Positions 1-64,000 of a DNA stretch of 64,000 bases are shown here, one piece after another. How positions within the stretch are numbered: position 1 is the stretch's first letter; each line of letters opens with the position of its first letter. The position numbers and the translations under genes are program-made. The notes below the pieces were generated by a model. It was not told the DNA's origin and made no database searches. It saw nothing but the letters and a program-made list of their open reading frames with translations. Origin of the DNA: a bacterium (GTDB lineage Bacteria > Sysuimicrobiota > Sysuimicrobiia > Sysuimicrobiales > Humicultoraceae); NCBI GenBank assembly GCA_041497675.1, contig JBGQGY010000003.1, positions 335 to 64,334 on the forward strand, read 5' to 3'.

Positions 1-908
1 TTGTCCTCCCCCACCAGCCCCAACCGGTCGATGCCCACCAGCGCGGCCCGCTTGTCCAGGATCCGCATCACGACCTTCTCGCCGAAGACCGTCGGGATCG
101 TCGAGACCCGCAGGTCGATCTCCCGGCCGTCGACGCGCAGTTCGATGCGGCCGTCCTGCGGGAGGCGGCGCTCGGCGATGTTCATGTTGGCCATGATCTT
201 GATGCGGCTCACGCCGGCAGCCTGGACGTGCTTGGGCGCCGTCATCACATTGTAGAGCGTGCCGTCGATCCGATAGCGGATCCGTACCTGGTTCTCCTGC
301 GGCTCCACGTGGATGTCACTGGCGCCCTGCCGCACGGCTTGGACCAGCACGAGGTTGACCAGACGCACGACCGGAGCTTCGTCGACGATCTCGCGGAGCT
401 TGTCGAGCCCGGGCTCGTCTTCCCCGACCTCGGACGGCCGGATCTCCTGGATGACCTGATCCAACGAAGTTTCCAGCGCCGGGTACTGGTTGACCGCGTG
501 CAGGAACCCGTCTTGCGTGATGACGGCCGGAATGAGGTCGCGGTCGGCGATGCGGCGGATGTCATCCAGCGCCAGCACATCGAGCGGATCGACCATCCCG
601 AGCACGAGCGCTTCGCCTTCGGCGCGCAACGGTAGCACCTGATAGCGGCGGATCGCCTGCTCGGGCAGGATCGTCAGGATGTCCTCGGGGATGGTGGTCG
701 CCTGGACGTTCACGTACTCCATGTTCATCTGACTGGCGATCGCCTTGGCGATCGCCTCCGGCGTCGCCAGACCCATTTTGACCAACACTTTGCCCAGCCG
801 GTCGCCAGTCGCATTCTGGGCCTGCAGTGCCTGCTCCAGCTGCGCCTGGGTAATCAGACCGGCTTCGACCAGGACCTCGCCCAGCCGCACCCGCCGGCGA
901 GCGGTCAT
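1..908 (-). CDS. PilB/GspE-family secretion or type IV pilus assembly ATPase, N-terminal ~300 aa; 3' end runs off the window start
   Basis: Translated the minus strand from ATG at 908-906 by hand: MTARRRVRLGEVLVEAGLITQAQLEQALQ... (T2SSE_N-like) ...LVNLVLVQAVRQGASDIHVEPQENQVRIRYRIDGTLYNV...RIKIMANMNIAERRLPQDGRI...IPTVFGEKVVMRIL. About 65% identical over this stretch to the 3318..5654 paralog. Absent from the ORF track because it has no in-window stop. Confidence 0.85.
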   Translation of the reverse strand, partial: MTARRRVRLGEVLVEAGLITQAQLEQALQAQNATGDRLGKVLVKMGLATPEAIAKAIASQMNMEYVNVQATTIPEDILTILPEQAIRRYQVLPLRAEGEALVLGMVDPLDVLALDDIRRIADRDLIPAVITQDGFLHAVNQYPALETSLDQVIQEIRPSEVGEDEPGLDKLREIVDEAPVVRLVNLVLVQAVRQGASDIHVEPQENQVRIRYRIDGTLYNVMTAPKHVQAAGVSRIKIMANMNIAERRLPQDGRIELRVDGREIDLRVSTIPTVFGEKVVMRILDKRAALVGIDRLGLVGED

Positions 909-912
909 GCCT

Positions 913-1155
913 CTAGATGGTTTCATGACGCTCCATCAGCATGACGACGTGAGCCTTGTGCACCATGACGACGGACGCTTCGTAGAGCAGCCGGCCGTCG
1001 AGGGAGAACACCCGCGCAGACGTGATCGGCAGGAAGTCTTTGGCCGAGTTCAGCCGGTCAGAAATCCGCGCGGTCGAGGGCAGGTGCAGGTCGCCCTCGA
1101 TCCGGTGGTGCGGCGTGAACAGGATGACCTGTTCTCGGTCGAGCTCTGACTTCAT
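913..1155 (-). CDS. small conserved hypothetical protein (~80 aa), translationally coupled between MerR and the GspE ATPase
   Basis: Internal ATG start (MKSELDREQVILFTPHH...KAHVVMLMERHETI) within ORF 913..1263. The ATG overlaps the MerR stop (ATGA arrangement). No family recognised. Confidence 0.5.
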   Translation of the reverse strand: MKSELDREQVILFTPHHRIEGDLHLPSTARISDRLNSAKDFLPITSARVFSLDGRLLYEASVVMVHKAHVVMLMERHETI

Positions 1156-1433
1156 CGACCACTCCCACGGCCGTCCCCGGCCATTTCCACCGGGCGTGTG
1201 CTCTCGATCAACCGCTGGATGCCCTTGAGGCTCATGCCACGATCCACCATGGCCTTGACCCAACGGATGCGTTCGACATCGTCTTCACTATACAGGCGAT
1301 GGCCACCGCCGGTCCGGGCCGGGGAGAGCAGGTTGTACTGGTCCTCCCACGCTCGGATCCGCCGGGGGTTCACCCCGGTCAGGTGCGCGACCGTCCGGAT
1401 CGGATAGATCGGCGCGCGACGGTCCACAATCAT
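1152..1433 (-). CDS. MerR-family HTH transcriptional regulator
   Basis: YPIRTVAHLTGVNPRRIRAWEDQYNLLSPARTGGGHRLYSEDDVERIRWVKAMVDRGMSL matches the MerR N-terminal HTH pattern. Stop/start overlaps with both neighbours. Confidence 0.8.
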   Translation of the reverse strand: MIVDRRAPIYPIRTVAHLTGVNPRRIRAWEDQYNLLSPARTGGGHRLYSEDDVERIRWVKAMVDRGMSLKGIQRLIESTRPVEMAGDGRGSGR

Positions 1434-3007
1434 CGGCTTCCCCCTCCGCTTCCCGCCGCGCGCTGGGCTGTGGCCAGATCACGGTCGCGCGGTGGACCGT
1501 AGCCATGATCGCGCAGGTACGTGTAGATCTCCTGAAGTTTCGAGAACCCGTGAAAGTCGGGGCGATACTCCGATTCGAGCTTGTAGTCCAGTTCGACGTA
1601 CTTGTTCAGCGTCACGAAGAACGCATACTGGACGATGTTGGACGGCGCTTCAGGCGCGTCGCGGTTCTTGTCGATAAAGAGGTTGACGATGTCGACCTTG
1701 GGAAGATCGTCGGTGGCGAACCCCTCGGCCCGCGAGCGCGTCTCGATCAATTGCTGCAGGTCGTGGGTCGCCTTCCAGTCCTTGGCCAGCACCATCGCCA
1801 CGTCCAAGTCGTACTCGAGGTCGCCGGACCCCATGCTGTGGTGCATCGTCGGCCGGTTGAACGGGTTGAAGACCTCGCCTTCCTCCACCGGTCGCTCGTC
1901 GAGCCGACAGCCTTCTTTGTCCAGCGGCGAGATGGCAAAGATCGGGCAGTCGAGTTCGAGGCTCATCTCCGCCAGCGCGGTTGAGATTCGGTCCGTGCGG
2001 CCCTTCGAGTCGTCCAGGTGCTCGGGCAGCGGGATCTTTTGTAGGTAGTCAAAGAAGATGCAGATGTCCTGTGTCTGAAACTCCTGCATCAGGTTGTGGG
2101 CGTGCGCCCTGATCCGATCGAGTGTTTCCTTCCTGCCGGCCTCGACCAAATGCAGGAAGGGCCCGTAACGGGCGAGCTTGGACTGCGCCGAAGCGACTCG
2201 AGGACCGACCGGCCGGCCGTCCGTGTCGGCGCCGATCAAAATCGAGGTCGGGTTGAGACCGGTCTCTTTCGCGATGAGCCGCGCGGCCAAGACGCGCCGG
2301 GTTTGCTCCCACGTGTAATAGAGCACGGGGATCTTGTGGTTGACGGCCACGTGCACGGCCAGATCGAGCGCCAGGTTGGTCTTCCCGCGGCGCGGCGCGC
2401 CGGCAAGGCCATAGTAGAACCCGCGGCGCAGCCCCGAGAGCAGCGTGTTGAGCCGGTCGAAGGGGCTGATCGAAAACCCGAGGATCCCGTCACTGGCCAC
2501 CGGCCGCAATTCCAACAAGGGACTGAACGCCTCCGAGATCGGCGCCACCTGGCGCCGAATACGCCGCCGCTGGATCTCCATCAGATTGTGGACGCAGTCC
2601 GCCGTGAACTGCACGATGTCGGGGTGCTGGCCGTCCTGCCGGTACAGGTACCCACCGATCGATTCGTGGACTTGGCCGAGCAGGTCGCGGCTCTCGCGGG
2701 CTTTCAGCACGTCGACCTGGGCCATCGCCTCCCCGGCGCTCAACGGCGGGTTCTCGATCACGTTGGCCAGATACCGCTCCATCTCAGGCGTCAACAGGCC
2801 GCGGTCGACCAGATGGACGCGCAGGGTGGACTCATCGACGACGGCATCCTGGGCGGCGTAGAGGTCGATGATGACCTTGGCCAGCCGCCGCGCGAGTGGC
2901 GACGCCAGCAGATCAACATGAAACCCCTCCGTCGAGGCAAGGGTAATCAAATGCCGATCGCGGATAAATCCGCTAAGCAGACGGATTTCAATCTGGTACA
3001 GATCCAC
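1430..3007 (-). CDS. atypical DnaB-like helicase C-terminal domain (RecA-fold) ATPase, 525 aa
   Basis: Walker A GLAGAPRRGKTNLALDLAV, DnaB-like Walker B ICIFFDYLQKI, SGDLEYDLDVAMVL (compare DnaB SGSIEQDADVV). Has insertions and a long divergent C-terminal tail. Stop overlaps the MerR start, so it is the first gene of a four-gene minus-strand operon. Confidence 0.7.
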   Translation of the reverse strand: MDLYQIEIRLLSGFIRDRHLITLASTEGFHVDLLASPLARRLAKVIIDLYAAQDAVVDESTLRVHLVDRGLLTPEMERYLANVIENPPLSAGEAMAQVDVLKARESRDLLGQVHESIGGYLYRQDGQHPDIVQFTADCVHNLMEIQRRRIRRQVAPISEAFSPLLELRPVASDGILGFSISPFDRLNTLLSGLRRGFYYGLAGAPRRGKTNLALDLAVHVAVNHKIPVLYYTWEQTRRVLAARLIAKETGLNPTSILIGADTDGRPVGPRVASAQSKLARYGPFLHLVEAGRKETLDRIRAHAHNLMQEFQTQDICIFFDYLQKIPLPEHLDDSKGRTDRISTALAEMSLELDCPIFAISPLDKEGCRLDERPVEEGEVFNPFNRPTMHHSMGSGDLEYDLDVAMVLAKDWKATHDLQQLIETRSRAEGFATDDLPKVDIVNLFIDKNRDAPEAPSNIVQYAFFVTLNKYVELDYKLESEYRPDFHGFSKLQEIYTYLRDHGYGPPRDRDLATAQRAAGSGGGSR

Positions 3008-3192
3008 CGGGCAGTTCCCTCCGATATCGGAAATCGGGGATCGTGCCTGACCCGGACTCAGTCAACCCTCTCGCCGTGAACTTCCCAGGAACCTCTCTGA
3101 CGTTGGCTTGCCTCGGGCATAACCTTGTTGCGATTGTGTTCCAATCTTCATCCGGGCAAGTCAGAATATGCCCAGAAGATTGTGGGGCTAGT

Positions 3193-3275
3193 CACGAACG
3201 GGCAAACCCGGAGCGATTCGGGGGCGCAAAACTACGGGACCGGGGAATATACATACCGGTCCCTGTTTTTCTTGG
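3193..3275 (+). promoter_or_regulatory. c-di-GMP-I (GEMM) riboswitch-like element in the 5' leader of the GspE-family ATPase gene
   Basis: CACGAACGGGCAAACC-CGGA-GCGA-UUCGG-GGGCGCAAAACUACGGG then hairpin ACGGGACCGG-GGAAUAUACAUA-CCGGUCCC followed by UGUUUUUCUU. It has the GGCAAACC box, a GNRA-capped first hairpin and a GCGCAAA(G/A)C junction resembling the Vibrio Vc2 aptamer (GGCAAACC AUUC GAAA GAGU GGGACGCAAAGCC). The second hairpin plus U-tract could act as terminator. Confidence 0.6.
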
Positions 3276-3317
3276 GGCTGCTGCCACATGGCAAAACGGC
3301 ATGGGTGAGGGTACGCA

Positions 3318-5654
3318 TTGGATCGGTCCCCGGACGAAGGCGCCATCCAGACTCTGAAAGCTTCCGTTGGCCTGCCCGCGGAGAGCCTGACGCTCGAACG
3401 GGCTTTCCTTCATGCGGAGGCACGCCAGGCCATGCGGTCCGCACAATGGGAGACCGCGCGCGACGCGCTGCAGCGTCTAGCGGCGGCCGATCCAGAGGAA
3501 CCATGGGTCTGCTGGGACCTGGCGGCGGCGTGCCGGGCGCTCGAGGACCACGAAGGCGCAGCTCTCGCGTATCTGACCGCGGCCGACAAGCACCTGGCCC
3601 GCGGCGAGACCGACCAGGTCCTCCAAGCGTACCAGCAGGCCGCCGCGATCTCGCCAAATGATCCGCAGATTCAAGCCAAGCTGGCGGAACCAGCCCCACC
3701 TCCATCGCAGCCCTCGGCAAGCCGGCCGGCAAACGCTTCACCGCGACCGGCGCCGCCCGCCGCGACCACGTCGCCGGAGACCGGTGCGCGTGCCGTGCCG
3801 GAGCGCAGCGACGCTCCGGTATTGCCAACGCCTCCCGGGCCATCGAAGGCCGACAAGCGAGGGGCGGCGGCGCCCGATGCACCTCCCACACCACCCGCGC
3901 GCGAGCCCGTCGACCCAGCATCCCAGGCGGCGCGGGCACCGCGGCCGCGACTGGGCAGCAAAACCGAGACGCTGGGCCAGGTGCTCCAGCAACTGGGCAT
4001 CATCACCGCCCACCAACTCAACGAATCGCTCGAGATTCAGGCGCGCACCGGCGAGCGCATCGGGCAAATCCTGCGCGACATGGGCGTGATCAGCGACACC
4101 GACCTGGCGCGCGCCATGGCGCACCAGTGGGCCTACCCGTACCTCTCCCTGGCGGAGCGGCGGCCAGATACTGAGATCGTCAGGCTGATCCCGCACGCGC
4201 TGGCGATGCGGCACAAGTGCGTCGCCGTCGAGCGCGCCGGGGGCCGGCTGCTCGTCGCGATCAGTGATCCGCTGAACGTCATCGCCGTCGACGACGTCCG
4301 CCTCATCACCGGCATGGAAGTCGACCTCGCGGTCGCCACCGAAGAAGACATCACCACCGCGCTGGCGCGCGGCTATCAGCTGTCCGACACGACGATTGAG
4401 AAGGTCCTGCGCGAGTCCTTACCCGATTCTGCGGGGGATCTCGGCGATGAGGATGTCTCGATCGAGCAGCTGAAGGCGTTGGTTGAGGAAGCGCCTGTCG
4501 TCAAGCTCGTCAACCTCGTAGTGGATGAGGCGGTCAAGCAAGGCGCCAGCGATATCCACGTCGAGCCGCAGCGCAACGGCGTCTGGGTGCGGTTTCGCGT
4601 GGACGGGGTGCTGCGCGACGTGATGAACCCGCCTAAGCACCTGAAGTCGGCGCTCGTCTCGCGCATGAAGATCATGGCTGAGATGGACATCGCCGAGCGC
4701 CGTCGCCCCCAGGATGGGCGCATCCATCTGATCGCCGATGGCCGCAACATCGACCTGCGCGTCTCGACGCTCCCCACGATGTATGGCGAGAAAATCGTGA
4801 TGCGCATCCTGGATCAAGCCCAGACCATGATCGGGCTGACCCGGCTGGGCTTCCACAGTGATACGCTCCGACAGTGGGAGAGCTCGGTCAGCAAACCCCA
4901 CGGGATGGTGTTGGTCACCGGGCCGACCGGGAGCGGGAAGACGACGACCCTCTACGCCACGCTGAGCAAGCTCAACACGCCCGAACTCAATGTCGTGACG
5001 GTCGAGGACCCCGTCGAGTATCAGATCAGCCGTATCAACCAGGTCCAAGTGAACATTAAAGCCGGCATGACCTTTGCCACCGCGCTCCGGCACATCCTGC
5101 GCCAGGACCCAGACATCGTCATGGTCGGTGAGATCCGCGACAAAGACACGGCCGAGATCGCGGTGCAGGCCGCACTCACCGGCCACTTGGTCCTCTCAAC
5201 GCTCCACACCAACGACGCGGCGGGCGCGGTCACGCGGCTGGTCGACATGGGGGTTGAACCGTTCCTGATCAGCTCGTCGGTCATTGGGGTGCTGGCGCAG
5301 CGTCTCGCCCGGGCCATCTGCTCCCGTTGCAAGGTCGCCTACTCGCCGCCACCCGAAGCGCTCGGCCGTCTCGGTGCGGATGTGCGAATCGATTCCGATG
5401 TGACCTTCTATAGAGGCCAAGGCTGCGAGTCGTGCCGCGGCACCGGTTACCGCGGTCGGATCGGCATCTTCGAACTGCTGATCATCAGTGACGCCGTCCG
5501 CGACCTGGTTGTCCACAACGCCTCCTCCACCGAGATCAAGGCGCAGGCGATCCGTGAGGGCATGCGCACGCTGCGGGATGACGGCCTCGAGAAAGTCATG
5601 TCCGGCATCTCCACCATCGACGAGATCCTGCGGGTCGTGTACGTCCAGGACTGA
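3318..5654 (+). CDS. PilB/GspE-family ATPase with N-terminal TPR-like domain and Pro/Ala-rich linker (778 aa)
   Basis: T2SSE_N-like region (LGQVLQQLGIITAHQL...), Walker A GPTGSGKTT, Asp box, Walker B DPDIVMVGEIRD, His box LVLSTLHTND, tetracysteine CSRC...CESC. TTG start at 3318; ATG at 3432 is an alternative. N-terminal ~100 aa TPR-like, then low-complexity P/A-rich segment. Confidence 0.9.
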   Translation: MDRSPDEGAIQTLKASVGLPAESLTLERAFLHAEARQAMRSAQWETARDALQRLAAADPEEPWVCWDLAAACRALEDHEGAALAYLTAADKHLARGETDQVLQAYQQAAAISPNDPQIQAKLAEPAPPPSQPSASRPANASPRPAPPAATTSPETGARAVPERSDAPVLPTPPGPSKADKRGAAAPDAPPTPPAREPVDPASQAARAPRPRLGSKTETLGQVLQQLGIITAHQLNESLEIQARTGERIGQILRDMGVISDTDLARAMAHQWAYPYLSLAERRPDTEIVRLIPHALAMRHKCVAVERAGGRLLVAISDPLNVIAVDDVRLITGMEVDLAVATEEDITTALARGYQLSDTTIEKVLRESLPDSAGDLGDEDVSIEQLKALVEEAPVVKLVNLVVDEAVKQGASDIHVEPQRNGVWVRFRVDGVLRDVMNPPKHLKSALVSRMKIMAEMDIAERRRPQDGRIHLIADGRNIDLRVSTLPTMYGEKIVMRILDQAQTMIGLTRLGFHSDTLRQWESSVSKPHGMVLVTGPTGSGKTTTLYATLSKLNTPELNVVTVEDPVEYQISRINQVQVNIKAGMTFATALRHILRQDPDIVMVGEIRDKDTAEIAVQAALTGHLVLSTLHTNDAAGAVTRLVDMGVEPFLISSSVIGVLAQRLARAICSRCKVAYSPPPEALGRLGADVRIDSDVTFYRGQGCESCRGTGYRGRIGIFELLIISDAVRDLVVHNASSTEIKAQAIREGMRTLRDDGLEKVMSGISTIDEILRVVYVQD

Positions 5655-5698
5655 TCTCGACGGGTCGACGGGGCGGACGAGCCCGTGGTCAAAAGGAT

Positions 5699-5738
5699 GA
5701 GGAGCCGGCGCGGTCACGCCGGCTCCTCGGTGTTGTGT
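5699..5738. terminator. bidirectional intrinsic terminator between convergent genes
   Basis: GAGGAGCCGGCG-cggtca-CGCCGGCTCCTC 12-bp stem followed by GGTGTTGTGT on plus, with CCTTTT on the minus side. Confidence 0.6.
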
Positions 5739-5747
5739 AGAGCGCCG

Positions 5748-6104
5748 CTAGACGAGCGCGGCAGCCAGCTGGCTGTTACGCCGCATCTCCAACCGGATGC
5801 GACCGAGATTGGCCTGTTTGCCGCCGACGACCACCATCATGGCGTCGGGGCCCGCCGGGCCGACCGCGATCGGACCGTCATCGTACTCGAGCAACATGCT
5901 GCGCATCGCCCCCCGGCTCATTTCGCGTCCCATCGAATCCGCCGCGGCCATGCTGCTGGCCACGATGGCGCCAACGGCCTCCAGGTCGATGGCCTCTTCA
6001 CTCGTCATCCCCTCGACGACAAACCCATCCCGGCCAACGACCAGGACGGCGACGACCCCCTCGACTTTGGCCAGGTCGCTGATGACATCCTTCAGCTGCG
6101 ACAT
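5748..6104 (-). CDS. Roadblock/LC7 (MglB-like) domain protein
   Basis: MSQLKDVISDLAKVEGVVAVLVVGRDGFVVEG...AIDLEAVGAIVASSMAAADSMG...MMVVVGGKQANLGRIRLEMRR matches the Roadblock/LC7 pattern. Internal ATG at 6104 with upstream AGGAGGGGAA; the longer ORF 5748..6248 is an antisense-style extension. Confidence 0.8.
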   Translation of the reverse strand: MSQLKDVISDLAKVEGVVAVLVVGRDGFVVEGMTSEEAIDLEAVGAIVASSMAAADSMGREMSRGAMRSMLLEYDDGPIAVGPAGPDAMMVVVGGKQANLGRIRLEMRRNSQLAAALV

Positions 6105-6153
6105 CGTGCGTTCCCCTCCTACTCCAGAGTTCCGGCCCTCTAGCGTCCGGGAG

Positions 6154-6969
6154 CTACAGTGTTCCGTGCGACGGTACGCCCATGACACCCCGCAGTTTGG
6201 TGAGCGCTGAGGCCAGCACCCGCGAGACATGTTTCTGCGAGATGCCAATTCTCTTTGAGGCTTCGGTCTGGGTGAGATCGGTGTAGAACAGGTAGTAGAC
6301 GACCTTGCGCTGTAGCGAGTTCAGGGATTCCATCGCTTCGACCAGCATCACGCGATCTTCTATGGGTAACTGGAAGCTGATGTGGGATCGGTGCTTGATG
6401 CGCTCTCGGTCGACGCGCAGGTCGCCGCCCTCTTCTTCGGTCTCAAGGGAGATCGTCCGGAGGGCCTCACGGGTACGCAGCACCTCGAGCAGCCCTTCCT
6501 CTTCGATATTGAGCTCGGAGGCCAGCTCTTCCAGCCCGGGAAACCGCCCCTCTTCCGCAACGTATTTGCCGACGGTGTCCTCGATCTGGGTGTTGAGCTT
6601 CTGCAGCCAGCGCGGTTTCCGAATCGTGTCGCGCTGATCCCGCAGGTAATGGCGGATCTCGCCGCGGACCAGATAGCTCGCGTACGTCGCGAACTTCGCG
6701 CCCCGCGTCGGATCGAAGGCCGCGATGGCATTGAGCAACCCGATGTACCCCACCTGCACGAGATCGTCGGTCGGAACACCCGAGAACACAAATTCTGAGG
6801 CGATGCGCCGCACCAGCGGCGTGCACGCGTGGACGACTCGTTCTCGGATCGCTGGGTCGGGGCTCTCGACGTACTGGGCCATCAATACATCTTCGTTCTC
6901 GTGCTCGGTCACACGGGGTGTGATCTGCTCTTGTCGAACCGGTGCGCGTTGCGCGCTGCGGACTGCCAT
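6154..6969 (-). CDS. RNA polymerase sigma factor, sigma-70 family group 3 (SigB/SigF/FliA-like)
   Basis: Region 2 DLVQVGYIGLLNAIAAFDPTRGAKFATYASYLVRGEIRHYLRD; region 4 HTH LTQTEASKRIGISQKHVSRVLASALTKLR. GGAGG lies 6 nt upstream of the ATG at 6969. Confidence 0.85.
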   Translation of the reverse strand: MAVRSAQRAPVRQEQITPRVTEHENEDVLMAQYVESPDPAIRERVVHACTPLVRRIASEFVFSGVPTDDLVQVGYIGLLNAIAAFDPTRGAKFATYASYLVRGEIRHYLRDQRDTIRKPRWLQKLNTQIEDTVGKYVAEEGRFPGLEELASELNIEEEGLLEVLRTREALRTISLETEEEGGDLRVDRERIKHRSHISFQLPIEDRVMLVEAMESLNSLQRKVVYYLFYTDLTQTEASKRIGISQKHVSRVLASALTKLRGVMGVPSHGTL

Positions 6970-6980
6970 CGTGCCCCTCC

Positions 6981-7022
6981 GAGGAAAAAAGATAAGTCCT
7001 CTCGAGCTGCCCCAAGAGGACC
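6981..7022 (-). terminator. intrinsic terminator forming the expression platform of riboswitch A
   Basis: Minus-strand RNA: AGGUCCUCU-UGGGGCAGCUCG-AGAGGACU UAUCUUUUUUCC, immediately before RBS GGAGG and the sigma factor ATG. Confidence 0.6.
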
Positions 7023-7031
7023 TGATGTTCT

Positions 7032-7110
7032 CCCTTCGGCAGCCCGGCCAACCGTGACGGTCCCGGAGCTTTGCGCCCCCACCTTGCGATGGGTTTGCCC
7101 TTTCGAGGAT
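7032..7110 (-). promoter_or_regulatory. c-di-GMP-I (GEMM) riboswitch-like aptamer A, leader of the sigma factor/Roadblock operon
   Basis: Minus-strand RNA: UCGAAAGGGCAAACC-CAUC-GCAA-GGUGGGG-GCGCAAAGCUCCGGGACCGUCACGGUUGGCCGGGCUGCCGAAGGG. GGCAAACC box, GCAA GNRA-capped hairpin, GCGCAAAGC junction. About 85% identical to element B at 12046..12140. Confidence 0.7.
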
Positions 7111-7149
7111 CGCTATTCAGTTAGAAGAAGACCACAAACCCTTACTGAC

Positions 7150-7181
7150 CTTAGTTTACATCATTCTTAGTTTAGATCATT
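7150..7181. repeat. 16-bp tandem direct repeat (cttagttta[c/g]atcatt x2) in an AT-rich island upstream of riboswitch A
   Basis: Read directly: ccttagtttacatcatt / cttagtttagatcatt. About 45-60 nt upstream of the riboswitch 5' end, so likely in the promoter. Local GC falls well below the window average. Confidence 0.6.
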
Positions 7182-7257
7182 GAGAACATTTCTGCAAGCT
7201 CTGTGTCAGAAATTGTACCCACCCTCGGACCCGTTTAGACCTCCCTGACCGGTAATC

Positions 7258-8199
7258 TTACCGGGCCGCGGATGCCCCCGCCGCGGGACGGGATCGGCTG
7301 ACGTACTTGAACGCCAGTCGGTGTGAAACCAGTGCCTCCAGAATGCCCCCGACTTGGGCCGGCGTCAAGCCCGTTTCGGAGGCAATCTCGGCCAGGGTGT
7401 GCGCGCCGTCGAGGAGACGCAGAACCGTCCCGGTGACGCCGTTGCTCACGACCCCGGCGAGCTCCGCGGCGACGTCCGAAGGCAGATTCTCCGCGACACC
7501 CGGCGATAGCAGATACCGTGCCTCCCGGGCGAACCGGCCGAAAACAGCTTCCAGTTCCCGCGACGGCGCTGCGGGCGGTGGCGGCGCGACCTCAGGCTGC
7601 GCACCCGCCTCCTCGACCGCGGCGACCTTGATCGCCGGGACCTCGATCACCGGGACGTCAACCGGCGCAGCGTCGACGGGCGCAACGTCGGCGGGCGCAG
7701 CGTCGACCACCGCAATGGGTTCTGAGGCCGGCGTGACGACTGAGACTGTCTGCGCCTGCAGCGAGCCGGTGATGACGATGATCCATCCCCTGGCCTGCTT
7801 CATGACGGCGCCAGACGTCGCTGCCGACGCCGGCTCGATGACGGCGAGCGCTCCCCCATTGAGGTCCAGCACCGCTGGTTTGGGTCCGAGCACGAGCACT
7901 ACGGCGCTCGCTTGGTCAGACTGTAGACGGGCGATGTAGCGGTCGAGGTGGACGAAGTCAGTATGCAGCGCCGCGCCTGAAAATTCTAGTGACGCGATCC
8001 GCTCCACGACGTCCTTGCGCAGCCGTAACTGAGCGGATTCCGCGCGGGCCGGTGGACCATCGGCGAACACCGCATCCGGCGCGCCGACATGCCAGCCGCT
8101 GGGCCCAAAGACCGCCGCGCAGGGCGTCGATGCTTCGAAAATCGCCGCCACGCCTCCGAGCCAAGCGTAATGAGTAATCCTGGCAGTCGCGGCGGCCAC
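7258..8199 (-). CDS. hypothetical protein with C-terminal HTH-like segment and internal (APVDA)n low-complexity repeat
   Basis: 313-aa ORF with uniform codon use. C-terminal ...VLRLLDGAHTLAEIASETGLTPAQVGGILEALVSHRLAF resembles a winged-helix/HTH. Last gene of the riboswitch-B operon; start is 4 nt after the upstream stop. Confidence 0.55.
   Translation of the reverse strand: MAAATARITHYAWLGGVAAIFEASTPCAAVFGPSGWHVGAPDAVFADGPPARAESAQLRLRKDVVERIASLEFSGAALHTDFVHLDRYIARLQSDQASAVVLVLGPKPAVLDLNGGALAVIEPASAATSGAVMKQARGWIIVITGSLQAQTVSVVTPASEPIAVVDAAPADVAPVDAAPVDVPVIEVPAIKVAAVEEAGAQPEVAPPPPAAPSRELEAVFGRFAREARYLLSPGVAENLPSDVAAELAGVVSNGVTGTVLRLLDGAHTLAEIASETGLTPAQVGGILEALVSHRLAFKYVSRSRPAAGASAAR
7664..7708. 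repeat. 15-bp tandem repeat x3 (ggcgcagcgtcgacg) inside the CDS
   Basis: ggcgcagcgtcgacg / ggcgcaacgtcggcg / ggcgcagcgtcgacc, coding APVDAAPVDAAPVD on the minus strand. Confidence 0.7.
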
Positions 8200-8202
8200 G
8201 AC

Positions 8203-8979
8203 TCAGATGTCCTCCTGTACCGTCCGCTGCCAGAAACCACCCAGCGCGAGAAAGACGAAGCCCGCCACCCACAGCGCATTGATCGTGTGGACTTCCGAGT
8301 AGAGTTCGTACCAGCTGAGAAACGCGTAGCCCAGACTGGCGACCGCCAGACAGAGCGCCGAGGCGGCGACGGCCAGCCAGGTATATGCCGAGGTGCCGCC
8401 GCGAAACCCGACGGCGGGTAGCAACCCCGCGGGCACGAGAAAGACCGCGATGGTCGGATAGAAGACCGCCAGCACCTTCACCGTTGTCGGCGCCGGACTG
8501 GCCATGATCGGGCTCACGATGAACTCGAAGCCAAGCGCCCACCCCACGACACCGAGTCCCACCAGCGCGAGGCGGACCGGGCGATCGACCATTGGTGCAA
8601 CCAACCGGATCTCCAGACCGAGGGCGAGACCAAGCAGCAGGTAGAAGACGACGAAGAACCCGTCGGCGATCGACGGGTACGGCAGTGCCCGTCCCCCCCA
8701 CCATTGGTAGAACGCAAAGACCCCGCGGCCGGCCGCCCAGGCTAGCGCCGCCAGCCCCCCGATGGACCACACCGCGCGCTCGCGATCGCCCGACACGTAG
8801 GCGCGTCGAGCCGCGAGGCACCCGATACCGGCAAGGATCGGCGCAACGATCTGAACTGCCGAGCCCAGCACGTGTCGGGCCAGGCGGCCCTGGAGGCTGG
8901 TTTCTGCCGCACCGTACGCGTAGGCGGCGGCCAGGACAAGGCCGCCCATGACGATGAGCAGCACGCGAAAACGCTTCAT
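8203..8979 (-). CDS. integral membrane protein, ~7 predicted TM helices (258 aa), unknown function
   Basis: MKRFRVLLIVMGGLVLAAAYAY... followed by multiple hydrophobic stretches. ATG at 8979 overlaps the upstream stop (ATGA). The longer 353-aa ORF has an Arg-rich N-terminal extension that looks like antisense or out-of-frame readthrough. Confidence 0.65.
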   Translation of the reverse strand: MKRFRVLLIVMGGLVLAAAYAYGAAETSLQGRLARHVLGSAVQIVAPILAGIGCLAARRAYVSGDRERAVWSIGGLAALAWAAGRGVFAFYQWWGGRALPYPSIADGFFVVFYLLLGLALGLEIRLVAPMVDRPVRLALVGLGVVGWALGFEFIVSPIMASPAPTTVKVLAVFYPTIAVFLVPAGLLPAVGFRGGTSAYTWLAVAASALCLAVASLGYAFLSWYELYSEVHTINALWVAGFVFLALGGFWQRTVQEDI

Positions 8980-9830
8980 CGAGCCGCTCCGGAGTCGCCG
9001 GCACCTGCCGCGTCGCGTTCGGCTGCGGCAATCGCCCGGTCGACGAACGCACGACCGGCGACGGCGATGATCGGTTCGCACGCCGTCTCGACGATGACCC
9101 GCCACGACGCCTCGGAGATCGGAGGCGCATACACGCGGGTTCCGTCGACCCGGCCGCCATGCGGCGCGAGCGCGGCGGCGAGCGTCGATGTGAACCGCTG
9201 GGCGAGCCGCTGGCCGCGATGACGCGCTACCCGTTCGGCCACGCCTTCCATGGTGCGCGGCCACGGTCGGGTCGACGCCTCAACGGGGGCCACGGGTTCC
9301 GTCGCCACCACGCGCTCGCCGGCAGCAGTCGCTCGCGCTGGCGGCGCTTCGCTCACCGGGGCGACCGGCTCGACGACCGGCGGAGCGGTCACCACCTCAG
9401 CCACCTCCGCCGGCTCAACCGCTGGCATCGACTGCGACGTCACGAGGCTCTGCCCTGGGACTTTGAAGACCGTCGCCGGGGCTGCGGACGGTGGGCCCGC
9501 CGCCTGTCCGAAGGCGACGTCTGGCGGCGCGCCCACATACACGCTCAGCGTCGAACCGTTTGACGCCATCTCGCGGAAGAGGTCGTGCCCGCCGGCACCG
9601 GCCAGCACGGCCTCTCCGCCGTCAACGTCAAAGAACCAGGCGTCCTGCGCCTCGCCCTCGTGCACCCAGACCAGGCTCTCCATTTCGAGGTCGGCGAGGT
9701 AGATGCCGCCTTCAAACCCGCGGCCGATCAAATGCGCCAGCAGCCCGTCGATATCCACCGCATCGCCGGGGAAGTCGGTGACTAAGGCCGGTCCGGCCCG
9801 GAGCACTTCGAGTGCTTGACGCCGGTTCAC
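8976..9830 (-). CDS. hypothetical protein, DUF4388-like N-terminal motif (tentative), Pro/Ala/Val-rich middle
   Basis: GDAVDIDGLLAHLIGRGFEGGIYL resembles the DUF4388 G-x-x-x-F-x-L-x-D-L-L-Q-x-L...G-x-L signature as I recall it. Probable GTG start at 9830, with AGGAG 5 nt upstream and 8 nt after the TAXI gene stop. Confidence 0.5.
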   Translation of the reverse strand: MNRRQALEVLRAGPALVTDFPGDAVDIDGLLAHLIGRGFEGGIYLADLEMESLVWVHEGEAQDAWFFDVDGGEAVLAGAGGHDLFREMASNGSTLSVYVGAPPDVAFGQAAGPPSAAPATVFKVPGQSLVTSQSMPAVEPAEVAEVVTAPPVVEPVAPVSEAPPARATAAGERVVATEPVAPVEASTRPWPRTMEGVAERVARHRGQRLAQRFTSTLAAALAPHGGRVDGTRVYAPPISEASWRVIVETACEPIIAVAGRAFVDRAIAAAERDAAGAGDSGAAR

Positions 9831-9838
9831 GTGAGCTC

Positions 9839-10810
9839 CTACTTGATGCCTCGCTCCCTGTAGAAACGCAGAGCGCCGGCATGCATCGTAATTGGCATCC
9901 CCGAGCGTGACGTGTTGGTCGTAATGTCCTTGCCGCGCGCATGGGCGGCCTGCAATCGGTCGGTGTTGGTCCACAGCGCCGAGGTCAACGTGTAGATCAG
10001 GGCTTCCTCGATGTCCTGACGCGTCACCAGCATCGCCATCACCGCTGCGGTATCCACTGACTCGGTCTGGCCCTTGTAGGTGTTGGCCGGTACCGTCACG
10101 CGTGTGTAATAGGGGTACTGCTCGCGCAGCATCTCCACGACGTCTCTTGGGATCGCCAGGACCTTCAGGTCGCGGCTGGACGCGATATCCTGTACAGCCG
10201 CTGTCGGGAACCCCGCTGTAATGAACGCCGCGTCGATCACGCCATCCTTCAACTGATCGGCGGCCTCGGCGAAGTTCAGGAAGTCCGGCCGCGTGTTGTA
10301 ATAGCCGAGTTCAAACGCGCGGAGAATCTGACGCGCGTTGATCTCGGTGCCGCTGCCCGGCGCGCCGACGGCGATGCGCTTGCCCTTGAGATCGGCGATC
10401 GAATTGATGTTCTTGGACTTCAGCGTGACGACCTGAATCGTCTCCGGATACAACATCGCCATGCCTCGAAGATTCGCGATCGGCTGGGTCTTGTTGGCGA
10501 CGCGATCCATAAACATCTCGGTCCCGTGGAAGGCGTAGTAGGTGATATCGTTCTGGATGAACGCCACCGCCACGTCGCTCCGCTGTAGCAGGCGGATGTT
10601 GGCGACCGAGGCGCCGGACGTCTGCGCCGTCGCCTGGACGTTTGGCACCTTGCCGCTCCACACTTCCGCCAGCGCCGCGCCCAACGGGAAGTAGACACCC
10701 GCCGTGCCGCCCGTTGCAATGGCGACAAACGTGCGCTGTTGGGCCATGGCGGGCCAGACGGCTACGCTGAGCACCGCCAGTATGACGATTCCGAGTGTGA
10801 TCCGACGCAT
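9839..10810 (-). CDS. TAXI-family TRAP transporter solute-binding protein (orphan, no DctQM permease adjacent)
   Basis: Signal peptide MRRITLGIVILAVLSVAVWPAMA; VAIATGGTAGVYFPLGAALAEV matches the TAXI signature. Start codon choice among M1, M9 and M16 is uncertain. Confidence 0.8.
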   Translation of the reverse strand: MRRITLGIVILAVLSVAVWPAMAQQRTFVAIATGGTAGVYFPLGAALAEVWSGKVPNVQATAQTSGASVANIRLLQRSDVAVAFIQNDITYYAFHGTEMFMDRVANKTQPIANLRGMAMLYPETIQVVTLKSKNINSIADLKGKRIAVGAPGSGTEINARQILRAFELGYYNTRPDFLNFAEAADQLKDGVIDAAFITAGFPTAAVQDIASSRDLKVLAIPRDVVEMLREQYPYYTRVTVPANTYKGQTESVDTAAVMAMLVTRQDIEEALIYTLTSALWTNTDRLQAAHARGKDITTNTSRSGMPITMHAGALRFYRERGIK

Positions 10811-10858
10811 GTGCGCTCTCCTCCTCATCATCGTGTCGAACGGATGGACCCTCATACG

Positions 10859-11983
10859 CTATCGCTGGATAATCTCAAACTGTCCTTGGTGCACTCGGGC
10901 CACGGCTACCGGGCGGGACGGCACACCCCATCGATCAAGGGTGATCTGACCGGTCACACCGGGAAACTTCCGGAGCCCCTGCAGCGCGGTCTTGATCGCG
11001 ACGGGGCTTCTGTCACCACGGCGCATCGTGGACGCCAGCATCTTCACCGCATCGTAGGCCTGTGCCGCGAAATGGTCCGGCGTCTCGTTGAACTTCTTCC
11101 GATACTTGGCCCCGAACTCTTGGACGATCGGTAGCGGATCGCTGGCCACAAACGGCGCAGGCAAGAGCACATCCTCCGCGTAGATTTTGGCCCACGCCAC
11201 GAGATCGGTCGAATACAGCGCGTCGGATCCCACGATCGGCACCCGAACGCCGCGGCCTTTGAGCGCCGCCACGATCAACGCGCCCTCATCCGGGTACCCG
11301 GCCACAAAGACCGCGTCCGCCCCGTCGGCGAGCACGCCGGTCACGTGACGGGTGAAGTCGGTGTCCCCGTCGTGGTAGAGCCTCGTGCCGACGACCCGAC
11401 CACCCAACCCCTTGATCCGCTCGGCAAATGCGAGGGCGACCATGGTGCCGTACTCGTTGGCATCGTGGATGATGGCCAACCGGCGCGTATTCCGGGTACG
11501 CACAAGAAAATCCGCGAGGGTGCGCGCCTGAGCTTCAGCGGACAGCGACGTGCGGAAAAACGAGGACCCCGAGTAGGGAATCGTCCCGGTAGCGCCTGGG
11601 CTGACCAGGGGGATCCCCGCGCGCTCAGCCATCGGCGCGACGGCCAGCGCGGTCGCGTCCGTCACCGGTCCCACCACGGCGACGATCTTTTGCTTCACCA
11701 GATGCTCGAACTGCTTTGCGGCCTCATCGGCGGTGCCGCGATCGTCCTGCACCATCAGCGTGATCGACGCGCCGCCGACCCCACCCGAGGCGTTGATCTC
11801 TTCAGCGGCGAGCGTGGCACCCTGCACGACGGACTTGGCCGCGGCGGGCACGCCGCTATTGAGCGGCGCCAGGATGCCGATAATAACTGACTCCTGCGCC
11901 CGGAGCGCGGCGCTGGGACCGCAGGCGGAGGTCGCGAGCGCTGCGAAGATGATCGCCGCGGCCCCGAGTGTCATCGTTTTCAT
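10859..11983 (-). CDS. type 1 periplasmic binding protein (LivJ/branched-chain amino acid-like), lipoprotein; orphan SBP
   Basis: MKTMTLGAAAIIFAALATSAC (lipobox), then a PBP1 Leu/Ile/Val-binding-like fold (IVAVVGPVTDATALAVAPMAERAGIPLVSP...). First gene downstream of riboswitch B. Confidence 0.75.
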   Translation of the reverse strand: MKTMTLGAAAIIFAALATSACGPSAALRAQESVIIGILAPLNSGVPAAAKSVVQGATLAAEEINASGGVGGASITLMVQDDRGTADEAAKQFEHLVKQKIVAVVGPVTDATALAVAPMAERAGIPLVSPGATGTIPYSGSSFFRTSLSAEAQARTLADFLVRTRNTRRLAIIHDANEYGTMVALAFAERIKGLGGRVVGTRLYHDGDTDFTRHVTGVLADGADAVFVAGYPDEGALIVAALKGRGVRVPIVGSDALYSTDLVAWAKIYAEDVLLPAPFVASDPLPIVQEFGAKYRKKFNETPDHFAAQAYDAVKMLASTMRRGDRSPVAIKTALQGLRKFPGVTGQITLDRWGVPSRPVAVARVHQGQFEIIQR

Positions 11984-11997
11984 GTGTGTCACCGCCT

Positions 11998-12036
11998 GTG
12001 AACACAAAATGCCTTTCGGCCGCCTGCCGAAAGGCA
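11998..12036 (-). terminator. intrinsic terminator forming the expression platform of riboswitch B
   Basis: Minus-strand RNA: AUGCCUUUCGGC-AGGCG-GCCGAAAGGCAU UUUGUGUUC. Perfect 12-bp stem plus U-tract, 15 nt before the SBP ATG. Confidence 0.65.
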
Positions 12037-12045
12037 TACCACGCC

Positions 12046-12140
12046 TGCCCCTTCGGCAACCCGGCCGGCCGCGCGGTTGGACGTCCCGCGCGCCCCCGTG
12101 GCTTTGCGTCCCCACCTTGCGATGGGTTTGCCCGTTCGGA
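12046..12140 (-). promoter_or_regulatory. c-di-GMP-I (GEMM) riboswitch-like aptamer B, leader of the SBP/DUF4388/7TM operon
   Basis: Minus-strand RNA: CCGAACGGGCAAACC-CAUC-GCAA-GGUGGGG-ACGCAAAGCCACGGGGGCGCGCGGGACGUCCAACCGCGCGGCCGGCCGGGUUGCCGAAGGGG. It has the GGCAAACC box, a GNRA-capped hairpin and GGGACGCAAAGCC, which matches the Vc2 junction exactly. Confidence 0.75.
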
Positions 12141-12261
12141 GGCTCTATGCAGTTTGCGGTGCTACCTTTTCTCTACCCCGCCGCGGCTTCGCCTAGACCT
12201 CTGCCTACCCTCCAACAGATGTCCCGAGAGTTGCGGCAGGGTTCCTCCAAGAAGCCATACG

Positions 12262-13191
12262 CTAGAGCGAGAGCAATCGACGGTACAGCTGCGTGACGTT
12301 GTAGACGTACCACTTGGTCTCGTCATAGGGCGGGATGCCTTCATAGCGTTCCACCGCGGCGCGGCCCGCATTGTACGCGGCCAGGGCGAGATGCACGTTG
12401 TCGTATCCGAACCGATCGAGGTTGCCACGCAAGTACCGGATCGTCCCGTAGAGGTTTTGCACGGGATCCTGTGGATCGACGCCCAATGCCCGCGCTGTAT
12501 CCGGCATCAACTGGCCCAATCCCAGTGCCCCCGCCCGCGACGTCACATGCGGTTGGAATCCGGACTCGACCACGACGAGAGCCACGACCAAACGCGGGTC
12601 GATGTTGAATCGATACGAGTATCCGAGCAGCGCCTGCGCGATCTTCTCTGCAACCTCGGGCTGGAGTCTCGGGTTGTAGTAACGCGCGAGCTGCGTATAG
12701 CTCTCAATCGTCGTGACCCACGCCGGCGCCGTCGGTGCGCCGCCCTTCAACGCCGCCAGTTTTGGCACGGGCTTGACGACCCGTAGCCCCTGCAGCGCCA
12801 GCTCGTGGATGCGGTCAGATCCTGGTGCCAGCAGGGCGCGCTGAAACGCCACCTCGGCCTCCCCGGACCGGCCGCCCTGGGCGAGGACGTATCCCCACCA
12901 CAACAGCACGGTGGAATCGCGTGGCGCCAGACGGACCGCCGATTCAAGCACCTGCACCGCCAGCCGTGGCTCGCCCCGATAGTGGTAGACGATCCCAAGC
13001 CACAACCAGCCCTCGGGGTCACTCGGCCGCTGCGCAACCTCGCGGGTGAAGACCGCTTCGGCGTCGCGCAGGCGGCCCTGTGCGACCAGCGCCGCGCCCT
13101 CCCGGAGCGCCGCCGGACCGCTCGGGGCCGCGACGGCCGAGCCGGCCGCAAGAGTGATCAGCAACACGAGCAGGATCACGCCGGTCTTCAT
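12262..13191 (-). CDS. TPR-repeat lytic transglycosylase (SLT domain)
   Basis: Signal/TM MKTGVILLVLLITLAAGSAVA, TPR-like repeats, then an SLT core VVVESGFQPHVTSRAGALGLGQLMPDTA...AYNAG. ATG at 13191 overlaps the Roadblock stop. Confidence 0.8.
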   Translation of the reverse strand: MKTGVILLVLLITLAAGSAVAAPSGPAALREGAALVAQGRLRDAEAVFTREVAQRPSDPEGWLWLGIVYHYRGEPRLAVQVLESAVRLAPRDSTVLLWWGYVLAQGGRSGEAEVAFQRALLAPGSDRIHELALQGLRVVKPVPKLAALKGGAPTAPAWVTTIESYTQLARYYNPRLQPEVAEKIAQALLGYSYRFNIDPRLVVALVVVESGFQPHVTSRAGALGLGQLMPDTARALGVDPQDPVQNLYGTIRYLRGNLDRFGYDNVHLALAAYNAGRAAVERYEGIPPYDETKWYVYNVTQLYRRLLSL

Positions 13192-13547
13192 CCCAGTTGC
13201 TCCACGATCTCGGCCTTCCGGCGCCGTATCTGCAGCCGTGCCCGGGCCAGATTGCCGCCGGCATCGAGCACGGTCGCCACATAGTGTATCTGGCTCACCG
13301 CCATCACCAAGACCGCCAGGCTTTCGGTCGTGAGCGTCACGTAGTCCAGATCCCCGCCCTCGAGCTTCCGAGTGCAATAGGCCCCCACTTTGATCAGCGC
13401 GGCCAGGTCGACACTGGCTTTGGAGAGGTCGCTCGGGCCGCCCTTCGTCACCGCCTCGATGACAGTACCATCCATTGCCACGACCGCGGCGGCACGCGTG
13501 TCGTCGCCCACGAGCTCCTGCAAGATGCCTCTTAGTTTGGTTCCCAT
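13188..13547 (-). CDS. Roadblock/LC7 (MglB-like) domain protein, second copy
   Basis: MGTKLRGILQELVGDDTRAAAVVAMDGTVIEAV...VDLAALIKVGAYCTRKL...LAVLVMAVSQIHYVATVLDAGGN. Start taken at M47 of the listed ORF; M33 at 13589 is an alternative. Confidence 0.75.
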   Translation of the reverse strand: MGTKLRGILQELVGDDTRAAAVVAMDGTVIEAVTKGGPSDLSKASVDLAALIKVGAYCTRKLEGGDLDYVTLTTESLAVLVMAVSQIHYVATVLDAGGNLARARLQIRRRKAEIVEQLG

Positions 13548-13651
13548 GCTCGGCCCCGGGCGGCCGTCAGTGTTCGCCAATGACCCCATGCCTCCTGCCG
13601 AGAAGAGGAATTGTCGATGGCGGCATCGTAGCATCGCCCGGGGAAGGTGAC

Positions 13652-14620
13652 ATGCACACCGCGTTGATCGAACGCATCCGCACACATCGCCGGATCCTGA
13701 CCAGCCGTTGGTCGAAGGCCCTGAAAGAGGCCCCCGGCGCGAACCCGTGGTGGCAAGACACTGAACGGACCGATCGACTCCTGTTCGCCGGCCTTGAAGC
13801 CCTGATCGAGGCCGTGAGCTCCGGCAACGATGAGTTGTTCGTCGCCTTCGCCTCGCGCCTCAGCCAGGAGGCCTTCGCGCTCCAGGTTCCACCCAATGTC
13901 GTCATCCGCGCCATCCTGACCGGAAAGGTCATTGTCACCGAGTTCCTGACCGAACCCGACTCCTCGCCTGGCCTCGACGTCGCCACCGTGCAGTCGCTCG
14001 ATCGGGTCGTCTCCGCCGGCATCCTCGAAGGGATCCGGCGGCACGAACGACAGCGCGAACGCCGGCTGCTCACCGCGCAAGAGCAGCTCGAGCAGCTGCG
14101 CGACCGCCTCCGCCGTCAGGTCGTTGTCGACCCGGCGACGGGTCTCTACAACGCCAACTACTACTCGATCGCCGTGCGCCGCGAAGTTCGCCGTAGCCAG
14201 CGGTTCGGCCGCGTCTTTTCGCTCGCCCTCGTCGCCCCCGACAAAGATGACGGGGTCCGCGACGCCTGGGGCGACGAAGGTCTGCGTGCCGTGTCGATCA
14301 CACTCGCCGACATCCTGACCCGCTGCACCCGGCAGGTCGATCTGCGGGCGGCGCTCGGCGGCGTCCGCTTCGGTCTGATCCTGCCTGAAACGCCGATGGA
14401 GGGCGCGTTCGTGCTCGCCGAGCGCATCCGCGTCGCGGTCGAACAGCAGGCGTTCACACTCCCCGATCACCCATCCCCCGTGACACAGACTGTCAGTATC
14501 GGGCTGGCGAGTTTCCCCCGCGATGCCGAAGATGACCGAGGGATGCTCTCCCGGCTCGAAGAGGCCCTGGCGCGCGCTCGCGGTGGCGGCAACACGACCG
14601 TCGCTGCCGCGTCGGCATAG
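13652..14620 (+). CDS. GGDEF-domain protein with degenerate active site (GGVRF) and intact RxxD I-site; probable c-di-GMP receptor
   Basis: DPATGLYNANYYSIAVRREV...RQVDLRAALGGVRFGLILPET. RQVD lies 5 aa before GG(V)(R)F. Internal ATG (MHTALIERIRT) chosen because the upstream part of the ORF overlaps the divergent Roadblock gene. Confidence 0.75.
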   Translation: MHTALIERIRTHRRILTSRWSKALKEAPGANPWWQDTERTDRLLFAGLEALIEAVSSGNDELFVAFASRLSQEAFALQVPPNVVIRAILTGKVIVTEFLTEPDSSPGLDVATVQSLDRVVSAGILEGIRRHERQRERRLLTAQEQLEQLRDRLRRQVVVDPATGLYNANYYSIAVRREVRRSQRFGRVFSLALVAPDKDDGVRDAWGDEGLRAVSITLADILTRCTRQVDLRAALGGVRFGLILPETPMEGAFVLAERIRVAVEQQAFTLPDHPSPVTQTVSIGLASFPRDAEDDRGMLSRLEEALARARGGGNTTVAAASA

Positions 14621-14641
14621 CCCCGTCGCGTCCTCGCCGCC

Positions 14642-16264
14642 TTATCGCTCCCGCCACAGGCGTAGTTGCACTTCGAACGGCGGTTTTACCTGCAGCACCC
14701 TGAGAAACACGTCGACCAGTTCCGGATCCAGCGTCGTCCCGGCCAGCGCACGCAGTTCATCCATCGCTTCGGCGACGGTCCGGCCACGGCGGTACGGACG
14801 GTCGGATATCATCGCATCAAACGTCTCTGCCACGCGTATGATGCGGGCACCCAGCGGAATCGCGTCGCCCGCAAGCCCGTCCGGGTAGCCGCTGCCGTCG
14901 TACGCTTCTTGATGGTGCTTCACGTCGTCAACCAGCGGACGAAACGGCGCCATCTCGCGGAGAATGGCCGCGCCGCGTTCGGGGTGCTGGTTCATCGCCT
15001 TGCGCTCGTCATCGCTGAGCGCGGCGCGCTTGCGCAGCACGCCCTCCGGCGCGCTGATCTTCCCGATATCATGGAGGAGGCTCGCCCACTGGATGCGCTC
15101 AACCTCTCCAGGGGGCAGGCCGATCTCCGTCGCGACGGCCACCGCATTGGCGGCCACGCGCTGTGAGTGCCCCTGCGCGTAGGGATCCTTGGCCTCCAGC
15201 GCCGCAGCCAGGGTGTTCACGGCGCTCAGCAAGAACTCACGCGATTGACTGTGCATTTGCGCGTCATGCAATGGAGGCGACGCCATCTCGGCCAGGGTAT
15301 ACGTCGCGCCCAGATGCTCGTCCCTGAAGAGCCGGATCCCGCGCCGTGCCAAGTGCACCACGCCAAACGATCGCTCGGCCGCGCGCAGCGGCACGAGCAG
15401 CGCCGATCCCGTCGCATCGTCGCCAAATACGCTCACCCACCGTGCGTCCGTCGACGCGTCGACGACCAGTTGTGGCAGACCGGAGCGCATGGCCTCCTCG
15501 ACCACGGCCGCTGAGTCCAGCACCTCTCCACGCGCGCGGAGCCTGCCGGCGGCGTCGAGACCGGCTTCGATGACCAGCCGCTGCTCGATATCCAGCACGG
15601 CGACCAGTCCGTAGTCCGCGTCGGCCAGATGCAGCGACCGATCGAGGAGCCTGCGGGCGCGATCGGCCAACGGCTGCCCGGCCATGGCGGTCAAGGTCGC
15701 GTGGATCTGCGCGGACACGTGCACGCGCCGGTTGAGTTCCTCGGCGCCGCGCAGCGCCGATTGCATCGCTTCAGTACGACGCTGTTCCATGAACCCGACG
15801 AGCAGTCCGATCAGCATCAGCAGCGCGGCCCTGGGGAGGATCCCCGCGGCAGGTTGGGAGTGGAGCGTAATCGCGGCCGCGTACCCCAGGGCAGAGACCC
15901 AACCGCCGACGACTCCCGCCACCAGACCGCGCCCGGCCGTCCCCCAGATCAGCACCGGCACATAGAAGAAAAAGAAGAAGCTCGTCATCCCGCCGGTCTC
16001 GCCCACGAGCAAGGACACGATGAGTAGCTCGAGGATCGTGCCGACGTAGGAGGCGACGTGCGGCCCAGACTGGCTGGGCGCCAGCGCGCTCAGCAGCCCG
16101 GCTGGGAACAGGAGCAATAGGAGAAGCGCGGAGGTGAGGCTGGGGCTCGCACGGTCGGTCTGTGTCCCGATCAACAGGACCGAAAACCCAAACAGTACCG
16201 CCAACCCGCGGAGATAGAGCGCCCACCATTCGAAGGGGGCCTTCTGGGCCGCCGATTTCATCAC
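14642..16264 (-). CDS. membrane-anchored GAF/HD-GYP c-di-GMP phosphodiesterase
   Basis: N-terminal multi-TM region, a GAF-like middle, HD (LHDIGK) and HHEAYDGSGYP (HD-GYP signature). Confidence 0.8.
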   Translation of the reverse strand: MMKSAAQKAPFEWWALYLRGLAVLFGFSVLLIGTQTDRASPSLTSALLLLLLFPAGLLSALAPSQSGPHVASYVGTILELLIVSLLVGETGGMTSFFFFFYVPVLIWGTAGRGLVAGVVGGWVSALGYAAAITLHSQPAAGILPRAALLMLIGLLVGFMEQRRTEAMQSALRGAEELNRRVHVSAQIHATLTAMAGQPLADRARRLLDRSLHLADADYGLVAVLDIEQRLVIEAGLDAAGRLRARGEVLDSAAVVEEAMRSGLPQLVVDASTDARWVSVFGDDATGSALLVPLRAAERSFGVVHLARRGIRLFRDEHLGATYTLAEMASPPLHDAQMHSQSREFLLSAVNTLAAALEAKDPYAQGHSQRVAANAVAVATEIGLPPGEVERIQWASLLHDIGKISAPEGVLRKRAALSDDERKAMNQHPERGAAILREMAPFRPLVDDVKHHQEAYDGSGYPDGLAGDAIPLGARIIRVAETFDAMISDRPYRRGRTVAEAMDELRALAGTTLDPELVDVFLRVLQVKPPFEVQLRLWRER

Positions 16265-16294
16265 ACCATCGATTATGCCCCCAGATCAAACCGG

Positions 16295-16822
16295 TCAGAC
16301 CGGCTCCTGCGGCGTGATGCCGCGGCGGGCCAGTATCGCCAGAGCCAGACGCTCGGCGTGACGCAGCATGCGTGTGCGCAGCGCCTCGCGCGGCGACAAC
16401 GGCGCCGTCAACACCGTCGGCACCCCCAACCGGTTCCCGGCCAGGATATCCGTGAAGAGCTGGTCACCGACCATCGCGGTCCGCGGTGGCGCCGTACCAA
16501 GCAGCTCCAGGGCATGCCGGAGCTTCGATACGCTGGGTTTGTAGGTGCCAAGGGAGAACGGGAGCCCCAACGCGGCGGCGGCTTCGCGCACGCGTTGGTT
16601 CACGTTGTTCGACACCAGGCAGGCGGGGATGTGCGAGCGCCGGATGTCGTCGATCCACGCGCCCACCGGGCCGGGCGGGGCGGCCTCTCTCCACAGCACG
16701 AGCGTGTTGTCTAAGTCGAGCATCAACGCGTCGATCTGCCAGGCGCGCAGGACGGCCGGTGTGAGATCGGTCACGGCGCGCACCCGATACCGCGGCGCGA
16801 GCAGTCGCAGCAGGTCAATCAC
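16295..16822 (-). CDS. yqeG: HAD-superfamily phosphatase, YqeG-like
   Basis: LMLDLDNTLV, SNN, GDQLFTDI motifs. Position after mltG matches the Firmicutes-type yqeG neighbourhood. Confidence 0.7.
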   Translation of the reverse strand: MIDLLRLLAPRYRVRAVTDLTPAVLRAWQIDALMLDLDNTLVLWREAAPPGPVGAWIDDIRRSHIPACLVSNNVNQRVREAAAALGLPFSLGTYKPSVSKLRHALELLGTAPPRTAMVGDQLFTDILAGNRLGVPTVLTAPLSPREALRTRMLRHAERLALAILARRGITPQEPV

Positions 16823-17841
16823 GGCCGGTACCGCCGGACCGCGGCGCGATGCTCCTCCAGCGTGCGGCTGAAGTAGTGGCGGCCATCGGGTTTGAGCACG
16901 TAGAACAGATACGGTGTCCGAGCCGGCGTCGCGGCGGCGGTGATGGCCGCAAGCCCGGGATTGGCGATCGGCCCAGGGGGCAGACCGGGGTACCGGTAGG
17001 TATTGTAAGGAGAATCGACGGCCAGGTCCTCCAGCGTGACGACGTCTTTGTGCCGGCCAAGCGCGTAGAGCACCGTCGCGTCGATCTCCAACCGCATGCC
17101 CTTTGCGAGCCGGTTGTAGATCACGCTCGCCACGATCGGGCGCTCGTCGGGTACGCGGGTCTCACGTTCGATCATCGACGCCACGGTCAGCAGCTGGTGA
17201 AGCGTGAGCCCGCGGGCTCCGACCGAGGAGCGCAATGTGATGCCGACAGCCGTCTCGAACCGGTCCAGGATCCCGCCCAACAGCCCCTCCGCTTCGAGGC
17301 CCCGCGCAAACTGGTACGTATCGGGGAACAGATAGCCTTCAAGACTATCCACGGGAAGATCGGCCAGCCCCGGCCGCCGCAGACTCCTCCCACCGCGGAG
17401 GGCCAGGTTCAAGATTCGGTCGCGGTCGGCGAGCCCGGCCGCGGACAACAGATCGGCGATTTGCGTGATCGTGTAGCCCTCCGGGATGGTGACGCGATGG
17501 AGCACCACCTCTCCCTTGACCAAGGCGTCCACGATTTGCAGCGCGCTCTGCGAAGGCGCTAGGAGGTACTCGCCGTGGCGGAGCCGGCCCGCCGCACGAC
17601 GCAGCATGGTGGCGATCACCAAAGCCCGTGCATCGCGCACCAGACCCGCCCGCGCCAGATCCTCGCCGATCCGCCAGGTTGACGCGCCCTTGGAGATCAT
17701 CACGGGGATCCCAGTACCCGTGCCCACCGGGCGAACTTCCCACCACACGGCGGCCAGGATCGCGACCACAAACGCAACGCCGGCCAAGACGATGCCGATC
17801 CACCGCACCGCCCGCCGGCGTGATGGCGCCGAAGGAGTCAC
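16819..17841 (-). CDS. mltG: endolytic murein transglycosylase MltG (YceG family)
   Basis: N-terminal TM, YceG-like core ...YLFPDTYQF...LTVASMIERE...IYNRL... Synteny with ruvX and DUF1292. Confidence 0.85.
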   Translation of the reverse strand: MTPSAPSRRRAVRWIGIVLAGVAFVVAILAAVWWEVRPVGTGTGIPVMISKGASTWRIGEDLARAGLVRDARALVIATMLRRAAGRLRHGEYLLAPSQSALQIVDALVKGEVVLHRVTIPEGYTITQIADLLSAAGLADRDRILNLALRGGRSLRRPGLADLPVDSLEGYLFPDTYQFARGLEAEGLLGGILDRFETAVGITLRSSVGARGLTLHQLLTVASMIERETRVPDERPIVASVIYNRLAKGMRLEIDATVLYALGRHKDVVTLEDLAVDSPYNTYRYPGLPPGPIANPGLAAITAAATPARTPYLFYVLKPDGRHYFSRTLEEHRAAVRRYRP

Positions 17842-17859
17842 GCTCGTCGTCTGCGCTGG

Positions 17860-18216
17860 TTAGTCGGCCTCCTCATTGTCATCCTCGCCGCGATCGCCGT
17901 TCCCCTCGTACTCCTCTCCGAGTTCATCGAGCACACCCATCTCGTCGCGGTCTTCCTGACCCTCGTCCAGGATAACCTCGCCGTAGCTCTCGGTGGCCTC
18001 CAGCGCGGCCATCACGCGACCGAGTTCTTCATCGTCCTCAATAGGCACCAGCCGATCTTCGGATTCCATGCGGAAAATCACGGCCGCGGCGTCTTCCTCG
18101 TCCTCCGGCAGCAGCACCGCGTACCGGCGCCGGTCCACTTCAACGACATCGACGAGGTTGAACCGATGCTCCTTGCCGTCTTCATCCTGCAGCGTGATCA
18201 CGTCCGACTCTTCCAC
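17860..18216 (-). CDS. DUF1292 (YrzB-like) acidic protein
   Basis: ITLQDEDGKEHRFNLVDVVEVDRRRYAVLLPEDEE...LVPIEDDEELGRV. Conserved partner of ruvX and mltG. Confidence 0.8.
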   Translation of the reverse strand: MEESDVITLQDEDGKEHRFNLVDVVEVDRRRYAVLLPEDEEDAAAVIFRMESEDRLVPIEDDEELGRVMAALEATESYGEVILDEGQEDRDEMGVLDELGEEYEGNGDRGEDDNEEAD

Positions 18217-18303
18217 CGCCTCTGCACCTCCACGACCCGGTTCATCCCGCGGTCAGCGCAACGGGGATGCGCCGGTGCGCTCGGGCCGAGCATAACACCT
18301 CCA

Positions 18304-18738
18304 TCAGGGCCCTCGCAACGGATCGACCCGGCTTCGCCGATCCAAATACGGTTGCAGAATCAGCGCTGCCGCGACCGCGTCACGGCGCGCGCGACGCTGG
18401 GCCGCCCGGCTGCCGGCGTCGCGCATGGCGCGTTCGGCGGCGACCGTCGAAAGCCGCTCGTCGACTTCGACCACCGGCACGGACAGCGCGGTGCGTAGCT
18501 TCGCGGCGAATCGCTCGGCCTCGCGCGCTTCCGCGCCAACCTCACCCCGCATCGTCAGCGGGCGCCCCACAACGATCTCACCCACCGCGGAGTCCTCGAC
18601 GATCTTTCTCAGACGCTGCACATCGGCCTTCCACGCCGACCGCTCGATGACGCCCAGCGGGCTCGCGATCGTCTCGGACGGATCGCTGATCGCCAACCCC
18701 AACCGCCGCGAGCCCGGATCGATCGCCAGAATCCGCAC
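18304..18738 (-). CDS. ruvX: Holliday-junction resolvase-like RuvX/YqgF
   Basis: MRILAIDPGSRRLGLAISD... Located immediately downstream of alaS. Confidence 0.85.
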   Translation of the reverse strand: MRILAIDPGSRRLGLAISDPSETIASPLGVIERSAWKADVQRLRKIVEDSAVGEIVVGRPLTMRGEVGAEAREAERFAAKLRTALSVPVVEVDERLSTVAAERAMRDAGSRAAQRRARRDAVAAALILQPYLDRRSRVDPLRGP

Positions 18739-18741
18739 GTG

Positions 18742-21390
18742 CTACGAAGCCGCCATCAACTGCCGGACGTCATCCACGACGGCGTCAAGCGCCGCATCGA
18801 GCCGGGCCGCGTCGCGACCGCCGCCCTGTGCAAGATCGGCCTTGCCGCCGCCGGTTCCACCGACGCGCGAGGCCACCGCGCGCAGAACGGCGTCGGCGCG
18901 AAGTCCGTGCGGGTGGAGGTCCGGGGTCACCATGGCCACCAGGTTGACGCGCCCGTCCGAGACCCCTCCGAGCACGAAGACGCCGCGGGGGGACTTCTGT
19001 CTCAGACGGTCGCCGGCGGCGCGCAGGTCTTCATGACTGGCGCCGTCGATGCGGTGCGCTTCCACATGGACGTCCTCGACGTCGGTGGCGATCTTGAGGG
19101 TGGCGGCCCCGCCGTCCACATCCACGCGCGGCTTGCGCGCGTGCTCCAGCGCGCGAACCTGCTCTTGGAGGCCGCGCACACGGGCGGTCACATCAGCGGG
19201 CGTCGCGCGAAGTTCGCCTGCCAATTCGGCCAGCAGACGGTCCTGGGTCCTGGCGCGTTCGTAAGCCGTCCAGCCGGTGACCGCCTCGATGCGGCGGATA
19301 CCCGACGCCGCACTGCTCTCCCCGGTGATGACAAACTGGCCGATCTCCCCGGTGGACGACAGGTGGGTGCCCCCACAGAGCTCCCGGCTATAGTCTTTGA
19401 CCGTGACCACGCGGACGCGCTCGCCGTACTTCTCCCCGAAGAGCGCCATCGCGCCGAGACGCTGCGCCTGCTCGAGCGTCATCGTCGTGACGCGCACTGG
19501 GCGCGCGTCCAGCACGATTTCATTGACCCGCCGCTCGACGGCCTCGCGCTCCACTGGCGTGAGCGCCGCGAGGTGCGTGAAGTCAAAGCGCAGTCGGTCG
19601 GGCGCGACCAATGACCCCGCCTGGCGGGCGTGCTCGCCGAGCACTTCCTGCAAGGCGCGGTGGAGCAGGTGTGTCGCGGTATGGTTGCGTTCCACCGCGG
19701 CGCGGCGCGTCCGGTTGATGGTGGCGCGGACCTTGCCGCCCGGCCGCAGGACGCCCTCGAGAATGCGCCCCACGTGCCCGGTGACCGTGGGGGCCAGCCG
19801 CCGCGTATCCGTGATCTCGACCCGGAGGCCACGCGCGGTCAACTCGCCCGTGTCGCCAACCTGACCGCCCGACTCCCCGTAGAACGGCGTCTGATCCATC
19901 ACAACGATGATGTCGTCTCCCACCGCCGCCACCGGCACGGATGCCCCATCTTTCAAAACGGCGAGCACCGTCGCCGGCAGCGACGACCGCGTGTAGCCTT
20001 CGAACTCGGTCGCCAGAAGATCGGCGAGGACCGTGGGCTCAGCCGAGGCCACGACGGCCGACGACGCCAGGCTTCGCTCGCGCTGCGCCTCCATCTCGCG
20101 GTGAAACCCGTCCTCATCCACGCTCAAACCCGCCTCACGCGCCACATCGCGTGTCATCTCGACCGGGAAGCCATAGGTGTCATACAGCTTGAAGGCGTCC
20201 ACCCCGGAAATCCTGTCCGCCCCGCGTGCACGCGCCGCCGCGATGACTTCGGCCAGGCGCTCAAGCCCTGTCGACAGCGTCTGAGAGAAGCGCGCCTCCT
20301 CCGCCCCGATCACCTTTGTGATGAAGTCGCGGCGCTCGGTCAGCTGCGGCTGGTCGGCGCCCATGTGGTCGATGACCGCGTCCGCCACCTGCCCCAAGAA
20401 GGGTCCCTCAAAGCCCGCCCGCCGGGCGAACCGTATCGCGCGCCGGAGGATCATGCGCAACACGTACGCTCGACCCTCGTTCCCCGGTGTGACTCCGTCG
20501 GCGATCAGGAACGCCGCCGCCCGACCGTGGTCCGCGATCACCCGATAGGACACGTACGCCGCCTTGCGCTGTGCGTCGTTGTGCCCAAGAAGCTTCTGGA
20601 TGCGGGCCAGGATCGGCGTGAACAAATCCGTATCGTACACGGACGGCGCGCGTTGGACGACCGAGGCAATGCGCTCGAGCCCCATGCCGGTGTCCACGCC
20701 GGGTTTCGGCAGGGGCGTGCGGGTCCCATCCGCAGCCTGGTTGAATTGCATGAAGACGAGATTCCAGATCTCCAGCCAGCGCTCACAGCCGTTGTCCAGC
20801 GCGACGCTGCAGTCGGATCGACCGCAGGTGCACGCCGCCGATCCCCAATCGTAGTACAGCTCCGAGTTGGGACCACACGGCCCGGTGGGCCCCATCGCCC
20901 AAAAGTTGGTGTCTTCACCCATGCGGAAGAGGCGCGACTCCGGAATCCCGATCGCCCGCCAATGCGCGTACGACTCGTCGTCCTCAAGAAGCACCGTGGC
21001 GACCAGCCGGTCGGTATCGATGGCGAGATCCTTGGTCACGAACTCCCAGGCGTAGGGGATGGCGTCGCGCTTGAAGTAGTCCCCGAAGCTGAAGTTCCCG
21101 AGCATGAAGAAGAGCGTGTGATGCTTGGGACTCGGGCCAACTTCCTCGAGGTCGTTGTGCTTGCCGCTGACGCGCATGCAGCGCTGCAACGTCACCGCGC
21201 GTACGTATGACGGCCGTTCGAGGCCCAGGAAGACGTCCTTGAACTGCACCATGCCCGCGTTGGCGAACAGCAGCGTGGGATCGCCGGCGGGGACCAGCGA
21301 CGAGCTGGGCACGACCGTGTGTCCCCGCTCCCTAAAGAAGCGGAGGAAGCGGCGGCCGATTTCGATGCCCGTCAGCGTGTGGGCCGTCAT
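18742..21390 (-). CDS. alaS: alanine--tRNA ligase
   Basis: 882 aa. Class II motifs, HTATHLLH editing/zinc motif, C-terminal DHHA1-like region. Confidence 0.95.
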   Translation of the reverse strand: MTAHTLTGIEIGRRFLRFFRERGHTVVPSSSLVPAGDPTLLFANAGMVQFKDVFLGLERPSYVRAVTLQRCMRVSGKHNDLEEVGPSPKHHTLFFMLGNFSFGDYFKRDAIPYAWEFVTKDLAIDTDRLVATVLLEDDESYAHWRAIGIPESRLFRMGEDTNFWAMGPTGPCGPNSELYYDWGSAACTCGRSDCSVALDNGCERWLEIWNLVFMQFNQAADGTRTPLPKPGVDTGMGLERIASVVQRAPSVYDTDLFTPILARIQKLLGHNDAQRKAAYVSYRVIADHGRAAAFLIADGVTPGNEGRAYVLRMILRRAIRFARRAGFEGPFLGQVADAVIDHMGADQPQLTERRDFITKVIGAEEARFSQTLSTGLERLAEVIAAARARGADRISGVDAFKLYDTYGFPVEMTRDVAREAGLSVDEDGFHREMEAQRERSLASSAVVASAEPTVLADLLATEFEGYTRSSLPATVLAVLKDGASVPVAAVGDDIIVVMDQTPFYGESGGQVGDTGELTARGLRVEITDTRRLAPTVTGHVGRILEGVLRPGGKVRATINRTRRAAVERNHTATHLLHRALQEVLGEHARQAGSLVAPDRLRFDFTHLAALTPVEREAVERRVNEIVLDARPVRVTTMTLEQAQRLGAMALFGEKYGERVRVVTVKDYSRELCGGTHLSSTGEIGQFVITGESSAASGIRRIEAVTGWTAYERARTQDRLLAELAGELRATPADVTARVRGLQEQVRALEHARKPRVDVDGGAATLKIATDVEDVHVEAHRIDGASHEDLRAAGDRLRQKSPRGVFVLGGVSDGRVNLVAMVTPDLHPHGLRADAVLRAVASRVGGTGGGKADLAQGGGRDAARLDAALDAVVDDVRQLMAAS

Positions 21391-21396
21391 CGCGCC

Positions 21397-22674
21397 CTAC
21401 TCTGCGCGCGACCCCGTGGTCACCTCGGCAACGAGCGCCAGGGATTCGGCGAGGGCGTCGGTGAACGCGCTCACCGCCCGGTCGACCTGCGCGTCCGTCG
21501 CAATGAGCGGGGGCGCGAACCTGATGACTTCACCGCGATTGAGCGTGTGGAACGCCAGCACCTGCCGCTGAATCATCCCGGCCATCACGAGAAACGCGAC
21601 GTCGGCCTCGGCAAACTCCACGCCGACCAGACATCCCTTCCCGCGGACGCCTTTGATCGCACCGGACGCGCTGGCCGACGCGCGCCGCAGACCGGTCATC
21701 AACCGGTCGCCGATCGCCCCTGCGCGCGGTAGCAGGTTCTCCTCGAGGATCACGTGGATAGCCTCCGCCGCCGCGGCCCAGCCCAACCGGTTGCCAAACG
21801 TGGTCGTATGCATGTAGGGATGCTTGATCAGCGTCTCCCACAGGTGCGGCCGTGCGATCATGGCGCCAACCGGCGCGATCCCGCCCCCCAACCCCTTGGA
21901 CATGGTCATGATGTCCGGGGTGACCCCCTCCCACTCGCAGGCCCACATCTTCCCGGTGCGCCCCATGCCGGTCTGGACTTCATCAAAGACCAGCACGGTA
22001 CCCTCACGGTCACAGATCTCGCGGGCCGCGGTTAGGTAGCCCTCCGGTGGGAGCATGACGCCGTTCTCTCCCTGGATGGGTTCAAGGAACACGGCAGCCG
22101 TCTCGCGCGTGGTGGCGCGGGCGAGCGCATCGGCATCGCCGAACGGCACGTGGGCAACCCCCGGAATCAGCGGTTCGAACGGCGTCTTGTAGAGCTCGCG
22201 CCCCGAGATCGACAGCGCGCCGAGCGTCTTCCCATGAAACGCGCCGATCATCGACACGAGACCCTTGCGGCCGGTGGCGGCGCGGGCAACCTTGATCGCG
22301 GCTTCGTTGGCTTCGGCGCCGCTGTTGCCGAAAAACACATACGTGAGATCACCCGGCGTGATCTCAGCCAGGAGGGCGGCCAGCTCGCCCATCGGCTCGT
22401 TGGCCATGATGCGCACCGACAGCGGCATGCGGTCGAGTTCGCGTCGCGCCGCCGCGACCACCCGTGGGTGACGGTGCCCCAAGATGAAGACCGCCGGCCC
22501 GCAGGCAAAGTCGAGGTAGTCGCGCCCGTACGCGTCGCGAATGATCGCGCCCTCGGCCTCAACCTCCAGCGTCTCGACGCCGAGGAACTTGAACCCACGA
22601 ACCCAGGCCGGATTCAGGTGGTCGGCGTACTGCTGGAAGGTGTGGAGCACCCGCGCCTCGATGTCCCGGTTCAT
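21397..22674 (-). CDS. class III PLP-dependent aminotransferase (acetylornithine/GABA aminotransferase family)
   Basis: DEVQTGMGRTGKMWA...TMSKGLGGG. Confidence 0.85.
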   Translation of the reverse strand: MNRDIEARVLHTFQQYADHLNPAWVRGFKFLGVETLEVEAEGAIIRDAYGRDYLDFACGPAVFILGHRHPRVVAAARRELDRMPLSVRIMANEPMGELAALLAEITPGDLTYVFFGNSGAEANEAAIKVARAATGRKGLVSMIGAFHGKTLGALSISGRELYKTPFEPLIPGVAHVPFGDADALARATTRETAAVFLEPIQGENGVMLPPEGYLTAAREICDREGTVLVFDEVQTGMGRTGKMWACEWEGVTPDIMTMSKGLGGGIAPVGAMIARPHLWETLIKHPYMHTTTFGNRLGWAAAAEAIHVILEENLLPRAGAIGDRLMTGLRRASASASGAIKGVRGKGCLVGVEFAEADVAFLVMAGMIQRQVLAFHTLNRGEVIRFAPPLIATDAQVDRAVSAFTDALAESLALVAEVTTGSRAE

Positions 22675-23153
22675 GCGCCTGCCTCCCTGACGGATTCGAT
22701 CGTGTCCAGGGCCGCCCTGGCGCGATTGACGACCTCACGCGTCTCCTTATACTTAATGCGCGCGAGCGCCTCGTCGATCGTGACCCACTCAGCGGCCACG
22801 AACCCTTCCTCTCGCTGAGGCCGCACCTCTTCGCCGCCGAGAAACTCGAGCAAGAAGTAGTGCACCGTCTTGTCGTAGTACGCACCCTCAGTGCGCCAGA
22901 AGAACGAATACCGCTCCTGGCCCAGATCTGAAATCACACGAACGCTGGTCAGACCAGTTTCCTCGGCGACCTCGCGCTTCGCAACCGCCTCGGGCGTCTC
23001 GCCGGTTTCAATGGTCCCTTTGGGCAGCATCCATTTCCCGGCCTCGTGTTGCAGGACGAGAATCTGCACGCCCCCATCCGCGCGCCGGAACACCACTCCA
23101 CCAGCACTGCGCGCCTGCTTGACCGTCTTTCGCCGACGTGGTGCCGTCCCCAC
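22671..23153 (-). CDS. NUDIX hydrolase
   Basis: Nudix box GTIETGETPEAVAKREVAEETG. Confidence 0.8.
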   Translation of the reverse strand: MGTAPRRRKTVKQARSAGGVVFRRADGGVQILVLQHEAGKWMLPKGTIETGETPEAVAKREVAEETGLTSVRVISDLGQERYSFFWRTEGAYYDKTVHYFLLEFLGGEEVRPQREEGFVAAEWVTIDEALARIKYKETREVVNRARAALDTIESVREAGA

Positions 23154-23242
23154 ACTCGCACTCCTTTACTACGTCCATCCTAACGCGAAAAGCCCGGGTG
23201 CCATGACCCGGGCTTCACCGATCCTCTGTGCGGCCGCAGGTC

Positions 23243-23689
23243 CTACCCTCGCAGCGCGTCGCGCACCACCTGCTCGACGGCGCGGCCATCCGCCCGGCCG
23301 GCGGCGCGGCGCATGACTTGCCCCATCACCTTCCCGAAATCCCTCTCGCTGGTGGCACCGACCTCGCGCACAACATCCGCCACGACCTGCCGGATCTCTT
23401 CCTGCGTGAGCGCCGGCGGCAGGTAGCCGAGCAAGATCGCCATCTCCAGTTGTTCCTTTTGAACGAGGTCCGTGCGACCACCGCGTTCAAACGCCTCAAT
23501 GGCCTCGCGGCGACGTTTGACCTCGCGCTGGATCACTTCGACGGCCTCTGCCTCGGTCAGCGGGCGGCGGTGATCGATCTCGGCATTCTGGAACGCGGCG
23601 CGCGCCAGACGGATCGTCGACGTCCGAACGCCGTCACGCGCACGCAACGCATCCTTCAGGTCTGCGTCCAAGCGGGAGGCGATCGTCAT
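23243..23689 (-). CDS. yqeY: GatB/YqeY domain protein
   Basis: MTIASRLDADLKDALRARDGVRTSTIRLARAAFQNAEI... follows rpsU as in many Firmicutes and Chloroflexi. Internal ATG chosen. Confidence 0.75.
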   Translation of the reverse strand: MTIASRLDADLKDALRARDGVRTSTIRLARAAFQNAEIDHRRPLTEAEAVEVIQREVKRRREAIEAFERGGRTDLVQKEQLEMAILLGYLPPALTQEEIRQVVADVVREVGATSERDFGKVMGQVMRRAAGRADGRAVEQVVRDALRG

Positions 23690-23720
23690 CGCCGCGGGCA
23701 CGGTGTCGATTCGGTACGCC

Positions 23721-23897
23721 CTACTTGCGGCGCCGCTTCGCGCTGCGCGCGATCTTACGCCGGCGCTTTTCACCGGGCGTCTCGTAGTGTTCATGACGCT
23801 TTGCTTCGGTCAGGATCCCAGACCGCTTCACCTGACGCTTGAAGCGGCGAAGCGCGGAGTCCAGACTCTCGTCTTTTCCTACGCGGATTTCGGCCAT
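23721..23897 (-). CDS. rpsU: 30S ribosomal protein S21
   Basis: MAEIRVGKDESLDSALRRFKRQVKRSGILTEAKRHEHYETPGEKRRRK... Confidence 0.85.
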   Translation of the reverse strand: MAEIRVGKDESLDSALRRFKRQVKRSGILTEAKRHEHYETPGEKRRRKIARSAKRRRK

Positions 23898-24070
23898 TGC
23901 TTTCCCCTCCCGGACAAGCGGGATGCGGCCGACCAACTCGATTGGCCCTCAACAGACACGAAGCAGGTTCCCCCGCCGTGACTCGAGGAACCTGCCATTC
24001 GAAATACCTGGGCGATCCGCGGAACGGATCGCCGAAACTGTACGGTGGCAGGCCGTACGACACACCGATT

Positions 24071-24100
24071 ATACCATCGGCCCCACGAGTGTCAAAAGGC
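24071..24100 (-). promoter_or_regulatory. near-consensus sigma-70 promoter (TTGACA-N17-TATAAT, extended -10 TG) for rpsU, giving a ~165-nt leader containing a hairpin
   Basis: Minus strand reads ttTTGACActcgtggggccgaTGgTATAATcgg. Leader contains GGCGAUCCG-cggaa-CGGAUCGCC (plus 24010..24035). Confidence 0.6.
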
Positions 24101-24332
24101 CGGGATTGGTCTGATTGATGGGCCTGTGGGGCATTCCTAAGAATGAAGGTCCGTCTCGAACGGGAGTACTGCTTGCACCGCCCGGCCGACTTTCAAGAAC
24201 GCGCCGCACGGCTGTGGCCTAAGCGCGGGGGACTTCCCGCCAGGACGGGATTCAACGGTACGGTCGCGTCAGCCAGAGCGATCCACGAGATTCATCTGGC
24301 GGCGACCGTATCGTGTTTTTCCGCGAGCAACG

Positions 24333-25172
24333 CTACGGCGTGACCGGAGGTTTGGCGAATCGCAGATAGTCGGGCGCGGCTCTCGCCGTCAGGCGGAGAC
24401 GCGGCTGCCGCTGAACGACCAACCGCAGGCCCACGGCCCGAAGCCCATCAACGAACCCGCCGCGGATGGCCAGCGCGGCCAACAGCATGTCCGGATCACC
24501 GATGGCTTCGAGCCGGTATGGCGGGCTCAGCCGCGCGCCACCCAGGACGATGCCCGTCTTGGTCTGCTGGACACCTGTCGCGGCCTGAGTACGGATGCCG
24601 TTGATCGCCATGGCCTCGGCGCCCGCGGACCACAACTCGTTGGCCAGTCCTGACAGATCCTGCGCCTCAAGCGTCACCGGGAGGATCCCGCCGGGCCGGG
24701 CGGGGCCCTCGTGAACCGTCACGCTCACTCCGGGGCCCATGACAGGCACCAGCGCCAGCACCAACCGAAGTTGCGCCAGCTCGCGGGCCATGGCTTCCGA
24801 CAACCCGCGGCCCTCGGCCACGGCGGCTTCATAGTCCTGGGTCTGGCGGCGGAGCGACTCCACCTCGACCTCGAGCAGCTTGCGGGCCTCATCCTGCTTG
24901 TGGACCAGAACGGCAAGCTCCTGGAGCCTCCAGGTGGGGAGCGTCGCGGCCTGTCGCAGCGGCTGGCGGCTGCGAAGTTGGGTGGCTACGAGAAATCCGA
25001 CGCCGACGAGAAAAAGCGCAACGGCGGCCGGCCATCGAGACGAAGCGTGACGCACGAACACCAGTATAGCATCGGGACCCGTCGCGCCTCCCCGCTGCCC
25101 CTCACCCTTCGCTGCGGCTGAAAAATCGCGAAAACGAGAGAATTCAAGCGATTCGGCAAGAGATAACGCCAA
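24333..25172 (-). CDS. DUF881-like membrane-anchored protein (tentative)
   Basis: TM helix, coiled coil, then ...MGPGVSVTVHEG...AGAEAMAINGIR... resembling the DUF881 architecture as I recall it. Start codon uncertain. Confidence 0.45.
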   Translation of the reverse strand: MALSLAESLEFSRFRDFSAAAKGEGQRGGATGPDAILVFVRHASSRWPAAVALFLVGVGFLVATQLRSRQPLRQAATLPTWRLQELAVLVHKQDEARKLLEVEVESLRRQTQDYEAAVAEGRGLSEAMARELAQLRLVLALVPVMGPGVSVTVHEGPARPGGILPVTLEAQDLSGLANELWSAGAEAMAINGIRTQAATGVQQTKTGIVLGGARLSPPYRLEAIGDPDMLLAALAIRGGFVDGLRAVGLRLVVQRQPRLRLTARAAPDYLRFAKPPVTP

Positions 25173-25248
25173 AACTTGTCGTATTGGAGCCTGGTGAACC
25201 GAAAATCCCCTTGATATGCCACAGGAAGACTACAACAATAGGAGAGGA

Positions 25249-26935
<1,687 letters not shown>

Positions 26936-26954
26936 AGCACTCACACAACGCGGC

Positions 26955-26993
26955 GGACCCCGGACGAGTCGTTCGGGGTCCGTCTTCTTCTTA
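26955..26993 (+). terminator. intrinsic terminator after groEL (convergent with the amidase gene)
   Basis: GGACCCCG-gacgagtcgtt-CGGGGTCC followed by GTCTTCTTCTT. Confidence 0.6.
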
Positions 26994-27001
26994 GGCCTCC
27001 C

Positions 27002-28423
27002 TTAGCTCGCCGGGGGCCGGCGATCCCGCCAGGGCATCACCGCCTCGAACGCCGCCGCGGCCCGTAGGACCAGCGCGTCCTGCAGCCAGCCCGCAACGAT
27101 CTGTAGCCCGACCGGCAGCCCCGCAGCCGTCCAGCCACACGGCACCGAAATCGCCGGATACCCGCTGAAGTTGAAGGCGAGGGTGGGCACCAGCATATCC
27201 AGATGATCGACGATCGGCCTCCCGGCGATCGTCGAGGGCAGCACCGACGCGAGCGGCGTGGCCGCGACCCCCGTGGTCGGGAGCAGCAACAAATCGTGCG
27301 CCTCGAAAAAACGCCGGAGCCGCTGATGGTAGGCTGAACGCTCGACCTCCGCGCGCCCGATATCTTCACCCGTCAGGGCGCGTCCCGCCTCGATCCGCCG
27401 CACCAGAATCGGATCCATCTGGTCACGCCACTCGTCGAGATATCGGCCAACGGTCGCCTGCCGGATGCCCGCGTTGAGGGCGCGAAACGATGGCACGATG
27501 TTCCCGATCTCCGGCGACGTCGCCTCGATGCGGCAGCCGAGATCTGCAAACCGCCGCGCCGCCGCTTCACAGACGGCCGCGATGGCCGGATCGACGGCCG
27601 CCGCGCCGCCCAGATCCGGGGTCCAGGCGACGCGCAGCCCGCGTACCGACGCCGCATCGGTGACCCGCGCCCACGCCTCGCCGGTGTGCGGCAGTGCCAG
27701 CGGGTCGCGCGGATCCGGTCCGGTGAGCGCTGAAAACATCAGGGCCGCGTCGGCCACAGTGCGCGTGATCGGCCCGTTGGCGCTCATCGCATTCCACGCC
27801 GCCGGGGTTGGATACCGCGCGATCCGCCCCTGAGACGGCTTGAACCCCACCACCCCGCACCAGGATGCGGGGATCCGAATCGATCCGGCAAGATCACTGC
27901 CCTCCGCCAGCGGTCCCAGACCCGCCGCAACGGCCGCCGCGGCGCCGCCACTCGATCCGCCCGCGGTGCGATCAAGCGCCCAGGGATTGGCGGTCGCCCC
28001 AAAGACGCGATTGTCGGTGAAAGGCTTGATGCCAAACTCCGGCGTGTTCGTCTTCCCGATGAGAGTAGCGCCGGCCCCGCGCATCCGCTCGACGATGATC
28101 GCGTCTTCGGCGGGCACGTGGTGCTCAAAGATTTTCGACCCAGACGTCGTGCGGATCCCTTTGGTCGGCGTCAGGTCCTTCAGCGAGTACGGGACGCCGT
28201 GGAGCGGGCCGAGCGGCCCGCCGCGCATCACCGCGGCCTCCGCATCACGCGCCGCCGCCCGGGCGTGATCGGCGGTGACGGTGCAGTACGCGTTGATCCG
28301 TGGGTTGACCCGGGCGATGCGGGCCAGCACGGCTTCGGTCAGCTCGACCGGCGAGACCTCTTTGGCGAGGATCATTCGCGCGAGCTCGACAGCGGTAACC
28401 CAACAGAGGTCTTCGGCACTCAT
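27002..28423 (-). CDS. amidase (amidase-signature family)
   Basis: GGSSGGAAAAVAAG signature. Internal ATG (MSAEDLCWVTAVELA) chosen; the long N-terminal extension of the ORF is not protein-like. Confidence 0.8.
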   Translation of the reverse strand: MSAEDLCWVTAVELARMILAKEVSPVELTEAVLARIARVNPRINAYCTVTADHARAAARDAEAAVMRGGPLGPLHGVPYSLKDLTPTKGIRTTSGSKIFEHHVPAEDAIIVERMRGAGATLIGKTNTPEFGIKPFTDNRVFGATANPWALDRTAGGSSGGAAAAVAAGLGPLAEGSDLAGSIRIPASWCGVVGFKPSQGRIARYPTPAAWNAMSANGPITRTVADAALMFSALTGPDPRDPLALPHTGEAWARVTDAASVRGLRVAWTPDLGGAAAVDPAIAAVCEAAARRFADLGCRIEATSPEIGNIVPSFRALNAGIRQATVGRYLDEWRDQMDPILVRRIEAGRALTGEDIGRAEVERSAYHQRLRRFFEAHDLLLLPTTGVAATPLASVLPSTIAGRPIVDHLDMLVPTLAFNFSGYPAISVPCGWTAAGLPVGLQIVAGWLQDALVLRAAAAFEAVMPWRDRRPPAS

Positions 28424-28532
28424 GGCACGCTCCTTGATCGCGATGTGTACGTGTTGCTTGGGGACTGCCCGCGGTTTGTCCTGCGGGCACCCCCAGCCTG
28501 CGCGCGGGGTATAATTGTATGAGGAGGCGCGT

Positions 28533-30272
28533 ATGCTGCGGATCGGTCTGGCCCAGATCAACACCACCGTGGGCGACATCAACGGCAACGTCCGGCGCGT
28601 CTGTGAGACGATGGATCGCGCGCGCGAGATGGGCGTCGATCTGATCGCCTTCCCCGAGCTCGCGATCCCCGGGTATCCGCCGGAGGACCTGCTGTTGAAG
28701 CCCGACTTCGTCCGGGCCAACCACACGGCGCTCGAGCGCGTCGAAGCCCTCACGCGTGGGCTGACGGCCATCGTGGGGTTTGTCGATGGCGCCGACCGCC
28801 TCTACAACGCCGCGGCGGTCTTCGTGGACGGCACACGAGCCGGTGTGTACCACAAGCATCGTCTGCCGAACTACGGCGTGTTTGACGAAAAACGGTATTT
28901 CCACGCCGGCAACGAATGCCCGGTGTTCAGCCTCAACGGGTCACCGGTCGGCGTGACGATCTGCGAGGACATCTGGTACCCCGGCGGACCGCCCCAGGCC
29001 GTCGCCGCTGGTGGCGCGCTGGTGATTGTCAACATCAACGCGTCACCGTATCACGCGGGCAAGTGGCGCGAGCGCGAACAGATGCTGCGCACCCGCGCCC
29101 AGGACTACGGCGCGGTCATCGCTTATGTCAACCTGGTCGGTGGTCAGGATGAACTGATCTTTGACGGCACGAGCGTCGTGCTCGATCACACCGGGACGGT
29201 GCGCGCGCGTGCGGCGCAATTCGAGGACGATCTGCTCGTGTGCGACGTCGACATCGAAGCCGCGAGACGCGCGCGGCAGCAGCAGTCGCTGCGCGCGCCG
29301 GACGACGAGACGGCGGCCGTCTCGACGCCGCTCATCGATTTGAGGACCCCCATCCCTCCCTCCCGTCCCCTGCTCCCGCCACACCTGATCGAGCCATTGT
29401 CACATGCGGAGGAAGTGTACAACGCGCTGGCACTGGGCCTGCGCGACTACGTCGCCAAGAATGGCTTCAACGAAGTGGTGGTCGGGCTATCCGGCGGGGT
29501 CGACTCGGCGCTCGTGGCCGCGATCGCCGCCGATGCGCTGGCACCCGACCGCGTGCACGTCGCGTTCCTTCCATCATCGTACACGTCGCAGGAAAGCCGT
29601 GTGCTGGCCACTCAGGCGGCGGCGAACCTCGGTGTCCAGGTGATCGACGTCTCGATTGGCACGATCTTCAACGCCTACCTCGACGCGCTCGCGCCCGTCT
29701 TCACCGGCCGTCAGCCCGACGTCGCCGAAGAGAACATCCAGGCTCGCATCCGCGGGACGTTGCTGATGGCGCTCTCGAACAAGTTCGGCTGGCTGCTGCT
29801 CGCGACGGGCAATAAGAGCGAGTACTCGTGCGGGTATGCGACGCTGTACGGTGACATGGCCGGGGGCTTTGCCTTGATCAAAGACGTGCCGAAGATGCTG
29901 GTCTACGAACTGGCGCGATGGCGGAACCGGCGCGGCGAGGTCATCCCCCAGGGCATCATCGACCGCGCCCCCACCGCCGAGCTCCGGCCCGGCCAGAAGG
30001 ACACCGACACCCTGCCGGCCTACGAGATCCTCGACCCGATCCTGAAGCTCTACGTGGAAGAGGACACGCCACCGGACGAGATCGTCGCGCGCGGTTTCGA
30101 CGCGGCGACCGTGGCGCGTGTCATCGCCATGGTCGACCGCAACGAGTACAAGCGCCGCCAGGCGCCGCCCGGGGTCAAGATCACGCCGAAAGCCTTTGGC
30201 CGCGACCGGCGATTGCCGATCACCAACGCCTATCGGAGCGTCGTGTCCTCAAAAACACCCCAACGCGCGTGA
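28533..30272 (+). CDS. nadE: glutamine-dependent NAD+ synthetase (N-terminal nitrilase domain + NAD synthetase domain)
   Basis: CN-hydrolase N-terminal domain (FPELAIPGYPPED, ...ICED...), then SGGVDS PP-loop. RBS GAGGAGG precedes the ATG at 28533. Confidence 0.9.
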   Translation: MLRIGLAQINTTVGDINGNVRRVCETMDRAREMGVDLIAFPELAIPGYPPEDLLLKPDFVRANHTALERVEALTRGLTAIVGFVDGADRLYNAAAVFVDGTRAGVYHKHRLPNYGVFDEKRYFHAGNECPVFSLNGSPVGVTICEDIWYPGGPPQAVAAGGALVIVNINASPYHAGKWREREQMLRTRAQDYGAVIAYVNLVGGQDELIFDGTSVVLDHTGTVRARAAQFEDDLLVCDVDIEAARRARQQQSLRAPDDETAAVSTPLIDLRTPIPPSRPLLPPHLIEPLSHAEEVYNALALGLRDYVAKNGFNEVVVGLSGGVDSALVAAIAADALAPDRVHVAFLPSSYTSQESRVLATQAAANLGVQVIDVSIGTIFNAYLDALAPVFTGRQPDVAEENIQARIRGTLLMALSNKFGWLLLATGNKSEYSCGYATLYGDMAGGFALIKDVPKMLVYELARWRNRRGEVIPQGIIDRAPTAELRPGQKDTDTLPAYEILDPILKLYVEEDTPPDEIVARGFDAATVARVIAMVDRNEYKRRQAPPGVKITPKAFGRDRRLPITNAYRSVVSSKTPQRA

Positions 30273-30360
30273 CGAGTTCAGCGGGTGCCGGCAAAGATCG
30301 ACGGAGCGCCCCACAGGCGCCCCGTCGATCCCAGCTGTGTCACACGTTCTTCCGATCCGG

Positions 30361-32613
30361 CTAGCGCCTGCGCGATCTGTTCTGAGGGCACAGCCTCGGA
30401 TCGTGATTGGGGCTCCGCTCATCGCAAACCGGCTGTCTGATCTGGTTCCGTGGCGGCTGAGGCGCCGGGCGTATCTGCGGCGACATGGGATTGCCCTGTG
30501 GCGTCGGCACCGGCTGCGGCACTTGAACGCGCGGCTGCTGGCGCGGGGCCGGGACCTCGGGCTGCACTTGTCGAGGCGCCGGCTGCGGTGGCACCACCGG
30601 CTGCTGCGGTCTCGGTTGCGGCGCGACCCCACCAGGGTGCGGTGTTGGCATAGGATTCGGCTCGGGCGCTGGCTGCACAATCTGCGGCCGAGGCTGTGGC
30701 GCCGGGGCATTTGGCTGCCGTACCGGCGCGTTCGGCTGCTGTGCCGGGGCATTGGGCTGTGGCGCCTGAGGCGCCGGCTCGTTCGGTCTCCGGCGATGCG
30801 GTGTTGGCACCGCATTTGGCTCGGGCGCGGGTTGCACGATCTGCGGTCTCGGCTGCGGCGCCACGCCACCAGGTTGCTGTGCCGGGGCATTCGGCTGCGG
30901 CGCTGGGGCGTTTGGCTGCCGTACCGGCGCGTTGGGCTGCTGTGCCGGGGCATTGGGCTGTGGCGCCTGAGGCGCCGGCTCGTTCGGTCTCCGGCGATGC
31001 GGTGTTGCCACCGCATTCGGCTCGGGCGCCGGCTGGACGATCTGCGGTCTTGGCTGGGGTGCCGGGGCATTCTGTTGAGGCGCGGCCGTAGTTGGCTGTG
31101 GTATCGGAGCGTTCGGCCGCGGTGCTTGAGGCCCAGGCGCGACAGGCTGCGCGGGCGCCGGCTGCGGCTCGGCGCGAGGCTCGCGACGCTCGGTCGCGCG
31201 CCTGACCGGAACCGCTCGCATCTGCGCCCCCGGCGCGCTCACCTGCGGCCTGATCGGCGCGGGCGGACCGTGGCGGACAACGACCGGTCGCTGCTCCACG
31301 ACCGCCGGAGGCCGGTGCGAACCCACGCCTCCTTGCGGCCGGCCCAGCATGCTTTCGACCCTGGGCTGCATCGGAGCGCCGGCTGCGACCCTGGCGTGCT
31401 CCAGGTCGGCCCGCGGGACCGTGATCAGCGATCCACCGACAACGCCGCCCTGGTTGAATGAACCCCTCCGCACGATCGTGATCGCGTGCGGCGCGTGACG
31501 GTACACGTACCTGACATTCGTAATGTTGATGTTCGTGATATTGATGTTGATGATGTTGATGTTCACGCGGCGGTGATAGACGGGGCTCGCAAAGTAGGGC
31601 GGGACGTACACTTCATGCGGCGCCAGCGGGAACCAGCCGATGGCCTCACCGATCACAATGAAGACAACCAGCGCCGGGGCGAACACCGGCCGCACGACTA
31701 CCGGACCTGGGATCCAGGCCCACACGCCGCCGATCACCACCCAGCGACCGTAGTGGAACGGAGCGAAGCCCCACGGGGCACTGTCCACCCAGGTCCAGCC
31801 CCACGGTGATATCCAGACCCACCGTCCGTCGCGATACGGCGCCCAACCCGATGGAACGCGCGGGAACCACGCGTGCCCGTACCCTCCGACCGTGCGCCAA
31901 GCGCCATAGCGCGGCAGGTCTTCGTATCCCGTCATGGCGGGTGCTACGTATGGAGCGGTGACCTGCAACGCCCGCTCCTCCTCGGCATGCCGCCCGAGCG
32001 ACCATCGCCCAAACTCATCGACAGCCGGCGTCACCACCATCTGGTAGCTGGCGTCCGAGACCAGCGCGGTCTGACCCGAATAGATAGAGAACGTGTAGCT
32101 CGAGGTCGCGACGTCGACCTGACCCTTCCACACGATCACCCGGACGCCGTTATCGTCGGCCTCCAACCGGTAGTGACCCGGACGCACCAGCGCAACAGAT
32201 GCCGATGGTGTCGCCACTTCAAAACGCTCATCAGCGTCGAGTTGGTACAGACTGATGTCAAGCGTGCCCTGGGCGACGCGGAGTTGTGTCGTCTGATCGT
32301 CGAGATTGAGGATGTCGAGTTCGGTCGTCTCGTCCATTCTGATGGCGGTCGATCCGATGTGCAGTTCAGCCCGCCCATTCTGATCGGTCCAAAGCGCGGT
32401 GCCGGTCGTCAGGGGGTAGTTGAGCGTCGCCTGCGCCCACTGGTTGAGCCCACCGGGCGCGTATGATACCGGCCCGTTCATGTAGTTCAGGCGTCCCACA
32501 CGCGCGGGCGGGTCGGATGTCTGCGCCCAGGCCGTGCTTGCGAACTGAGCGGGCATGGCCAGGGGGGCCAGAAGCATCGCAACGACTACGGCGAGTCCGA
32601 GGGCCTTTCGCAT
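30361..32613 (-). CDS. secreted protein with FecR-like/beta-rich domain, YXWGXW-type Trp repeats and long Pro/Gln/Ala-rich tandem-repeat C-terminus
   Basis: Signal peptide MRKALGLAVVVAMLLAPLAMPAQ (AAGGAGGA RBS), W-rich block GWAPYRDGRWVWISPWGWTWVDSAPWGFAPFHYGRWVVIGGVWAW, VNINIININITNINITNV, then ~67-aa repeats (PQPRPQIVQPAPEPNAV.TPHRRRPNEPAPQAPQPNAPAQQPNAPVRQPNAPA). Confidence 0.7.
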   Translation of the reverse strand: MRKALGLAVVVAMLLAPLAMPAQFASTAWAQTSDPPARVGRLNYMNGPVSYAPGGLNQWAQATLNYPLTTGTALWTDQNGRAELHIGSTAIRMDETTELDILNLDDQTTQLRVAQGTLDISLYQLDADERFEVATPSASVALVRPGHYRLEADDNGVRVIVWKGQVDVATSSYTFSIYSGQTALVSDASYQMVVTPAVDEFGRWSLGRHAEEERALQVTAPYVAPAMTGYEDLPRYGAWRTVGGYGHAWFPRVPSGWAPYRDGRWVWISPWGWTWVDSAPWGFAPFHYGRWVVIGGVWAWIPGPVVVRPVFAPALVVFIVIGEAIGWFPLAPHEVYVPPYFASPVYHRRVNINIININITNINITNVRYVYRHAPHAITIVRRGSFNQGGVVGGSLITVPRADLEHARVAAGAPMQPRVESMLGRPQGGVGSHRPPAVVEQRPVVVRHGPPAPIRPQVSAPGAQMRAVPVRRATERREPRAEPQPAPAQPVAPGPQAPRPNAPIPQPTTAAPQQNAPAPQPRPQIVQPAPEPNAVATPHRRRPNEPAPQAPQPNAPAQQPNAPVRQPNAPAPQPNAPAQQPGGVAPQPRPQIVQPAPEPNAVPTPHRRRPNEPAPQAPQPNAPAQQPNAPVRQPNAPAPQPRPQIVQPAPEPNPMPTPHPGGVAPQPRPQQPVVPPQPAPRQVQPEVPAPRQQPRVQVPQPVPTPQGNPMSPQIRPAPQPPRNQIRQPVCDERSPNHDPRLCPQNRSRRR
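30620..31080. repeat. nested tandem repeats (~201-bp unit with ~30-bp sub-repeats) inside the CDS
   Basis: gtgccggggcattgggctgtggcgcctgaggcgccggctcgttcggtctccggcgatgcggtgttg... recurs with a 201-bp period (30741 and 30942). Partial earlier copy from ~30629. Confidence 0.75.
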
Positions 32614-32737
32614 GATGGCGTCCTCCTTGCGGCGATTCTCCATCTGGGATTTGATACGGAGCCCCGGGGCCAAAGGTTCCCGGGCGTATAATCGTTTGTG
32701 AGGGATGACCTGCGGTCGCACGACCGGCGAGGTGATC

Positions 32738-33133
32738 ATGGTAAGACACGTTGGGGTGCTGGTGGCCATCCTCCTGGCGACGGCGTGTCTGTTCTCCGCT
32801 TCGAGCGCGGACGCCGCCAGCCGAACTGTCTCGTTGGACGCTCTCACGGCGGCCAAAGGTTTAGTCGTCGCGAAGGCTCAGGGATCATTAACCGTCCGCG
32901 ACGGGAGGACGGTCATCCAGGTCGTCATCACACCGCAGACCCAGGTTGCGGGACGACGCGCCTCGTTCGCCACGATTGCCATTGACGACGTGGTGCGACT
33001 CGAAGGATTGCTTGCGGCCGATCGACGCCTCGTCGCCACTCGCGTCGAGGTGCTCCTCACGGCCGGTAGCATGACGGCCGTTCGCCGGTCCAAAACGGAG
33101 ACCGACCACACGGTAACGTTGGTGACCTGGTAA
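32738..33133 (+). CDS. small secreted hypothetical protein
   Basis: Signal peptide MVRHVGVLVAILLATACLFSASSADAAS, then a beta-rich sequence. Confidence 0.55.
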   Translation: MVRHVGVLVAILLATACLFSASSADAASRTVSLDALTAAKGLVVAKAQGSLTVRDGRTVIQVVITPQTQVAGRRASFATIAIDDVVRLEGLLAADRRLVATRVEVLLTAGSMTAVRRSKTETDHTVTLVTW

Positions 33134-33156
33134 CCCTGACTACAAAGGAGACCGTT

Positions 33157-33669
33157 GTGCATCCTCTCGAGCACTATGACATCCTGCTGCGCTCGCGTCG
33201 CAAGCTGATGGATTGGGTCCGCGAGCGGACGCCTGAGCAGTACCTGCAGGAGTTCCCGTTTGGCCTCAAGACGATCCGCGCGACGGTCGTCCACCTGGCT
33301 GACGCGGAGTGGCTCTACGGCAAACGCGTCCGCGGCGAGGACTTCCGCTTCGACGACCGTCCGGTCACGCCTCAACGGTATCCCGACCTGGTCTCACTCG
33401 AGCGGGCGTGGAAGGATCTCGAGCTCTCCACCCGGCAGTGGCTCGAGAGGGAACAGGACTGGACCCGGCGGCTGGAGACCATCTCCCGCCTGCCCGGCCG
33501 CAAGCGGATGCGCGTGGTGTTCACGCCCGAGAAGGTAGCGTTTCAGATGTTGTACCACGAGGTCCACCACCGCGCGCAGATCATGGCGATGCTGCGTCAG
33601 ATGGGTGTCGCAGCTGAGAATCTGGATTTTTCACGCAGTGCGTACGAGTGGACGGAGCTTCAGGAGTAA
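33157..33669 (+). CDS. DinB/YfiT-family (DinB_2) metal-dependent protein
   Basis: ATVVHLADAEW...YHEVHHRAQI matches the DinB-family His triad pattern. Confidence 0.7.
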   Translation: MHPLEHYDILLRSRRKLMDWVRERTPEQYLQEFPFGLKTIRATVVHLADAEWLYGKRVRGEDFRFDDRPVTPQRYPDLVSLERAWKDLELSTRQWLEREQDWTRRLETISRLPGRKRMRVVFTPEKVAFQMLYHEVHHRAQIMAMLRQMGVAAENLDFSRSAYEWTELQE

Positions 33670-33793
33670 GACGCCCTGCCCGGCAGCGCGTCGTCTCCTG
33701 GCTAGGTCTCCGGGCGCCTGGGTATGAAGCCCCCAGAGGGGTGCGCACACTCCTCAGGAGCCCGGTATGCCGCGTCGGAGGCCTGTCGTCCGT

Positions 33794-34258
33794 ATGCTCA
33801 CTGGTCTCGCCGTTCTCTTGGCGAGTCTCTGCGGCTCCATCCTGCTCACGCCACCTCTCAGTCTCGCTCAACGTCGCGATCCGTGTGGCTATCGAGAGAC
33901 CGCTGATCACATGACTGAGGTGGTCATTTACAAGAAAGGACCTGGTTTCGAAAGTTACGTCGTGTTCGCGAACCGTGATCTTCGCATGATTTCGACGTAT
34001 GGCACGCTGAGGGCCACGATCAACGATACACCCGTGCCGGTCGGCGGCGATTTTGACTGCAAAGACTTTGAATTCTTCCTCAGGGGGACAGCACGCCAAG
34101 AGGTGCTCGGATACGTCTTCAAGTTGATCCCTCTGACAACGATCCAGTCGGTCCTTCACTGGGGCACGAACGATCCCGCCGACAGGTTCTGCGTACGGTT
34201 GACCGCGACGTACACTGCCGGAAAGGCGATGTGCAAAGAATTCTATGGTCGCCTCTAA
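33794..34258 (+). CDS. secreted hypothetical protein
   Basis: Signal peptide MLTGLAVLLASLCGSILLTPPLSLA. Start chosen at an internal ATG. Confidence 0.5.
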   Translation: MLTGLAVLLASLCGSILLTPPLSLAQRRDPCGYRETADHMTEVVIYKKGPGFESYVVFANRDLRMISTYGTLRATINDTPVPVGGDFDCKDFEFFLRGTARQEVLGYVFKLIPLTTIQSVLHWGTNDPADRFCVRLTATYTAGKAMCKEFYGRL

Positions 34259-34272
34259 GGGAGAAACTCATC

Positions 34273-34896
34273 ATGCGTAGATGGCTGTCGCTCGTCGCCG
34301 TCGTCGGCCTTGGCGTACTCTGCAGCCACACGTCGGCCGCGCCCGCTCAGTCCTCGTCGTGTATGGTGACCCCTGGACGGTCGATCGGCACCCTCACTCT
34401 TGGTGTGGCCCGAGACGAGATGATGAGGCTTTGGGGCGCTCCGGACAGAATCGAGCCGACGAGGGCCGGTGGGCAGTGGATGGAGTTCAGGCTCCTCCGC
34501 CTGGGCGCAGTCGCGCTGAGCGCGGAAGGACGGGTGGTGTTCATCGCGATCTCGGATGACGCGTGTATGAAGACCGTTGAGGGACTCGCGACTGGTGATA
34601 CGCGTGCAAGAGTTCGCGCCGTGTATGGTGACCCAGCGCAGACGGCGGCCGAGTCCTTCTCTGACATCGTCGTCAAGCGGAAGTATCGACTGAGGATAGG
34701 AACCTCGTTCAAAGACTTCCACCTGGACGTCTACCCAGGCCGAGGCTTGGGGATCGTGTCGGCGCAGACCATGCACCTCAACGGTTATACGAGCGACGGC
34801 ACGCCGATTGTGGTGCCGATCGATCCAGAACCGATCGTTGACACGTTTACGGTCGAGGTCGCAAGAGAGCAGGCGATGATCGGCCCACCGAAGTAG
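34273..34896 (+). CDS. secreted hypothetical protein
   Basis: GGAGAAA RBS, then MRRWLSLVAVVGLGVLCSHTSAAPA signal peptide. Confidence 0.55.
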   Translation: MRRWLSLVAVVGLGVLCSHTSAAPAQSSSCMVTPGRSIGTLTLGVARDEMMRLWGAPDRIEPTRAGGQWMEFRLLRLGAVALSAEGRVVFIAISDDACMKTVEGLATGDTRARVRAVYGDPAQTAAESFSDIVVKRKYRLRIGTSFKDFHLDVYPGRGLGIVSAQTMHLNGYTSDGTPIVVPIDPEPIVDTFTVEVAREQAMIGPPK

Positions 34897-35106
34897 TCTT
34901 CGCGTCCTGCCCCACTCAGAAGTTCCCCCGAACGTCGGTGTCAATTGCCTAGCGACTCCCAAGAGATTCTTGCAGCCCGCTCAGCCCCCCGAACGGGAGA
35001 GTACCCGCCGCTCGGAGGATGGTCGTTCGAGCAGGACTCGCCTACCTTTGAGAACACTTAGGCTTTCGTGGTGGTGGCCGGAACGACCCCGAAAGGAGCT
35101 GCGCCG

Positions 35107-35523
35107 ATGAAGAAGATGAAACGCAGAGAGGGTTTCACGCTCACCGAGCTGGTGGTCGTGCTGGCGATCCTCGGCATCTTGCTCTTCTTGGCCGTGCCCC
35201 GCTATCTCGGCCCGCGGAAAAGCGCCCTCGTCGCCGAAGGTGACCACGTCATCCAGGAGCTGAAAGCCATGGCGTGGGGCTACTACCAGCAGCACAACGA
35301 CTTTTCGAACATTACGCTGGAGGCGGTGGGCTTCCAGCCGCCGGGCACAGCCTGCTGGACGTTCTTGTACGTGAACCCGGCCCCGACAGTCGTCAAGATC
35401 ATCGCGCTCGCCAACCCTTCCGGGCGCACGCAGTGCGCCGTGCTGGACCCGACTGACAGGATCGGCCTCTTCCTCAACAATGACGGCTCATCGATGCGCC
35501 TGGCGCCCTGGGAGACGTTGTGA
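35107..35523 (+). CDS. type IV pilin/pseudopilin with prepilin N-terminal cleavage/methylation motif
   Basis: MKKMKRREG|FTLTELVVVLAILGILLFLAV is the classical G/FTLxE class III signal. AAAGGAG RBS. Confidence 0.8.
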   Translation: MKKMKRREGFTLTELVVVLAILGILLFLAVPRYLGPRKSALVAEGDHVIQELKAMAWGYYQQHNDFSNITLEAVGFQPPGTACWTFLYVNPAPTVVKIIALANPSGRTQCAVLDPTDRIGLFLNNDGSSMRLAPWETL

Positions 35524-35536
35524 AAGTGATGTGAAC

Positions 35537-35615
35537 TGGGGTGACCGACGGGATTCGAACCCGCGACCTCCTGGGCCACAGCCAGGCGCTCTCACCAAGC
35601 TGAGCTACGGCCACC
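35537..35615 (-). tRNA. tRNA-His (GTG) with encoded G-1 and CCA
   Basis: Hand-folded: G-1 + GTGGCCG acceptor, D-arm GCTC...GAGC, anticodon stem CCTGG/CCAGG with loop CTGTGGC (anticodon GTG), T-arm GCGGG TTCGAAT CCCGT, discriminator C, CCA. Confidence 0.85.
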
Positions 35616-35673
35616 ACGAACCGCGGCCATTGTAGCACAGTCGCGCGAAACGCCTCAATGCGACGAGCGGTCG

Positions 35674-35940
35674 CTACTTCTGCGCCGGCGCCGTCGGACG
35701 CGCGGCCCGGGCGCGGGCCACGCCGAGCGGCGTGAGCATCGTGACCGTATCGCTGCCGCGGCCCACCCGTTCAACCAGACCTCGTTCCTGGGCGGCGCGG
35801 CGCGCGGTCACAACGCGATCAATATCGAAGCCGGTGATTTCGGCGACACGCTGATCACTCAGGCCGTGGCGGAACCACGCGCCTTCATCATGCAAAGCGG
35901 CGAGGACGCGGGCAACGTCCGCCGCAAGGTTGCGGTGCAT
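35674..35940 (-). CDS. small HTH/winged-helix DNA-binding protein (hypothetical)
   Basis: MHRNLAADVARVLAAL...QRVAEITGFDIDRVVTARRAAQERGLV. Weak call. Confidence 0.4.
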   Translation of the reverse strand: MHRNLAADVARVLAALHDEGAWFRHGLSDQRVAEITGFDIDRVVTARRAAQERGLVERVGRGSDTVTMLTPLGVARARAARPTAPAQK

Positions 35941-35979
35941 CGTATTCTGCTCCTTCCGGCATGAGAGGCGGGATCTGGC

Positions 35980-36942
35980 ATGGTCCCATCTCCCCATCAG
36001 GCTGATTATGCCCAAACTCGGGGACTTCTAGCCCGGGCGGGATTCTGTCGATGTTCGGCGAACAGATATTCGGTGCCCACCCCACACGCCTCGAGCCATT
36101 TTGCCTCACGCCGCTTCGGTGACGCGACGGTCACCGTGATCTCGGAGGGGTCGTGTCTCTGGGCACCCAAATACCAGGTCCCCGAGCCCGACTGGCGCCG
36201 TTGCCTGCACGACGCCGACGCCGATGGACGCATCCGCATCGGTTTTAACCTCGCGCACATCGCGACCCCGGCTGCGTCGATCATGATCGATCCCGGTTTC
36301 GACGACCCACACACGCCTTGGGCTGCTGCGTTTCGCGCCCGGTGGCCCGGATACGTACCGACACCCGGCACGATGGCCGCGCTCGCCGCGATTGGGGTGC
36401 GGGCGGACGACGTCACGCACGTGTTGATCACCCACACGCACGACGATCACTTTGTGGGAGTCACGTGCGATGACGATGGTCATCATCGGGCCAGGTTCCC
36501 GCAGGCCCGCCACTTCGTCGGGCGCGCGGATTGGGAACAGCAGCCCAGGCGCAGCGACCCACAGTCTGAACTGATGATGCGGCTGGGGACCGTCGAACGA
36601 GCGGGACGGCTGGAATTGGTCGACGGCGACCGAGAGGTCGCGCCGGGCGTGAGCATGCTGTACTCGCCGGGCGAGACGGCCGGGCACAGCGTCGTGCGAG
36701 TCCGATCAGGCGGCGAGAGCTTCTACTACGTCGGAGACCTCTTCCACCATCGCTGCGAGATCGAGCATCCTGGGTGGGTCTCGCCAAACCGCGATCCCGC
36801 GGTCATGCGTACGTCTCGCGACCGGCTGATCACCGAGACCGCCGGCAGCGGGGCCACTGTCGTGTTTGCGCACGAGGCGTTCCCCGCGTGGGGGCGCATC
36901 AGCCTGCGCGGCATCAATGCGCAGTGGGATCTCCTGACCTAA
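35980..36942 (+). CDS. MBL-fold metallo-hydrolase
   Basis: HVLITHTHDDH motif. True start probably downstream of 35980 (GTG/TTG); the N-terminal ~40 aa are not convincing. Confidence 0.65.
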   Translation: MVPSPHQADYAQTRGLLARAGFCRCSANRYSVPTPHASSHFASRRFGDATVTVISEGSCLWAPKYQVPEPDWRRCLHDADADGRIRIGFNLAHIATPAASIMIDPGFDDPHTPWAAAFRARWPGYVPTPGTMAALAAIGVRADDVTHVLITHTHDDHFVGVTCDDDGHHRARFPQARHFVGRADWEQQPRRSDPQSELMMRLGTVERAGRLELVDGDREVAPGVSMLYSPGETAGHSVVRVRSGGESFYYVGDLFHHRCEIEHPGWVSPNRDPAVMRTSRDRLITETAGSGATVVFAHEAFPAWGRISLRGINAQWDLLT

Positions 36943-36952
36943 CACTCCTTCC

Positions 36953-37609
36953 TCACCGCCAGGCGCGGAACCGCGGCAGCGGCCACAGCAGCGAGCGCCC
37001 CAATCGATACACGAGGCTCAAGTACGGGTGCGCGGAAATCCGGGGCTCGTATGTGTAGCGCTCACGGGCGCCAATCCCGCGAATGATGAGCGCGAACCCG
37101 CCGAACAAGCCCTTACGGTGCAGGACGCCCGGCACGAACTCGAGATCACAGAAGACGTCGGCTCCCCGAACGGCAGTCGCAATCCCCCGACGGGTTGCCG
37201 GGTAGAACGCATCGTGGCAGAGGATGACGTCGGCGAGTTGCAACGCGTGCCTCACGTCCGCTGCAACCGAGTCTTCGGCGTGATCGGCATCGACGAGCGC
37301 CAGATCGAAGTGGCGCCGTTCGCGGAGCAACTCCTCCGCCGCCCTCGCCGTCGTCATCTGGCGAAACGTCGTGTGCCCCAGCGTCGCCAGCACGTCCGGC
37401 GCCAGATTCTCTAGATCGACCGTCACCACGGCGTCCGCATAGTGGTCGAACACGGCCGTGGAGCCGCCGAACCCCGTGCCAAATTCGAGAATGGTTCTCG
37501 GTTGCAGCCGTTCCAGCAGCCCAATGAGCGCGCTGCGCTCGCCCGGCGTCATCTGCCAATTGTCGGGCGACAGACACAAAAAAGACTTCACCTCGTCGGT
37601 GATATGCAT
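36953..37609 (-). CDS. class I SAM-dependent methyltransferase
   Basis: ILEFGTGFGGST motif I. Internal ATG (MHITDEV) chosen. Confidence 0.7.
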   Translation of the reverse strand: MHITDEVKSFLCLSPDNWQMTPGERSALIGLLERLQPRTILEFGTGFGGSTAVFDHYADAVVTVDLENLAPDVLATLGHTTFRQMTTARAAEELLRERRHFDLALVDADHAEDSVAADVRHALQLADVILCHDAFYPATRRGIATAVRGADVFCDLEFVPGVLHRKGLFGGFALIIRGIGARERYTYEPRISAHPYLSLVYRLGRSLLWPLPRFRAWR

Positions 37610-37628
37610 CGAACCTCTGCCGCGAGAC

Positions 37629-38408
37629 TCAGCGCGGCCCGGCGAACGCCCGCATCCCCTGCACGTTCGCGCGGCCGGCGGTACCCAGCATCCCGGTGTC
37701 GTTGCCGCAGGTGAAGAACCGCATCCCCTTCTCCCACCACGGCCGCAGGGCCTCAGGCGTCGCCATGACGGTGCCGACGGCGACGTGGTGCGCACGACCG
37801 ATCTCGGTGACGCGCGCCATCGCTCCGATCACTTTGGGATGATCGAACTGCCCAGGGACGCCCAGGTCGATCGAGAGATCCAGGGGACCCACCACCAGCG
37901 CATCAATCCCCTCGACCTGCAGGATGCGGTCCAGCGCGTCGATGGCGCGCTGCGACTCGACCTGGATCGCGACCAGCGTCTGTTCGTTGAGCCAGGGCAG
38001 CGCCTCGCGCCAATCCTCCCGGACAAAGTCGAGCGTCGCGATCGTGCCACACCCGCGCACGCCCTTTGGGGGGAACCGGGCCGCCGCCACCGCGCGTTCG
38101 GCCTGGGCCGCACTCTCGACGCGCGGCACGATGATGCCGTCGGCGCCTGAGTCGAGGGCGTTGGCTATAATGTGATACTCGGTGTCCTGGACCCTCACGA
38201 TGGGCGAGATGTCGCAGGCGCGCGCCATCTGCACCACCGCCATGAGTGTTTCAGGGGACATGAGCGTATGCTCGATGTCAATGAAGAGAAAATCATAACC
38301 GGCGCTGGCCATGACGCGCACCACGCTCGGATTGGCGGCGATCGTCAGCCCCGCGCCCACCACAGTCTTCCCTTGCCGCAACGCCGCCTTGACTCGATTC
38401 TGCCGCAT
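37629..38408 (-). CDS. HpcH/HpaI-family aldolase
   Basis: MRQNRVKAALRQGKTVVGAGL...DFLFIDIEH...VRV. Confidence 0.75.
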   Translation of the reverse strand: MRQNRVKAALRQGKTVVGAGLTIAANPSVVRVMASAGYDFLFIDIEHTLMSPETLMAVVQMARACDISPIVRVQDTEYHIIANALDSGADGIIVPRVESAAQAERAVAAARFPPKGVRGCGTIATLDFVREDWREALPWLNEQTLVAIQVESQRAIDALDRILQVEGIDALVVGPLDLSIDLGVPGQFDHPKVIGAMARVTEIGRAHHVAVGTVMATPEALRPWWEKGMRFFTCGNDTGMLGTAGRANVQGMRAFAGPR

Positions 38409-39429
38409 GGCTCCCTCCCGATAGGAACTCGTCGATTCGCACGCTGGCCCCGCGCTCACCCGACTCAATGGCCGCCAGGACAACGGCCAGCGCCAGCGTG
38501 GCTTCTTCCCCTCCAACCTCTGGCCGATCACCGCGCCTGATGCAGCGGGCAAACTCCGTCATCTCTTCAACGAGCGGATCGATCGCGGGCAGCGGGATCG
38601 TCTCTTCGACGATGCGCGCGCGTGTGTCACGCCGCAGACGCAGACCCAGCGCGCGGTCGTACGTCGCCACACCCGTTGTCCCCATCACTCGAATATCGAT
38701 CGTGCGCGCGGTGGCATAGTGAGACGTGAGATGGCCAATGACCCCGCCCCGGAACTCCAAGAGCGTCACGGTCACGTCGTCGATCGGCGCCGCAATCAGT
38801 CGGTGTCTCTGGAGGCCAAAGACCCGGTCGATCGGTCCCAGCAGATAGCAGAGTGTATCGATGTGGTGAATACCGATCTGAATCAAGGGACCACCCGGGC
38901 ACTGCTCGCGGCTCCACCGCCACGTGTCGGGGGTCACCGAGCGGCCCGTGTCGGTGCTGATGTTGGCCTCGACGCCGACGATCTCGCCGAGTTCCCCCGC
39001 GTCGATGAGGGCCCGCAGTTGTCTTGCGCCGGGCTCGCGCCGGCTCTGATGTCCCACGGCCAGGACGACCTGGGCCTCAGCGCAGGCGCGGGTCGCCGCC
39101 TGGCCGTCGACCACGGTCAGGGCAATGGGTTTTTCGACGAACACGTGCTTGCCGTGGCGCGCGGCCAATTCGATCTCATACCGGTGCACGTCGTTTGGGG
39201 TGGCCAGGACGACGCCCTCGACGGCCGGATCGGCCAAGACGGCCTCATACGACGGCGCGACGCCGCAACCGCGGCGTTCGGCAAACTCCTCACAATGCGC
39301 CTGGGTCGGTGCAAAACAGGTCACGATCTCCGCCGACTGAGATGCCGCAACGGCGTCGGCGAGGCTCGAGCCCCAATACCCGACGCCAATCGATGCCAAC
39401 CGGACCGGCGGATCAAGACGTCCGGACAT
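38293..39429 (-). CDS. Gfo/Idh/MocA-family oxidoreductase with unusual ~45-aa C-terminal extension overlapping the next gene
   Basis: RLASIGVGYWG Rossmann N-terminus, EKP motif. The 3' 116 nt overlap the HpcH gene start. Confidence 0.7.
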   Translation of the reverse strand: MSGRLDPPVRLASIGVGYWGSSLADAVAASQSAEIVTCFAPTQAHCEEFAERRGCGVAPSYEAVLADPAVEGVVLATPNDVHRYEIELAARHGKHVFVEKPIALTVVDGQAATRACAEAQVVLAVGHQSRREPGARQLRALIDAGELGEIVGVEANISTDTGRSVTPDTWRWSREQCPGGPLIQIGIHHIDTLCYLLGPIDRVFGLQRHRLIAAPIDDVTVTLLEFRGGVIGHLTSHYATARTIDIRVMGTTGVATYDRALGLRLRRDTRARIVEETIPLPAIDPLVEEMTEFARCIRRGDRPEVGGEEATLALAVVLAAIESGERGASVRIDEFLSGGSHAAESSQGGVAAREDCGGRGADDRRQSERGARHGQRRL

Positions 39430-40420
39430 GGTGGCCTCCTGCAAGATGGTAGACGCTCTCGACGAGCTCCAGCGCCGCCAGACCGTCGCGCATGGTTGCG
39501 ATCGGCGGGACGCCCTGGCGAAACCGGCGCAGCGAATCCGCGACAAACGTGTGATACGCGACGTCCGCCGGCATCCCGGGCAGCCGTTGCTGCCGCCCGT
39601 CGTCCAGCGTCTGCACGGTGACACCCTCGGCGCGCTGGACCACGTAGGCGTTGCTCGTGATGAGCCGCCACTCCTGATCGCCGCCGCTCATCGCCGCGTA
39701 GCAGTAACCGGACTCTACCGTGCCGACGGCCCCGCCGGCTTCACGCATGACGACCAGCGCGTAGTCTTCGATCGGCAGGTTGTGCGCCAGCGAGCACACT
39801 TGTGCAGCCGTGACCGACACCCGCTCACCCGCGAACCGCCGGAAACCGTCGAGCCCGTGAATCCCCAGGTTGATCAGGCTCCCCCCTCCGGACCGGACCG
39901 GGTCGAGCATCCAGGCGACGCCATCGCGGACATAACGCTGCGGGGAGCCGTTGAGGATGCGGAAGTGCGCGTAACACGCCGTCCCCAGGCGGCCGGCCTG
40001 CGCCAGCGCGTCGATCGCGCCCCACATCGGCGCGTATCGGTTGGTAAAGGCGACGGCCGCGAACCGCCCCTCACGTTCGACTCGCTCGACCAACGGCGCC
40101 ACCGCCGCGACGCGCGTGCCCAGCGGCTTCTCCAGGATCAACGCCGCGGGACTCTCGAGCATGGCCGCGATCAACGCAGGCATCGTGGAGTGCACACCCA
40201 TACCCACGATCACATCAGGTCTGACGCGCCGCAACAGATCGGGAAGCTCGGGGCGCGTCTCGGCTCCAATCGCGGTGGCTGCACGCGCAGCCACCGCCAG
40301 ATCTGGATCCCAGACTGCGATGATCCGCTCCCCGAGGACACGGAGAGACTCGAGGTAGCGAGCGGCGTGCCAATGCCCGACACCTACCACCGCCACGCGC
40401 AGCGGTACCCCGTCACTCAT
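39413..40420 (-). CDS. Gfo/Idh/MocA-family oxidoreductase
   Basis: LRVAVVGVGHWH...LEKP... Confidence 0.75.
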   Translation of the reverse strand: MSDGVPLRVAVVGVGHWHAARYLESLRVLGERIIAVWDPDLAVAARAATAIGAETRPELPDLLRRVRPDVIVGMGVHSTMPALIAAMLESPAALILEKPLGTRVAAVAPLVERVEREGRFAAVAFTNRYAPMWGAIDALAQAGRLGTACYAHFRILNGSPQRYVRDGVAWMLDPVRSGGGSLINLGIHGLDGFRRFAGERVSVTAAQVCSLAHNLPIEDYALVVMREAGGAVGTVESGYCYAAMSGGDQEWRLITSNAYVVQRAEGVTVQTLDDGRQQRLPGMPADVAYHTFVADSLRRFRQGVPPIATMRDGLAALELVESVYHLAGGHHVRTS

Positions 40421-40456
40421 CCCGCCCCGACCCTCATCTCACCGATCCCGTCCCGT

Positions 40457-41530
40457 CTACAGACTGTACGTCGCGGTCCACCCGCGGCATGGCTGCCCGC
40501 GGATGACGTGGAGGGCCCCCGCCGCCGGCTCGACGACCAGCGCGGCCGTGGTCTGGAGGTCACCGGCCAAGGACGCATGCCGGCAGATGCTCCGCGGATA
40601 ATTGGCGTGATCCATCAGACACCGCACAGCGAGTGGCGCGGTCAATCGGCCGCGCTCAGCCTCGAGCATGTCGCGCATCCGCTCCTGACGGCGCAGCGAC
40701 GCGCTGCGCTCCGGCTCAGCATAGGTTTCACCCACGGCGAGCCCCGGGCTATCGATGTGATTCGCGTGGACGAGGATGCCGTCCTTCGCTTCGACGACGC
40801 CAATCCCCGTGTCGGTGCTCTCGACGGCGACAACACGACCCGTGGCGTCGCCGATGGTGAGGTTTCCTGGCGTTGCGATACCGTGCCGATCGATCAACTC
40901 GATCACGTCGGCGATGCTGCCGGCCTCCAGAGTCAGGCGACGGAACAGCGACCAGGGAAGCGTGCCTCGCCCGCGGGCACGCACGTAGAGCGAGTTGCCA
41001 AATGCGGACATCCCCGCGCTCGACAGGCCAAAGACCCCCACCTCCCCCGCATAGGGCATCTGGAGGAGGTCGGGCCGGCCGTGTTGATAGGTGGCCGTGA
41101 CCACGTACAGGTCTTGCGAGGGCGGCGGCGTGTCCTTCGTCTGCCCCAACAGCGGCCGCCCGTCCAGGGTGGCCGCATCATAACATCCAAACGACGTGCA
41201 GGCCTCAGAAGCGGATGGTGCACCGGGGGTCACCAGTTCATCCCGCACGTTCAAAAGCAAGATCTCCTCGAAAGAGCGTTCGGCGCCCCGTGCCAGGCCC
41301 TGCATCTCCTCCACGACGTGCGGTGCCAGATCTTCGTAGGGTGGGAGGTAGGCCCGCACCTCGCCGCGCCACCACTCGGGATTGTGCGGATGGAGCGAGG
41401 CCATGACGGCTTTCTGGTTGGAGAGGTGCAGCGCGATGCGATCGCGCGCCTGCTGCCCAAACGCCTTCCCGATCTCAAACGGCGACCCGCGCAGGGTGAT
41501 CAGCGGCAAGACGTACGGCGTGTGCGGCAT
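40457..41530 (-). CDS. C45-family peptidase / acyl-CoA:6-APA acyltransferase-like Ntn hydrolase
   Basis: CTSF nucleophile context (EACTSFGCY). Length and composition fit. Confidence 0.65.
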   Translation of the reverse strand: MPHTPYVLPLITLRGSPFEIGKAFGQQARDRIALHLSNQKAVMASLHPHNPEWWRGEVRAYLPPYEDLAPHVVEEMQGLARGAERSFEEILLLNVRDELVTPGAPSASEACTSFGCYDAATLDGRPLLGQTKDTPPPSQDLYVVTATYQHGRPDLLQMPYAGEVGVFGLSSAGMSAFGNSLYVRARGRGTLPWSLFRRLTLEAGSIADVIELIDRHGIATPGNLTIGDATGRVVAVESTDTGIGVVEAKDGILVHANHIDSPGLAVGETYAEPERSASLRRQERMRDMLEAERGRLTAPLAVRCLMDHANYPRSICRHASLAGDLQTTAALVVEPAAGALHVIRGQPCRGWTATYSL

Positions 41531-41531
41531 A

Positions 41532-42446
41532 TCAGGTCATCTGCGCGCCGGCCCGCGTTCTGCGCGGGTCGATCGCATCCTGCAGTCCATCGGCGAAGTA
41601 GTTCAGCGCGATCACCACGACCGTGAGGGCGGCGCCGGGAAAGATCCCGTAGGTCGGCGACCGATAGAGGTAGCTCTGCGCCGCCGTCAGCATGTTGCCC
41701 CACGATGCGGTGGGTGGCTGGCTCCCCAGCCCAAGATAGCTGAGCGACGCCTCGACCAGAATCGCGGCCGGCGCCGCAATCGCCATCTGCACGACGACGA
41801 GCGACAGGCAGTTCGGGAGGATGGTCCTGAACATGATCCGCGCGTTGGGCGCGCCGATCGCCCGCGCGGCCTCCACAAAATCCTTGCCCCTCAGCGCAAT
41901 CGTCGACGCCCGGACCAGCCGCGCAAAGGTCGGCAAATTGATGATCGCCACGGCCAGGACGGCGTTCAGGTACCCGGGCCCGATGATCGTCACGATGCCG
42001 ATGGCCAGGAAGATAGCGGGAAAGGCGAGCAGCGTATCCCAGATGCGTGAGATGATCGCGTCGATCCACCCGCCCAGGTATCCCGACACCAGTCCGCCAG
42101 CCACGCCCACGATGCCCGCCAGTCCCACGGCCAGCACGCCGGCCGCCAGCGACACGCGCGCGCCGTGGATCACCCGGCTCAAGATATCGCGCCCCAACTC
42201 GTCGGTCCCCCACCAGAATCGCGCCGAGGGCGGTGCGAGCTGTGCGTCGAGGTGCAGCTCGATCGGATTGTATGGCGTCACCCGCGGACCAACGATCGCC
42301 ACTAGGATGAAGACCAGCAGGCACACGGTCCCGACGGCGCCTTTGCGCTCGCGCATCAACCGCCGCAGGATGGCGGCCGCCGGGCGCCCGACCGCCGCCC
42401 GGCTATCGGGCTTCTTCGAGTTTGACGCGGGGATCGAGGTAGCCAT
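41532..42446 (-). CDS. ABC transporter permease (DppC/OppC-like)
   Basis: Six TM helices; EAA-like motif region ...ARAIGAPNARIMFRTILPN. Confidence 0.8.
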   Translation of the reverse strand: MATSIPASNSKKPDSRAAVGRPAAAILRRLMRERKGAVGTVCLLVFILVAIVGPRVTPYNPIELHLDAQLAPPSARFWWGTDELGRDILSRVIHGARVSLAAGVLAVGLAGIVGVAGGLVSGYLGGWIDAIISRIWDTLLAFPAIFLAIGIVTIIGPGYLNAVLAVAIINLPTFARLVRASTIALRGKDFVEAARAIGAPNARIMFRTILPNCLSLVVVQMAIAAPAAILVEASLSYLGLGSQPPTASWGNMLTAAQSYLYRSPTYGIFPGAALTVVVIALNYFADGLQDAIDPRRTRAGAQMT

Positions 42447-43356
42447 ACGTGAGATCCACGGTGAGATTCACGATCAAGAACAGACACACCACCAGCATCA
42501 GCGTCCCCTGCACGACAGGATAGTCGCGGTTGAGGATCGACAGCACACTCAGGCGACCGATCCCCGCGTAGGCGAACACGGATTCCGTCACGACCGCTCC
42601 GCCCAGCAACCGTCCGAACTGGATCCCCAGGATGGTGACGACCGGGATCATGGCGTTCTTCAGCGCGTGCCGGACAACGACCGCCCGCTGCCCCAAACCC
42701 TTGGCACGCGCCGTGCGGACGTAGTCGGCCGCCAGCGCATCGATCATCGCCGTTCGCACAAAGCGGGCAAACACCGCCAGGTTCGATGCCGCGATGGTCA
42801 CGACGGGCATGACCAGGTAGCGGAGGTTGTACCACGACCCCTGGTCGGGATCACCGACGCCCGAGGGCGGCAGCCAGCGGAAGCGCACACTAAAGGTGAT
42901 AATGAGCAGAATACCCAGCCAGAAACTCGGCACCGCCAGACCCACCGAACTCAGCCCGGTCACGACCGCGTCGAGCCGGCTGTTTTGCCTCACCGCCGCG
43001 ACGATGCCGATCGGGAATCCGATGAGGATCGACAGCACCATCGACGCGAGGGTCAAACGGAGCGTTTGCGGGATCGCCTCCCCGATCATCTGCGTCACCT
43101 GCCGTCTGGCCAACAGGGAGTAGCCCAGGTTCAGATGCACGACATCTGACAGCCAGACCGCATACCGGACGGGCAGCGGCTTGTCCAAACCGAGCCGTGC
43201 GCGCTCGGCGGCCAGTTGCTCCGGCGTGGCCTCGGGCCCCGCGGTAATCTGAGCGGGATCGCCCGGCGCTTTGACGATGATGAAGAAGATCACCATTGAA
43301 GCCAGGAAGAGCGTCGGGATGAGGTGCAGGATCCTCAGGAGGACATGCCGGATCAC
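42403..43356 (-). CDS. ABC transporter permease (DppB/OppB-like)
   Basis: MIRHVLLRILHLIPTLFLASMVIFFII... typical DppB N-terminus. Confidence 0.8.
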   Translation of the reverse strand: MIRHVLLRILHLIPTLFLASMVIFFIIVKAPGDPAQITAGPEATPEQLAAERARLGLDKPLPVRYAVWLSDVVHLNLGYSLLARRQVTQMIGEAIPQTLRLTLASMVLSILIGFPIGIVAAVRQNSRLDAVVTGLSSVGLAVPSFWLGILLIITFSVRFRWLPPSGVGDPDQGSWYNLRYLVMPVVTIAASNLAVFARFVRTAMIDALAADYVRTARAKGLGQRAVVVRHALKNAMIPVVTILGIQFGRLLGGAVVTESVFAYAGIGRLSVLSILNRDYPVVQGTLMLVVCLFLIVNLTVDLTYGYLDPRVKLEEAR

Positions 43357-43452
43357 GTCACGCCTCCCCGGACGCGAACGTCAACGAACACACTGCCGCC
43401 GGTGCGTCGTCATGGTTCGACGGCACCGACGGCAGCGTCGCGTGAGCAAGCC

Positions 43453-45018
43453 CTATGACTGCAGGACGGCATCGACCATGGTGAGATCACCCACCAGGTC
43501 CGTGGTCATGCCCTTCACCTTGGTGCTCCACGCCCAGATCCGCGGGTCGTTGGCCACGTGGATCATCGGGACCTCTTCGACGATGATCTCATTGGCGCGC
43601 TGGTAGATGCTGCGCCGCTTGGCCGTATTGATTTCCGCGGCACCCTCGGCGACGAGCTTCTCGAGCTCGTCGTTGACCCACCCGTGCTTGGCCGTCCTGC
43701 CGCCCCGATGCGTGATCTGCGTGCCGAAGAAGATGGCCGGGTCGCGGGTCGTCCGGCCGACGACCCAGGGAATCATGTCGAGCCCTCTCAAATTCGCGTC
43801 GTTCCCTGACGCCAGGAACTGTGCCTGCTCCACCTCGGCGACGTTCAGCTTAATGCCGATCTTGGCCAAATCCGCCTGCCAGATCAGCGTGAACAGTTTC
43901 ATCTGCGGCCATCGCGGCGTGACAATCGTGTTGAACTCCGCGTTCCGCACACCGGCTTCCTCGAACAGCCTCGCCGCGCGATCCAGGTCGAACGGATAGG
44001 CTCTGGCCAGGTCTTCGCGATACCCGAGGCTGGTTGGACTGAAGAACATGGTGTGGATCGGTTGGGACACGCCAAAGAAGGCCTTTTGGGCCATCTCGGC
44101 GCGGTTCATGGCGTAGGAGAGCGCCTGCCGGACCTGCTTCTTGTCGAGCGGCGGCTTCCTCACGTTGAGCATCACCGGAAACATGCTGCCCGGATGAGGC
44201 GTGCTGACGACGGTGATGTTCTTGTCGGCCCGTAGTTGCTGCACGTCGGCCGGATTGCTCACGAAGATGCCGTGGACGGCCCCGCTTTGCAAATTTGCCA
44301 CCAGCGTCTCGGGCCGGTCCAACCGGCGGAACATGAAGGTGTCGACGGTCGGCCTCCCTTTCACGTAGTAGTCGGGATTCCTGACGAATCGGCCGTATTG
44401 GTTTGGAACCCAGTGGACAAACTTGAACGGCCCACTTCCCACAGGCGGTCTCTTCATGAGCGCCGGGTCGGAGGGATCGTCGATGCGGATGGCCCAGAGG
44501 TAGTCGAGGATCTCGGTGAAATACGGCACCTGACCATTGAACGTGAAGGCCAGCGTGTACTGATCGATGGCCTGGACATCCTTCACCGGCGTCAGCAGGT
44601 CGCGCGTCTTGCGGATACCCAGTTCCCTCTCCAGGAGGCTGGTGTCTTTCGTGTACCCGTACATGTTCACAAAGTCATGCGCGACGATCGGTTTGCCATC
44701 ATGCCACTTGGCGCCCTGACGCAGCTTGATCTTGGCCGACGTACCGTCCTTGGCCGGCTCGTAGGCTTCGGCCAGCTGCAGATGGACTCTCCCCTGGTCG
44801 TCCTTCCAGGTCAGGCGGTCAAAAAGCTGGTTGTGCATGTTGGTATTGACCGCTTCAAAACGCCAGGGATTGAACGCGGAGAAATCACCGGCTTCGGCGT
44901 AGTTCAATGTTCCGCCGCCGGGCGCAGCCGCTGCGCGGACTGCAGGAGGAACGGCGAGCGCTGCCGCTGAGAGCGCCGCGATCTTCATGAATTCACGGCG
45001 TGACACTCTGTGTCTCAT
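43453..45018 (-). CDS. ABC transporter substrate-binding protein, peptide/nickel family 5, Tat signal
   Basis: MRHRVSRREFMKIAALSAAALAVPPAVRAAA twin-arginine signal. SBP_bac_5-like length and composition. Confidence 0.8.
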   Translation of the reverse strand: MRHRVSRREFMKIAALSAAALAVPPAVRAAAAPGGGTLNYAEAGDFSAFNPWRFEAVNTNMHNQLFDRLTWKDDQGRVHLQLAEAYEPAKDGTSAKIKLRQGAKWHDGKPIVAHDFVNMYGYTKDTSLLERELGIRKTRDLLTPVKDVQAIDQYTLAFTFNGQVPYFTEILDYLWAIRIDDPSDPALMKRPPVGSGPFKFVHWVPNQYGRFVRNPDYYVKGRPTVDTFMFRRLDRPETLVANLQSGAVHGIFVSNPADVQQLRADKNITVVSTPHPGSMFPVMLNVRKPPLDKKQVRQALSYAMNRAEMAQKAFFGVSQPIHTMFFSPTSLGYREDLARAYPFDLDRAARLFEEAGVRNAEFNTIVTPRWPQMKLFTLIWQADLAKIGIKLNVAEVEQAQFLASGNDANLRGLDMIPWVVGRTTRDPAIFFGTQITHRGGRTAKHGWVNDELEKLVAEGAAEINTAKRRSIYQRANEIIVEEVPMIHVANDPRIWAWSTKVKGMTTDLVGDLTMVDAVLQS

Positions 45019-45170
45019 CTCATCCTCCTTCTCTGTATTGCAGGCGACGCTGTCGCCTGTTAGCCCAAAGGCTTCTCCGCGTCAACCACCCTACCTGTTG
45101 GTTGCGAGGATCCACCCCAGGGGGGCAGAGGGCCGTGCGCAACGTTACGTTCCATCGGTGGATGAGTGAT

Positions 45171-45246
45171 TGGCGGGCCCGGAGGGAATCGAACCCCCGA
45201 CCAGCCGGTTAGAAGCCGGCGGCTCTATCCGCTGAGCTACGGGCCC
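45171..45246 (-). tRNA. tRNA-Arg (TCT)
   Basis: Hand-folded: GGGCCCG acceptor, GCTCAGCGGATAGAGC D-arm, anticodon stem GCCGG/CCGGC with loop CTTCTAA (anticodon TCT), T-arm GGGGG TTCGATT CCCTC, discriminator G, CCA encoded. Confidence 0.85.
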
Positions 45247-45276
45247 GAATACCCATCAGTATACCGCCGAGCGGTA

Positions 45277-46566
45277 CTACTTGCCGTCCCCGGATGCCGC
45301 ACCCGCGGTCGCCGGGATGGGCGCGAGCGTCCTGCCGGCGCGCAGGATCCCCAACAGCGGCACCGACCCGAGCACTGCCGCCATGATACCGACCGTGACC
45401 TCTCCGCCCCGGGCCAGGAAGACGCCACCCAGCAGCGCCGCCGCCATCGCGGCCACGTTCGTGAACAGGTCGTTGATGCCCACGACGCGGGCCCGTGTCG
45501 CCGGGCCGGACAGATCGCCGAGCAGCGCGGTGCCCGACACGAACGCCAGACACCACCCCAACCCCACGAGATAGAACGCCATCGACGCGATCACGGCCGA
45601 GTCGACGCCCAGCGTAAAGACCAACCCGCTCGATGCGCTGAGCAAGGCCCCGCCGATCAAGACGGGTCTGCGGCCGATGCGGTCGGCAAGGCGTCCAACG
45701 GGCGCCGACAACCCAAACATCCCCAGCACGTGCGCCATCAACGCGAATGAGATGGCGTTGATCGAATGCCCATGGAAGTGCATCATCAGCGACGAGGTGG
45801 CCATCAACATCGCCATCGCCGCCTGCGCGCAGGCCAAGGCGATCATCGCGGCTTGCGCCGGACGTGAGGTCACGATCTCTGCGACCGTGGCGTCGCGTCC
45901 ACGGGCAACAGTCCCTTCCGCAGATGCGGCCTCAGGAAAGTAGTCCGTCAGCCGCTGACTGATCTCGCGGGGATCGGGTCGAAGCCGGGACGCGATCAAC
46001 GCGGCGATCGCCAGCGCCGCCACAAGAAACCCGTATGGAACCGCCAATGGGTCGATGCGGATCGCCGGGGCGATCCGGTCACCCAGCGCCACCAGGCCGG
46101 GGCCGGCGATGCCGCCGACAAGCCCTCCCGCGACGACGAATCCAACCGCCCCGGCGCGGCGCTCGGCCGGGTACATGTCGGCCACCGCTGCGCGGGTCAG
46201 CATGCCCATCCCGGCCCCCAGGCTCAGGATGATGATCCCGACCAGGTAGGCGGCGACCAGATGCGCCGCCACCGCGGCGGCGACCGCCGCCGCCCCCACA
46301 CCGGCGATCAGATACCCGAGGACCAGCCCGGGCCGGCGACCGCGGCGATCCATGAACCGGCCCGCGGGATACGCGATGGACGCAATGGCGACATAGTGCA
46401 ATGCGGTAGGCAAACCGGCCAGGCTCTTGGAATGGGTGAGCGAGTAGATGATCAGGCTGCCCAACTGCGAGGCCATCGACAAACCGGTCGAGAGCATGGC
46501 CTGCGTCGTGAACAGCAGCCACGTGTTGCGCCGGATGTCAGAGGGCACCCCCGCGGTGGTGTTCAC
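45277..46566 (-). CDS. MFS transporter
   Basis: 12 hydrophobic segments; RRGRRP-like loop (FMDRRGRRPGLVLG). Confidence 0.75.
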   Translation of the reverse strand: MNTTAGVPSDIRRNTWLLFTTQAMLSTGLSMASQLGSLIIYSLTHSKSLAGLPTALHYVAIASIAYPAGRFMDRRGRRPGLVLGYLIAGVGAAAVAAAVAAHLVAAYLVGIIILSLGAGMGMLTRAAVADMYPAERRAGAVGFVVAGGLVGGIAGPGLVALGDRIAPAIRIDPLAVPYGFLVAALAIAALIASRLRPDPREISQRLTDYFPEAASAEGTVARGRDATVAEIVTSRPAQAAMIALACAQAAMAMLMATSSLMMHFHGHSINAISFALMAHVLGMFGLSAPVGRLADRIGRRPVLIGGALLSASSGLVFTLGVDSAVIASMAFYLVGLGWCLAFVSGTALLGDLSGPATRARVVGINDLFTNVAAMAAALLGGVFLARGGEVTVGIMAAVLGSVPLLGILRAGRTLAPIPATAGAASGDGK

Positions 46567-46569
46567 TTC

Positions 46570-48129
46570 TCAGGGCTCCGCGCGAATCTGACGCAGTTGT
46601 TCCTCGGCCTGCTTGCGCAGCGAGGGGTCGCGGCTGACCTCCAATACCTTTTCCATGTCGGGGATGGCCTTGCGCGGCTCGCCGCGAAGCCGGAGGGTGA
46701 TGCCGTGCTGATAGTAGACCTCGGCATCTTTGGGATCGATCGCGATCGCGTGCTCGAAATCTTCGAGCGCCCGTGCATACTCCCGCCGGAGCAGCTGACT
46801 GATGCCCCGCCCCTTGTACGCATCGCCATAGCGAGGATTGAGTGTGATCGCGGCCGAGAAATCCTCGACCGCCTGCTCGTGCCGGCCCAGGATCGTCCGC
46901 GCGATCCCTCGTTCGTAGTACGCCACGGCCATCTTTGGGTCGCGCTCGAGGGCGGCGGTGAAGTCGGCGATGGCGCCGGTCTGATCTTTCAGGATGCTGC
47001 GGCTCCGACCGCGGTTCACGAGTATCAGCGGGTCTGCCGGCCGCATCTCCAGCGCGCGCGAGAAGTCCTCGATGGCCTCGCGGTGGGTGCCAAGCGCTGC
47101 GCGGCTCAGGCCGCGGTCAAAGTACGCGAGCGGGTTCGGCCCCATGGCGATCGCGCGGGAAAAATCCTCCAGGGCGCGCTTGTGCTCGCCGAGCGCAGCC
47201 CAACCTACCCCACGGCCGAGAAGCGCCCCGGCGCTGCGAGGGCTGCGTTCCAACACGCGATCATAGTCGCTGATAGCTTGCCGGTAGTCCCCGCGAAACG
47301 TGCGGCTGATCCCCCGATTGCGATAGGGCGCCTCGTCTCTGGGACTCAAGCCGATGGCCGTCTCGTACTCCGCCAGGGCCTTCTCCTGATCGCCGATGAT
47401 AGCGTACACGAGACCGCGCCCGTTGTGCGCGGCCGCGCCCAGAGACGCGTCCTGCAAGATCTCGTCATAAGACTTTAGGACCTCACCAGACGGGGCCGTC
47501 AGTACTGCGAGGTTCGCGCGACTGAGCAGCAGCGCGGCCCGGTCGCCCGGTTGGACGACGTTGAGCAGATCGGCAAACAGAGGATCGGCCGCTGTGTCAC
47601 GGCCGTCGCGATACCCCACCACTGCGTTCACGAGAAGCACCGGCGCGTCTACGTTACTGCCCATCTGTTGCCGGAGCACAAACTGATCGGGTTCGGCGAG
47701 CGCACCCTCGACAGCGTAGTCCCCAAAGGGACGCAGGATGACAAACCTCGGCGGGCCCATGTTCTCTATGGTCAACGTCAGCACGGCATCGGGGCCTGTC
47801 GATTTCAAGTATCCCCACACAACCAAAGTGGCACGTTGCCGGTCACCTAACGAGCGCGCAGCGCGACTTCCCTCTTCTTCCGTGATCGAAGTCCTGAGCC
47901 GGCGCAGGGCCGCTGGTTCACGGCGATCTCTCGCGTCGGTCAGGGCACGTGCCAGCTTCTCCGTAAGCACGGCAGCTTGAGGTCCTGCTCCGGCGACCGG
48001 GGCTAAGAGAATGGCGCCTCTTCTGCCGGGCCCCAAGACGTCGAAATAGCGCAGGCCGGCAACCAGAGCCGCGAGGAGCAGGACGAACGGGAGGTAACGA
48101 GCGATCCTGGAACCGCGAACGCGGTTCAC
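46570..48129 (-). CDS. TPR-repeat protein (BatC-like), N-terminal TM anchor
   Basis: Many 34-aa TPR units (...AIADFTAALERDPKMAVAYYERGIARTILGRHEQAVEDFSAAITLNP...). Last gene of the MoxR/VWA operon. Confidence 0.75.
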   Translation of the reverse strand: MNRVRGSRIARYLPFVLLLAALVAGLRYFDVLGPGRRGAILLAPVAGAGPQAAVLTEKLARALTDARDRREPAALRRLRTSITEEEGSRAARSLGDRQRATLVVWGYLKSTGPDAVLTLTIENMGPPRFVILRPFGDYAVEGALAEPDQFVLRQQMGSNVDAPVLLVNAVVGYRDGRDTAADPLFADLLNVVQPGDRAALLLSRANLAVLTAPSGEVLKSYDEILQDASLGAAAHNGRGLVYAIIGDQEKALAEYETAIGLSPRDEAPYRNRGISRTFRGDYRQAISDYDRVLERSPRSAGALLGRGVGWAALGEHKRALEDFSRAIAMGPNPLAYFDRGLSRAALGTHREAIEDFSRALEMRPADPLILVNRGRSRSILKDQTGAIADFTAALERDPKMAVAYYERGIARTILGRHEQAVEDFSAAITLNPRYGDAYKGRGISQLLRREYARALEDFEHAIAIDPKDAEVYYQHGITLRLRGEPRKAIPDMEKVLEVSRDPSLRKQAEEQLRQIRAEP

Positions 48130-49121
48130 AGCAGACGGTGGACGGTCAGCAGCGAGAGCGCCACAGCGGCTACAAGAGAGCCGAGCGCGGCGCCCGCCGC
48201 AACCGACGTCACCTCGGTGGGCTTATTCTCCCAACCGATTTCGCGGCCCAACTGCCGGTAGACGCGACGGAGTTCGCCCGCGTTGGTCGTGCGGTAGTAC
48301 GACCCCCCGGTCGTCTCGGCCATGGCGCGCAGCGTCTCTTCATCAAGCCGGACCCAGATGCTGCGCCCGCCTACGCTGAGAAACGTCCCTTCGGGAGTCC
48401 CCACGCCGATCGTGTAGGTTTTCACCTGCAGGTCGCGCGCAATCTTCGCCGCTTCTAACGGGAGCGTCCCGCGGTTGCTCTGCCCGTCCGACAACAGGAC
48501 CACCACGGCCGGAGGCAGCGGCCCCGCCGGCGGGGGCGGCGGGGACCCGGGTGTCAGCGGGCGCGGTCGACCCGGAAGGTTCCAGATCGCTTCGAGCAGC
48601 CCGTCCCCGATGGCGGTGGCGAACTCCGTGTTGAGCATGTCGATGGCGTCGAGCACGCGGGCCCGGTCGCCTGTTGGCCGGAGGATGGTCGTCGCGTAGC
48701 TGCTGAAGCTGACCAACCCCACCCTGAATCCCCGTGGGAGCGCGTTGACGAACTCGCGCGCGGCCAGTTTGGCGGCTTCCATCCGGTTCGGTGGAAGATC
48801 TTCGGCCAGCATGCTGCGGCTCACGTCGATCGACAGGACGACGACCCCGCTGTTGGCAGGCACCGGCAGCGGCGCGACCGGGCGCGCCAACCCGACGATC
48901 GTCGTGGCGATCGCCAGGAGGACCAGCAACGCGGGCACGTGACGGCGCCATCGGCTGTGCCGCGCCGCGGCCTGGATCAACAGCGCTAGGTTGGGGATGA
49001 GCACGGCGCGGCGCGGCGGGCGCACGAGGAGCCGCACGTACAGCCACACCGCCGGCGGCAGGAGCGCTAAGCCCCACAGCATGAAGGGCCACTCGAACGT
49101 CACGGCACCCGCCTGAACCAC
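48126..49121 (-). CDS. VWA-domain protein (BatA/BatB-like)
   Basis: FEWPFMLWGLALL N-terminal TM, VVVLSIDVSRSM MIDAS motif, C-terminal TM. Confidence 0.8.
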   Translation of the reverse strand: MVQAGAVTFEWPFMLWGLALLPPAVWLYVRLLVRPPRRAVLIPNLALLIQAAARHSRWRRHVPALLVLLAIATTIVGLARPVAPLPVPANSGVVVLSIDVSRSMLAEDLPPNRMEAAKLAAREFVNALPRGFRVGLVSFSSYATTILRPTGDRARVLDAIDMLNTEFATAIGDGLLEAIWNLPGRPRPLTPGSPPPPPAGPLPPAVVVLLSDGQSNRGTLPLEAAKIARDLQVKTYTIGVGTPEGTFLSVGGRSIWVRLDEETLRAMAETTGGSYYRTTNAGELRRVYRQLGREIGWENKPTEVTSVAAGAALGSLVAAVALSLLTVHRLL

Positions 49122-50137
49122 GCGAGCGACAGTACCCCGCCCGTCGTGATCACGAGCCCGGCGACGCCCACCAGCAGGAACGACACCTCCAACCGCGTGC
49201 GTTCCCAGCCGATGATGCGACCCAGCTGGCGATAGATGCGCTGCAATTCCTCATCACCCGCGGAGCCAAAGTACCGGCCGTCGGCGATCTGCGCGATCCG
49301 CTCGAGGCCACTCGAATCAAACGGCACCAGAACCATCTGGTTGTCGATCTGCATCACGACGCCGCCGGGCGTCCCCAGACCGATCGTGTAGATCTTCACC
49401 CGCCCGTCGCGCGCCAGCTGTGCCGACTCATAGGGATCGGGACCAAAGTTGTTCACGCCATCAGAGAAGATGAGGATCGCCGATGGCGCCAGTTCCTCAA
49501 ACGTGGGGATGGGTTCGGTGGGGCTCTGAGGCGGAGGAGTGCTCGGCCGGGCCGCGCCCTGTCGCATCAGGCGTTCGAGACGTTCTCCGAGGAACCGGGC
49601 GCGCCCCGGCAGGACGCGGATCGATTCCAGGATCCCGCCACCCACTGACGTCGCCGACTGGAACTGCAAACGGTCGATGGCCTCCGAGAGCTGCTGGCGT
49701 TCGGTCGTGGGCGCAAGCAAGACCTGCCCATACTCGCTAAAGGACACCAACCCGATCTTGGTCGACCGCGGCACGATGCGCGCGAACTCCCGCGCCGCCC
49801 GCTTGGCGGCCTCCAGCCGGCTCGGAGGGACGTCGGTGCCCATCATGCTCTTGCTGGTATCGATGGCGATGATCACCGCCGATCGGTTGACGGGCATCGG
49901 GATAGCGGCCACGGGTCGGGCCATCGCGAGCGACAGCAACAAGATTGCGATCAAGTAGAGCGAGAGCGGCAGGGACCGCTGCCACGACGGCGGCCGCACG
50001 ACGAGCTGTTCGAAGAGGCGGCGCTCGGCGAACACCTCGGCCGCGCGCCGCTGGCGGCGCACCAGGGCCAGGTGCCCCAGATAGAGCAGGGGCACGAGGG
50101 CGAGCGCCCACAACATCACCGGCCAGGTGAATTCCAC
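49100..50137 (-). CDS. VWA-domain protein (BatA/BatB-like), second copy
   Basis: EFTWPVMLWALALV..., AVIIAIDTSKSM MIDAS motif. Probable GTG start; an ATG 21 nt downstream is the alternative. Confidence 0.75.
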   Translation of the reverse strand: MEFTWPVMLWALALVPLLYLGHLALVRRQRRAAEVFAERRLFEQLVVRPPSWQRSLPLSLYLIAILLLSLAMARPVAAIPMPVNRSAVIIAIDTSKSMMGTDVPPSRLEAAKRAAREFARIVPRSTKIGLVSFSEYGQVLLAPTTERQQLSEAIDRLQFQSATSVGGGILESIRVLPGRARFLGERLERLMRQGAARPSTPPPQSPTEPIPTFEELAPSAILIFSDGVNNFGPDPYESAQLARDGRVKIYTIGLGTPGGVVMQIDNQMVLVPFDSSGLERIAQIADGRYFGSAGDEELQRIYRQLGRIIGWERTRLEVSFLLVGVAGLVITTGGVLSLAWFRRVP

Positions 50138-51027
50138 AGACGCCTCCGCCTCCGCATGATGAACTTCACCAGCGGGTCGACGATCGGTTCGGCCGTTGAC
50201 AGTTCGAGCGCATCGCTGCGTGACTGCCGGAACACATCGGTGATCCGGGCGCGGCGCGCTGCCACCAGTGCTGAGAACGCTTCCCGCACCTGCGCGTCGG
50301 ACGTATCGATCCAACAGTGCTCGCCGGTCTCCGGATCCCGCACCGGTAACATGCCAACGTCGGGGAGCGTCTCCTCGGCGGGATCGCGGATCCATACCGT
50401 GACGACGTCGTGGCGGCGGCCGAGTTCCTTGAGCGGCTGTTCCCACCCCGTTGGCGCGATGAAGTCGGACACGACGAACACGAGGTTCCGCCGGCGGAGC
50501 AGACCGGCCGCGGTGCGAAGGGTGGCCGCCAGATCCGTCGCCCCCTGATCGGTCGCCGTCGCCTGGTTCAGCACGTGAATGATGCGCAGGGCGTGCCGCC
50601 GGCCGGTACGGGGCGGGACCACCGGCGTCCCGTGGCCGGGAAACACCATGGCCGCCACCTTGTCGCCGTGCCGCGCGATGACGTACGACGCGACGCCGGC
50701 GAACTCAATGGCCAGCTCCCGCTTCAACCTCCGGCGGGTGCCAAACGTCATCGACGGCGACAGATCGACCAGCAGCCAGGCCGTGATCTCGCGCTCTTCG
50801 AGGTATTGACGCACGAACAGACGGTCCATCCGCGCCGTGACGTTCCAATCGATGCGGCGTATCTCATCCCCCGGCTGGTATTCGCGTACTTCGGCCAGGT
50901 CAAGACTGGGACCGTAGAAGGTCCCGCGGTAGTCTCCGAAGAGGAACCCATCGAGCCGCCGGACGACCGTAAACTCCAGCCGCCTCAGCAGGCGCTCCGG
51001 CGTCTCGAGGGTTTGGGTGTCAGGCAT
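50116..51027 (-). CDS. DUF58-domain protein (MoxR-associated)
   Basis: ...GDYRGTFYGPSLDLAEVREYQPGDEIRRIDWNVTAR... matches the DUF58 core. Confidence 0.8.
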   Translation of the reverse strand: MPDTQTLETPERLLRRLEFTVVRRLDGFLFGDYRGTFYGPSLDLAEVREYQPGDEIRRIDWNVTARMDRLFVRQYLEEREITAWLLVDLSPSMTFGTRRRLKRELAIEFAGVASYVIARHGDKVAAMVFPGHGTPVVPPRTGRRHALRIIHVLNQATATDQGATDLAATLRTAAGLLRRRNLVFVVSDFIAPTGWEQPLKELGRRHDVVTVWIRDPAEETLPDVGMLPVRDPETGEHCWIDTSDAQVREAFSALVAARRARITDVFRQSRSDALELSTAEPIVDPLVKFIMRRRRRLWNSPGR

Positions 51028-51030
51028 GCG

Positions 51031-52080
51031 CTACGAGGCCCCCGCGGAGGCCTCCCCGGCCACCGGCGTGATCTGCTGAACCATGTACGGATCGCCGAGC
51101 GCGACGCGCGGGGCCGGCACCACACCGAGGACCTGCTCGATGATCGAGTCGGGTCCGACGCCGTCGGCCAGCGCTTCGTATGACAGGATCAAACGGTGCC
51201 GCAACACCTCAAGGGCCAGATCGCGTACGTCCTCCGCCATCACGTACTCGCGGCCGCGCAGGAGGGCCAGCGCCCGCGCGCCCAGGACCATGTTCAACGA
51301 GGCCCGAGGGCTGGCACCGTACGAGATGAACCGCTTGAGGCGCTCCAGTCCGACCTCTTGAGGCTCGCGCGTCGCGGCGGTCAGGCTCACGGCGTACTCT
51401 CGGATCTTGGGATCGACATAGATGCCGTCGGCGGCGGCCTGCAGTCTGATCAACTCGGCTGAGGCAATGATGGGCGACACGTCCGCCGCGACCCCGCTCA
51501 TCCGCTCGACGATCGTCACCTCTTCATGATAGGACGGATACCCGATGACCACTTTGAACATGAAGCGGTCGACTGCCGCCTCCGGGAGCGGGTAGGTGCC
51601 CTCGCTCTCGATGGGGTTCTGCGTCGCCATCACCAGGAACGGCTCGGGCAGTTGGAACGTCTGCTTGCCGATCGTAGACTGGCGCTCCTGCATCGCCTCG
51701 AGCAGCGCCGACTGCACCTTCGCCGGTGCCCGGTTGATCTCGTCGGCCAACACGAAGTTCGCGAAGATCGGACCGAGCTCAGTATCGAACGCGCCACTCC
51801 GTTGATTGTAGATCCGCGTGCCGACCAGGTCGGCGGGCACCAGGTCGGGGGTGAACTGGATGCGTTTGAAGTCACAGTCGATCGCGCGGGCCGTGGTCTT
51901 GATGGCCAGCGTCTTGGCCAGCCCGGGGACACCCTCGATGAGCACGTGGCCGCGGGCCAGCAGCGCCACGAGGATCCGTTCGAGCATCACGTCCTGCCCC
52001 ACGATCACCCGCTTGATCTCGTACAGGACCTTCCGCATCGTCGCGGAAGCCTGGTGCAGCGTCTCCAACGGCATGGGCAC
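51031..52080 (-). CDS. MoxR-family AAA+ ATPase
   Basis: GVPGLAKT Walker A, DEINRAPAKVQSALLEAMQE. Confidence 0.85.
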   Translation of the reverse strand: MPMPLETLHQASATMRKVLYEIKRVIVGQDVMLERILVALLARGHVLIEGVPGLAKTLAIKTTARAIDCDFKRIQFTPDLVPADLVGTRIYNQRSGAFDTELGPIFANFVLADEINRAPAKVQSALLEAMQERQSTIGKQTFQLPEPFLVMATQNPIESEGTYPLPEAAVDRFMFKVVIGYPSYHEEVTIVERMSGVAADVSPIIASAELIRLQAAADGIYVDPKIREYAVSLTAATREPQEVGLERLKRFISYGASPRASLNMVLGARALALLRGREYVMAEDVRDLALEVLRHRLILSYEALADGVGPDSIIEQVLGVVPAPRVALGDPYMVQQITPVAGEASAGAS

Positions 52081-52227
52081 AGTGTTCTCCTCCGCTATGA
52101 GAAACCGGCGGCCGACCCTTCCACCTTGCCCGGTCGCCCGCCAGCCTCACATGTCCTTTAGAACGTACCACCAGGGCGCGAGCAGGGTCAAGCCGCAGGG
52201 TCGGGCGCGCGGCGCATCGTATACTTC

Positions 52228-53094
52228 ATGATCGTGCATCGACTCCCGCTTACCTTTGCCCTGCTGGCTCTCTTCCTCTCATCAGGGCCCGCCCGCCTCG
52301 GCGCGGCGGCGTCTCCGACGACCGCTGCGGCACCGTTGACCGACCCGTGGTTGATCGTGCCCGGTCAATCGCTTGGGCTGCTGCGCCTGGGCAGCCCGAT
52401 GCGCGTCGTCTCGCAGACCCCCGGCTGGGCGCAATCGGACCGCACGCACGTCGTCGGGACGATCTCGTACTTGACGTACAACCGGCATGGGGTCACGATC
52501 GCCGTCCGCGACGAGACCGCGGTGATGATGCTGACGACCAACGAACGGTTCCGCACGGAGCGCGGCGTCGCCGTCGGCAAGGCCGCGTCGACGGTGTCGG
52601 CGGCCTACGGCGCGACGGGTGGCGGCGACGATCGCACACTCTGGTACGACGGCATGGGGATGGTCGTCGTGATCGGGGGCAACACCGTGGTCCGGATCGG
52701 TGTCTATGACCCGAAAACGCTGGTCCGGGTGATCCTCGCCGAAGAGCGCCCGGCGAGGGACGTGTTCCTCTCAGCCCATGCGCCGAAAATCGGCCCGCCA
52801 CCGGCCAAAGCCGAGGCGGGCAGCCGGAGCGTCGCCATCAGCATCACGCTCAAGAACACGGCGTCAGCAGCAAAAGTGCTCAACCCGAACTTCTTGACGC
52901 TCACCGACCGCAACGGGCACTCGTACCGGTATCATCCCTCGACCTTCGGTCAGAAGGACGCCTGCCGCTCGACGGTGATCGTCCGCCCTGGGGATAGCGC
53001 GTCGTGTTCGGTCGTGTTTGTGCTGCCCGCGGGGGAGACGCCCCGCACGATCACCTACAGCGACGGCGCCAGCATCGACGAAACCTCATTGTAG
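52228..53094 (+). CDS. secreted hypothetical protein (signal peptide; C-terminal DUF4352-like beta domain, tentative)
   Basis: MIVHRLPLTFALLALFLSSGPARLGAAAS signal. Confidence 0.5.
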   Translation: MIVHRLPLTFALLALFLSSGPARLGAAASPTTAAAPLTDPWLIVPGQSLGLLRLGSPMRVVSQTPGWAQSDRTHVVGTISYLTYNRHGVTIAVRDETAVMMLTTNERFRTERGVAVGKAASTVSAAYGATGGGDDRTLWYDGMGMVVVIGGNTVVRIGVYDPKTLVRVILAEERPARDVFLSAHAPKIGPPPAKAEAGSRSVAISITLKNTASAAKVLNPNFLTLTDRNGHSYRYHPSTFGQKDACRSTVIVRPGDSASCSVVFVLPAGETPRTITYSDGASIDETSL

Positions 53095-53108
53095 CCCGCG
53101 ACGTCGGC

Positions 53109-54500
53109 TCACCCCTTCGCGCGGCGGGGGACGGCTCCCCGGGTATCGGCATCGGCCAGGGATTGAAACACCTGGGCGCTCACGTGGATGCCGTCGTAGT
53201 AGCGCTCCAACGACATGTTCTCGTTCGGGCTGTGGTTGTTCTCGTCGGCATTGGCATACGGCACCCCGATGTGCGCCACGCCCAGGACATCCGGCCAGAC
53301 CGCGTTGGGGAGGCTGCCCCCCGCGCACAGATTGACGACGGGCTCCGTCTTCCGCCAGGCGGCAATCGCCGCGCCCACCGCGCCGACCGCGGGATGGTCG
53401 GGCGGGGTCCGGCTCGCCTCCATGTGCCCGAAGCCACGGGGCAGCACCTGCACCCGCGGGTCGACCTTGGCGACGTGCCGTGTGACCTTTTCGAAGATGT
53501 CATGCGTGCGCTGGTCGACGACGAGACGGATGTCGATCCGGCACTCGGCCTTTGATGGAATGATCGTCTTCGAACCCGGGCCGACATACCCGCTGATGAA
53601 CCCATTGATGTTAAAGTAGGGCTCGAGCATGATGCGGCGCCAGTAGGCGGCGCCGTCCATGGGGATATCGGGCAGCCCCATCGTCGCCGCGAAGGCTTTC
53701 GAATCGAAATCCATCTTCGCCAGATACGTCTGTTCCACGGCCCCGACCGGCCGGACGTCGTCATAGAAGCCCTCGATCAAGACACGCCCCGACCGATCGA
53801 CCATCGTCCCGAGCAGGTGCGTCAGCATCCACACTGGATTCGGGGCCACCCCACCCTTGTTGCCGGAGTGGTTGTCGCGATCGGCCCCCTGCGCGGCCAG
53901 GGTGATCCCGAGGATGCCGCGATTGCCCAGCGAGATCACCGGGGCCCCGGACGGATGCAGCCCGCCGTCGGAGATGTACACGAGGTCGGCCGCCAGACGC
54001 TCGCGGTGGGTCTGCACGAACCCCGCGAGACCCGGCGATCCTGATTCTTCCTCCCCTTCGAAGATGAACTTGAGATTGATGGGCGGGCCGCCCGCCGCTT
54101 CCATCCACGCCTTCGCGGCGAGCACGTGGGTGATCAGCTGCCCCTTGTTGTCCCCCGTCCCACGCCCGTAGAGCCGGCCGTCTCGGATCGTGGGCTCAAA
54201 CGGGGGGCTCTGCCAGAGATCGAGCGGCTCGGGTGGCTGCACATCGTAGTGTCCGTACAACAACAGCGTGTAGGCCTTGGGGTCACGCCGCAGTTCGCCG
54301 AGCACCACCGGCTGCGTCGGGGTCTGGATGACCTCCGCCGGAACCCCAAGATCGCGCATGATCCCGCTGAGCACCTGCGCGCACTCTTTGACCCCGGTAT
54401 TCTGGGCACTGATACTCGGCTGACGAATCAGCGTCCTCAAGATCCCCAGGGAATCTTCGCGGTGCGCGTCAATGTAGCGATGCACGCCATCGGTTGCCAT
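53109..54500 (-). CDS. M20-family metallopeptidase (dipeptidase-like)
   Basis: LLLYGHYDVQP...GRGTGDNKGQL...FEGEEESGS. Confidence 0.8.
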   Translation of the reverse strand: MATDGVHRYIDAHREDSLGILRTLIRQPSISAQNTGVKECAQVLSGIMRDLGVPAEVIQTPTQPVVLGELRRDPKAYTLLLYGHYDVQPPEPLDLWQSPPFEPTIRDGRLYGRGTGDNKGQLITHVLAAKAWMEAAGGPPINLKFIFEGEEESGSPGLAGFVQTHRERLAADLVYISDGGLHPSGAPVISLGNRGILGITLAAQGADRDNHSGNKGGVAPNPVWMLTHLLGTMVDRSGRVLIEGFYDDVRPVGAVEQTYLAKMDFDSKAFAATMGLPDIPMDGAAYWRRIMLEPYFNINGFISGYVGPGSKTIIPSKAECRIDIRLVVDQRTHDIFEKVTRHVAKVDPRVQVLPRGFGHMEASRTPPDHPAVGAVGAAIAAWRKTEPVVNLCAGGSLPNAVWPDVLGVAHIGVPYANADENNHSPNENMSLERYYDGIHVSAQVFQSLADADTRGAVPRRAKG

Positions 54501-54520
54501 GACGTTCCTCCTCGAGCGAA

Positions 54521-55243
54521 TCAGCCGCGCGTGATGGGATCGTTCAGAATGGTCCGCAGCAGGTCCGGGCGGTTGGTGCAGATCCCGTCGACATCGAGCC
54601 CGCGTAGCGCCCGGATCACGTCCGGCCGTTCTTCATGCCAGAGGATCACGCCGAGCCGGTGATGCCGGATGCGCGCCAGCAGGTCGGACGTGAGAAACTC
54701 TGCCGGCTGGTGGGACCGCGCCTCCCAGCACAGGTGAACGTACGCCGCGCCGGCCGCCAGCGCCCCGGCCACCGGGTCATCGCCGGCCGGCCCGATGAGC
54801 AGTGAGGTCGGGATCTCCCGCGCAAGCGCCCGGGCCTGCCGGATGAGCGCAGGTTGAAACGATCCGACGATCGTCTGCCCCTCGACCCGATTCGCTCGGA
54901 CGAGCCCCACCACCGGCCGGGGCGTTGTTGCGCCCTTCAGTTCCACGTAGAGACGGCAGCGGCCCCGGGTGAGATCGATCACTTCTTGCAGCGTCGGCAC
55001 GGTCTCGCCCTTCCCGGCGTCGAGACGGCGCAACTCGTCGAGGGTGTGCTCGGAGACCCGACCCCTCCCGTCGGTCGTCCGCGACAGATCTTCGTCGTGG
55101 ATGACCACGACCTCACCGTCGGCGCTGAGGTACACGTCGAGCTCGATCATGTCCGCGCCGAGTTCGATGGCTCGGTGGAAGGCGCGCAGTGTGTTTTCGG
55201 GTTCGTAGTCGGAGGCGCCGCGGTGGGCGATGATCCAGGGCAT
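54521..55243 (-). CDS. glycerophosphodiester phosphodiesterase
   Basis: IIAHRGASDYEPENTLRAF...ELDVYLSADGEVVVIHD. Confidence 0.8.
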   Translation of the reverse strand: MPWIIAHRGASDYEPENTLRAFHRAIELGADMIELDVYLSADGEVVVIHDEDLSRTTDGRGRVSEHTLDELRRLDAGKGETVPTLQEVIDLTRGRCRLYVELKGATTPRPVVGLVRANRVEGQTIVGSFQPALIRQARALAREIPTSLLIGPAGDDPVAGALAAGAAYVHLCWEARSHQPAEFLTSDLLARIRHHRLGVILWHEERPDVIRALRGLDVDGICTNRPDLLRTILNDPITRG

Positions 55244-55339
55244 CCTCACGGTGATTTCCCTGCCGGCAGCCACCGGTCCTGTGCCGGCGGCCCAGGGTGC
55301 CACTTGACCGCAGCGCACGGCTTCAAAGATGATCGGGGC

Positions 55340-56527
55340 GTGCACCCCCGCAGCCGTCTAGTGCTGGCCACGACGACGCTCGCCCATTTCGTCCACGACG
55401 GCTTCTCCGATATCCTGTACGTGCTGCTGCCGGTGTGGGCCCGGGACTTCCATCTCGTCTACGCGCAGGTCGGGATCATCCGGCTGCTCTACACGGGCAG
55501 CATGGCGCTCTCGCAGATCCCCGCCGGGCTCAGTGCCGAGAGACGCGGCGAACGCGGCCTGTTGGTGGCCGGCACCGCGCTCACGGCCTGCGGGTTCATG
55601 GCCGCGGCGGGATGGGCCGGGGGCTTTGCCTCGCTGGCGGCCTTCCTCATCGTGGCGGGGCTGGGATCGGGCGTGCAGCATCCGCTGGCATCGTCGCTGG
55701 TCTCCAAGGCCTACGAGACCGGCGCGCGGCGGGCGGCGCTGGGTACGTACAACTTCTCGGGGGACCTGGGCAAGATCGCCGCGGCCGCGGCCGCCGGGCT
55801 TGGGGTGGCCGCCTTTGGCTGGCGGGTCACGACGGCGGGGTACGGGGCGCTGGGTCTTGTGGCGGCAGGCGCGGTGGGGCTGGGGCTGCTGCGGCTCGGA
55901 GCGGGCGATCCTGATCCGGTGGCCGCGCGCCCCCATCGAGAAGACCGTGGTTGGGGAATTCGCGACAGCCGGGGATTCGTCGCCCTGGCCGCGGTCGGAC
56001 TGATCGACAGCGGGACGCGGTCGGGATTCCTGACCTTCCTGCCGTTCGCGCTGGTCGCCAAGGGCTCGTCACCCGCGGGTATCGGTGGGGCGCTCGCGCT
56101 CGTCTTTGCGGGCGGTGCCGCCGGCAAACTCATCTGCGGGCTGCTGGCCGAGCGGATCGGCGTCGTCCGCACCGTCGTGATCACCGAGGTGGCGACCGCT
56201 GTAGGCATTGTCGCCACCGTGGCCGCGCCGCCGGCGGTGACGTTGCTGATCTTAATCCCACTCGGCGTCGCGTTGAATGGCACGTCGTCGGTGTTATATG
56301 CGACCGTGGCGGATCTTGTGGTGCCCGCACGGCGCTCGCGCGCCTACGGTCTCTACTACACCGTTGCCATCGGCGCGTCGGCGGTGGCGCCGTTCATCTA
56401 CGGCATCATGGGCGATCTGGTGGGCGTCCCCGCGACGCTGGTGGTGATCGCAGCCGTCGGGCTGGCGACGCTTCCGCTGTGCGTGGCGTTGCGACCGGTG
56501 ATCGCAGCGGCCGGTCGCGCCGCCTGA
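55340..56527 (+). CDS. MFS transporter
   Basis: 12 hydrophobic segments. GTG start after the first ~160 codons of the ORF, which are antisense to the GDPD gene. Confidence 0.7.
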   Translation: MHPRSRLVLATTTLAHFVHDGFSDILYVLLPVWARDFHLVYAQVGIIRLLYTGSMALSQIPAGLSAERRGERGLLVAGTALTACGFMAAAGWAGGFASLAAFLIVAGLGSGVQHPLASSLVSKAYETGARRAALGTYNFSGDLGKIAAAAAAGLGVAAFGWRVTTAGYGALGLVAAGAVGLGLLRLGAGDPDPVAARPHREDRGWGIRDSRGFVALAAVGLIDSGTRSGFLTFLPFALVAKGSSPAGIGGALALVFAGGAAGKLICGLLAERIGVVRTVVITEVATAVGIVATVAAPPAVTLLILIPLGVALNGTSSVLYATVADLVVPARRSRAYGLYYTVAIGASAVAPFIYGIMGDLVGVPATLVVIAAVGLATLPLCVALRPVIAAAGRAA

Positions 56528-56543
56528 CCCTGCCCGCCCGAGC

Positions 56544-57623
56544 TCAGGCCGAGGTGCGATATCGACGCGAGTCGGCGGCCTCGATAAGATCTGTTGTCAG
56601 CGACACGCCAAGCTTCAGCGCGCACTGTTCAATCTCGCGGTAGGTGCTCGCGGGCACTTCGATCCCGTGCGCAAGTCTGTCCGCCCGCGCCCGGTGCTCG
56701 GGTTCTCCCGGCGCCAACACCTCAGAAAACCCCGGTGCGGGCGGCGTCGACTTCACCGCGTTCAACACCGCCCGAACGCCCCGCTGGTAGGCGTCCAGCG
56801 GCGCAAAGGCGCTGATGTTGATCGCCTGCATGAAGACCCCGCTCACCGTCGCACGTTGCATGTCGAAGTGCCCGGACAGCCCAGTGAGCAACGCGATCAG
56901 GAGGCTGAGCGCGTAGCCCTTGTGCTCGCCGAACGGGAGCAGCACGCCGCCGTCGAAGTAATCCGCCGGGCTGACGCTCGGGTTGCCGTGCTTGTCGATC
57001 AGGGCGCCCGGGGGCAGGTCATGACCCTTGCTACGCGCGACCTGCACCTTCCCTTGGGCGATCTTGCTGGTCGCATAGTCGAGGATGAATGGGACGTCGT
57101 CCCCGGTCGGCACGCCCGCCGCAATCGGGTTCGTGCTGAGCATGCTTGCGGCCCCACCGTACGGCGCCGTCCCGCCGCGACCGACACCGGTCCGCCCGTA
57201 CATCACGATCCCAATAGCCCCGGCCCGTGCCGCCTGTTCCGCGTACTCGCCGAGCCGCCCAATATGCGTGTGGTTGATCAGATTGGCGCAACAGATATCG
57301 GCCTGCCGCGCCTTCTCGAGGAGCCTGGCCATCACCCATCGCGCGGTGTAGTGGCCGAAGCCACTTTGGCCGTCGATCGTCAGCGTGCCCGGCGTCTCTT
57401 TCAGGATGACCGGCTCGGCCGCCGGGACAATCTCGCCCGACTCGATGCTCTTCAGATATGCCGGAATCCGCAACACCCCGTTCGAGTCATGCCCGGCCAG
57501 GTTTGCGTTGACGAGGATCTCCGCGACGTCGTCGGCGACGTGCCGGGGTGTGCCGGCGGCCTCGAAGAGACGGCGAGTCGTCGCGTGGAGATGGGCGGCG
57601 GCGAACCGGTACATGGTGTCCAT
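56544..57623 (-). CDS. Ldh_2-family (malate/L-lactate/sulfolactate dehydrogenase-like) oxidoreductase
   Basis: ...GHDSNGVLRIPAYL...FGEHKGYALSLLIALL... Confidence 0.7.
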   Translation of the reverse strand: MDTMYRFAAAHLHATTRRLFEAAGTPRHVADDVAEILVNANLAGHDSNGVLRIPAYLKSIESGEIVPAAEPVILKETPGTLTIDGQSGFGHYTARWVMARLLEKARQADICCANLINHTHIGRLGEYAEQAARAGAIGIVMYGRTGVGRGGTAPYGGAASMLSTNPIAAGVPTGDDVPFILDYATSKIAQGKVQVARSKGHDLPPGALIDKHGNPSVSPADYFDGGVLLPFGEHKGYALSLLIALLTGLSGHFDMQRATVSGVFMQAINISAFAPLDAYQRGVRAVLNAVKSTPPAPGFSEVLAPGEPEHRARADRLAHGIEVPASTYREIEQCALKLGVSLTTDLIEAADSRRYRTSA

Positions 57624-57633
57624 GGCGTGTCCG

Positions 57634-60600
57634 CTATCGCATGCCTTCCCCGCCGCTGCCGTCAGACGGGGTAGGTTCGGCGCGCGCGGGCATGGGGAGT
57701 CGGCCGAGGAACCTGCGCCCGGCTTCGATCAACCGGCTCACCAGATGAGCCCGCTGCAGGTCGTCGAACAGCGAGTACATGACCGGGATGGCGACCAGCG
57801 TGAGCAGCAGTGAGAAGACCTGACCGCCGATGATGACCGAACTGATCGCCTTGTTGGTCGCCGCGCCGACCCCGCTGGAGAGCGCGAGCGGGACCATGCC
57901 GGCCACGAACGCGATCGTCGTCATCAAGATCGGCCGCAGGCGGTCGCGGCTAGCCTGCACGATCGCCTGATCCCTGTCCAGACCGGTAGCGCGAAGCTGG
58001 TTTGCGCGGTCGATCTGGAGGATGGCGTTCTTCTTCACGACGCCGAAGAGGACCAGGATGCCGAGCTGGGACAGGATGTTGAGCGAACCCCGCAAGACGA
58101 TGATCGACAGCAGGGCAAACGGCACGGTCAGGGGCAACGACAACAGGATCGTGATGGGGTGGATCCACGACTCGAACTGCGCGGCCAGCACCAGGTACAT
58201 GAACACAAAGGACATCATGAAAGCGGTCATGAACGCCTTGGCCTGACGCCCCTGCTCGGCCGCCTGACCCGTGAACGCCATCACGTAGTCTGGTCCAAGA
58301 TTGAGCGCGCGCACGTCCCGGTCGAGCCGCTGCAAGACGGCCGACTGCGACGTCCCCGGCAGCAGGTTGGCGGTCAACCGAACCTGGCGACGCCGGTTGA
58401 AGTGGTCCACCTGGCTGGGCCCAACCCCCTGCTCGGTGCTGACGACCTGCTCGAGCTGGACGACGCCCAGCTTCGTCGACCCCACGGTCAGCTGCCCCAA
58501 CTGTGCGAGATCGGCCCGGGCCGACGGTTCGGCCCGCATGACGACGTCGTACTGCTGGCCGCCCTCGGAATAGGTCGAGACCTTCTGACCGCCAACCAGC
58601 ACACGGAGTGCGGCGGCCGCATCCAGCACGCTGACGCCCAGATCCGCCGCCCGGGCGCGGTCGACGGTGATCCCCACTTGCGGCTTGCCGCCGATCAGCG
58701 ACGATCGGATATCGACGACGCCCGGTGTCTCGCGGAGGATCTTTTCGCCCGCCGCGGCGGCGCGCGTCAGGACCCGCAGATCCGGACCGGTGATGACGAA
58801 GTCGACGGGCTGGAAGTTTCCGCTGCCGCCGAACTCGGAGACCGCGCCTGCCTGCGTCTGGAGGCCAAGATAGGCATAGCGCGGCAAGAGTTCACGCCGC
58901 ACGCGATCGGTCGAGTCCTGCTGGCTAAACGACCGCTTGTCGACGTCGACCATTTGCACGAAGATCGTAAACCGGTTGGGGGTCCGCAACGGGTCGTCGG
59001 CCGTCGTGACAATCGTGTAGTCGATGCCGGGCAGCCGGCGGATATCGGCGGCCATCCGCGTGCCCAACCGCTCGGTGGAGTCGAGCGACCATCCTTCCGG
59101 GGCGCGGACGACGACCTCAAACTGTGACTGGTCGTCCTCGACCAAGAAGGTCTTGCTCACCATGATGCCCAGCGGCCCGATGCTGAACAACGTTGCCGCG
59201 GTGAGCACAACGACCACCCACCGGCGGCGCAGCGACCGTTCGAGCAACCGGCGATACCACCGCTCCAACGCCAGGTAGAGCCACCCGCCACGGGCCTCTT
59301 CTCCCCCGGCGTGAGCGCGGGCAGCCATCGGCTTGATCCACCGGGCGGACAGCATCGGCGTCAGCGTGAAGCTGACCAGCAGCGAGACGGCGATGGCAAA
59401 CGCCATCGTCCACCCAAACGAACTCATGAACCGCCCGACGATGCCGCCCATGAACGCCAGGGGCAGGAAGACCGCAATCAGGCTCAGCGTGGTGGCGGTC
59501 ACGGCCGGGCCTACCTCGCGCGTCGCGTCGATGGCCGCCTGGAACGGTGGGACGTGTTTCTCGTGGACGAACCGATAGATGTTCTCGAGCACCACGATGG
59601 CATCATCAATGACGATCCCCACCACGAGGGCGAGAGCGAGCAGCGTGATGGTGTTGAGCGTGAGCCCCATCCACGCGAGCAGCGCGAAGGTGCTGACCAG
59701 CGACGTGGGGATGGCGATGGCCGCGATGATGGTCGAGCGCCAGTTCCACAGAAAGACCATCACCACGAGCGCCGCGAGCAAGGCACCGACCAACAGGTGT
59801 TCCTGGACGGCGCCCGTCGACGCCTCCACGAACACGGATTGGTCACGCACGATCTGGATCTTGTAGCCGGGGGCCAGCGTGCGCTCGATGGCACGGAGGC
59901 GGGTCTTCACATCCCGTACGACACTCAGCGTATTGGTGCCGGACTGCTTGCGGATCTGCATCAACACGGCCGGCGTGCCGTTGAGGTTCGCGACGGTCTG
60001 ACGATCGACCGCGCCGTCTTCGACCCGCGCCACGTCGGCGAGCGTGATGGGCACACCCGCACGGTTGCTGATGACGACGCCCTGGAGCTCGGCCACGGAC
60101 GACACCCGGCCCAGCGTGCGCAGGGTCCACCGCGCCGTCCCCTGGTCGACGCTGCCGGCGGGGATCTGGACATTCTGCGTCTGCAGAGCGCCGATGGCGG
60201 CGGTGGTGCTCAAGGCGTACGCGCCCAACCGGGAAGGATCGACCCAGACGTTGATCTGACGCGCGCGGCCGCCGATGATCTCGACCTGGCCGACGCCGGC
60301 CGTGCCCTCCAGTCTGGGTCGGATTACCTTGTCCGCGTACTCCGTGATGTCGCGGACCGGCTTGTCGGCGGAGATGGCGAGCGTGATGACCGGGACCACG
60401 CCGGGATCGATCTTTGTCACGCTCGGTGGATCGAGGTTGGCCGGCAGGTCGGCGCCGATAGCGCTGATCCGGTCCCGCACTTCCTGCGCCGCCACCTCGA
60501 TGTTCTTGTCGAGGACGAACTGGATCAGGATCTGCGCGAACCCCTCGGCCGACGTCGAGGACAAGGTATCGATGCCGCTAATCGTGTTGACCGCCGACTC

Positions 60601-60804
60601 GATCTTGTCGGTGACGTCGGTTTCGACCTCTTCGGGCGACGCGCCGGGGTCGCGTACGGTCACGACCACGATCGGGATGTCAATGTTGGGCCAGCGTTCG
60701 ATGTTCAGGCGAAAGTAGGAAAACAGCCCGAGGAACGCGAGCCCCAGGATCAGGACCGACGCCAGCACCGGCCGGCGGACAGAAATCTCAGAGAGCCATC
60801 GCAT
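57634..60804 (-). CDS. RND efflux transporter permease (AcrB/HAE1 family), 1056 aa
   Basis: MRWLSEISVRRPVLASVLILGLAFLG... 12-TM topology with two large periplasmic loops. Confidence 0.9.
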   Translation of the reverse strand: MRWLSEISVRRPVLASVLILGLAFLGLFSYFRLNIERWPNIDIPIVVVTVRDPGASPEEVETDVTDKIESAVNTISGIDTLSSTSAEGFAQILIQFVLDKNIEVAAQEVRDRISAIGADLPANLDPPSVTKIDPGVVPVITLAISADKPVRDITEYADKVIRPRLEGTAGVGQVEIIGGRARQINVWVDPSRLGAYALSTTAAIGALQTQNVQIPAGSVDQGTARWTLRTLGRVSSVAELQGVVISNRAGVPITLADVARVEDGAVDRQTVANLNGTPAVLMQIRKQSGTNTLSVVRDVKTRLRAIERTLAPGYKIQIVRDQSVFVEASTGAVQEHLLVGALLAALVVMVFLWNWRSTIIAAIAIPTSLVSTFALLAWMGLTLNTITLLALALVVGIVIDDAIVVLENIYRFVHEKHVPPFQAAIDATREVGPAVTATTLSLIAVFLPLAFMGGIVGRFMSSFGWTMAFAIAVSLLVSFTLTPMLSARWIKPMAARAHAGGEEARGGWLYLALERWYRRLLERSLRRRWVVVVLTAATLFSIGPLGIMVSKTFLVEDDQSQFEVVVRAPEGWSLDSTERLGTRMAADIRRLPGIDYTIVTTADDPLRTPNRFTIFVQMVDVDKRSFSQQDSTDRVRRELLPRYAYLGLQTQAGAVSEFGGSGNFQPVDFVITGPDLRVLTRAAAAGEKILRETPGVVDIRSSLIGGKPQVGITVDRARAADLGVSVLDAAAALRVLVGGQKVSTYSEGGQQYDVVMRAEPSARADLAQLGQLTVGSTKLGVVQLEQVVSTEQGVGPSQVDHFNRRRQVRLTANLLPGTSQSAVLQRLDRDVRALNLGPDYVMAFTGQAAEQGRQAKAFMTAFMMSFVFMYLVLAAQFESWIHPITILLSLPLTVPFALLSIIVLRGSLNILSQLGILVLFGVVKKNAILQIDRANQLRATGLDRDQAIVQASRDRLRPILMTTIAFVAGMVPLALSSGVGAATNKAISSVIIGGQVFSLLLTLVAIPVMYSLFDDLQRAHLVSRLIEAGRRFLGRLPMPARAEPTPSDGSGGEGMR

Positions 60805-62267
60805 CAGGGTTGCGCGGGCCGCGGGGTCACGGATTGATTGTCCGTCAGCCCCTCTTGCCCTTCAACAATGACCTGGTCGCCCTCTTCCAGTCCCTGGACG
60901 ACCTCGGCCACTCCGCCCTGCTGCTCGCCGATCGACACCTCGCGGCGCACAGCCTGCCCGTCTTTCACCACGAACACGATCCGCTTGCCGGCCGTGAGCA
61001 GCACGGCGCGATCAGGAATCTGCAGCACACCCGTCCGCACGCCGGTGGTGATGCTGCCCCGGGCGAACATCCCGGGCCGGAGGATGCGTTCCGGGTTCGC
61101 CACGCGCACCTTCACGAGAAACGTGCGGCTGGCCACGGACGCCGAGGGCCGGATCTCCTCGACCTTGCCGCTCAACCGGGACTGCGGGAGCGCATCGACG
61201 ACCACGACCACACTCTGCCCCGGGCGCAGATCCGCGCGCTGCCGCTCGGGTACCACGAGTTCCACGAAGACATCCTGGACCTCGGCGAGCACGAAGGAGG
61301 GCGCCGCCGGGGAGACGCTCTCGCCGGGCTCGACCATGCGCTGCAGGATGGTACCTGGGAACGGGGCCGTCACCGTCGCGTCCTGCACCCGCAGCCGAGC
61401 TGCGGTGAGCAGAGCCTGCGCCTGATCGAGTTGCGCGCGGGCCGCGGCAATTTCCTCGGACCGGGGGCCCATCTCCACGAGCCGCATGGTCTGACGGGCG
61501 ATGTCCGCGGCGGCTCGCGCCTGCTCGAGTTGTGCCCGCGCGGCCTGGACTTCCTCGGCGCGCGGCCCTTCGGTCACAAGCGCCTGCTGCTGGCGGGCGC
61601 TATCATAGGTGGCCTGCGCAACCCGAAGCTGGGTCTCGACCGAGTCGAGCTGCTGTTTGGATACCGCACCCATCTGATAGAGTGACCGTATCCGCTGCAC
61701 GTCGGCCTGGGCGAGGTCGAGTGCGGCCTTCGCCTGAGCGACCGAGTTGGCAACCTGCTCGCGCTCCTGGGGCCGGGCCCCGCGCTCGAGCGCCTGCAGA
61801 CGCGCCCGTGCCGCCTGGACGCCGGCCTCAGCCTGGGCGGCCGCATCCGCGGCCTGGCGCCGCTCTTCGGGACGCGCACCGGCCGTCATCTGCGCCAGGC
61901 GGGCGCGCGCCCCGTCGACGCTTGCGCGGGCCTGGGCTTCCTGAGCGTCGAGGTCACGTGCGTCCAAGCGCATGAGGGCCGCGCCAGTCACCACCCGCTG
62001 ACCTTCGCGTACAAACACCTGGGCCACCCGCCCAGCCAGCTTCGACGCGATCTTCGCTTCTCGCAGACTCGACACGCTGCCGGTGGCGGAGATGGTGCTG
62101 ACCAGGTCGCCGCGTTTAGCAACCGCGACGACCACGGATGCGGCTGCCTGTGGCGCGGGCGCGGCCTGACGCTTCGATTCGGCGGAACGGCTGTTCGCAC
62201 GGATCGTCATGATGCCGCCGGCCAGCGCTAAAATCACCAGTGCGACGATCGGAACTCGCGCCCGCAT
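60804..62267 (-). CDS. RND efflux periplasmic adaptor (membrane fusion protein, HlyD family) with extended coiled coil
   Basis: Signal/TM region, lipoyl-like hairpins, long AQ/AR-rich coiled coil, beta-barrel GQSVVVV... Overlaps the RND gene start by 1 nt. Confidence 0.85.
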   Translation of the reverse strand: MRARVPIVALVILALAGGIMTIRANSRSAESKRQAAPAPQAAASVVVAVAKRGDLVSTISATGSVSSLREAKIASKLAGRVAQVFVREGQRVVTGAALMRLDARDLDAQEAQARASVDGARARLAQMTAGARPEERRQAADAAAQAEAGVQAARARLQALERGARPQEREQVANSVAQAKAALDLAQADVQRIRSLYQMGAVSKQQLDSVETQLRVAQATYDSARQQQALVTEGPRAEEVQAARAQLEQARAAADIARQTMRLVEMGPRSEEIAAARAQLDQAQALLTAARLRVQDATVTAPFPGTILQRMVEPGESVSPAAPSFVLAEVQDVFVELVVPERQRADLRPGQSVVVVVDALPQSRLSGKVEEIRPSASVASRTFLVKVRVANPERILRPGMFARGSITTGVRTGVLQIPDRAVLLTAGKRIVFVVKDGQAVRREVSIGEQQGGVAEVVQGLEEGDQVIVEGQEGLTDNQSVTPRPAQP

Positions 62268-62372
62268 TGCTCCACCCCAGACGTTGCCTTGTCTCTTTCA
62301 AACAAATCTAACTCTACCAGCAACACGCACATTCCACGTAGACCGCGGGAGGGCGCGTCACACACCATGCCA

Positions 62373-63884
62373 TCACTCGACCGCGGCAACCGCCTCGCCG
62401 TCGCGCTGCCCCCTCCGGAGCAGCAGCACCAGCGGCAGACACGCAAGCGACAGGATGCCGATGAGTGCAAACACATAGTTGAACGCGATGACCGAGGCCT
62501 GCCGGTGCATGACGTTGTTGAGGAGCGCCAGCGCCTGCTGGCCAGCCGTTGACGCGTCGACGCCCTTCGCGATCAGCGCGGCACGCAACGCCTGCCAGCG
62601 CTGGACAAAGGTGGGGTTGTAGATCGAGGCGTATGCGGCCAGACGCGCGCTGACTTCGGTCAGCCGGTGATCCATCAGCGCGACGACGATGGCCGTCCCC
62701 AGGCTGCCCCCGAGCTGCCGGATCAGATTGTAGAGACCGGTCGCGTACTGCATCTTTGCTCTGGGAATCGTCGACAACGCCGTGGTCGACAGCGCCACGA
62801 ACACAAACGAGAACCCGATACCCTGCACCACCTGCGGGATAAGGATCTGCAGCGACCCGCTCTCGAGCGTGAGCCGCGCCATCAGAAAAGCGGCGCTGCT
62901 GCCCACGATGAGGCCAAACGGCAGCATGACGTAGACGCCGAGCCGATTGTAGAGCATCCCCGCGACGGGCATCAACAACACCATCGTCAGGGACCGTGGG
63001 ATGAGCGTCAGACCCGACTGCGTGGCGTTGTAGTGCAGCAGGTTCTGCAGGAAAAACGGCAGCAGGATCAGGCTGCCAAAGAGTGTCAGACCCAGTATGC
63101 CGCCGATGGCCGTGCCGGCGGCGAACGAGACGTTTTTGAGGATCCGCAAGTCGACCGCCGGCGCCGGCGTGAGGAGTTCCCAGACCACGAACACCACCAG
63201 GGCGGTCACGGCGATGATCGTCAGGGTGACAATGTGCGAACTGGCGAACCACCCGGCCGCTTCGCCTCCCTCGATCAGCATCTGCAGGGAGGCCAACCCC
63301 ACGGCCAGGAGCCCGATGCCGATCGCGTCGACCCGCTGGAGGCCGCGCGCCCGCATGTAGGCCGGGTCGGCGATGTACCGTCCCGCCATGATCATGGCGG
63401 CCACGCCCACGGGGATGTTGACGAAGAAGATCCACCGCCACGACAGATTATCCGTGAGCCACCCCCCGATCGTCGGTCCGACCGCGGGCCCCAGCAGAAC
63501 CACCATGCCATAGAACCCCATCGCGACGCCCTGTTCTTCAATCGGGTAGGTCTCCCGCATGATCGCCTGTGAGACGGGCTGCAGCGCGCCGGCGCCCAAC
63601 CCCTGCAGGACTCTGAAGGCGATCAATTGGGCGAGTGTCCGCGAGAGCCCGCAGGCCACCGACGATAACGTGAAGATCGTCACCGCCAGGAGGTACATGC
63701 GCTTGCGGCCGATGACGGTCCCCAACCAGGCCGTGAGCGGCATGATGATGACGACGGAGATCAGGTAACTCGTCGTGACCCAGGTGACCTCCTGAGTCGT
63801 GACGCCGTACGCCGTCTGGATGTGCGGAAGGGCGACGTTGACAACGCTGCTGTCGACCGCAGCCATCACCGAGCCGAACAGCAC
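62373..63884 (-). CDS. MFS transporter, DHA2 (EmrB/QacA) family, 14 TMS; N-terminus possibly longer than annotated
   Basis: ...AAVDSSVVNVALPHIQTAYGVTTQEVTWVTTSYL... Only ~9 residues precede the DSSVVN motif, so TM1 looks truncated. The frame stays open upstream, so the true start may lie upstream. Confidence 0.75.
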   Translation of the reverse strand: MLFGSVMAAVDSSVVNVALPHIQTAYGVTTQEVTWVTTSYLISVVIIMPLTAWLGTVIGRKRMYLLAVTIFTLSSVACGLSRTLAQLIAFRVLQGLGAGALQPVSQAIMRETYPIEEQGVAMGFYGMVVLLGPAVGPTIGGWLTDNLSWRWIFFVNIPVGVAAMIMAGRYIADPAYMRARGLQRVDAIGIGLLAVGLASLQMLIEGGEAAGWFASSHIVTLTIIAVTALVVFVVWELLTPAPAVDLRILKNVSFAAGTAIGGILGLTLFGSLILLPFFLQNLLHYNATQSGLTLIPRSLTMVLLMPVAGMLYNRLGVYVMLPFGLIVGSSAAFLMARLTLESGSLQILIPQVVQGIGFSFVFVALSTTALSTIPRAKMQYATGLYNLIRQLGGSLGTAIVVALMDHRLTEVSARLAAYASIYNPTFVQRWQALRAALIAKGVDASTAGQQALALLNNVMHRQASVIAFNYVFALIGILSLACLPLVLLLRRGQRDGEAVAAVE

Positions 63885-64000
63885 CGACAGGGTGACCTGC
63901 CACTTGCTGACACCCGCAGGCAGGCCCGGGGCGTCGGTCGACGCGCTCAGCGGGTGCCCTGCCGCGTGTCGATGGTGACGACGGCCGACAGACCGAATCG

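Follow-up and report, generated by a model that had tools for sequence, protein, structure and literature searches.

The question raised by this locus is why a DnaB-like ATPase should be encoded in one operon with a type IV pilus assembly ATPase. The locus opens a 64-kb (64,000-nt) stretch of DNA, here called the window, from a member of the phylum CSP1-3 (Sysuimicrobiota), and its features are listed in Table 1. The genes for the DnaB-like protein (DnaBL), a short MerR regulator, a DUF6812 protein and PilB follow one another in this order on the minus strand with a stop/start overlap at each junction. The MerR start overlaps the DnaBL stop via ATGA, and the DUF6812 start overlaps the MerR stop in the same way. 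The original prediction had described such a four-gene operon facing a divergent PilB paralogue; all of these genes were found, and their arrangement is operonic and conserved. It had set the start of the operon PilB at 908. In homologues, however, the start is called at the counterpart of an in-frame ATG at 926 (MKPSRGMTARRR...); a gene beginning there shares 14 nt with the end of the DUF6812 gene, so that all four genes of the operon overlap. These overlapping codons indicate that DnaBL is co-transcribed with MerR, the Sm-like DUF6812 protein and PilB. The latter is, as predicted, truncated: it runs past the window start, and in homologous loci (L001, L086 and others) pilT and pilC come next. 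Within the window it encodes MshEN, the first part of T2SSE and a c-di-GMP-binding motif of the MshE type. The identity of about 65% predicted for the cores of the two PilB paralogues holds in the N1E/ATPase segment only, the overall value being 44% over 294 comparable residues.

Table 1. Features at the start of the window.
Feature	Position	Strand	Description
PilB, type IV pilus assembly ATPase	1..926	-	N-terminal 308 aa only; Pfam and NCBIfam
DUF6812 protein	913..1155	-	80 aa; PF20660
MerR, short	1152..1433	-	93 aa; PF13411, 82 bits
DnaBL	1430..3007	-	525 aa, heads the operon; PF03796 (DnaB_C), 82 bits
GEMM-I (c-di-GMP-I)-like aptamer	3192..3274	+	Rfam RF03168
TPR-linker-MshEN-T2SSE PilB paralogue (TPR-PilB)	3318..5654	+	778 aa; TIGR02538, 663 bits; c-di-GMP motif, 53 bits
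Roadblock/LC7 (MglB-like) protein	5748..6104	-	PF03259, 55 bits
SigB/SigF/SigG-type alternative sigma factor	6154..6969	-	TIGR02980, 180 bits
c-di-GMP-I-GGC class riboswitch aptamer	7034..7108	-	Rfam RF03167

Judged by its sequence, DnaBL is a full-length, highly diverged DnaB-family ring ATPase, complete with ATPase site and arginine finger. The original prediction of an atypical DnaB C-terminal-domain ATPase was right about the kinship and the atypical character but understated the former, as an N-terminal collar, a linker and a RecA domain with intact catalytic residues follow one another in the domain order of DnaB (TIGR00665; Geobacillus DnaB, PDB 2vye/2r6a). In a PDB profile alignment, Geobacillus DnaB covers DnaBL residues 5-474, and the AF2 model of DnaBL has a pLDDT of 79.7. 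The closest matches by sequence and by fold are DnaB from end to end, and on this ground, together with the presence of the DnaB N-terminal domain and linker, the suggested identity as a KaiC-like signalling module found no support. Both proteins possess a Walker A motif (GAPRRGKT in DnaBL), a catalytic Glu, a DYLQ Walker B motif (FFDYLQK in DnaBL) and a K-x-R arginine-finger motif. Among 70 family sequences, Walker A, E234, DYLQ and the arginine finger K447/R449 are invariant, as are K364, R368, R385 and H389 in the region of the pore loops, which are long, basic and conserved. Unlike DnaB, DnaBL lies outside an rplI-dnaB context, carries an insertion of ~20-30 aa in the pore loop, a second one before the arginine finger and a family-specific C-terminal extension or basic tail of ~50 aa, and has altered H3 (SPLDKEGCR in place of SQLSR) and H4 (H-x-x-GSGDLEYDLD in place of RESGSIEQDAD) motifs. 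Since the canonical H3 and H4, which contact DNA and the gamma-phosphate, are replaced, DNA binding by DnaBL is an assumption.

DnaBL could be the unusually diverged replicative helicase of CSP1-3, its linkage to pilus genes being irrelevant. It occurs once per MAG in all CSP1-3 lineages sampled, no second dnaB was found within the 64-kb window, and 'replicative DNA helicase' is the name that it received from automatic annotation at JGI. We nevertheless regard this as very unlikely. DnaBL reaches 95 of the 385 bits that the replicative-DnaB model TIGR00665 sets as cutoff, its NCBI name is only 'DnaB-like helicase C-terminal domain-containing protein', and no replication-gene neighbourhood was seen around it at any locus. 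In addition, the same discrete family is patchily distributed in Acidobacteriota, Desulfomonilaceae, Riflebacteria and a Clostridia-like contig. Finally, two contigs of another lineage (L132 and L140) carry, 8 kb from DnaBL, a canonical dnaB in an rpsF..rplI-dnaB context, encoding a protein with 46% identity to Geobacillus DnaB over 428 aa; in this lineage DnaBL is thus a paralogue and not the replicative helicase. The low score and the two contigs also speak against DnaBL being a sole canonical helicase, the case in which the original prediction would have held the linkage to be coincidental. Most diverged DnaB paralogues on chromosomes come from phages, plasmids or defence islands, and the top PHROG match of DnaBL is phrog_19, a DnaB-like replicative helicase (116 bits). 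Even so, the notion that such an element was inserted next to the pilus genes is effectively refuted: 72,556 plasmids and 50,697 phages contained no family member (identity at most 28%), PADLOC gave no defence-system match for the locus, no integrase or phage genes were present near DnaBL, and it keeps a stable place on the chromosome throughout a phylum.

Sequence comparisons delimit the DnaBL proteins as a small, discrete and rare family, whose neighbourhoods we surveyed at 172 loci in 19 family clusters, with a threshold of 10 kb for the distance to pilus genes. PilB was found within this distance at 39/41 and 19/20 loci of two CSP1-3 clusters, compared with ~1-2% of random positions by our own estimate. 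The operon arrangement exceeds chance and is kept in dozens of related loci, where the gene order noted in the window was sought and found. Throughout one CSP1-3 clade, with hardly an exception, DnaBL sits inside the pilus motor cluster, in one of four gene orders: TPR-PilB(-) / DnaBL-MerR-DUF6812-PilB-PilT-PilC (A, the slash separating divergent units), TPR-PilB-DnaBL-PilB-PilT-PilC (B), TPR-PilB(-) / DnaBL-PilT-PilC (C) and, at L054, pilC..pilA-pilA-DnaBL-x-pilD-minor pilins-pilMNO..secretin. TPR-PilB adjoins DnaBL in every pilus-linked CSP1-3 variant. As these pilus-linked loci are monophyletic, the four gene orders do not represent four independent origins.

This monophyly would also fit a stand-alone DNA helicase, acting for example in repair, restart or specialised replication and mechanistically unconnected with the pilus; its operon position would then be synteny inherited in one CSP1-3 clade, and the other adjacencies coincidence or co-regulation only. 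The majority of the family's lineages would agree, since in at least 12 of the 19 clusters, among them the sister CSP1-3 clade, Acidobacteriota and Desulfomonilaceae, pilus genes are absent up to 10 kb from DnaBL. Elsewhere the gene belongs to housekeeping operons, either between accB and accC (accB-DnaBL-accC; L079 and L094), which makes tight operon embedding alone no proof of shared function, or next to serS (DnaBL-serS; L095). The full helicase architecture, with no pilus-specific domain, points the same way. Against this, the adjacency has outlasted four rearrangements though the synteny flanking the CSP1-3 cluster has decayed, PilB lies near DnaBL far more often than the above estimate for random positions, and pilus or secretin genes adjoin DnaBL in distant lineages, which fall to either side of the family tree's deepest split. 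In Riflebacteria-like loci (GC 0.34-0.61), DnaBL is followed by a lipoprotein, two prepilin-motif proteins, a large GspK/PilX-like protein, a TPR protein and an MshEN-PilB; L132 and L140 show a secretin-DnaBL adjacency, and at L127 PilB and PilT are 2.7 kb from DnaBL. A stand-alone helicase is, on balance, rather unlikely. A functional link of some kind between DnaBL and the pilus, as originally suggested, is likely, with independent support from comparative genomics in the four orders of one CSP1-3 clade and the associations in remote lineages. Since uncultured bacteria of a second, remote group also combine DnaBL with pilus genes, we take it for a probable new accessory component of the pilus machinery. 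The arrangement had been called undescribed, and no description of a DnaB-like/PilB operon was found in the literature searched.

As to what such a part might do, the ArlH-ArlI pair of the archaellum motor provides a precedent (doi 10.1101/2021.03.19.436134). DnaBL might be a bacterial counterpart that leaves nucleic acid alone and instead regulates the PilB hexamer or serves it as a stator-like partner; its RecA-fold ring would dock on the secretion ATPase, possibly via TPR, and gate pilus extension through its nucleotide state. The TPR-associated PilB always adjoins DnaBL and is the sole PilB nearby in variant C and in the Riflebacteria-like cluster; in CSP1-3 TPR and PilB are one protein, in the Riflebacteria-like clade a separate TPR gene lies directly upstream of that of PilB, and the TPR could bind the C-terminal extension or basic tail of DnaBL. 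The replacement of the canonical DNA-contacting motifs would suit a regulator, and distant relatives without the N-terminal domain, often with a degenerate Walker A, adjoin polysaccharide-synthesis genes and not DNA genes. However, DnaBL retains the collar, linker helix and basic pore loops, which a pure regulator would not need. Furthermore, ArlH (FlaH) is a single KaiC-like RecA domain of ~230 aa with no sequence-level relationship to the 525-aa DnaBL, a full DnaB with collar, beyond the superfamily, and ArlH-ArlI (FlaI) belongs to the archaellum, whereas the DnaBL system is a bacterial PilB/PilT/PilC pilus. We consider a purely regulatory role unlikely.

We tentatively favor a joint account in which a type IV pilus system under c-di-GMP control has its motor part encoded at this locus of a CSP1-3 bacterium and DnaBL, an accessory ring ATPase of that system, handles DNA at the pilus base. 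DnaBL would assemble as a two-tier hexamer and be recruited there most plausibly via the TPR module fused to, or encoded beside, PilB, with its family-specific C-terminal extension also serving in recruitment. DNA that arrives with the retracting pilus would be drawn in or unwound by DnaBL; this seems its most likely job since all structural features of a nucleic-acid translocase are kept, including the long, conserved, basic pore loops. Among competence-associated ring helicases, RadA/Sms has a zinc finger and a Lon-like domain and lacks the DnaB N-terminal domain, and ComM is an AAA+ protein; to our knowledge, neither is normally encoded inside pilB-pilT-pilC operons. Unlike in the setting of a competence helicase, comEA, comEC and dprA were not seen in any annotated DnaBL neighbourhood.

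Accessory genes also cluster around pilBTC in the cyanobacterial Hfq-PilB1-EbsA system, in which Hfq binds PilB1 at a C-terminal extension and both pilus assembly and competence depend on Hfq (PMC12288463). Similarly, the DUF6812 protein, encoded directly upstream of pilB and overlapping it, is predicted to adopt an Sm/Hfq fold (Sm/LSm-like beta-barrel), and by analogy with Hfq it probably binds PilB. Unlike Hfq, it is limited to one CSP1-3 subclade and had no Hfq/LSM family match in Pfam or NCBIfam; its role as a PilB-binding partner is offered as possible.

The timing of the machine's making and activity would be set by MerR, the c-di-GMP riboswitches and the MshEN domains. MerR consists of an HTH and the start of a coiled coil, without effector domain, and its nearest NCBIfam matches (HspR, MlrA and the CarH N-terminus) are all below cutoff. 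Riboswitches and enzymes of c-di-GMP occur throughout the locus. The RF03168-like aptamer in the 5' leader of TPR-PilB scores 36 bits (E 3e-5), below the gathering score, and its counterpart in L001 51 bits. The motif is kept in 12/41 divergent loci, with compensatory changes in the second helix. In the window, the second hairpin precedes a T-run, forming a possible terminator, and an inverted repeat lies at 3236-3243/3256-3263. The aptamer in the sigma/Roadblock leader reaches 63.5 bits (gathering score 59); L001, L009 and L086 have an aptamer at this position too, at 71 bits each, and L002 a canonical c-di-GMP-I riboswitch.

The sigma factor gene is kept in gene orders A and B, and the Roadblock/LC7 gene beside it in homologous loci. 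In Myxococcus and Thermus, the polarity module MglA-MglB, with the TPR protein SgmX, acts on PilB. At the present locus, too, the ATPase for pilus extension is accompanied by a Roadblock gene and a TPR module; the locus differs in that no MglA GTPase was identified in it, its TPR is fused to PilB, and DnaBL has no counterpart in that module. A TPR-Roadblock fusion protein is encoded near DnaBL at L079.

The four minus-strand genes at the start of the window overlap stop-to-start, as the original prediction had held, and all of the overlaps could be located within 1-3007. A gene for a DnaB-type ring ATPase heads this pilus motor operon. The PilB gene that closes the operon probably begins not at 908, where its start had been placed, but at an in-frame ATG at 926, which agrees with the start called in homologues and overlaps the DUF6812 stop by 14 nt. 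Similarly, the identity of about 65% given for this PilB and its plus-strand paralogue with a TPR region (TPR-PilB) holds in the ATPase-proximal part only, the overall value being 44% over 294 residues. The PilB fragment scored 262 bits over 302 aa against TIGR02538, and the MshE-type c-di-GMP-binding motif is present in both window PilBs. In close homologues, e.g. the loci L008, L011 and L086, pilT and pilC directly follow pilB; here they fall outside the window. The window thus holds a PilB-type ATPase with T2SSE which, together with the pilT-pilC of its homologues, marks a type IVa motor cluster. Close homologues, up to 98% identical, were found in MAGs that bear the label Armatimonadota but are members of CSP1-3 (Sysuimicrobiota), genus Fervidifonticultor and relatives. 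The remaining window content consists of ordinary housekeeping and transport genes. At a distance of 30 kb from the motor cluster there is a single gene of the prepilin type (N_methyl), and an ordinary-looking Bat-like operon was also found. In L001, L010, L015 and L060, a minor-pilin set lies between Roadblock and TPR-PilB; it is absent from that position in the window.

Coordinates of the features described, in the window and in the compared loci (L numbers)
Feature	Contig	Coordinates	Strand	Remarks
PilB fragment	window	from 926	-	runs off window start; MshEN, T2SSE, MshE-type c-di-GMP-binding motif (Pfam, NCBIfam)
DUF6812 gene, 80 aa	window	913-1155	-	Pfam 59 bits; start and MerR stop share ATGA
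MerR gene, 93 aa	window	1152-1433	-	Pfam MerR_1 (PF13411) 82 bits; start and DnaB-like stop share ATGA
DnaB-like gene, 525 aa	window	1430-3007	-	Pfam DnaB_C 82 bits, AAA_25
GEMM-I-like element	window	3192-3274	+	TPR-PilB leader; 36 bits, below threshold
TPR-PilB, 778 aa	window	3318-5654	+	TPR region, Pro/Ala-rich linker, MshEN, T2SSE; TIGR02538 663 bits
Roadblock/LC7 gene	window	5748-6104		downstream of TPR-PilB
SigB/F/G-type sigma gene	window	6154-6969		downstream of TPR-PilB
c-di-GMP-I-GGC aptamer	window	7034-7108	-	RF03167 63.5 bits, gathering 59; leader of SigF-like sigma/Roadblock genes
Two conserved hypothetical genes	window	7258-8199, 8976-9974	-	upstream of sigma gene; no Pfam family
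ORF call	window	8203-9264		overlaps hypothetical gene; probably spurious
ORF call	window	10859-12115		true start probably further downstream, near MKTMTLG
Second c-di-GMP-I-GGC-type aptamer	window	12051-12141	-	56.4 bits, gathering 59, E 3e-11
Second Roadblock/LC7, then TPR-SLT lytic transglycosylase, GGDEF cyclase, GAF-HD-GYP phosphodiesterase	window	12262-13547 (-), 13475-14620 (+), 14642-16264 (-)		
Prepilin-type gene	window	35068-35523	+	
MoxR AAA_3-DUF58-BatA/VWA-BatA/VWA-TPR operon	window	48126-52080	-	Bat-like
Counterpart of the 3192-3274 element	L001	9797-9885	-	51 bits
TPR + Roadblock/LC7 fusion, 742 aa	L079	3597-5825		upstream of DnaB-like gene
DnaB-like gene between accB and accC	L079	7483-11025		gaps of 3-10 nt; low-GC contig
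MshEN + coiled-coil protein	L079	11920-13558		downstream of DnaB-like gene; no T2SSE in 546 aa available
DnaB-like gene between accB and accC	L094	1287-4880		gaps of 3-10 nt; low-GC contig
rplI-dnaB locus	L132	388-2803		21.6-kb low-GC contig
Secretin and DnaB-like gene cluster	L132	8527-14391		same contig

The family to which this ATPase belongs (DnaBL) has all the parts of a DnaB protein: N-terminal helical domain, linker and RecA-type C-terminal domain. A profile made from 70 members aligns end to end with Geobacillus DnaB (profile positions 5-474) and full-length H. pylori DnaB matches with 385 aligned residues; matches to gp41, RadA, Twinkle, gp4, KaiC (19) and FlaH (17.3) were lower, and the KaiC Pfam model PF06745 gave no match in the window protein. 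The end-to-end alignment and these matches therefore identify DnaBL as a full DnaB paralogue. KaiC/ArlH-type proteins have RecA/KaiC domains without the DnaB N-terminal domain, whereas DnaBL possesses it, and the earlier suggestion of a KaiC-like signalling module was rejected on this architecture. Judging from its motifs, the ATPase site is intact: Walker A GAPRRGK (G203-K209), E234 (motif YYTWEQT), Walker B DYLQ (D320-Q323) and K447/R449 of the arginine-finger motif DKNRDAP are invariant in the 70 sequences, and T210 is present in at least 90% of them. In DnaB, motifs H3 (SQLSR) and H4 (SG.IEQDAD) couple nucleotide state to ssDNA binding. DnaBL differs from replicative DnaB in having near-invariant SPLDKEGCR and GSGDLEYDLD instead, separated by a large, conserved insertion (a low-confidence loop with invariant K364, R368, R385 and H389); a C-terminal extension of about 50 aa completes the protein. 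With TIGR00665, the equivalog model for replicative DnaB, the window member reached 94.7 bits, below the curated cutoff of 385.25, and 100 bits against the phage DnaB model TIGR03600 (cutoff 499).

That DnaBL might be the sole helicase of CSP1-3 could be argued from the absence of any other DnaB-like gene in the 64-kb window, but canonical dnaB and DnaBL genes coexist on the contigs L132 and L140 (GC about 0.3), where the former stands in the order rpsF..rplI-dnaB, 8 kb from the latter, and we consider a sole-helicase role very improbable. The canonical DnaB of L132 is 46% identical to that of Geobacillus over 428 aa and shows the motifs DYLQL, SQLSR and SGAIEQDAD. None of the DnaBL loci has a replication-gene context, and the family is distributed patchily in Acidobacteriota, Desulfomonilaceae, Riflebacteria and one Clostridia-like contig. 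The canonical DnaB on the same metagenomic contigs as DnaBL, together with this patchy distribution, shows DnaBL to be a paralogue in the L132/L140 lineage and, indirectly through those contigs, probably in CSP1-3 as well. The supplements of the CSP1-3 papers contain no dnaB or pilB entries, and in IMG DnaBL is mis-annotated as "replicative DNA helicase".

Among 1.84 billion representative proteins DnaBL stands apart as a discrete family: some 13 full-length clusters (at 50%) scored 450-800 bits, the remaining approximately 35,000 DnaB-like representatives scored at most 147 bits, and the nearest matches outside the family were DnaB paralogues themselves below threshold. This newly defined DnaB paralogue family has YYTWEQT, SPLDKEGCR, GSGDLEYDLD and DKNRDAP as diagnostic motifs. 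A mobile-element or defence origin was rejected because DnaBL was found on no known plasmid or phage and had no defence-system match. One superclade (L092, L093, L096-L124, L128, L132; P0160, P0161) carries an N-terminal CxxC-x(10-12)-CxxC zinc ribbon, followed in some members by a Pro/Gln-rich low-complexity linker of 150-250 aa, and often a basic C-terminal tail such as RVKIRLKDI; the CSP1-3 proteins have neither ribbon nor basic tail. As Rosetta stones the fusions were uninformative, the N-terminal extensions of some members comprising the zinc ribbon and low-complexity linker only.

We compared 172 DnaBL loci (80 loci from GTDB genomes, 80 from JGI metagenomes, and others from contig look-ups), which form 19 clusters at 60% identity. 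PilB lies within 10 kb in 39/41 and 19/20 loci of the two large CSP1-3 clusters, the misses being short contigs. Four gene orders occur: in variant A, that of the window, TPR-PilB is on the opposite strand to DnaBL-MerR-DUF6812-PilB-PilT-PilC; variant B is co-directional (sigma-MerR-sigma-x-Roadblock-TPR-PilB-DnaBL-PilB-PilT-PilC), and only 2-48 nt separate DnaBL from its neighbours; variant C has TPR-PilB opposite DnaBL-PilT-PilC, without the second PilB; and L054 reads pilC..pilA-pilA-DnaBL-x-pilD-minor pilins-pilM-pilN-pilO..secretin. The genes flanking the cluster differ among the variants. Being monophyletic, the pilus-linked CSP1-3 loci count as one lineage in which the adjacency was kept through rearrangements. 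DnaBL could also be an unrelated helicase that descent has kept at a pilus locus, which we regard as rather unlikely.

Pilus genes also adjoin DnaBL in other lineages. The Riflebacteria-like clade (31 loci, GC 0.34-0.61) has a zinc-ribbon DnaBL about 36% identical to that of the window, encoded with a lipoprotein of about 590 aa and a 248-aa protein; on the opposite strand are two prepilin-motif proteins, an 842-aa GspK/PilX-like protein and a 186-aa protein, and then a TPR protein and MshEN-PilB, as seen in loci reaching about 10 kb downstream of DnaBL (L093, L098, L099, L105, L118). L132 and L140 have the order secretin-DnaBL-lipoprotein-FHA/GAF/HD-GYP, and in L127 PilB and PilT lie 2.7 kb downstream of DnaBL. 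In the tree of representatives the family's deepest split separates these three lineages from CSP1-3; a genuine association, present on both sides, would be ancient. A TPR also recurs: CSP1-3 has it fused to PilB, the Riflebacteria-like clade has it in a gene of its own that immediately precedes PilB, and in L079 it is fused to Roadblock near DnaBL. The finding is more than an accident of synteny, and a functional tie of DnaBL to the pilus machinery is, in our view, more probable than not.

The linkage is not universal in the family, since at least 12 of the 19 clusters lack pilus genes in the 10 kb around DnaBL. The gene sits between accB and accC in L079 and L094, and in L095 it precedes serS. 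Two partners were considered for the unlinked clades: a YfcE/MJ0936-type metallophosphoesterase in 25 loci of two phylum-level clades (L004, L039-L055, L061-L071), which is the next gene downstream in Acidobacteriota but is separated from DnaBL by a few genes in the unlinked CSP1-3 clade; and, in Desulfomonilaceae, a small ABC/AAA_21-like ATPase encoded downstream of DnaBL. Both are absent from the window and the pilus-linked loci and thus do not unify the family. The remaining neighbours (enolase, hydrogenase subunits, dynamin-like GTPases, CrcB, HypA) are apparently unrelated, and the Pfam families of the competence genes comEA, comEC and dprA were found in none of the pre-annotated DnaBL neighbourhoods. 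Around the L079 gene, the domains that surround DnaBL in CSP1-3 recur in other fusions (see table). A sister group of distant relatives, A5 (P0180, P0183, P0184, P0221, P0296, P0312-P0317; L088-L091), was tried as an independent test of pilus linkage and rejected: its genes are always divergent beside a polysaccharide-type cluster of epimerase and GT2 glycosyltransferase (plus AMP-binding) genes. These proteins of about 395 aa lack the DnaB N-terminal domain, often have a degenerate Walker A, and share the C-terminal extension of DnaBL and a basic K-x-K-x-S-L-K-L tail.

On the current view PilB, PilT/PilU and PilC suffice as the cytoplasmic parts of a type IV pilus motor, and to our knowledge lineage-specific accessory factors are known only in cyanobacteria (Hfq, EbsA) and Myxococcus (SgmX, MglA/B). 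A search of literature outside subscription journals found no description of a DnaB-like gene in pilus operons, nor of DUF6812. We would class the locus as a type IV pilus motor cluster carrying an accessory ATPase of a new family. We lean slightly towards a model in which a DnaB-family hexamer is a pilus component, recruited via the TPR of a PilB that senses c-di-GMP and placed next to the PilB ring or stacked on it, either as an uptake translocase or as an analogue of ArlH. DnaBL would form a hexamer, and the TPR and the C-terminal extension would recruit it; the DnaBL-PilB complex itself is a proposal and unproven. Action of DnaBL on DNA at the pilus base is a real possibility, if short of an even chance, and would make it the first dedicated DNA-uptake translocase wired to a pilus motor. 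Gating of PilB in the manner of ArlH, which we hold to be unlikely, would make the pair a bacterial analogue of archaellum ArlH-ArlI; ATPases of the KaiC/ArlH type are encoded with, and act on, a PilB/ArlI-family ATPase, and DnaBL has a conserved adjacency to PilB paralogues, on which it may act. If the pilus-component model is correct, a DnaB-type ring ATPase in the motor clusters of two unrelated uncultured phyla would represent a new component class, and a candidate to fill a long-standing gap, DNA handling or motor gating on the cytoplasmic side of the pilus. The operon proteins are soluble, and their heterologous expression would be feasible.

The two small proteins of the operon offer further hints. 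The 80-aa protein matches DUF6812 only (Pfam, NCBIfam), with no LSM or Hfq family match; its model is predicted to have an Sm-like fold, with a short internal helix instead of the N-terminal one that accompanies the five-stranded bent beta-barrel of the Sm fold. In cyanobacteria, Hfq (Sm-fold) binds a C-terminal extension of PilB1 and is indispensable for both pilus assembly and competence (PMC12288463); this precedent makes DUF6812 a candidate partner of PilB. The MerR protein has the HTH, no room for an effector domain and scores below cutoff with all equivalog models, and is, on this reading, a bare DNA-binding module. Variant B also retains a MerR gene, upstream between the two sigma genes.

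Rfam searches detected three GEMM-I-type elements in the window. The one in the sigma leader recurs in L001, L009 and L086 (71 bits each), and in L002 its place is taken by a canonical c-di-GMP-I; it is, as far as we know, unusual for a GEMM-I riboswitch to precede an alternative sigma factor. The element in the TPR-PilB leader is conserved in 12/41 divergent loci, where its second helix shows compensatory changes; in the window a T-run comes after the second hairpin, which is thus terminator-like. A scan of 3008-3317 for promoter and terminator consensus and MerR-type palindromes gave nothing convincing except this riboswitch-like hairpin. The third lies upstream of Peripla_BP_6 and NMT1_3 substrate-binding-protein genes. 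The two hypothetical genes are present in variant-A loci and their proteins share about 44% identity with the L086 counterparts; the first (7258-8199) has a weak C-terminal IclR-type HTH match; in L086 a GEMM-I-type match lies upstream of the pair. The Roadblock-TPR-SLT-GGDEF group likewise adjoins the pilus cluster in L086, and five clades have HD-GYP genes in the neighbourhood of DnaBL.

Follow-up and report, generated by a model that had tools for sequence, protein, structure and literature searches.

Two intact c-di-GMP-I riboswitches with terminators and the relic of a third at a sigma factor and pilB locus of uncultured Armatimonadota

Three related elements, here called A, B and C, are clustered within 9 kb of the window, the 64 kb stretch of DNA analysed here. 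The explanation which fits them best, and which we consider likely as a whole, is that A and B are transcription-terminating c-di-GMP OFF switches, that a sigma factor circuit is under their control, and that C is a relic left by a deletion. As was proposed in a preliminary description of this DNA, each of the three elements is located in a 5' leader and has the orientation of the genes behind it:

7034..7108, minus strand: aptamer of riboswitch A in the sigma-Roadblock operon leader (c-di-GMP-I class); Rfam RF03167, 63.5 bits (threshold 59)
12052..12142, minus strand: aptamer of riboswitch B in the binding-protein/unknown/HTH operon leader (c-di-GMP-I; G20/A47/C92); Rfam RF01051, 57.5 bits (threshold 35)
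3192..3274, plus strand: element C, truncated c-di-GMP-I aptamer relic according to the alignment to intact orthologues; best score 36.2 bits, on RF03168 (threshold 65.9)

The shared leader motif described earlier is real: GGCAAACC-N8-20-CGCAAA has three exact matches in the 64 kb (3201-3230 on the plus strand, 7070-7099 and 12103-12132 on the minus strand), compared to 0.01 expected by shuffling, and a GNRA loop (GCAA or GCGA) caps the first hairpin in each of A, B and C. The assignment to the GEMM or c-di-GMP-I class was borne out as well. In the Rfam scan of the window A and B, but not C, were reported above the gathering thresholds, both in the c-di-GMP-I clan. C is below every family threshold in Rfam and shows a likeness at the clan level (E=4.8e-4 for the whole window). 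Because the canonical ligand-contact bases G20, A47 and C92 are present in both A and B, the ligand is presumably c-di-GMP. These bases, A47 as part of CGC-AAA and C92 as part of UGCC, are invariant in 27 of 27 intact aptamers. The GEMM-I P2/P3 structure is paired in 96.4% of the cells and seven pairs show compensatory changes, compared to 24-50% pairing in slid controls. Judged by their sequences, A and B are ordinary intact class I (GEMM) c-di-GMP riboswitches, which add two members to an established class.

The host lineage comprises uncultured thermophilic hot-spring Armatimonadota. Across Candidatus Fervidifonticultor-like MAGs of this group, the gene order and the switches A and B are conserved, while C was repeatedly lost or broken. 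Orthologues of A and B pass the Rfam gathering thresholds in at least 10 related loci; A was found in every orthologous locus with 61-72 bits on RF03167, and the orthologues of B reach 41-60 bits. RF03167, on which A and all its orthologues score best and above threshold, is the c-di-GMP-I-GGC variant, and A may accordingly sense a ligand other than c-di-GMP. We regard this as very improbable. The variant takes its name from nucleotides 20, 47 and 92 and has the consensus CGC-G-AA, whereas A and 12 of 12 orthologues read CGC-A-AA with the parental A47, and the variant-defining change to G47 is absent from all elements here. Further, the clan overlaps left out in each scan equal the RF03167 matches (1, 11 and 4), which points to these sites passing the threshold of RF01051 too. 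By binding-site identity, the elements are of the parental type. A long identical stretch, GGGCAAACCCATCGCAAGGTGGGG, is common to A and B. Such a stretch would also be expected if the elements were scattered copies of a repeat or of a mobile element without a role in gene regulation, a reading with virtually no probability left: there are three copies only in 64 kb, each is kept at a fixed orthologous position before the same gene in genomes with proteins 40-95% identical, and the compensatory changes support the structure.

The terminator expression platforms noted earlier for two of the elements were found again as hairpins directly 3' of A and B, overlapping with predicted antiterminators:

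6985..7023, minus strand: intrinsic terminator of A, 13-bp stem and AUCUUUUUU (terminator scan, hairpin 7023-6994; folding)
7006..7043, minus strand: predicted antiterminator of A, GCUGCCGAAGGG (7043-7032) pairs with CUCUUGGGGCAGC (7018-7006)
12001..12037, minus strand: intrinsic terminator of B, 12-bp stem and UUUUGUGUU (terminator scan, hairpin 12037-12009; folding)
12026..12057, minus strand: predicted antiterminator of B, formed between GCCGAAGGGGCA (P1 3' strand) and UGCCUUUCGGC (terminator 5' strand)

At low c-di-GMP, the 3' end of the aptamer (end of P3, C92 and P1 3' strand, in A GCUGCCGAAGGG) would pair with the 5' strand of the terminator (in A together with the loop, CUCUUGGGGCAGC), and this antiterminator would allow transcription of the operon. 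Bound c-di-GMP would lock P1, P2 and P3, so that the terminator hairpin could form and transcription would stop. For the A transcript up to the terminator loop, the antiterminator is the minimum free energy structure (-42.6 vs -33.6 kcal/mol with P1 enforced), i.e. in nascent A it is favoured by 9 kcal/mol over the P1-closed fold, and its complementarity is kept in orthologues. Folding of B revealed equivalent competing pairings, and here too the antiterminator is conserved in orthologues. A conserved terminator-loop sequence, GGGGCAGC, takes part in the complementarity that the orthologues have kept. For full-length B, the terminator fold is near in energy to the antiterminator fold (-73.0 vs -71.2 kcal/mol). 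Since the terminator 5' strand can pair with the aptamer 3' end in both leaders, we predict that high c-di-GMP switches A and B OFF, a polarity derived from thermodynamic folding, which ignores co-transcriptional kinetics. Class I switches of this layout were shown experimentally to be OFF switches in C. difficile (PMC6200980).

Riboswitch A would gate a sigma factor and a Roadblock protein, the two genes named in this order in the preliminary description and confirmed by Pfam:

6154..6969, minus strand: group 3 sigma factor of the SigB/SigF/SigG family, opening the operon behind riboswitch A (Pfam Sigma70_r2/r3/r4)
5748..6104, minus strand: Roadblock/LC7 (MglB-like) protein, downstream of the sigma gene and co-directional (Pfam Robl_LC7, E=7.7e-15; weak MglB match)
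7216..7241, minus strand: SigB-type promoter-like motif GGTCTAA-N14-GGGTA upstream of A
12174..12199, minus strand: SigB-type promoter-like motif GGTCTAG-N14-GGGTA, approximately 32 nt upstream of B
7169..7197, minus strand: sigma-70-like promoter candidate TTGCAG-N17-TAAACT upstream of A; block CTTGCA..AATGTTCT..GGTCTA conserved in the alignment

The ATG of the sigma gene at 6969 is preceded by a ribosome-binding site, and in the related locus L088 the Roadblock protein was called as a 118-aa gene. The elements TTGCAG and TAAACT are putative -35 and -10 regions. The motif GGTCTAR-N14-GGGTA has only two matches in the 64 kb (0.09 expected), those upstream of A and B. Upstream of A it is present in all orthologous loci with invariant core bases; upstream of B it is also conserved, and reads GGACTAG instead of GGTCTAG in L004 and L007. 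It fits the published rule for SigB promoters, GTTTAA-N12-14-GGG[AT]A[AT], in which GGG and the A at position 5 are invariant (PMC8346170). The occurrence of the same SigB-type motif before both leaders suggests that the switch-controlled SigB/F-family sigma factor probably drives both its own operon and operon B. The assignment of the motif to this sigma factor is circumstantial, since the protein reaches 180 bits on NCBIfam TIGR02980, under the cutoff of 234, and no anti-sigma, STAS or RsbW/RsbV-type partner-switching genes were found in its neighbourhood. The group-3 sigma factor SigF of Synechocystis autoregulates and drives pilA1 (PMC2532724); the present locus resembles this system and the SigB-type promoters in having a SigB/F-family sigma gene with a GGG..A-type -10 motif in front of it, beside type IV pilus ATPase genes. 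In contrast, control here would be by a riboswitch, RsbW/RsbV-type genes are lacking nearby, and promoter use is predicted. In the proposed circuit, c-di-GMP would shut a small autoregulated sigma system at two points.

Riboswitch B would gate the genes of two solute-binding and two lineage-specific proteins, as well as those of a membrane protein and an HTH protein:

10859..11983, minus strand: solute-binding lipoprotein (Peripla_BP_6), opening the operon behind riboswitch B (Pfam E=2e-61)
9839..10855, minus strand: NMT1_3 (TAXI-type) solute-binding protein (Pfam E=1.5e-85)
8976..9830, minus strand: lineage-restricted protein with no family assigned, 28 homologues
8203..8979, minus strand: multi-pass membrane protein of 258 aa (translation)
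7258..8199, minus strand: protein with weak C-terminal winged HTH, with which operon B ends (sub-threshold Pfam match to HTH_IclR, E=1.4e-3)

The calls of the solute-binding, multi-pass membrane and weak HTH proteins made earlier were confirmed by Pfam/NCBIfam and translation. According to the sequence, the true start of the first gene is the ATG at 11983. The name DUF4388 given to the product of 8976..9830 found no support: the protein had no Pfam match even at E<=10, and 0 of its 28 homologues had a Pfam domain. Its AF2 model contains two confident domains, for which no PDB fold match was found. The membrane protein had no family match in the Pfam search and its conserved part begins with MKRFRVLL; the winged-HTH protein is conserved in orthologues.

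The c-di-GMP components which were reported to surround the elements are indeed present, and element C precedes one of them:

3318..5654, plus strand: PilB-type ATPase (PilB1) with N-terminal TPR and c-di-GMP-binding-type MshEN domain, downstream of relic C (Pfam T2SSE E=1e-144, MshEN E=3e-20)
13652..14620, plus strand: degenerate GGDEF protein (GGVRF) with intact RxxD I-site (Pfam GGDEF E=6e-18; motifs from translation)
14642..16264, minus strand: membrane-GAF-HD-GYP phosphodiesterase, HD and GYP motifs present (Pfam HD_5 E=1.4e-41, GAF_2; translation)
3236..3273, plus strand: hairpin GGGACCGG-12 nt-CCGGUCCC and UGUUUUUCUU left by the deletion in C (fold -18.2 kcal/mol, z = -2.2)
3154..3193, plus strand: conserved promoter/operator-like block GGGCAAGTCAGAATATGCCCAGAAGATTG..G..CTAGTC upstream of C (24 invariant columns, 7 loci)

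Like MshE/PilB-type c-di-GMP receptors, PilB1, whose own c-di-GMP binding is putative, has tandem 24-residue MshEN motifs with a 5-residue spacer and passes the NCBIfam c-di-GMP_motif cutoff (53 vs 38 bits). It differs from them by Thr instead of the leading Arg in the first motif and by the extra TPR region. Before its gene, C would once have been a third riboswitch of the A/B design. It has kept the 5' strand of P1 together with P2 and the distal hairpin of P3; the 3' third of the aptamer (P3 3' base, C92 and P1 3' strand) was deleted, and so was the stem of the original terminator. Intact orthologues with full aptamer and terminator exist at the same position in L002, L007, L008 and L082-L085, and L082 has a P3 loop identical to that in the window. 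The deletion of approximately 65 nt is common to the window and two close relatives, L081 and L088, and would have destroyed ligand sensing in this lineage. The remaining hairpin and U-tract, missed by the terminator scan because the loop exceeds 8 nt, probably form a ligand-independent terminator or attenuator, which would likely act constitutively. Between the window and L081, relic C is conserved about as well as the rest of the intergenic region; a residual ligand-independent function and recent common ancestry may both fit this. The block upstream of C is conserved also in those of the seven loci without any riboswitch.

Polarity and the state of C could be read in other ways. In some species, class I riboswitches can work as ON switches, and the folds of full-length B with and without antiterminator differ by approximately 2 kcal/mol; if A and B were ON or translational switches, c-di-GMP would induce the sigma operon and operon B. 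This we consider unlikely, because the P1 3' strand is the very strand that competes with the terminator, and thus P1 stabilised by the ligand frees the terminator, while the predicted folds leave the ribosome-binding sites, which come after the U-tracts, unsequestered. Still less probable is that all three elements work, C being a compact riboswitch whose P3 hairpin doubles as a terminator and whose ligand directly promotes termination. The P1 5' strand, intact P2 with GNRA loop, J2/3 (CGCAAAA) and a U-tract behind a P3-like hairpin would suit such a device, as would the significant clan-level likeness and the purifying selection on the downstream PilB gene (dN/dS 0.15 vs L081). However, C92, which pairs with one ligand guanine, is absent together with the P1 3' strand, the score is under all family thresholds, and the intact orthologues identify the form in the window as a deletion product. 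In L081, GGCAAACC is additionally changed to GGCCAACC, and the riboswitch was independently broken or is absent in L004, L006 and L009. Thus, of the three riboswitches claimed in the preliminary description, A and B stand, and C is best regarded as a relic.

Compared to the type examples of RF01051 (Vc2 of V. cholerae tfoY and Cd1 of C. difficile flgB), A and B have the same P1, P2 with GNRA loop, P3, J2/3 AAA and G20/A47/C92, as well as a terminator platform with predicted OFF polarity. Switch A would put a sigma factor under c-di-GMP control, as does Cd1 through the flgB operon, to which sigD belongs; here, however, the sigma gene is the first one directly behind the switch and belongs to the SigB/F family rather than to FliA/SigD, no flagellar genes are involved, and the host is an uncultured thermophile. 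C. difficile has 16 c-di-GMP riboswitches, class I being OFF and non-functional copies included, and regulons of this kind, in which several riboswitches control motility, pili and a sigma factor, are well documented (PMC6200980). The present locus likewise has several of these elements over surface or motility functions, but they are clustered beside GGDEF and HD-GYP genes, and a SigB-type promoter motif is common to two of them. The expression "probably undescribed" was therefore too strong, as A and B were found at curated Rfam thresholds; of the "compact c-di-GMP regulon", two intact switches and the neighbouring c-di-GMP proteins hold, but the third element is broken. The locus illustrates an established type of regulation clearly, but offers no surprise.

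The leader motif GGCAAACC-N8-20-CGCAAA, from which three c-di-GMP-I (GEMM)-like riboswitches had been recognised in the preliminary description, is real: it occurs three times in the 64-kb window, while 0.01 occurrences are expected from shuffled sequences. A scan of the whole window with Rfam 15 at the curated gathering thresholds reported two riboswitches, elements A and B, and left element C unreported. The claim of three riboswitches stands for A and B, while C is a relic which scores below threshold.

3201-3230, plus strand: motif match in element C
7070-7099, minus strand: motif match in element A
12103-12132, minus strand: motif match in element B
7034-7108, minus strand: element A, RF03167 (c-di-GMP-I-GGC), 63.5 bits, threshold 59
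12052-12142, minus strand: element B, RF01051 (c-di-GMP-I), 57.5 bits, threshold 35
3192-3274, plus strand: element C, below the Rfam gathering thresholds

A permissive Rfam search of the window revealed no further cyclic-dinucleotide-like element besides these three. On the basis of this search and the motif count we reject a dispersed repeat, one of the outcomes that would have spoken against the original claim.

The class to which A and B were compared is the c-di-GMP-I riboswitch (RF01051, clan CL00126), in which the ligand is contacted by G20, A47 and C92 in the Vc2 numbering (PMC5888326, PMC3764141). The corresponding segments GG-C(AAAC), CGC-AAA and UG-CC are present in A, in B and in all 27 intact aptamers of this locus and its relatives; G20, A47 and C92 are invariant in this alignment, and A47 is unchanged in every sequence of A, B or C. 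When the alignment is placed on the GEMM-I structure, 96.4% of the cells in helices P2 and P3 are paired and seven of the 20 pairs show compensatory changes on both sides, whereas pairing falls to 24-50% in the control with slid partner columns. The P2 loop is always of the GNRA type (GCAA, GCGA, GUGA or GUAA). Both elements lie in a 5' leader on the strand of the gene they precede and are followed by an expression platform, with 65 nt between the end of A and the ATG of a sigma factor gene and 69 nt between the end of B and the ATG of PBP6, a Peripla_BP_6 lipoprotein gene. Thus, A and B are new members of a well-known riboswitch class and are detected by standard Rfam annotation, so that the module cannot be called probably undescribed on their account.

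The assignment of A to RF03167 deserves a comment. From three Rfam consensus sequences we deduced that each variant is named after its nucleotides at Vc2 positions 20, 47 and 92. The parent model RF01051 reads GG-CAAAC, CGC-A-AA and UG-C-C, RF03167 has CGC-G-AA (ACGC-G-AAGCC) with a diagnostic G at position 47, and RF03168 has U-GCAAAC and UG-U-C. In the Rfam alignment, element A has an A opposite the G of the RF03167 model. Judged by the defining nucleotide, A is therefore not a GGC variant, the match reflecting a better overall fit to this model. Each scan omitted as many clan overlaps (1, 11 and 4 for the window and two scans of related loci) as it had RF03167 matches, which indicates that A and the orthologous RF03167 sites also exceed the RF01051 threshold. 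In the c-AMP-GMP riboswitch (GEMM-Ib), A replaces G at position 20 (see PMC6140456). Since G20 is invariant here, we reject this putative specificity for c-GAMP. The difference between GGGGGCGC and GGGGACGC was at one point considered as position 47 but was dropped, because in the numbering of PMC3764141 position 47 falls on the first A of CGC-AAA; hence no element here qualifies as a GGC variant. Best-hit Rfam variant labels such as "GGC" should be checked at the defining nucleotide.

Downstream of each aptamer the terminator scan found a canonical intrinsic terminator.

7023-6994 plus U-tract, minus strand: terminator of A
12037-12009 plus U-tract, minus strand: terminator of B

In A, GCUGCCGAAGGG (7043-7032), comprising the end of P3, C92 and the 3' strand of helix P1, is complementary to CUCUUGGGGCAGC (7018-7006) in the 5' strand and loop of the terminator. 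This antiterminator is the minimum free energy structure of the transcript ending at the terminator loop, with -42.6 kcal/mol compared to -33.6 kcal/mol when P1 is enforced. In B, GCCGAAGGGGCA (12057-12046) pairs with UGCCUUUCGGC (12036-12026), and the P1 5' strand CCGAACGGGCA is able to pair with the latter as well. The complementarities are retained in the orthologues of A, of B and of intact C. Binding of c-di-GMP would stabilise P1 and thereby sequester the antiterminator strand, leading to termination, and for this reason A and B are predicted to be OFF switches. Class I switches of Clostridioides difficile were shown by experiment to be OFF switches (PMC6200980), while the polarity proposed here is deduced from the structures. 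An AT-rich stretch in the leader of A (7150-7185, minus strand), unusual in a genome of approximately 68% GC, carries a tandem duplication of TAAACTAAG. All orthologues lack the duplication and have a single copy, which overlaps a candidate -10 element.

The gene 3' of A encodes a group-3 sigma factor and is followed by a gene for a Roadblock/MglB-like protein. SigB/SigF/SigG (TIGR02980) is the best family of the sigma factor, with FliA/WhiG behind at 108 bits, but its 180 bits remain under the NCBIfam cutoff of 234, and we call it SigB/F-like rather than a family member. Element B precedes genes for the Peripla_BP_6 lipoprotein, a TAXI-type binding protein, orf332 (8976-9830, minus strand), a multi-pass membrane protein of 258 aa and a protein in which the C-terminal HTH is weak. 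The label DUF4388 given previously to orf332 is not supported, because the protein has no Pfam match at E<=10 and none of its 28 homologues among 5.8 billion clusters carries a Pfam domain; a Foldseek search against the PDB gave no match at E<=0.001. The family is lineage-restricted. The AF2 model is confident (pLDDT 77) and shows two domains, alpha/beta at the N terminus and helical at the C terminus, with a linker rich in Pro and Ala between them. Paralogy between orf332 and the HTH protein was considered and discarded, as BLASTP found no similarity between the two.

A search with the sigma protein uncovered orthologous loci in metagenome-assembled genomes (MAGs) of Armatimonadota, several of them named Candidatus Fervidifonticultor, with sigma identities of 71-94%; an identical sigma gene is located on GCA_041493755.1 (locus L088). 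The gene order is kept: YceG, HAD, HD-GYP, GGDEF, SLT-TPR, [B], PBP6, NMT1_3, orf332, membrane protein, HTH protein, [A], sigma, Roadblock, PilB1 (convergent), [C], DnaB-like, MerR, PilB2. Riboswitch A is found at every locus which covers its position (61-72 bits) and B at most loci. In locus L009 both binding-protein genes are gone and B lies directly 5' of orf332, which argues that orf332 and the HTH protein are the core cargo of switch B. In this region of L009 (7820-8030), the membrane-protein gene is absent together with the two solute-binding genes.

A promoter-like motif of the SigB type, GGTCTA(A/G)-N14-GGGTA, is located upstream of both intact switches.

7216-7241, minus strand: motif 5' of A
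12174-12199, minus strand: motif 5' of B

These are its only two matches in the window (0.09 expected). The core of the motif is invariant in the orthologues, and across 91 loci it is nearly confined to the A and B positions. It obeys the SigB-type rule GTTTAA-N12-14-GGG[AT]A[AT], in which GGG and the A at the fifth position are nearly invariant (PMC8346170). We infer that the riboswitch-gated sigma factor transcribes its own operon and operon B. The group-3 sigma factor SigF of Synechocystis is described as autoregulating and as driving pilA1 (PMC2532724). In a related locus (L004, 661-686), GTCTAR-N13-15-GGGNA is also present between the HAD and HD-GYP genes, a hint that in some relatives the phosphodiesterase belongs to the same sigma regulon.

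Proteins related to c-di-GMP are encoded in the same region. PilB1, the ATPase gene 3' of element C, combines TPR repeats with an MshEN domain (PF05157, 72 bits, cutoff 23; NF053729 c-di-GMP_motif, 53 bits, cutoff 38), in which tandem 24-residue motifs are separated by a 5-residue spacer and T replaces R in the first motif. The GGDEF protein has a degenerate GGVRF motif and an intact RxxD I-site, and both motifs of the HD-GYP protein are present. It is tempting to speculate, although we regard it as rather unlikely, that the locus forms a bistable circuit complete in itself: a SigB/F-type sigma factor that is autoregulated and lacks a partner-switching anti-sigma system would be checked only by the OFF riboswitch for c-di-GMP in the leader of its gene, the second switch would gate the main target operon, and the third, in relatives, the MshEN-PilB motor. 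If true, a surface-behaviour programme of thermophilic Armatimonadota would have a riboswitch as its master control in place of an anti-sigma factor.

Element C reached at best 36.2 bits under permissive settings, on RF03168 (threshold 65.9), with lower scores on RF01051 and RF03167; its E-value was 2.3e-6 in a 301-nt search and 4.8e-4 over the whole window. The region of C92 is missing entirely. Upstream of PilB1 in seven related loci (L002, L007, L008, L082, L083, L084 and L085), intact aptamers with 49-57 bits, above the RF01051 threshold, are followed by a terminator. The window shares with L082 the P3 loop (GGAAUAUACAUA) and the unusual ACU 5' strand at the base of P3, which in L082 pairs with AGU. 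Compared to L082, the window lacks approximately 65 nt containing the 3' base of P3, C92, the 3' strand of P1 and the terminator stem, and by this loss the distal P3 hairpin GGGACCGG...CCGGUCCC was fused directly to the U-tract. The sequence GGGGCUGCUGCC at 3276-3287 was considered as the missing 3' strand and discarded, being homologous to the post-terminator leader of L082 and not to the aptamer. With UGUUUUUCUU the residual hairpin folds at -18.2 kcal/mol, and it looks like a ligand-independent terminator.

The same truncated form exists in L081 (PilB 91% identical), where GGCAAACC is additionally changed to GGCCAACC, and in L088. In L004 an inversion has split C: the promoter block has remained next to the DnaB-like gene, and a degenerate 3' half has moved with PilB together with the terminator; there PilB1 is inverted, with the breakpoint apparently inside the riboswitch (11180-11340 and 13720-13900). 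In L006 and L009 the promoter block is present and the aptamer absent. The PilB-linked switch has been lost repeatedly, which is of modest interest; with the same switch intact, truncated, inversion-split or gone among sister genomes, it offers a clean example of natural riboswitch decay. PilB1 itself is still under purifying selection (dN/dS 0.15 at dS 0.14, window versus L081). The conserved block 5' of C differs from the promoter motif shared by A and B.

3154-3193, plus strand: block GGGCAAGTCAGAATATGCCCAGAAGATTG..G..CTAGTC with the inverted repeat GGGCA-N10-TGCCC

It is kept even in relatives that lost the riboswitch (L004, L006, L009), and it is probably a promoter and operator for some regulator.

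Where the PilB1 and Roadblock genes converge, the intergenic stretch holds a perfect GC-rich hairpin of 13 bp (5698-5729) that has a U-tract on each strand and looks like a bidirectional terminator. A small DUF6812-type ORF also lies 3' of the DnaB-like gene (within 1-1433, minus strand). The second PilB paralogue, with a canonical MshEN motif (RLGEVLVEAGLITQAQLEQALQ), begins at 908 on the minus strand and runs off the window; in relatives it is followed by a PilT-like gene. The remaining features are:

1152-1433, minus strand: MerR-family HTH gene, 3' of the DnaB-like gene
35540-35614, minus strand: tRNA gene (Rfam, 65.8 bits)
45174-45246, minus strand: tRNA gene (Rfam, 67 bits)

Two of the switches are intact and one is a relic. 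The proposal of a compact c-di-GMP regulon is reasonable, but the system is not of a new kind. Knowledge of how riboswitches work is unchanged by these results. A SigB/F-like sigma factor under direct control of a riboswitch, and two operons that carry a promoter matching it, are of modest interest. With this locus, c-di-GMP signalling comes into view for the first time in an uncultured lineage of Armatimonadota from hot springs. Here c-di-GMP seems to have two direct targets, the mRNA of an alternative sigma factor and a conserved operon of uncharacterised role. The genes of this operon thereby gain a context as low-c-di-GMP genes, probably in motility or surface sensing.

Follow-up and report, generated by a model that had tools for sequence, protein, structure and literature searches.

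A truncated c-di-GMP-I riboswitch, probably now a fixed leader terminator, upstream of a GspE/PilB-family ATPase gene

Riboswitch catalogues, to our knowledge, list intact members, and the loss or rewiring of riboswitches is little documented; our literature search for described riboswitch remnants returned nothing directly comparable, which is not proof of absence. Among intact c-di-GMP-I (GEMM-I) riboswitches, Cd1 of Clostridioides difficile is the best-studied transcriptional OFF example, in which the ligand leads to termination (PMC9262584). Cd1 transcripts that stop before the ligand-pairing cytosine bind c-di-GMP with a KD of 35 uM to >100 uM, against 0.25 uM when the cytosine is included, and Vc2 without its P1 helix no longer binds (PMC9262584). 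The substitution C92U, at the pairing cytosine of Vc2, strongly reduces the Vc2 response (bioRxiv 10.1101/617340). On the protein side, the MshEN motif pair consists of two tandem 24-residue sequences, RLGxx(L/V/I)(L/V/I)xxG(L/V/I)(L/V/I)xxxxLxxxLxxQ, separated by a 5-residue spacer (Wang et al. 2016, PMC5013675).

Here we describe the leader of a GspE/PilB-family ATPase gene in a 64,000-nucleotide stretch of bacterial DNA, the whole of which we call the window. The RNA sequence that an earlier note had quoted as a riboswitch is present at 3193-3273 and descends from the c-di-GMP-I lineage, but it is not intact and stays below the Rfam gathering scores. It is a case of riboswitch decay in this gene family, and we consider the present element most likely to be a fixed, ligand-independent leader terminator descended from a truncated c-di-GMP-I riboswitch. 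The features of the leader are as follows, R1 being a clade-specific covariance model and L088 the closest relative with an intact riboswitch.

3164..3193, + strand: promoter-proximal and 5' leader block (GAATATGCCC, 18 nt, CTAGTC), present in every orthologous leader
3201, + strand: kept guanine equivalent to ligand-contact G20 (the unpaired G preceding the GC closing pair in the Rfam model and R1)
3202..3227, + strand: first aptamer hairpin, intact (Rfam and R1 alignments; MFE and centroid folds)
3228, + strand: kept intercalating adenine equivalent to A47 (aligned to CGC-A-AA of the models)
3236..3263, + strand: distal part of the second aptamer helix, now a terminator-like stem (8-bp stem GGGACCGG/CCGGUCCC, 12-nt AT-rich loop)
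3260..3261, within a few nt, + strand: deletion junction (four-way alignment A5, with L088 as comparison)
3264..3273, + strand: U-tract UGUUUUUCUU (homologous by alignment to the ancestral terminator U-tract)
3307..3311, + strand: Shine-Dalgarno-like GAGGG (direct sequence reading), 6 nt upstream of the start codon
3318..5654, + strand: GspE/PilB-family ATPase gene, 778 aa, TTG start (ORF list; Pfam; PDB sequence matches; N-terminal conservation)

Neither a whole-window nor a local scan gave an Rfam gathering-level match at 3192-3274, and on RF01051, the covariance-model search whose failure the earlier note had named as a refutation, the element stayed below the 35-bit cut-off. Within clan CL00126, RF03168 fared best: it scored 36.2 bits, short of its cut-off of 65.9, and gave E=3e-6 in a scan of 401 nt, with the 5' half aligning well and the 3' half broken. 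RF03168 scores highest among the Rfam models because it expects U, not C, past the second helix; identity with the UAU variant that it describes was rejected, since position 20 is G rather than U and the 3' U's derive from the terminator tract. R1 gave the window element 64 bits and the L088 aptamer 94 bits, and the first 70 nt of the element are ~97% identical to that complete aptamer. Judged on sequence, the likeness to c-di-GMP-I is far beyond chance.

The 5' half of the aptamer is preserved in detail. Its hairpin, CCCGGA-GCGA-UUCGGG with GGGCAAAC and GGCGCAAAA on its sides, is closed by G3202-C3227 and C3203-G3226, continues into a stem at 3207-3212/3217-3222 and carries the GNRA loop GCGA at 3213-3216; over 3202-3227, the closing GC…GC pairs and the GCAAAC and G(A/G)CGC flanks of the c-di-GMP-I GNRA/GYRA hairpin are found with zero mismatches to the Rfam and R1 models, and the pairs of this hairpin covary among 12 intact relatives. 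The ligand contacts G20 and A47 align to G3201 and A3228, the latter being paired with the U-tract in the MFE fold (A3228-C3232 with G3265-U3269). That G20, A47 and the GNRA hairpin all remain, together with a C at one possible C92 register, counts against a fixed terminator.

The 3' half is incomplete. Alignments A5 and A7 lack the basal 3' strand of the second helix (CCGGGCU), for which U-tract bases stand in, leaving two of the seven basal pairs non-standard in the R1 alignment. The original GC that holds the ligand-pairing cytosine after the second helix (C92 in Vc2, C87 in Cd1) is deleted; the equivalent position is U in the Rfam register and C3271, within the U-tract, in the R1 register, C3271 not being a conserved feature. 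Downstream of the hairpin we found no complement of 3189-3199 that could form the P1 closing helix; this helix, for which L001 has UCUCG/CGAGA, is needed in Vc2, lacking in Cd1 and outside the RF01051 model. The window leader showed no mutually exclusive folds of an expression platform. From the Cd1 truncation data we predict a large loss of c-di-GMP affinity in the window RNA.

Orthologous leaders reveal what the window copy once was. Eight leaders from Armatimonadota carry complete aptamers at the same position as the window element, scoring 52.3 bits on RF01051 (L001), 56.6 bits (L089), 53-54 bits on RF03167 (L088, L090, L091, L092 and L093) and 40 bits (L083), and the structure of the intact aptamers is backed by covariation, with 96% of cells paired and 8 pairs changed on both sides. 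The platforms of these orthologs are of the OFF type, with either a terminator and antiterminator or an overlap with the start codon. An 8-bp antiterminator, formed by the aptamer 3' strand with the terminator 5' strand, appeared in nascent-RNA folds of L001, L089 and L083; those of L088 gave no clear antiterminator, which also counts against the fixed-terminator view. The OFF logic suggested by the earlier note, in which the ligand causes termination, thus fits the intact orthologous riboswitches but not the window copy, which has neither antiterminator nor competing fold, so that there is nothing for a ligand to switch.

The difference comes down to one deletion. In alignment A5, ~62 nt of L088 (TGGCCGAGTCGCCGAAGACGCCTCAGGTGTAGCTCCGTCTGCGGCCTCCCTCGGCGAGGCCG) are missing from the window, L081 and L087 alike, and identity to L088 drops from 96-100% to 66% at the junction; L081 (ENA, ERZ27254851) and L087 (JGI, Ga0209431) are independent assemblies that share it. 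In L088 this block comprises the 3' base of the second helix with the C92-equivalent cytosine, the 3' strand of P1, and both the antiterminator and the original terminator stem. Beyond the junction, the window U-tract aligns with CGCUUUUCC of L088 and with the U-tracts 5' of UUGGGCAUA in L001, L085, L086, L089 and L091. An initial pairwise MAFFT alignment with L001, which placed GGGGCTGCTGCC of the window against the L001 terminator 3' strand, was set aside, as the wider comparison makes the U-tract and the following (C)TTGGG the homologous anchors. Compensatory evolution of AAAAC toward the U-tract was likewise rejected, AAAAC being already present in L088 and pairing there with AGU.

The second hairpin, GGGACCGG-N12-CCGGUCCC and then UGUUUUUCUU, looks like an intrinsic terminator: its 8-bp stem, with seven G-C pairs, directly adjoins the U-tract, which has 7 U in 10 nt. 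Its folding energy of -16.0 kcal/mol is in or close to the span covered by the terminators of intact relatives (-16.7 to -22.6); the hairpin has an ensemble probability P=0.997, and costs 12.8 kcal/mol to forbid. The earlier note had seen this hairpin as doubling as a terminator, and the resemblance stands, with the amendment that the arrangement arose by deletion rather than by design. A consensus terminator scan with a loop limit of 3-8 nt did not list the hairpin because its 12-nt loop is above 8 nt; a loop of this length is long for an efficient terminator, and both the loop and the uncalled site count against the fixed-terminator view. Elsewhere in the family the sensor has been lost separately, through core point mutations in L086 (37.7 bits on R1, no Rfam match) and through loss of most of the aptamer in L085, and in each case the hairpin and U-tract were kept, as in every orthologous leader whose sensor was lost.

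The gene that this leader precedes starts at TTG 3318, 44 nt past the U-tract, in agreement with the 778-aa frame reported close downstream of the element. Initiation at ATG 3432 from a separate promoter, which the earlier note had raised against its own reading, was rejected: every ortholog retains, starting near codon 6, the peptide (D)EGA(I/L)QTLK…SLTLERAF. The Shine-Dalgarno-like site is also kept, as GAGG in L088 and GAGGG in L081 and L087. The encoded protein is divided as follows.

aa 1-125, 3318-3692, + strand: TPR domain (TPR_14 match at aa 84-124; AlphaFold; Foldseek)
aa 126-216, 3693-3965, + strand: Pro/Ala-rich linker
aa ~217-356, 3966-4385, + strand: MshEN domain (PF05157; PDB matches)
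aa 390-772, 4485-5633, + strand: T2SSE ATPase domain (Pfam, 482 bits)

The earlier note was right that the gene encodes a GspE/PilB-family ATPase whose N-terminus is TPR-like and is followed by a Pro-rich linker, and Pfam matches T2SSE and TPR_14 in it. TPR_14 scored 25.7 bits at aa 84-124 (cut-off 23.5), and the AlphaFold model of this domain has the three repeats of a TPR fold in 7 helices at pLDDT 90.5; its top Foldseek matches in the PDB are all TPR proteins, at a TM of only ~0.48. The figure of ~330 extra N-terminal residues was too high, as ~217-356 is an ordinary MshEN/T2SSE_N domain of the kind found in PilB, PilF and MshE, leaving ~215. This domain, N-terminal to T2SSE, was recognised by PF05157 (72.4 bits, aa 272-356) and, over ~217-360, by sequence matches to the PDB entries of MshE (5HTL), PilF (6F8L) and PilB (5ZFR); PilB 5TSG was matched as well. 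Neither the strict nor the authors' relaxed MshEN motif pattern matched the window protein. With positions 1 and 7 freed, putative motifs appear at aa 218-241 (TLGQVLQQLGIITAHQLNESLEIQ) and 247-270 (RIGQILRDMGVISDTDLARAMAHQ) with the exact spacer ARTGE, the deviations being T at position 1 of motif I, and Q and R at position 7.

The ATPase gene is intact, and comparison of coding sequences shows purifying selection on it, with dN/dS of 0.15 against L087 and 0.11 against L088. A pseudogene reading was rejected. L081 has an in-frame TAG at codon 247. L087, which has the same leader, reads GAG there and is open for 626 codons, and with dN/dS at 0.15 the TAG of L081 is taken as either an assembly error or a variant private to that sequence.

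Taken together, we propose a model in which a two-state switch became a one-state leader. In the ancestor, as seen in the relatives, the aptamer 3' strand would either close the ligand pocket or pair with the terminator 5' strand as an antiterminator, and binding of c-di-GMP would allow the terminator to form and turn the ATPase gene off. The single ~62-nt deletion removed all of this together: the 3' strand, ligand-pairing cytosine included, the 3' strand of P1, and antiterminator as well as old terminator stem. It put the stable distal aptamer hairpin right against the old U-tract. Since hairpin and U-tract have no alternative fold, termination should be independent of c-di-GMP; it would occur at any level of the ligand, as if the leader were fixed in its ligand-bound state, and ligand sensing would presumably have been lost. 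If the hairpin terminates transcription in vivo, as its make-up suggests, the ATPase would come only from read-through transcripts. Some read-through must occur because the gene is under purifying selection, and the leader cannot be a tight block because that selection acts between both compact-leader lineages (dN/dS 0.15), which also weighs against the proposed model.

Sequence conservation of the leader extends beyond the hairpin and bears on the alternatives. Substitution across the whole leader runs ~2.5 times below the four-fold-site rate, with 5 changes seen where 13.4 were expected (P=0.006), and the element has 3 substitutions against 7.9 expected from four-fold sites (P=0.04), with none in the 84-nt element on the window lineage, where ~4 are expected. 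For the aptamer 5' half alone since the deletion, 2 substitutions against 4.1 expected are not significant, in a test with little power; one of the two, A3204C in the L081/L087 lineage, falls in a column invariant in 12 of 12 intact aptamers. Some constraint on the leader appears to persist, and might include the aptamer 5' half; this persistence is a further point that counts against the fixed-terminator view. Upstream, an inverted repeat GGGCA-N10-TGCCC at 3155-3174 overlaps the conserved block, which is also found in the aptamer-less leaders L082, L084, L097 and L103, and 3150-3199 is 100% identical to L088. A scan for sigma-70-like promoters over 2900-3600 found none, and is uninformative for this phylum; no motif is common to the ATPase leader and the regions upstream of the two other riboswitches in the window.

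These patterns could reflect a further role of the 5' half in read-through RNA, by weak binding of c-di-GMP or a protein, or as a 5' stabiliser acting on stability or translation; alternatively, the DNA could serve a divergent promoter. The island 3000-3250 is 94-100% identical to L088, where flanking coding sequence is 68-90% identical, the 12-nt AT-rich loop is the same in the window and L088 despite a dS of 0.87, the GGGCA-N10-TGCCC and CTAGTC blocks are kept even in orthologs without an aptamer, and the divergent operon contains a MerR-family gene. However, this conservation can be put down to the period before the deletion, when the leader was still an intact riboswitch; since then, the 5' half by itself shows no significant constraint, and no specific partner or motif was identified, so that we regard such a role as unlikely.

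We think it quite unlikely that the compact element still works, as the earlier note read it, as an OFF switch for c-di-GMP, using the second helix as its terminator stem and terminating more efficiently once the ligand is bound. All 5' signature nucleotides (G3201, GCAAAC, the GNRA hairpin and A3228) are kept, the A-run can form A·U pairs with the U-tract, C3271 lies at a possible C92 register, the element evolves below the four-fold-site rate as given above, and, as Cd1 illustrates, not every such riboswitch needs a P1 helix (PMC9262584). Against this, the element failed every Rfam gathering score, the sister lineage has changed the otherwise invariant position 3204, and truncated Cd1 RNAs without the pairing C bind 100- to 400-fold weaker (PMC9262584). 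The hairpin, moreover, needs no ligand to be stable and lacks any antiterminator to pair with, and hence there is no second state to choose. During intrinsic termination, a U-tract base such as C3271 would still be inside the RNA-DNA hybrid of the polymerase when the decision falls. C3271 as a substitute for C92 would therefore be occluded when termination is decided, and the putative 3' pocket strand, being the U-tract, would not yet have cleared the polymerase.

A variant that we hold to be rather improbable is that the element is a selected minimal c-di-GMP-I derivative, whose pocket nucleotides (G3201, A3228 and perhaps C3271) bind the ligand on paused or read-through RNA; with no antiterminator involved, c-di-GMP could then adjust how efficiently transcription terminates, how stable the mRNA is or how well it is translated. 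In a related reading, the family could repeatedly turn the OFF switch into a hard-wired attenuator, in three independent events, because sensing passes to the MshEN domain of the protein itself. That the deletion is an assembly error, or that the hairpin and U run do not terminate and the leader is constitutive, is very improbable: all data do come from metagenome assemblies, the 12-nt-loop hairpin was not called by the terminator scan and the gene is clearly expressed enough to remain under selection, but the window, L081 and L087, which are independent assemblies of different origin, all show this junction, a GC-rich stem of -16 kcal/mol is followed at once by 7 U in 10 nt, and every orthologous leader whose sensor was lost has kept the hairpin and U-tract.

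With a fixed leader terminator as the preferred reading of the window copy, the orthologs of this one gene form a graded series: complete switches, transcriptional or translational; a core-mutated copy; a copy with hairpin and U-tract; and the window copy, in which one deletion made an aptamer helix the terminator stem. Such a series is relevant to the question whether switches that lose their sensor tend to become locked OFF. In the intact relatives, c-di-GMP may control one pilus-type motor twice over, in directions expected to be opposite: at high c-di-GMP the RNA would repress synthesis, whereas the MshEN domain, as judged from characterised homologs, would activate the protein, which would make an incoherent feed-forward arrangement. 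For annotation, a sub-threshold match to a variant model such as RF03168 can mean truncation rather than a changed ligand specificity.

Set beside known systems, the window element belongs by homology to the c-di-GMP-I/GEMM-I lineage (RF01051, clan CL00126), with which it shares the 5' junction G-GC-AAA, the GNRA first hairpin, the GCGC-AAA junction with its intercalating adenine and, from the second helix, the distal portion along with the 5' strand, whereas the 3' base strand of that helix, the pairing cytosine, the P1 3' strand and the switching platform are gone. The terminator/antiterminator platform of Cd1 is shared by the orthologous leaders. In relation to c-di-GMP-I-UAU (RF03168), the 3' U's of the window are a terminator U-tract left by the deletion and not a variant pocket. 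Like an intrinsic leader terminator or attenuator, the window leader has, past the promoter region and ahead of the start codon, a GC-rich 8-bp stem leading straight into a U-rich tract, with an upstream A-run that can pair with the U-tract; unlike one, its stem is recycled from an aptamer helix and its 12-nt loop is longer than usual, and, unlike leader attenuators, it has no leader peptide, antiterminator or known trans-acting factor. The encoded protein resembles ATPases of the MshE/PilB/PilF type (5HTL, 6F8L, 5ZFR) in the order of MshEN and then T2SSE and in its two putative 24-residue cores placed exactly 5 residues apart, but differs from them in an added N-terminal three-repeat TPR domain and ~90-residue Pro/Ala-rich linker, an addition found, among the searches run, only in Armatimonadota.

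The element preceding the pilus-type ATPase gene was found as the earlier note had quoted it, and its layout, read from the sequence, is as follows:

3193-3273, plus strand: leader element, with GGGCAAAC at its 5' start
After GGGCAAAC, plus strand: first hairpin, CCCGGA-GCGA-UUCGGG
Between the two hairpins, plus strand: junction GGCGCAAAA
Second hairpin, plus strand: GGGACCGG, a 12-nt loop and CCGGUCCC
After the second hairpin, plus strand: 3' end UGUUUUUCUU

The earlier note had proposed a covariance-model search and named failure in it as a refuting outcome; the element does fail at gathering thresholds: the whole-window scan returned no Rfam match at 3193, with two c-di-GMP-I clan riboswitches detected elsewhere, and a local scan of the element region returned nothing. 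Under permissive filters the best clan model was RF03168 (c-di-GMP-I-UAU; 36.2 bits against a cut-off of 65.9, E=3e-6), whose alignment is good in the 5' half and broken in the 3' half; RF01051 (c-di-GMP-I) scored lower, under its 35-bit cut-off. Though sub-threshold, this likeness to the clan clearly goes beyond chance.

A protein search placed relatives of the N-terminal part of the ATPase in Armatimonadota MAGs only. Syntenic loci came from genome contigs (L001), from contigs encoding the protein hits (L081-L086) and from a scan of metagenomes queried with the TPR domain (L087-L104), and their leaders differ:

L001 and L089: complete aptamer (RF01051, 52.3 and 56.6 bits)
L088, L090, L091, L092 and L093 (53-54 bits on RF03167, the 'GGC' variant) and L083 (40): complete aptamer
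L081 (ENA) and L087 (JGI): compact, window-like form
L086: aptamer-like with mutated core, no Rfam match
L085: hairpin and U-rich tract alone
L082, L084 and L096-L103 (the ~40%-identity clade): no aptamer

A clade-specific model, R1, was made with 12 intact aptamers, in which 96% of pair cells are standard and 8 pairs change on both sides; it gave 72-97 bits to intact copies, 64 to the window, 60.6 to L081 and L087 and 37.7 to the L086 leader; L085 and the distant clade gave no score in this search.

The origin of the compact form can be followed against L088, the closest complete relative (85% identity to the window in the TPR domain), in which the promoter-proximal region, the aptamer 5' half and the distal hairpin, including its 12-nt loop, are near-identical to those of the window. 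Past …ACCGGU, L088 continues through the canonical 3' strand UGGCCGAGUCGCCGAAG, a spacer, the terminator stem GCGGCCUC…GAGGCCGC and then AUCGCUUUUCC; in the window, L081 and L087, …ACCGGU runs directly into CCCUGUUUUUCUU (alignment A5), and about 62 nt are absent relative to L088. On its aptamer side the lost block holds the second helix's basal 3' strand, the counterpart of cytosine C92 in Vc2 and the P1 3' strand, and it also holds the entire stem of the original terminator. Over 3000-3250 the window is 94-100% identical to L088, a figure that drops to 66% immediately past the junction, with flanking coding sequences 68-90% identical. Since the junction recurs in three independent assemblies, it is not an assembly artefact, and the compact form is the derived one, as all the other orthologous aptamers are complete.

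In nascent-RNA folds of L001, L089 and L083, the aptamer 3' strand CGGGCUGC and the terminator 5' strand GCGGCCCG form an 8-bp antiterminator, and the terminator forms in the full transcripts, a logic that matches the Cd1-type OFF design (PMC9262584). At L090:1415-1503 and L093:641-729 the aptamer 3' end runs into the start codon (…GCCGGUGAUGGAC) without a terminator, which suggests that the gene may be under translational OFF control there, while other orthologs use terminators. Both antiterminator strands are missing in the window. Its hairpin at 3236-3263 (-16.0 kcal/mol, similar to the -16.7 to -22.6 of the relatives' terminators) has an ensemble probability of 0.997, would cost 12.8 kcal/mol to forbid, meets no competitor fold in the window nascent RNA, and is followed directly by 7 U in 10 nt. 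Cd1 RNAs stopping before the pairing cytosine have a KD of 35 uM to >100 uM, against 0.25 uM with it, and Vc2 minus P1 loses c-di-GMP binding (PMC9262584); the Vc2 response is severely weakened by C92U (bioRxiv 10.1101/617340). In one alignment register the C92 position is taken by C3271, which lies inside the U-tract. By what is established on intrinsic termination, such a base would not yet have left the RNA-DNA hybrid at the moment of decision, so C3271 would be unable to help sense ligand in time. The earlier note had read the leader as a working c-di-GMP OFF switch; most likely it would instead terminate without regard to c-di-GMP, as though fixed in the ligand-bound state.

The window and L088 share the same hairpin loop without a single difference (3244-3255, GGAAUAUACAUA, 12 nt, AT-rich) although dS in the adjacent gene is 0.87, and its hexamer GAATAT recurs at 3164-3169 in a conserved upstream block; the second-hairpin loops of other orthologs are GC-rich and unrelated. 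Candidate roles weighed for this loop are those of an internal promoter and of a protein-binding site.

Purifying selection on the ATPase has persisted after the deletion:

Window vs L087 (both compact): dS 0.157, dN/dS 0.15, 621 codons
Window vs L088: dS 0.87, dN/dS 0.11, 617 codons

Expression must therefore continue, and would presumably be supplied by read-through, which fits the moderate strength and long loop predicted for the terminator. The L081 ATPase carries an in-frame TAG (GAG→TAG) at L081:1832-1834 (window ~4056-4058), in the MshEN spacer ARTGE; L087, with the same leader and otherwise nearly identical (dS 0.017), lacks it, and the stop is either an error of assembly or a nonsense variant private to L081. 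Leader constraint was measured against four-fold sites, where the window and L087 differ by 9.4% pairwise, with L088 as outgroup:

Whole leader: 5 substitutions observed, 13.4 expected, P 0.006
84-nt element: 3 observed, 7.9 expected, P 0.04
Aptamer 5' half alone: 2 observed, 4.1 expected, not significant

All three element substitutions fall on the L081/L087 branch: A3204C in a column invariant across the 12 intact aptamers, C3232U preserving a wobble pair in the extended stem, and a third in the loop.

Other orthologs appear to have lost the sensor independently. L086:3173-3320 still has its full-length layout, strong terminator included, and carries point mutations in the aptamer core (GGACAAAC; CGCCAUACC, where the A47 position reads C), and L085:3900-3975 is reduced to GGUCAAAC-GGGGAGACGCC in a weak hairpin, then GCAUUUUCGCUGUUCUU. 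With the window-type deletion, the leaders point to at least three independent routes of sensor loss in which hairpin and U-tract are kept, and this repetition is the aspect of greatest interest.

The surroundings of the ATPase gene contain further features:

1430-3007, minus strand: DnaB_C-like gene, upstream neighbour of the ATPase
5690-5735, between the convergent ATPase and Roadblock genes: hairpin GAGGAGCCGGCGCGGTCACGCCGGCTCCTC, then GGTGTTGTGT, likely a bidirectional terminator
About 5748-6248, minus strand: Roadblock/LC7 gene, after the sigma-70-family gene
6154-6969, minus strand: sigma-70-family gene
7034-7108, minus strand: complete c-di-GMP-I clan riboswitch (63.5 bits on RF03167), upstream of the sigma-70-family gene
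12052-12142, minus strand: complete c-di-GMP-I clan riboswitch (57.5 bits on RF01051), upstream of a Peripla_BP_6 solute-binding (periplasmic-binding-protein) gene

The two complete riboswitches show that the genome retains intact c-di-GMP riboswitch signalling and that the truncation concerns the ATPase locus specifically. Syntenic counterparts of the sigma-factor copy lie in L001 (5579-5656) and L086 (7043-7117). RF03167 is the best model for this copy and for the L088, L090-L093 and L083 aptamers, and the label should not be taken to mean altered specificity, since the variant-defining position in all of them carries A, not G (CGC-A-AAG); the gain in score seems to stem from the model's P1 and shorter second helix rather than from an altered pocket. 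A divergent operon (window 1-3007, minus strand; L082-L086) comprising DnaB_C/AAA_25-like, MerR-family, DUF6812 and second MshEN+T2SSE ATPase genes is kept at all syntenic loci collected, and thus two MshEN ATPases flank one intergenic control region. In the window, the second ATPase would fall past the left edge. Within 3155-3193, an inverted repeat (GGGCA-N10-TGCCC) overlaps GAATATGCCC, with a CTAGTC box ~18-20 nt downstream; repeat and box are kept in every orthologous leader, including aptamer-less ones, and the block may act as an operator, given the MerR-family gene in the divergent operon, or as a promoter of an unusual type.

The 778-codon ATPase frame (3318-5654, plus strand) opens at a TTG with GAGGG six bases upstream. 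This start is fixed by the peptide (D)EGA(I/L)QTLK…SLTLERAF, conserved from about codon 6, which excludes the alternative ATG at 3432. The GspE-family assignment and the N-terminal TPR-like domain were borne out by Pfam (T2SSE, residues 390-772, 482 bits; MshEN, 272-356, 72 bits; TPR_14, 84-124, 25.7 bits against a cut-off of 23.5). Residues 1-125 are predicted as seven helices (pLDDT 90.5), and their top PDB fold matches are all TPR proteins, at a TM of just ~0.48. The Pro-rich linker is likewise present (residues 126-216, Pro/Ala-rich, variable in length). The atypical N-terminal part, put at ~330 residues in the earlier note, shrinks to ~215, as residues ~217-360 find matches in MshEN domains, those of PilF, PilB and MshE (5HTL among them). 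Wang et al. defined two 24-residue c-di-GMP-binding motifs with a 5-residue spacer (PMC5013675); these occur in core form at residues 218-241 and 247-270 with the exact spacer, and over residues 218-270 the strict and relaxed published patterns both fail at positions 1 and 7. Binding of c-di-GMP by the protein is plausible.

A limited literature search brought up nothing directly comparable to a riboswitch that a deletion had turned into a terminator. By descent the element is a c-di-GMP-I riboswitch and in its predicted working a plain leader terminator, a reading we hold with moderate confidence, kept down mainly because the aptamer 5' half may still be under selection. Compared with the c-di-GMP-I family, the element lacks four defining features, namely a gathering-level score, the second helix in full, the cytosine that pairs with the ligand and the switching platform, and for this reason it should not be filed under that family.
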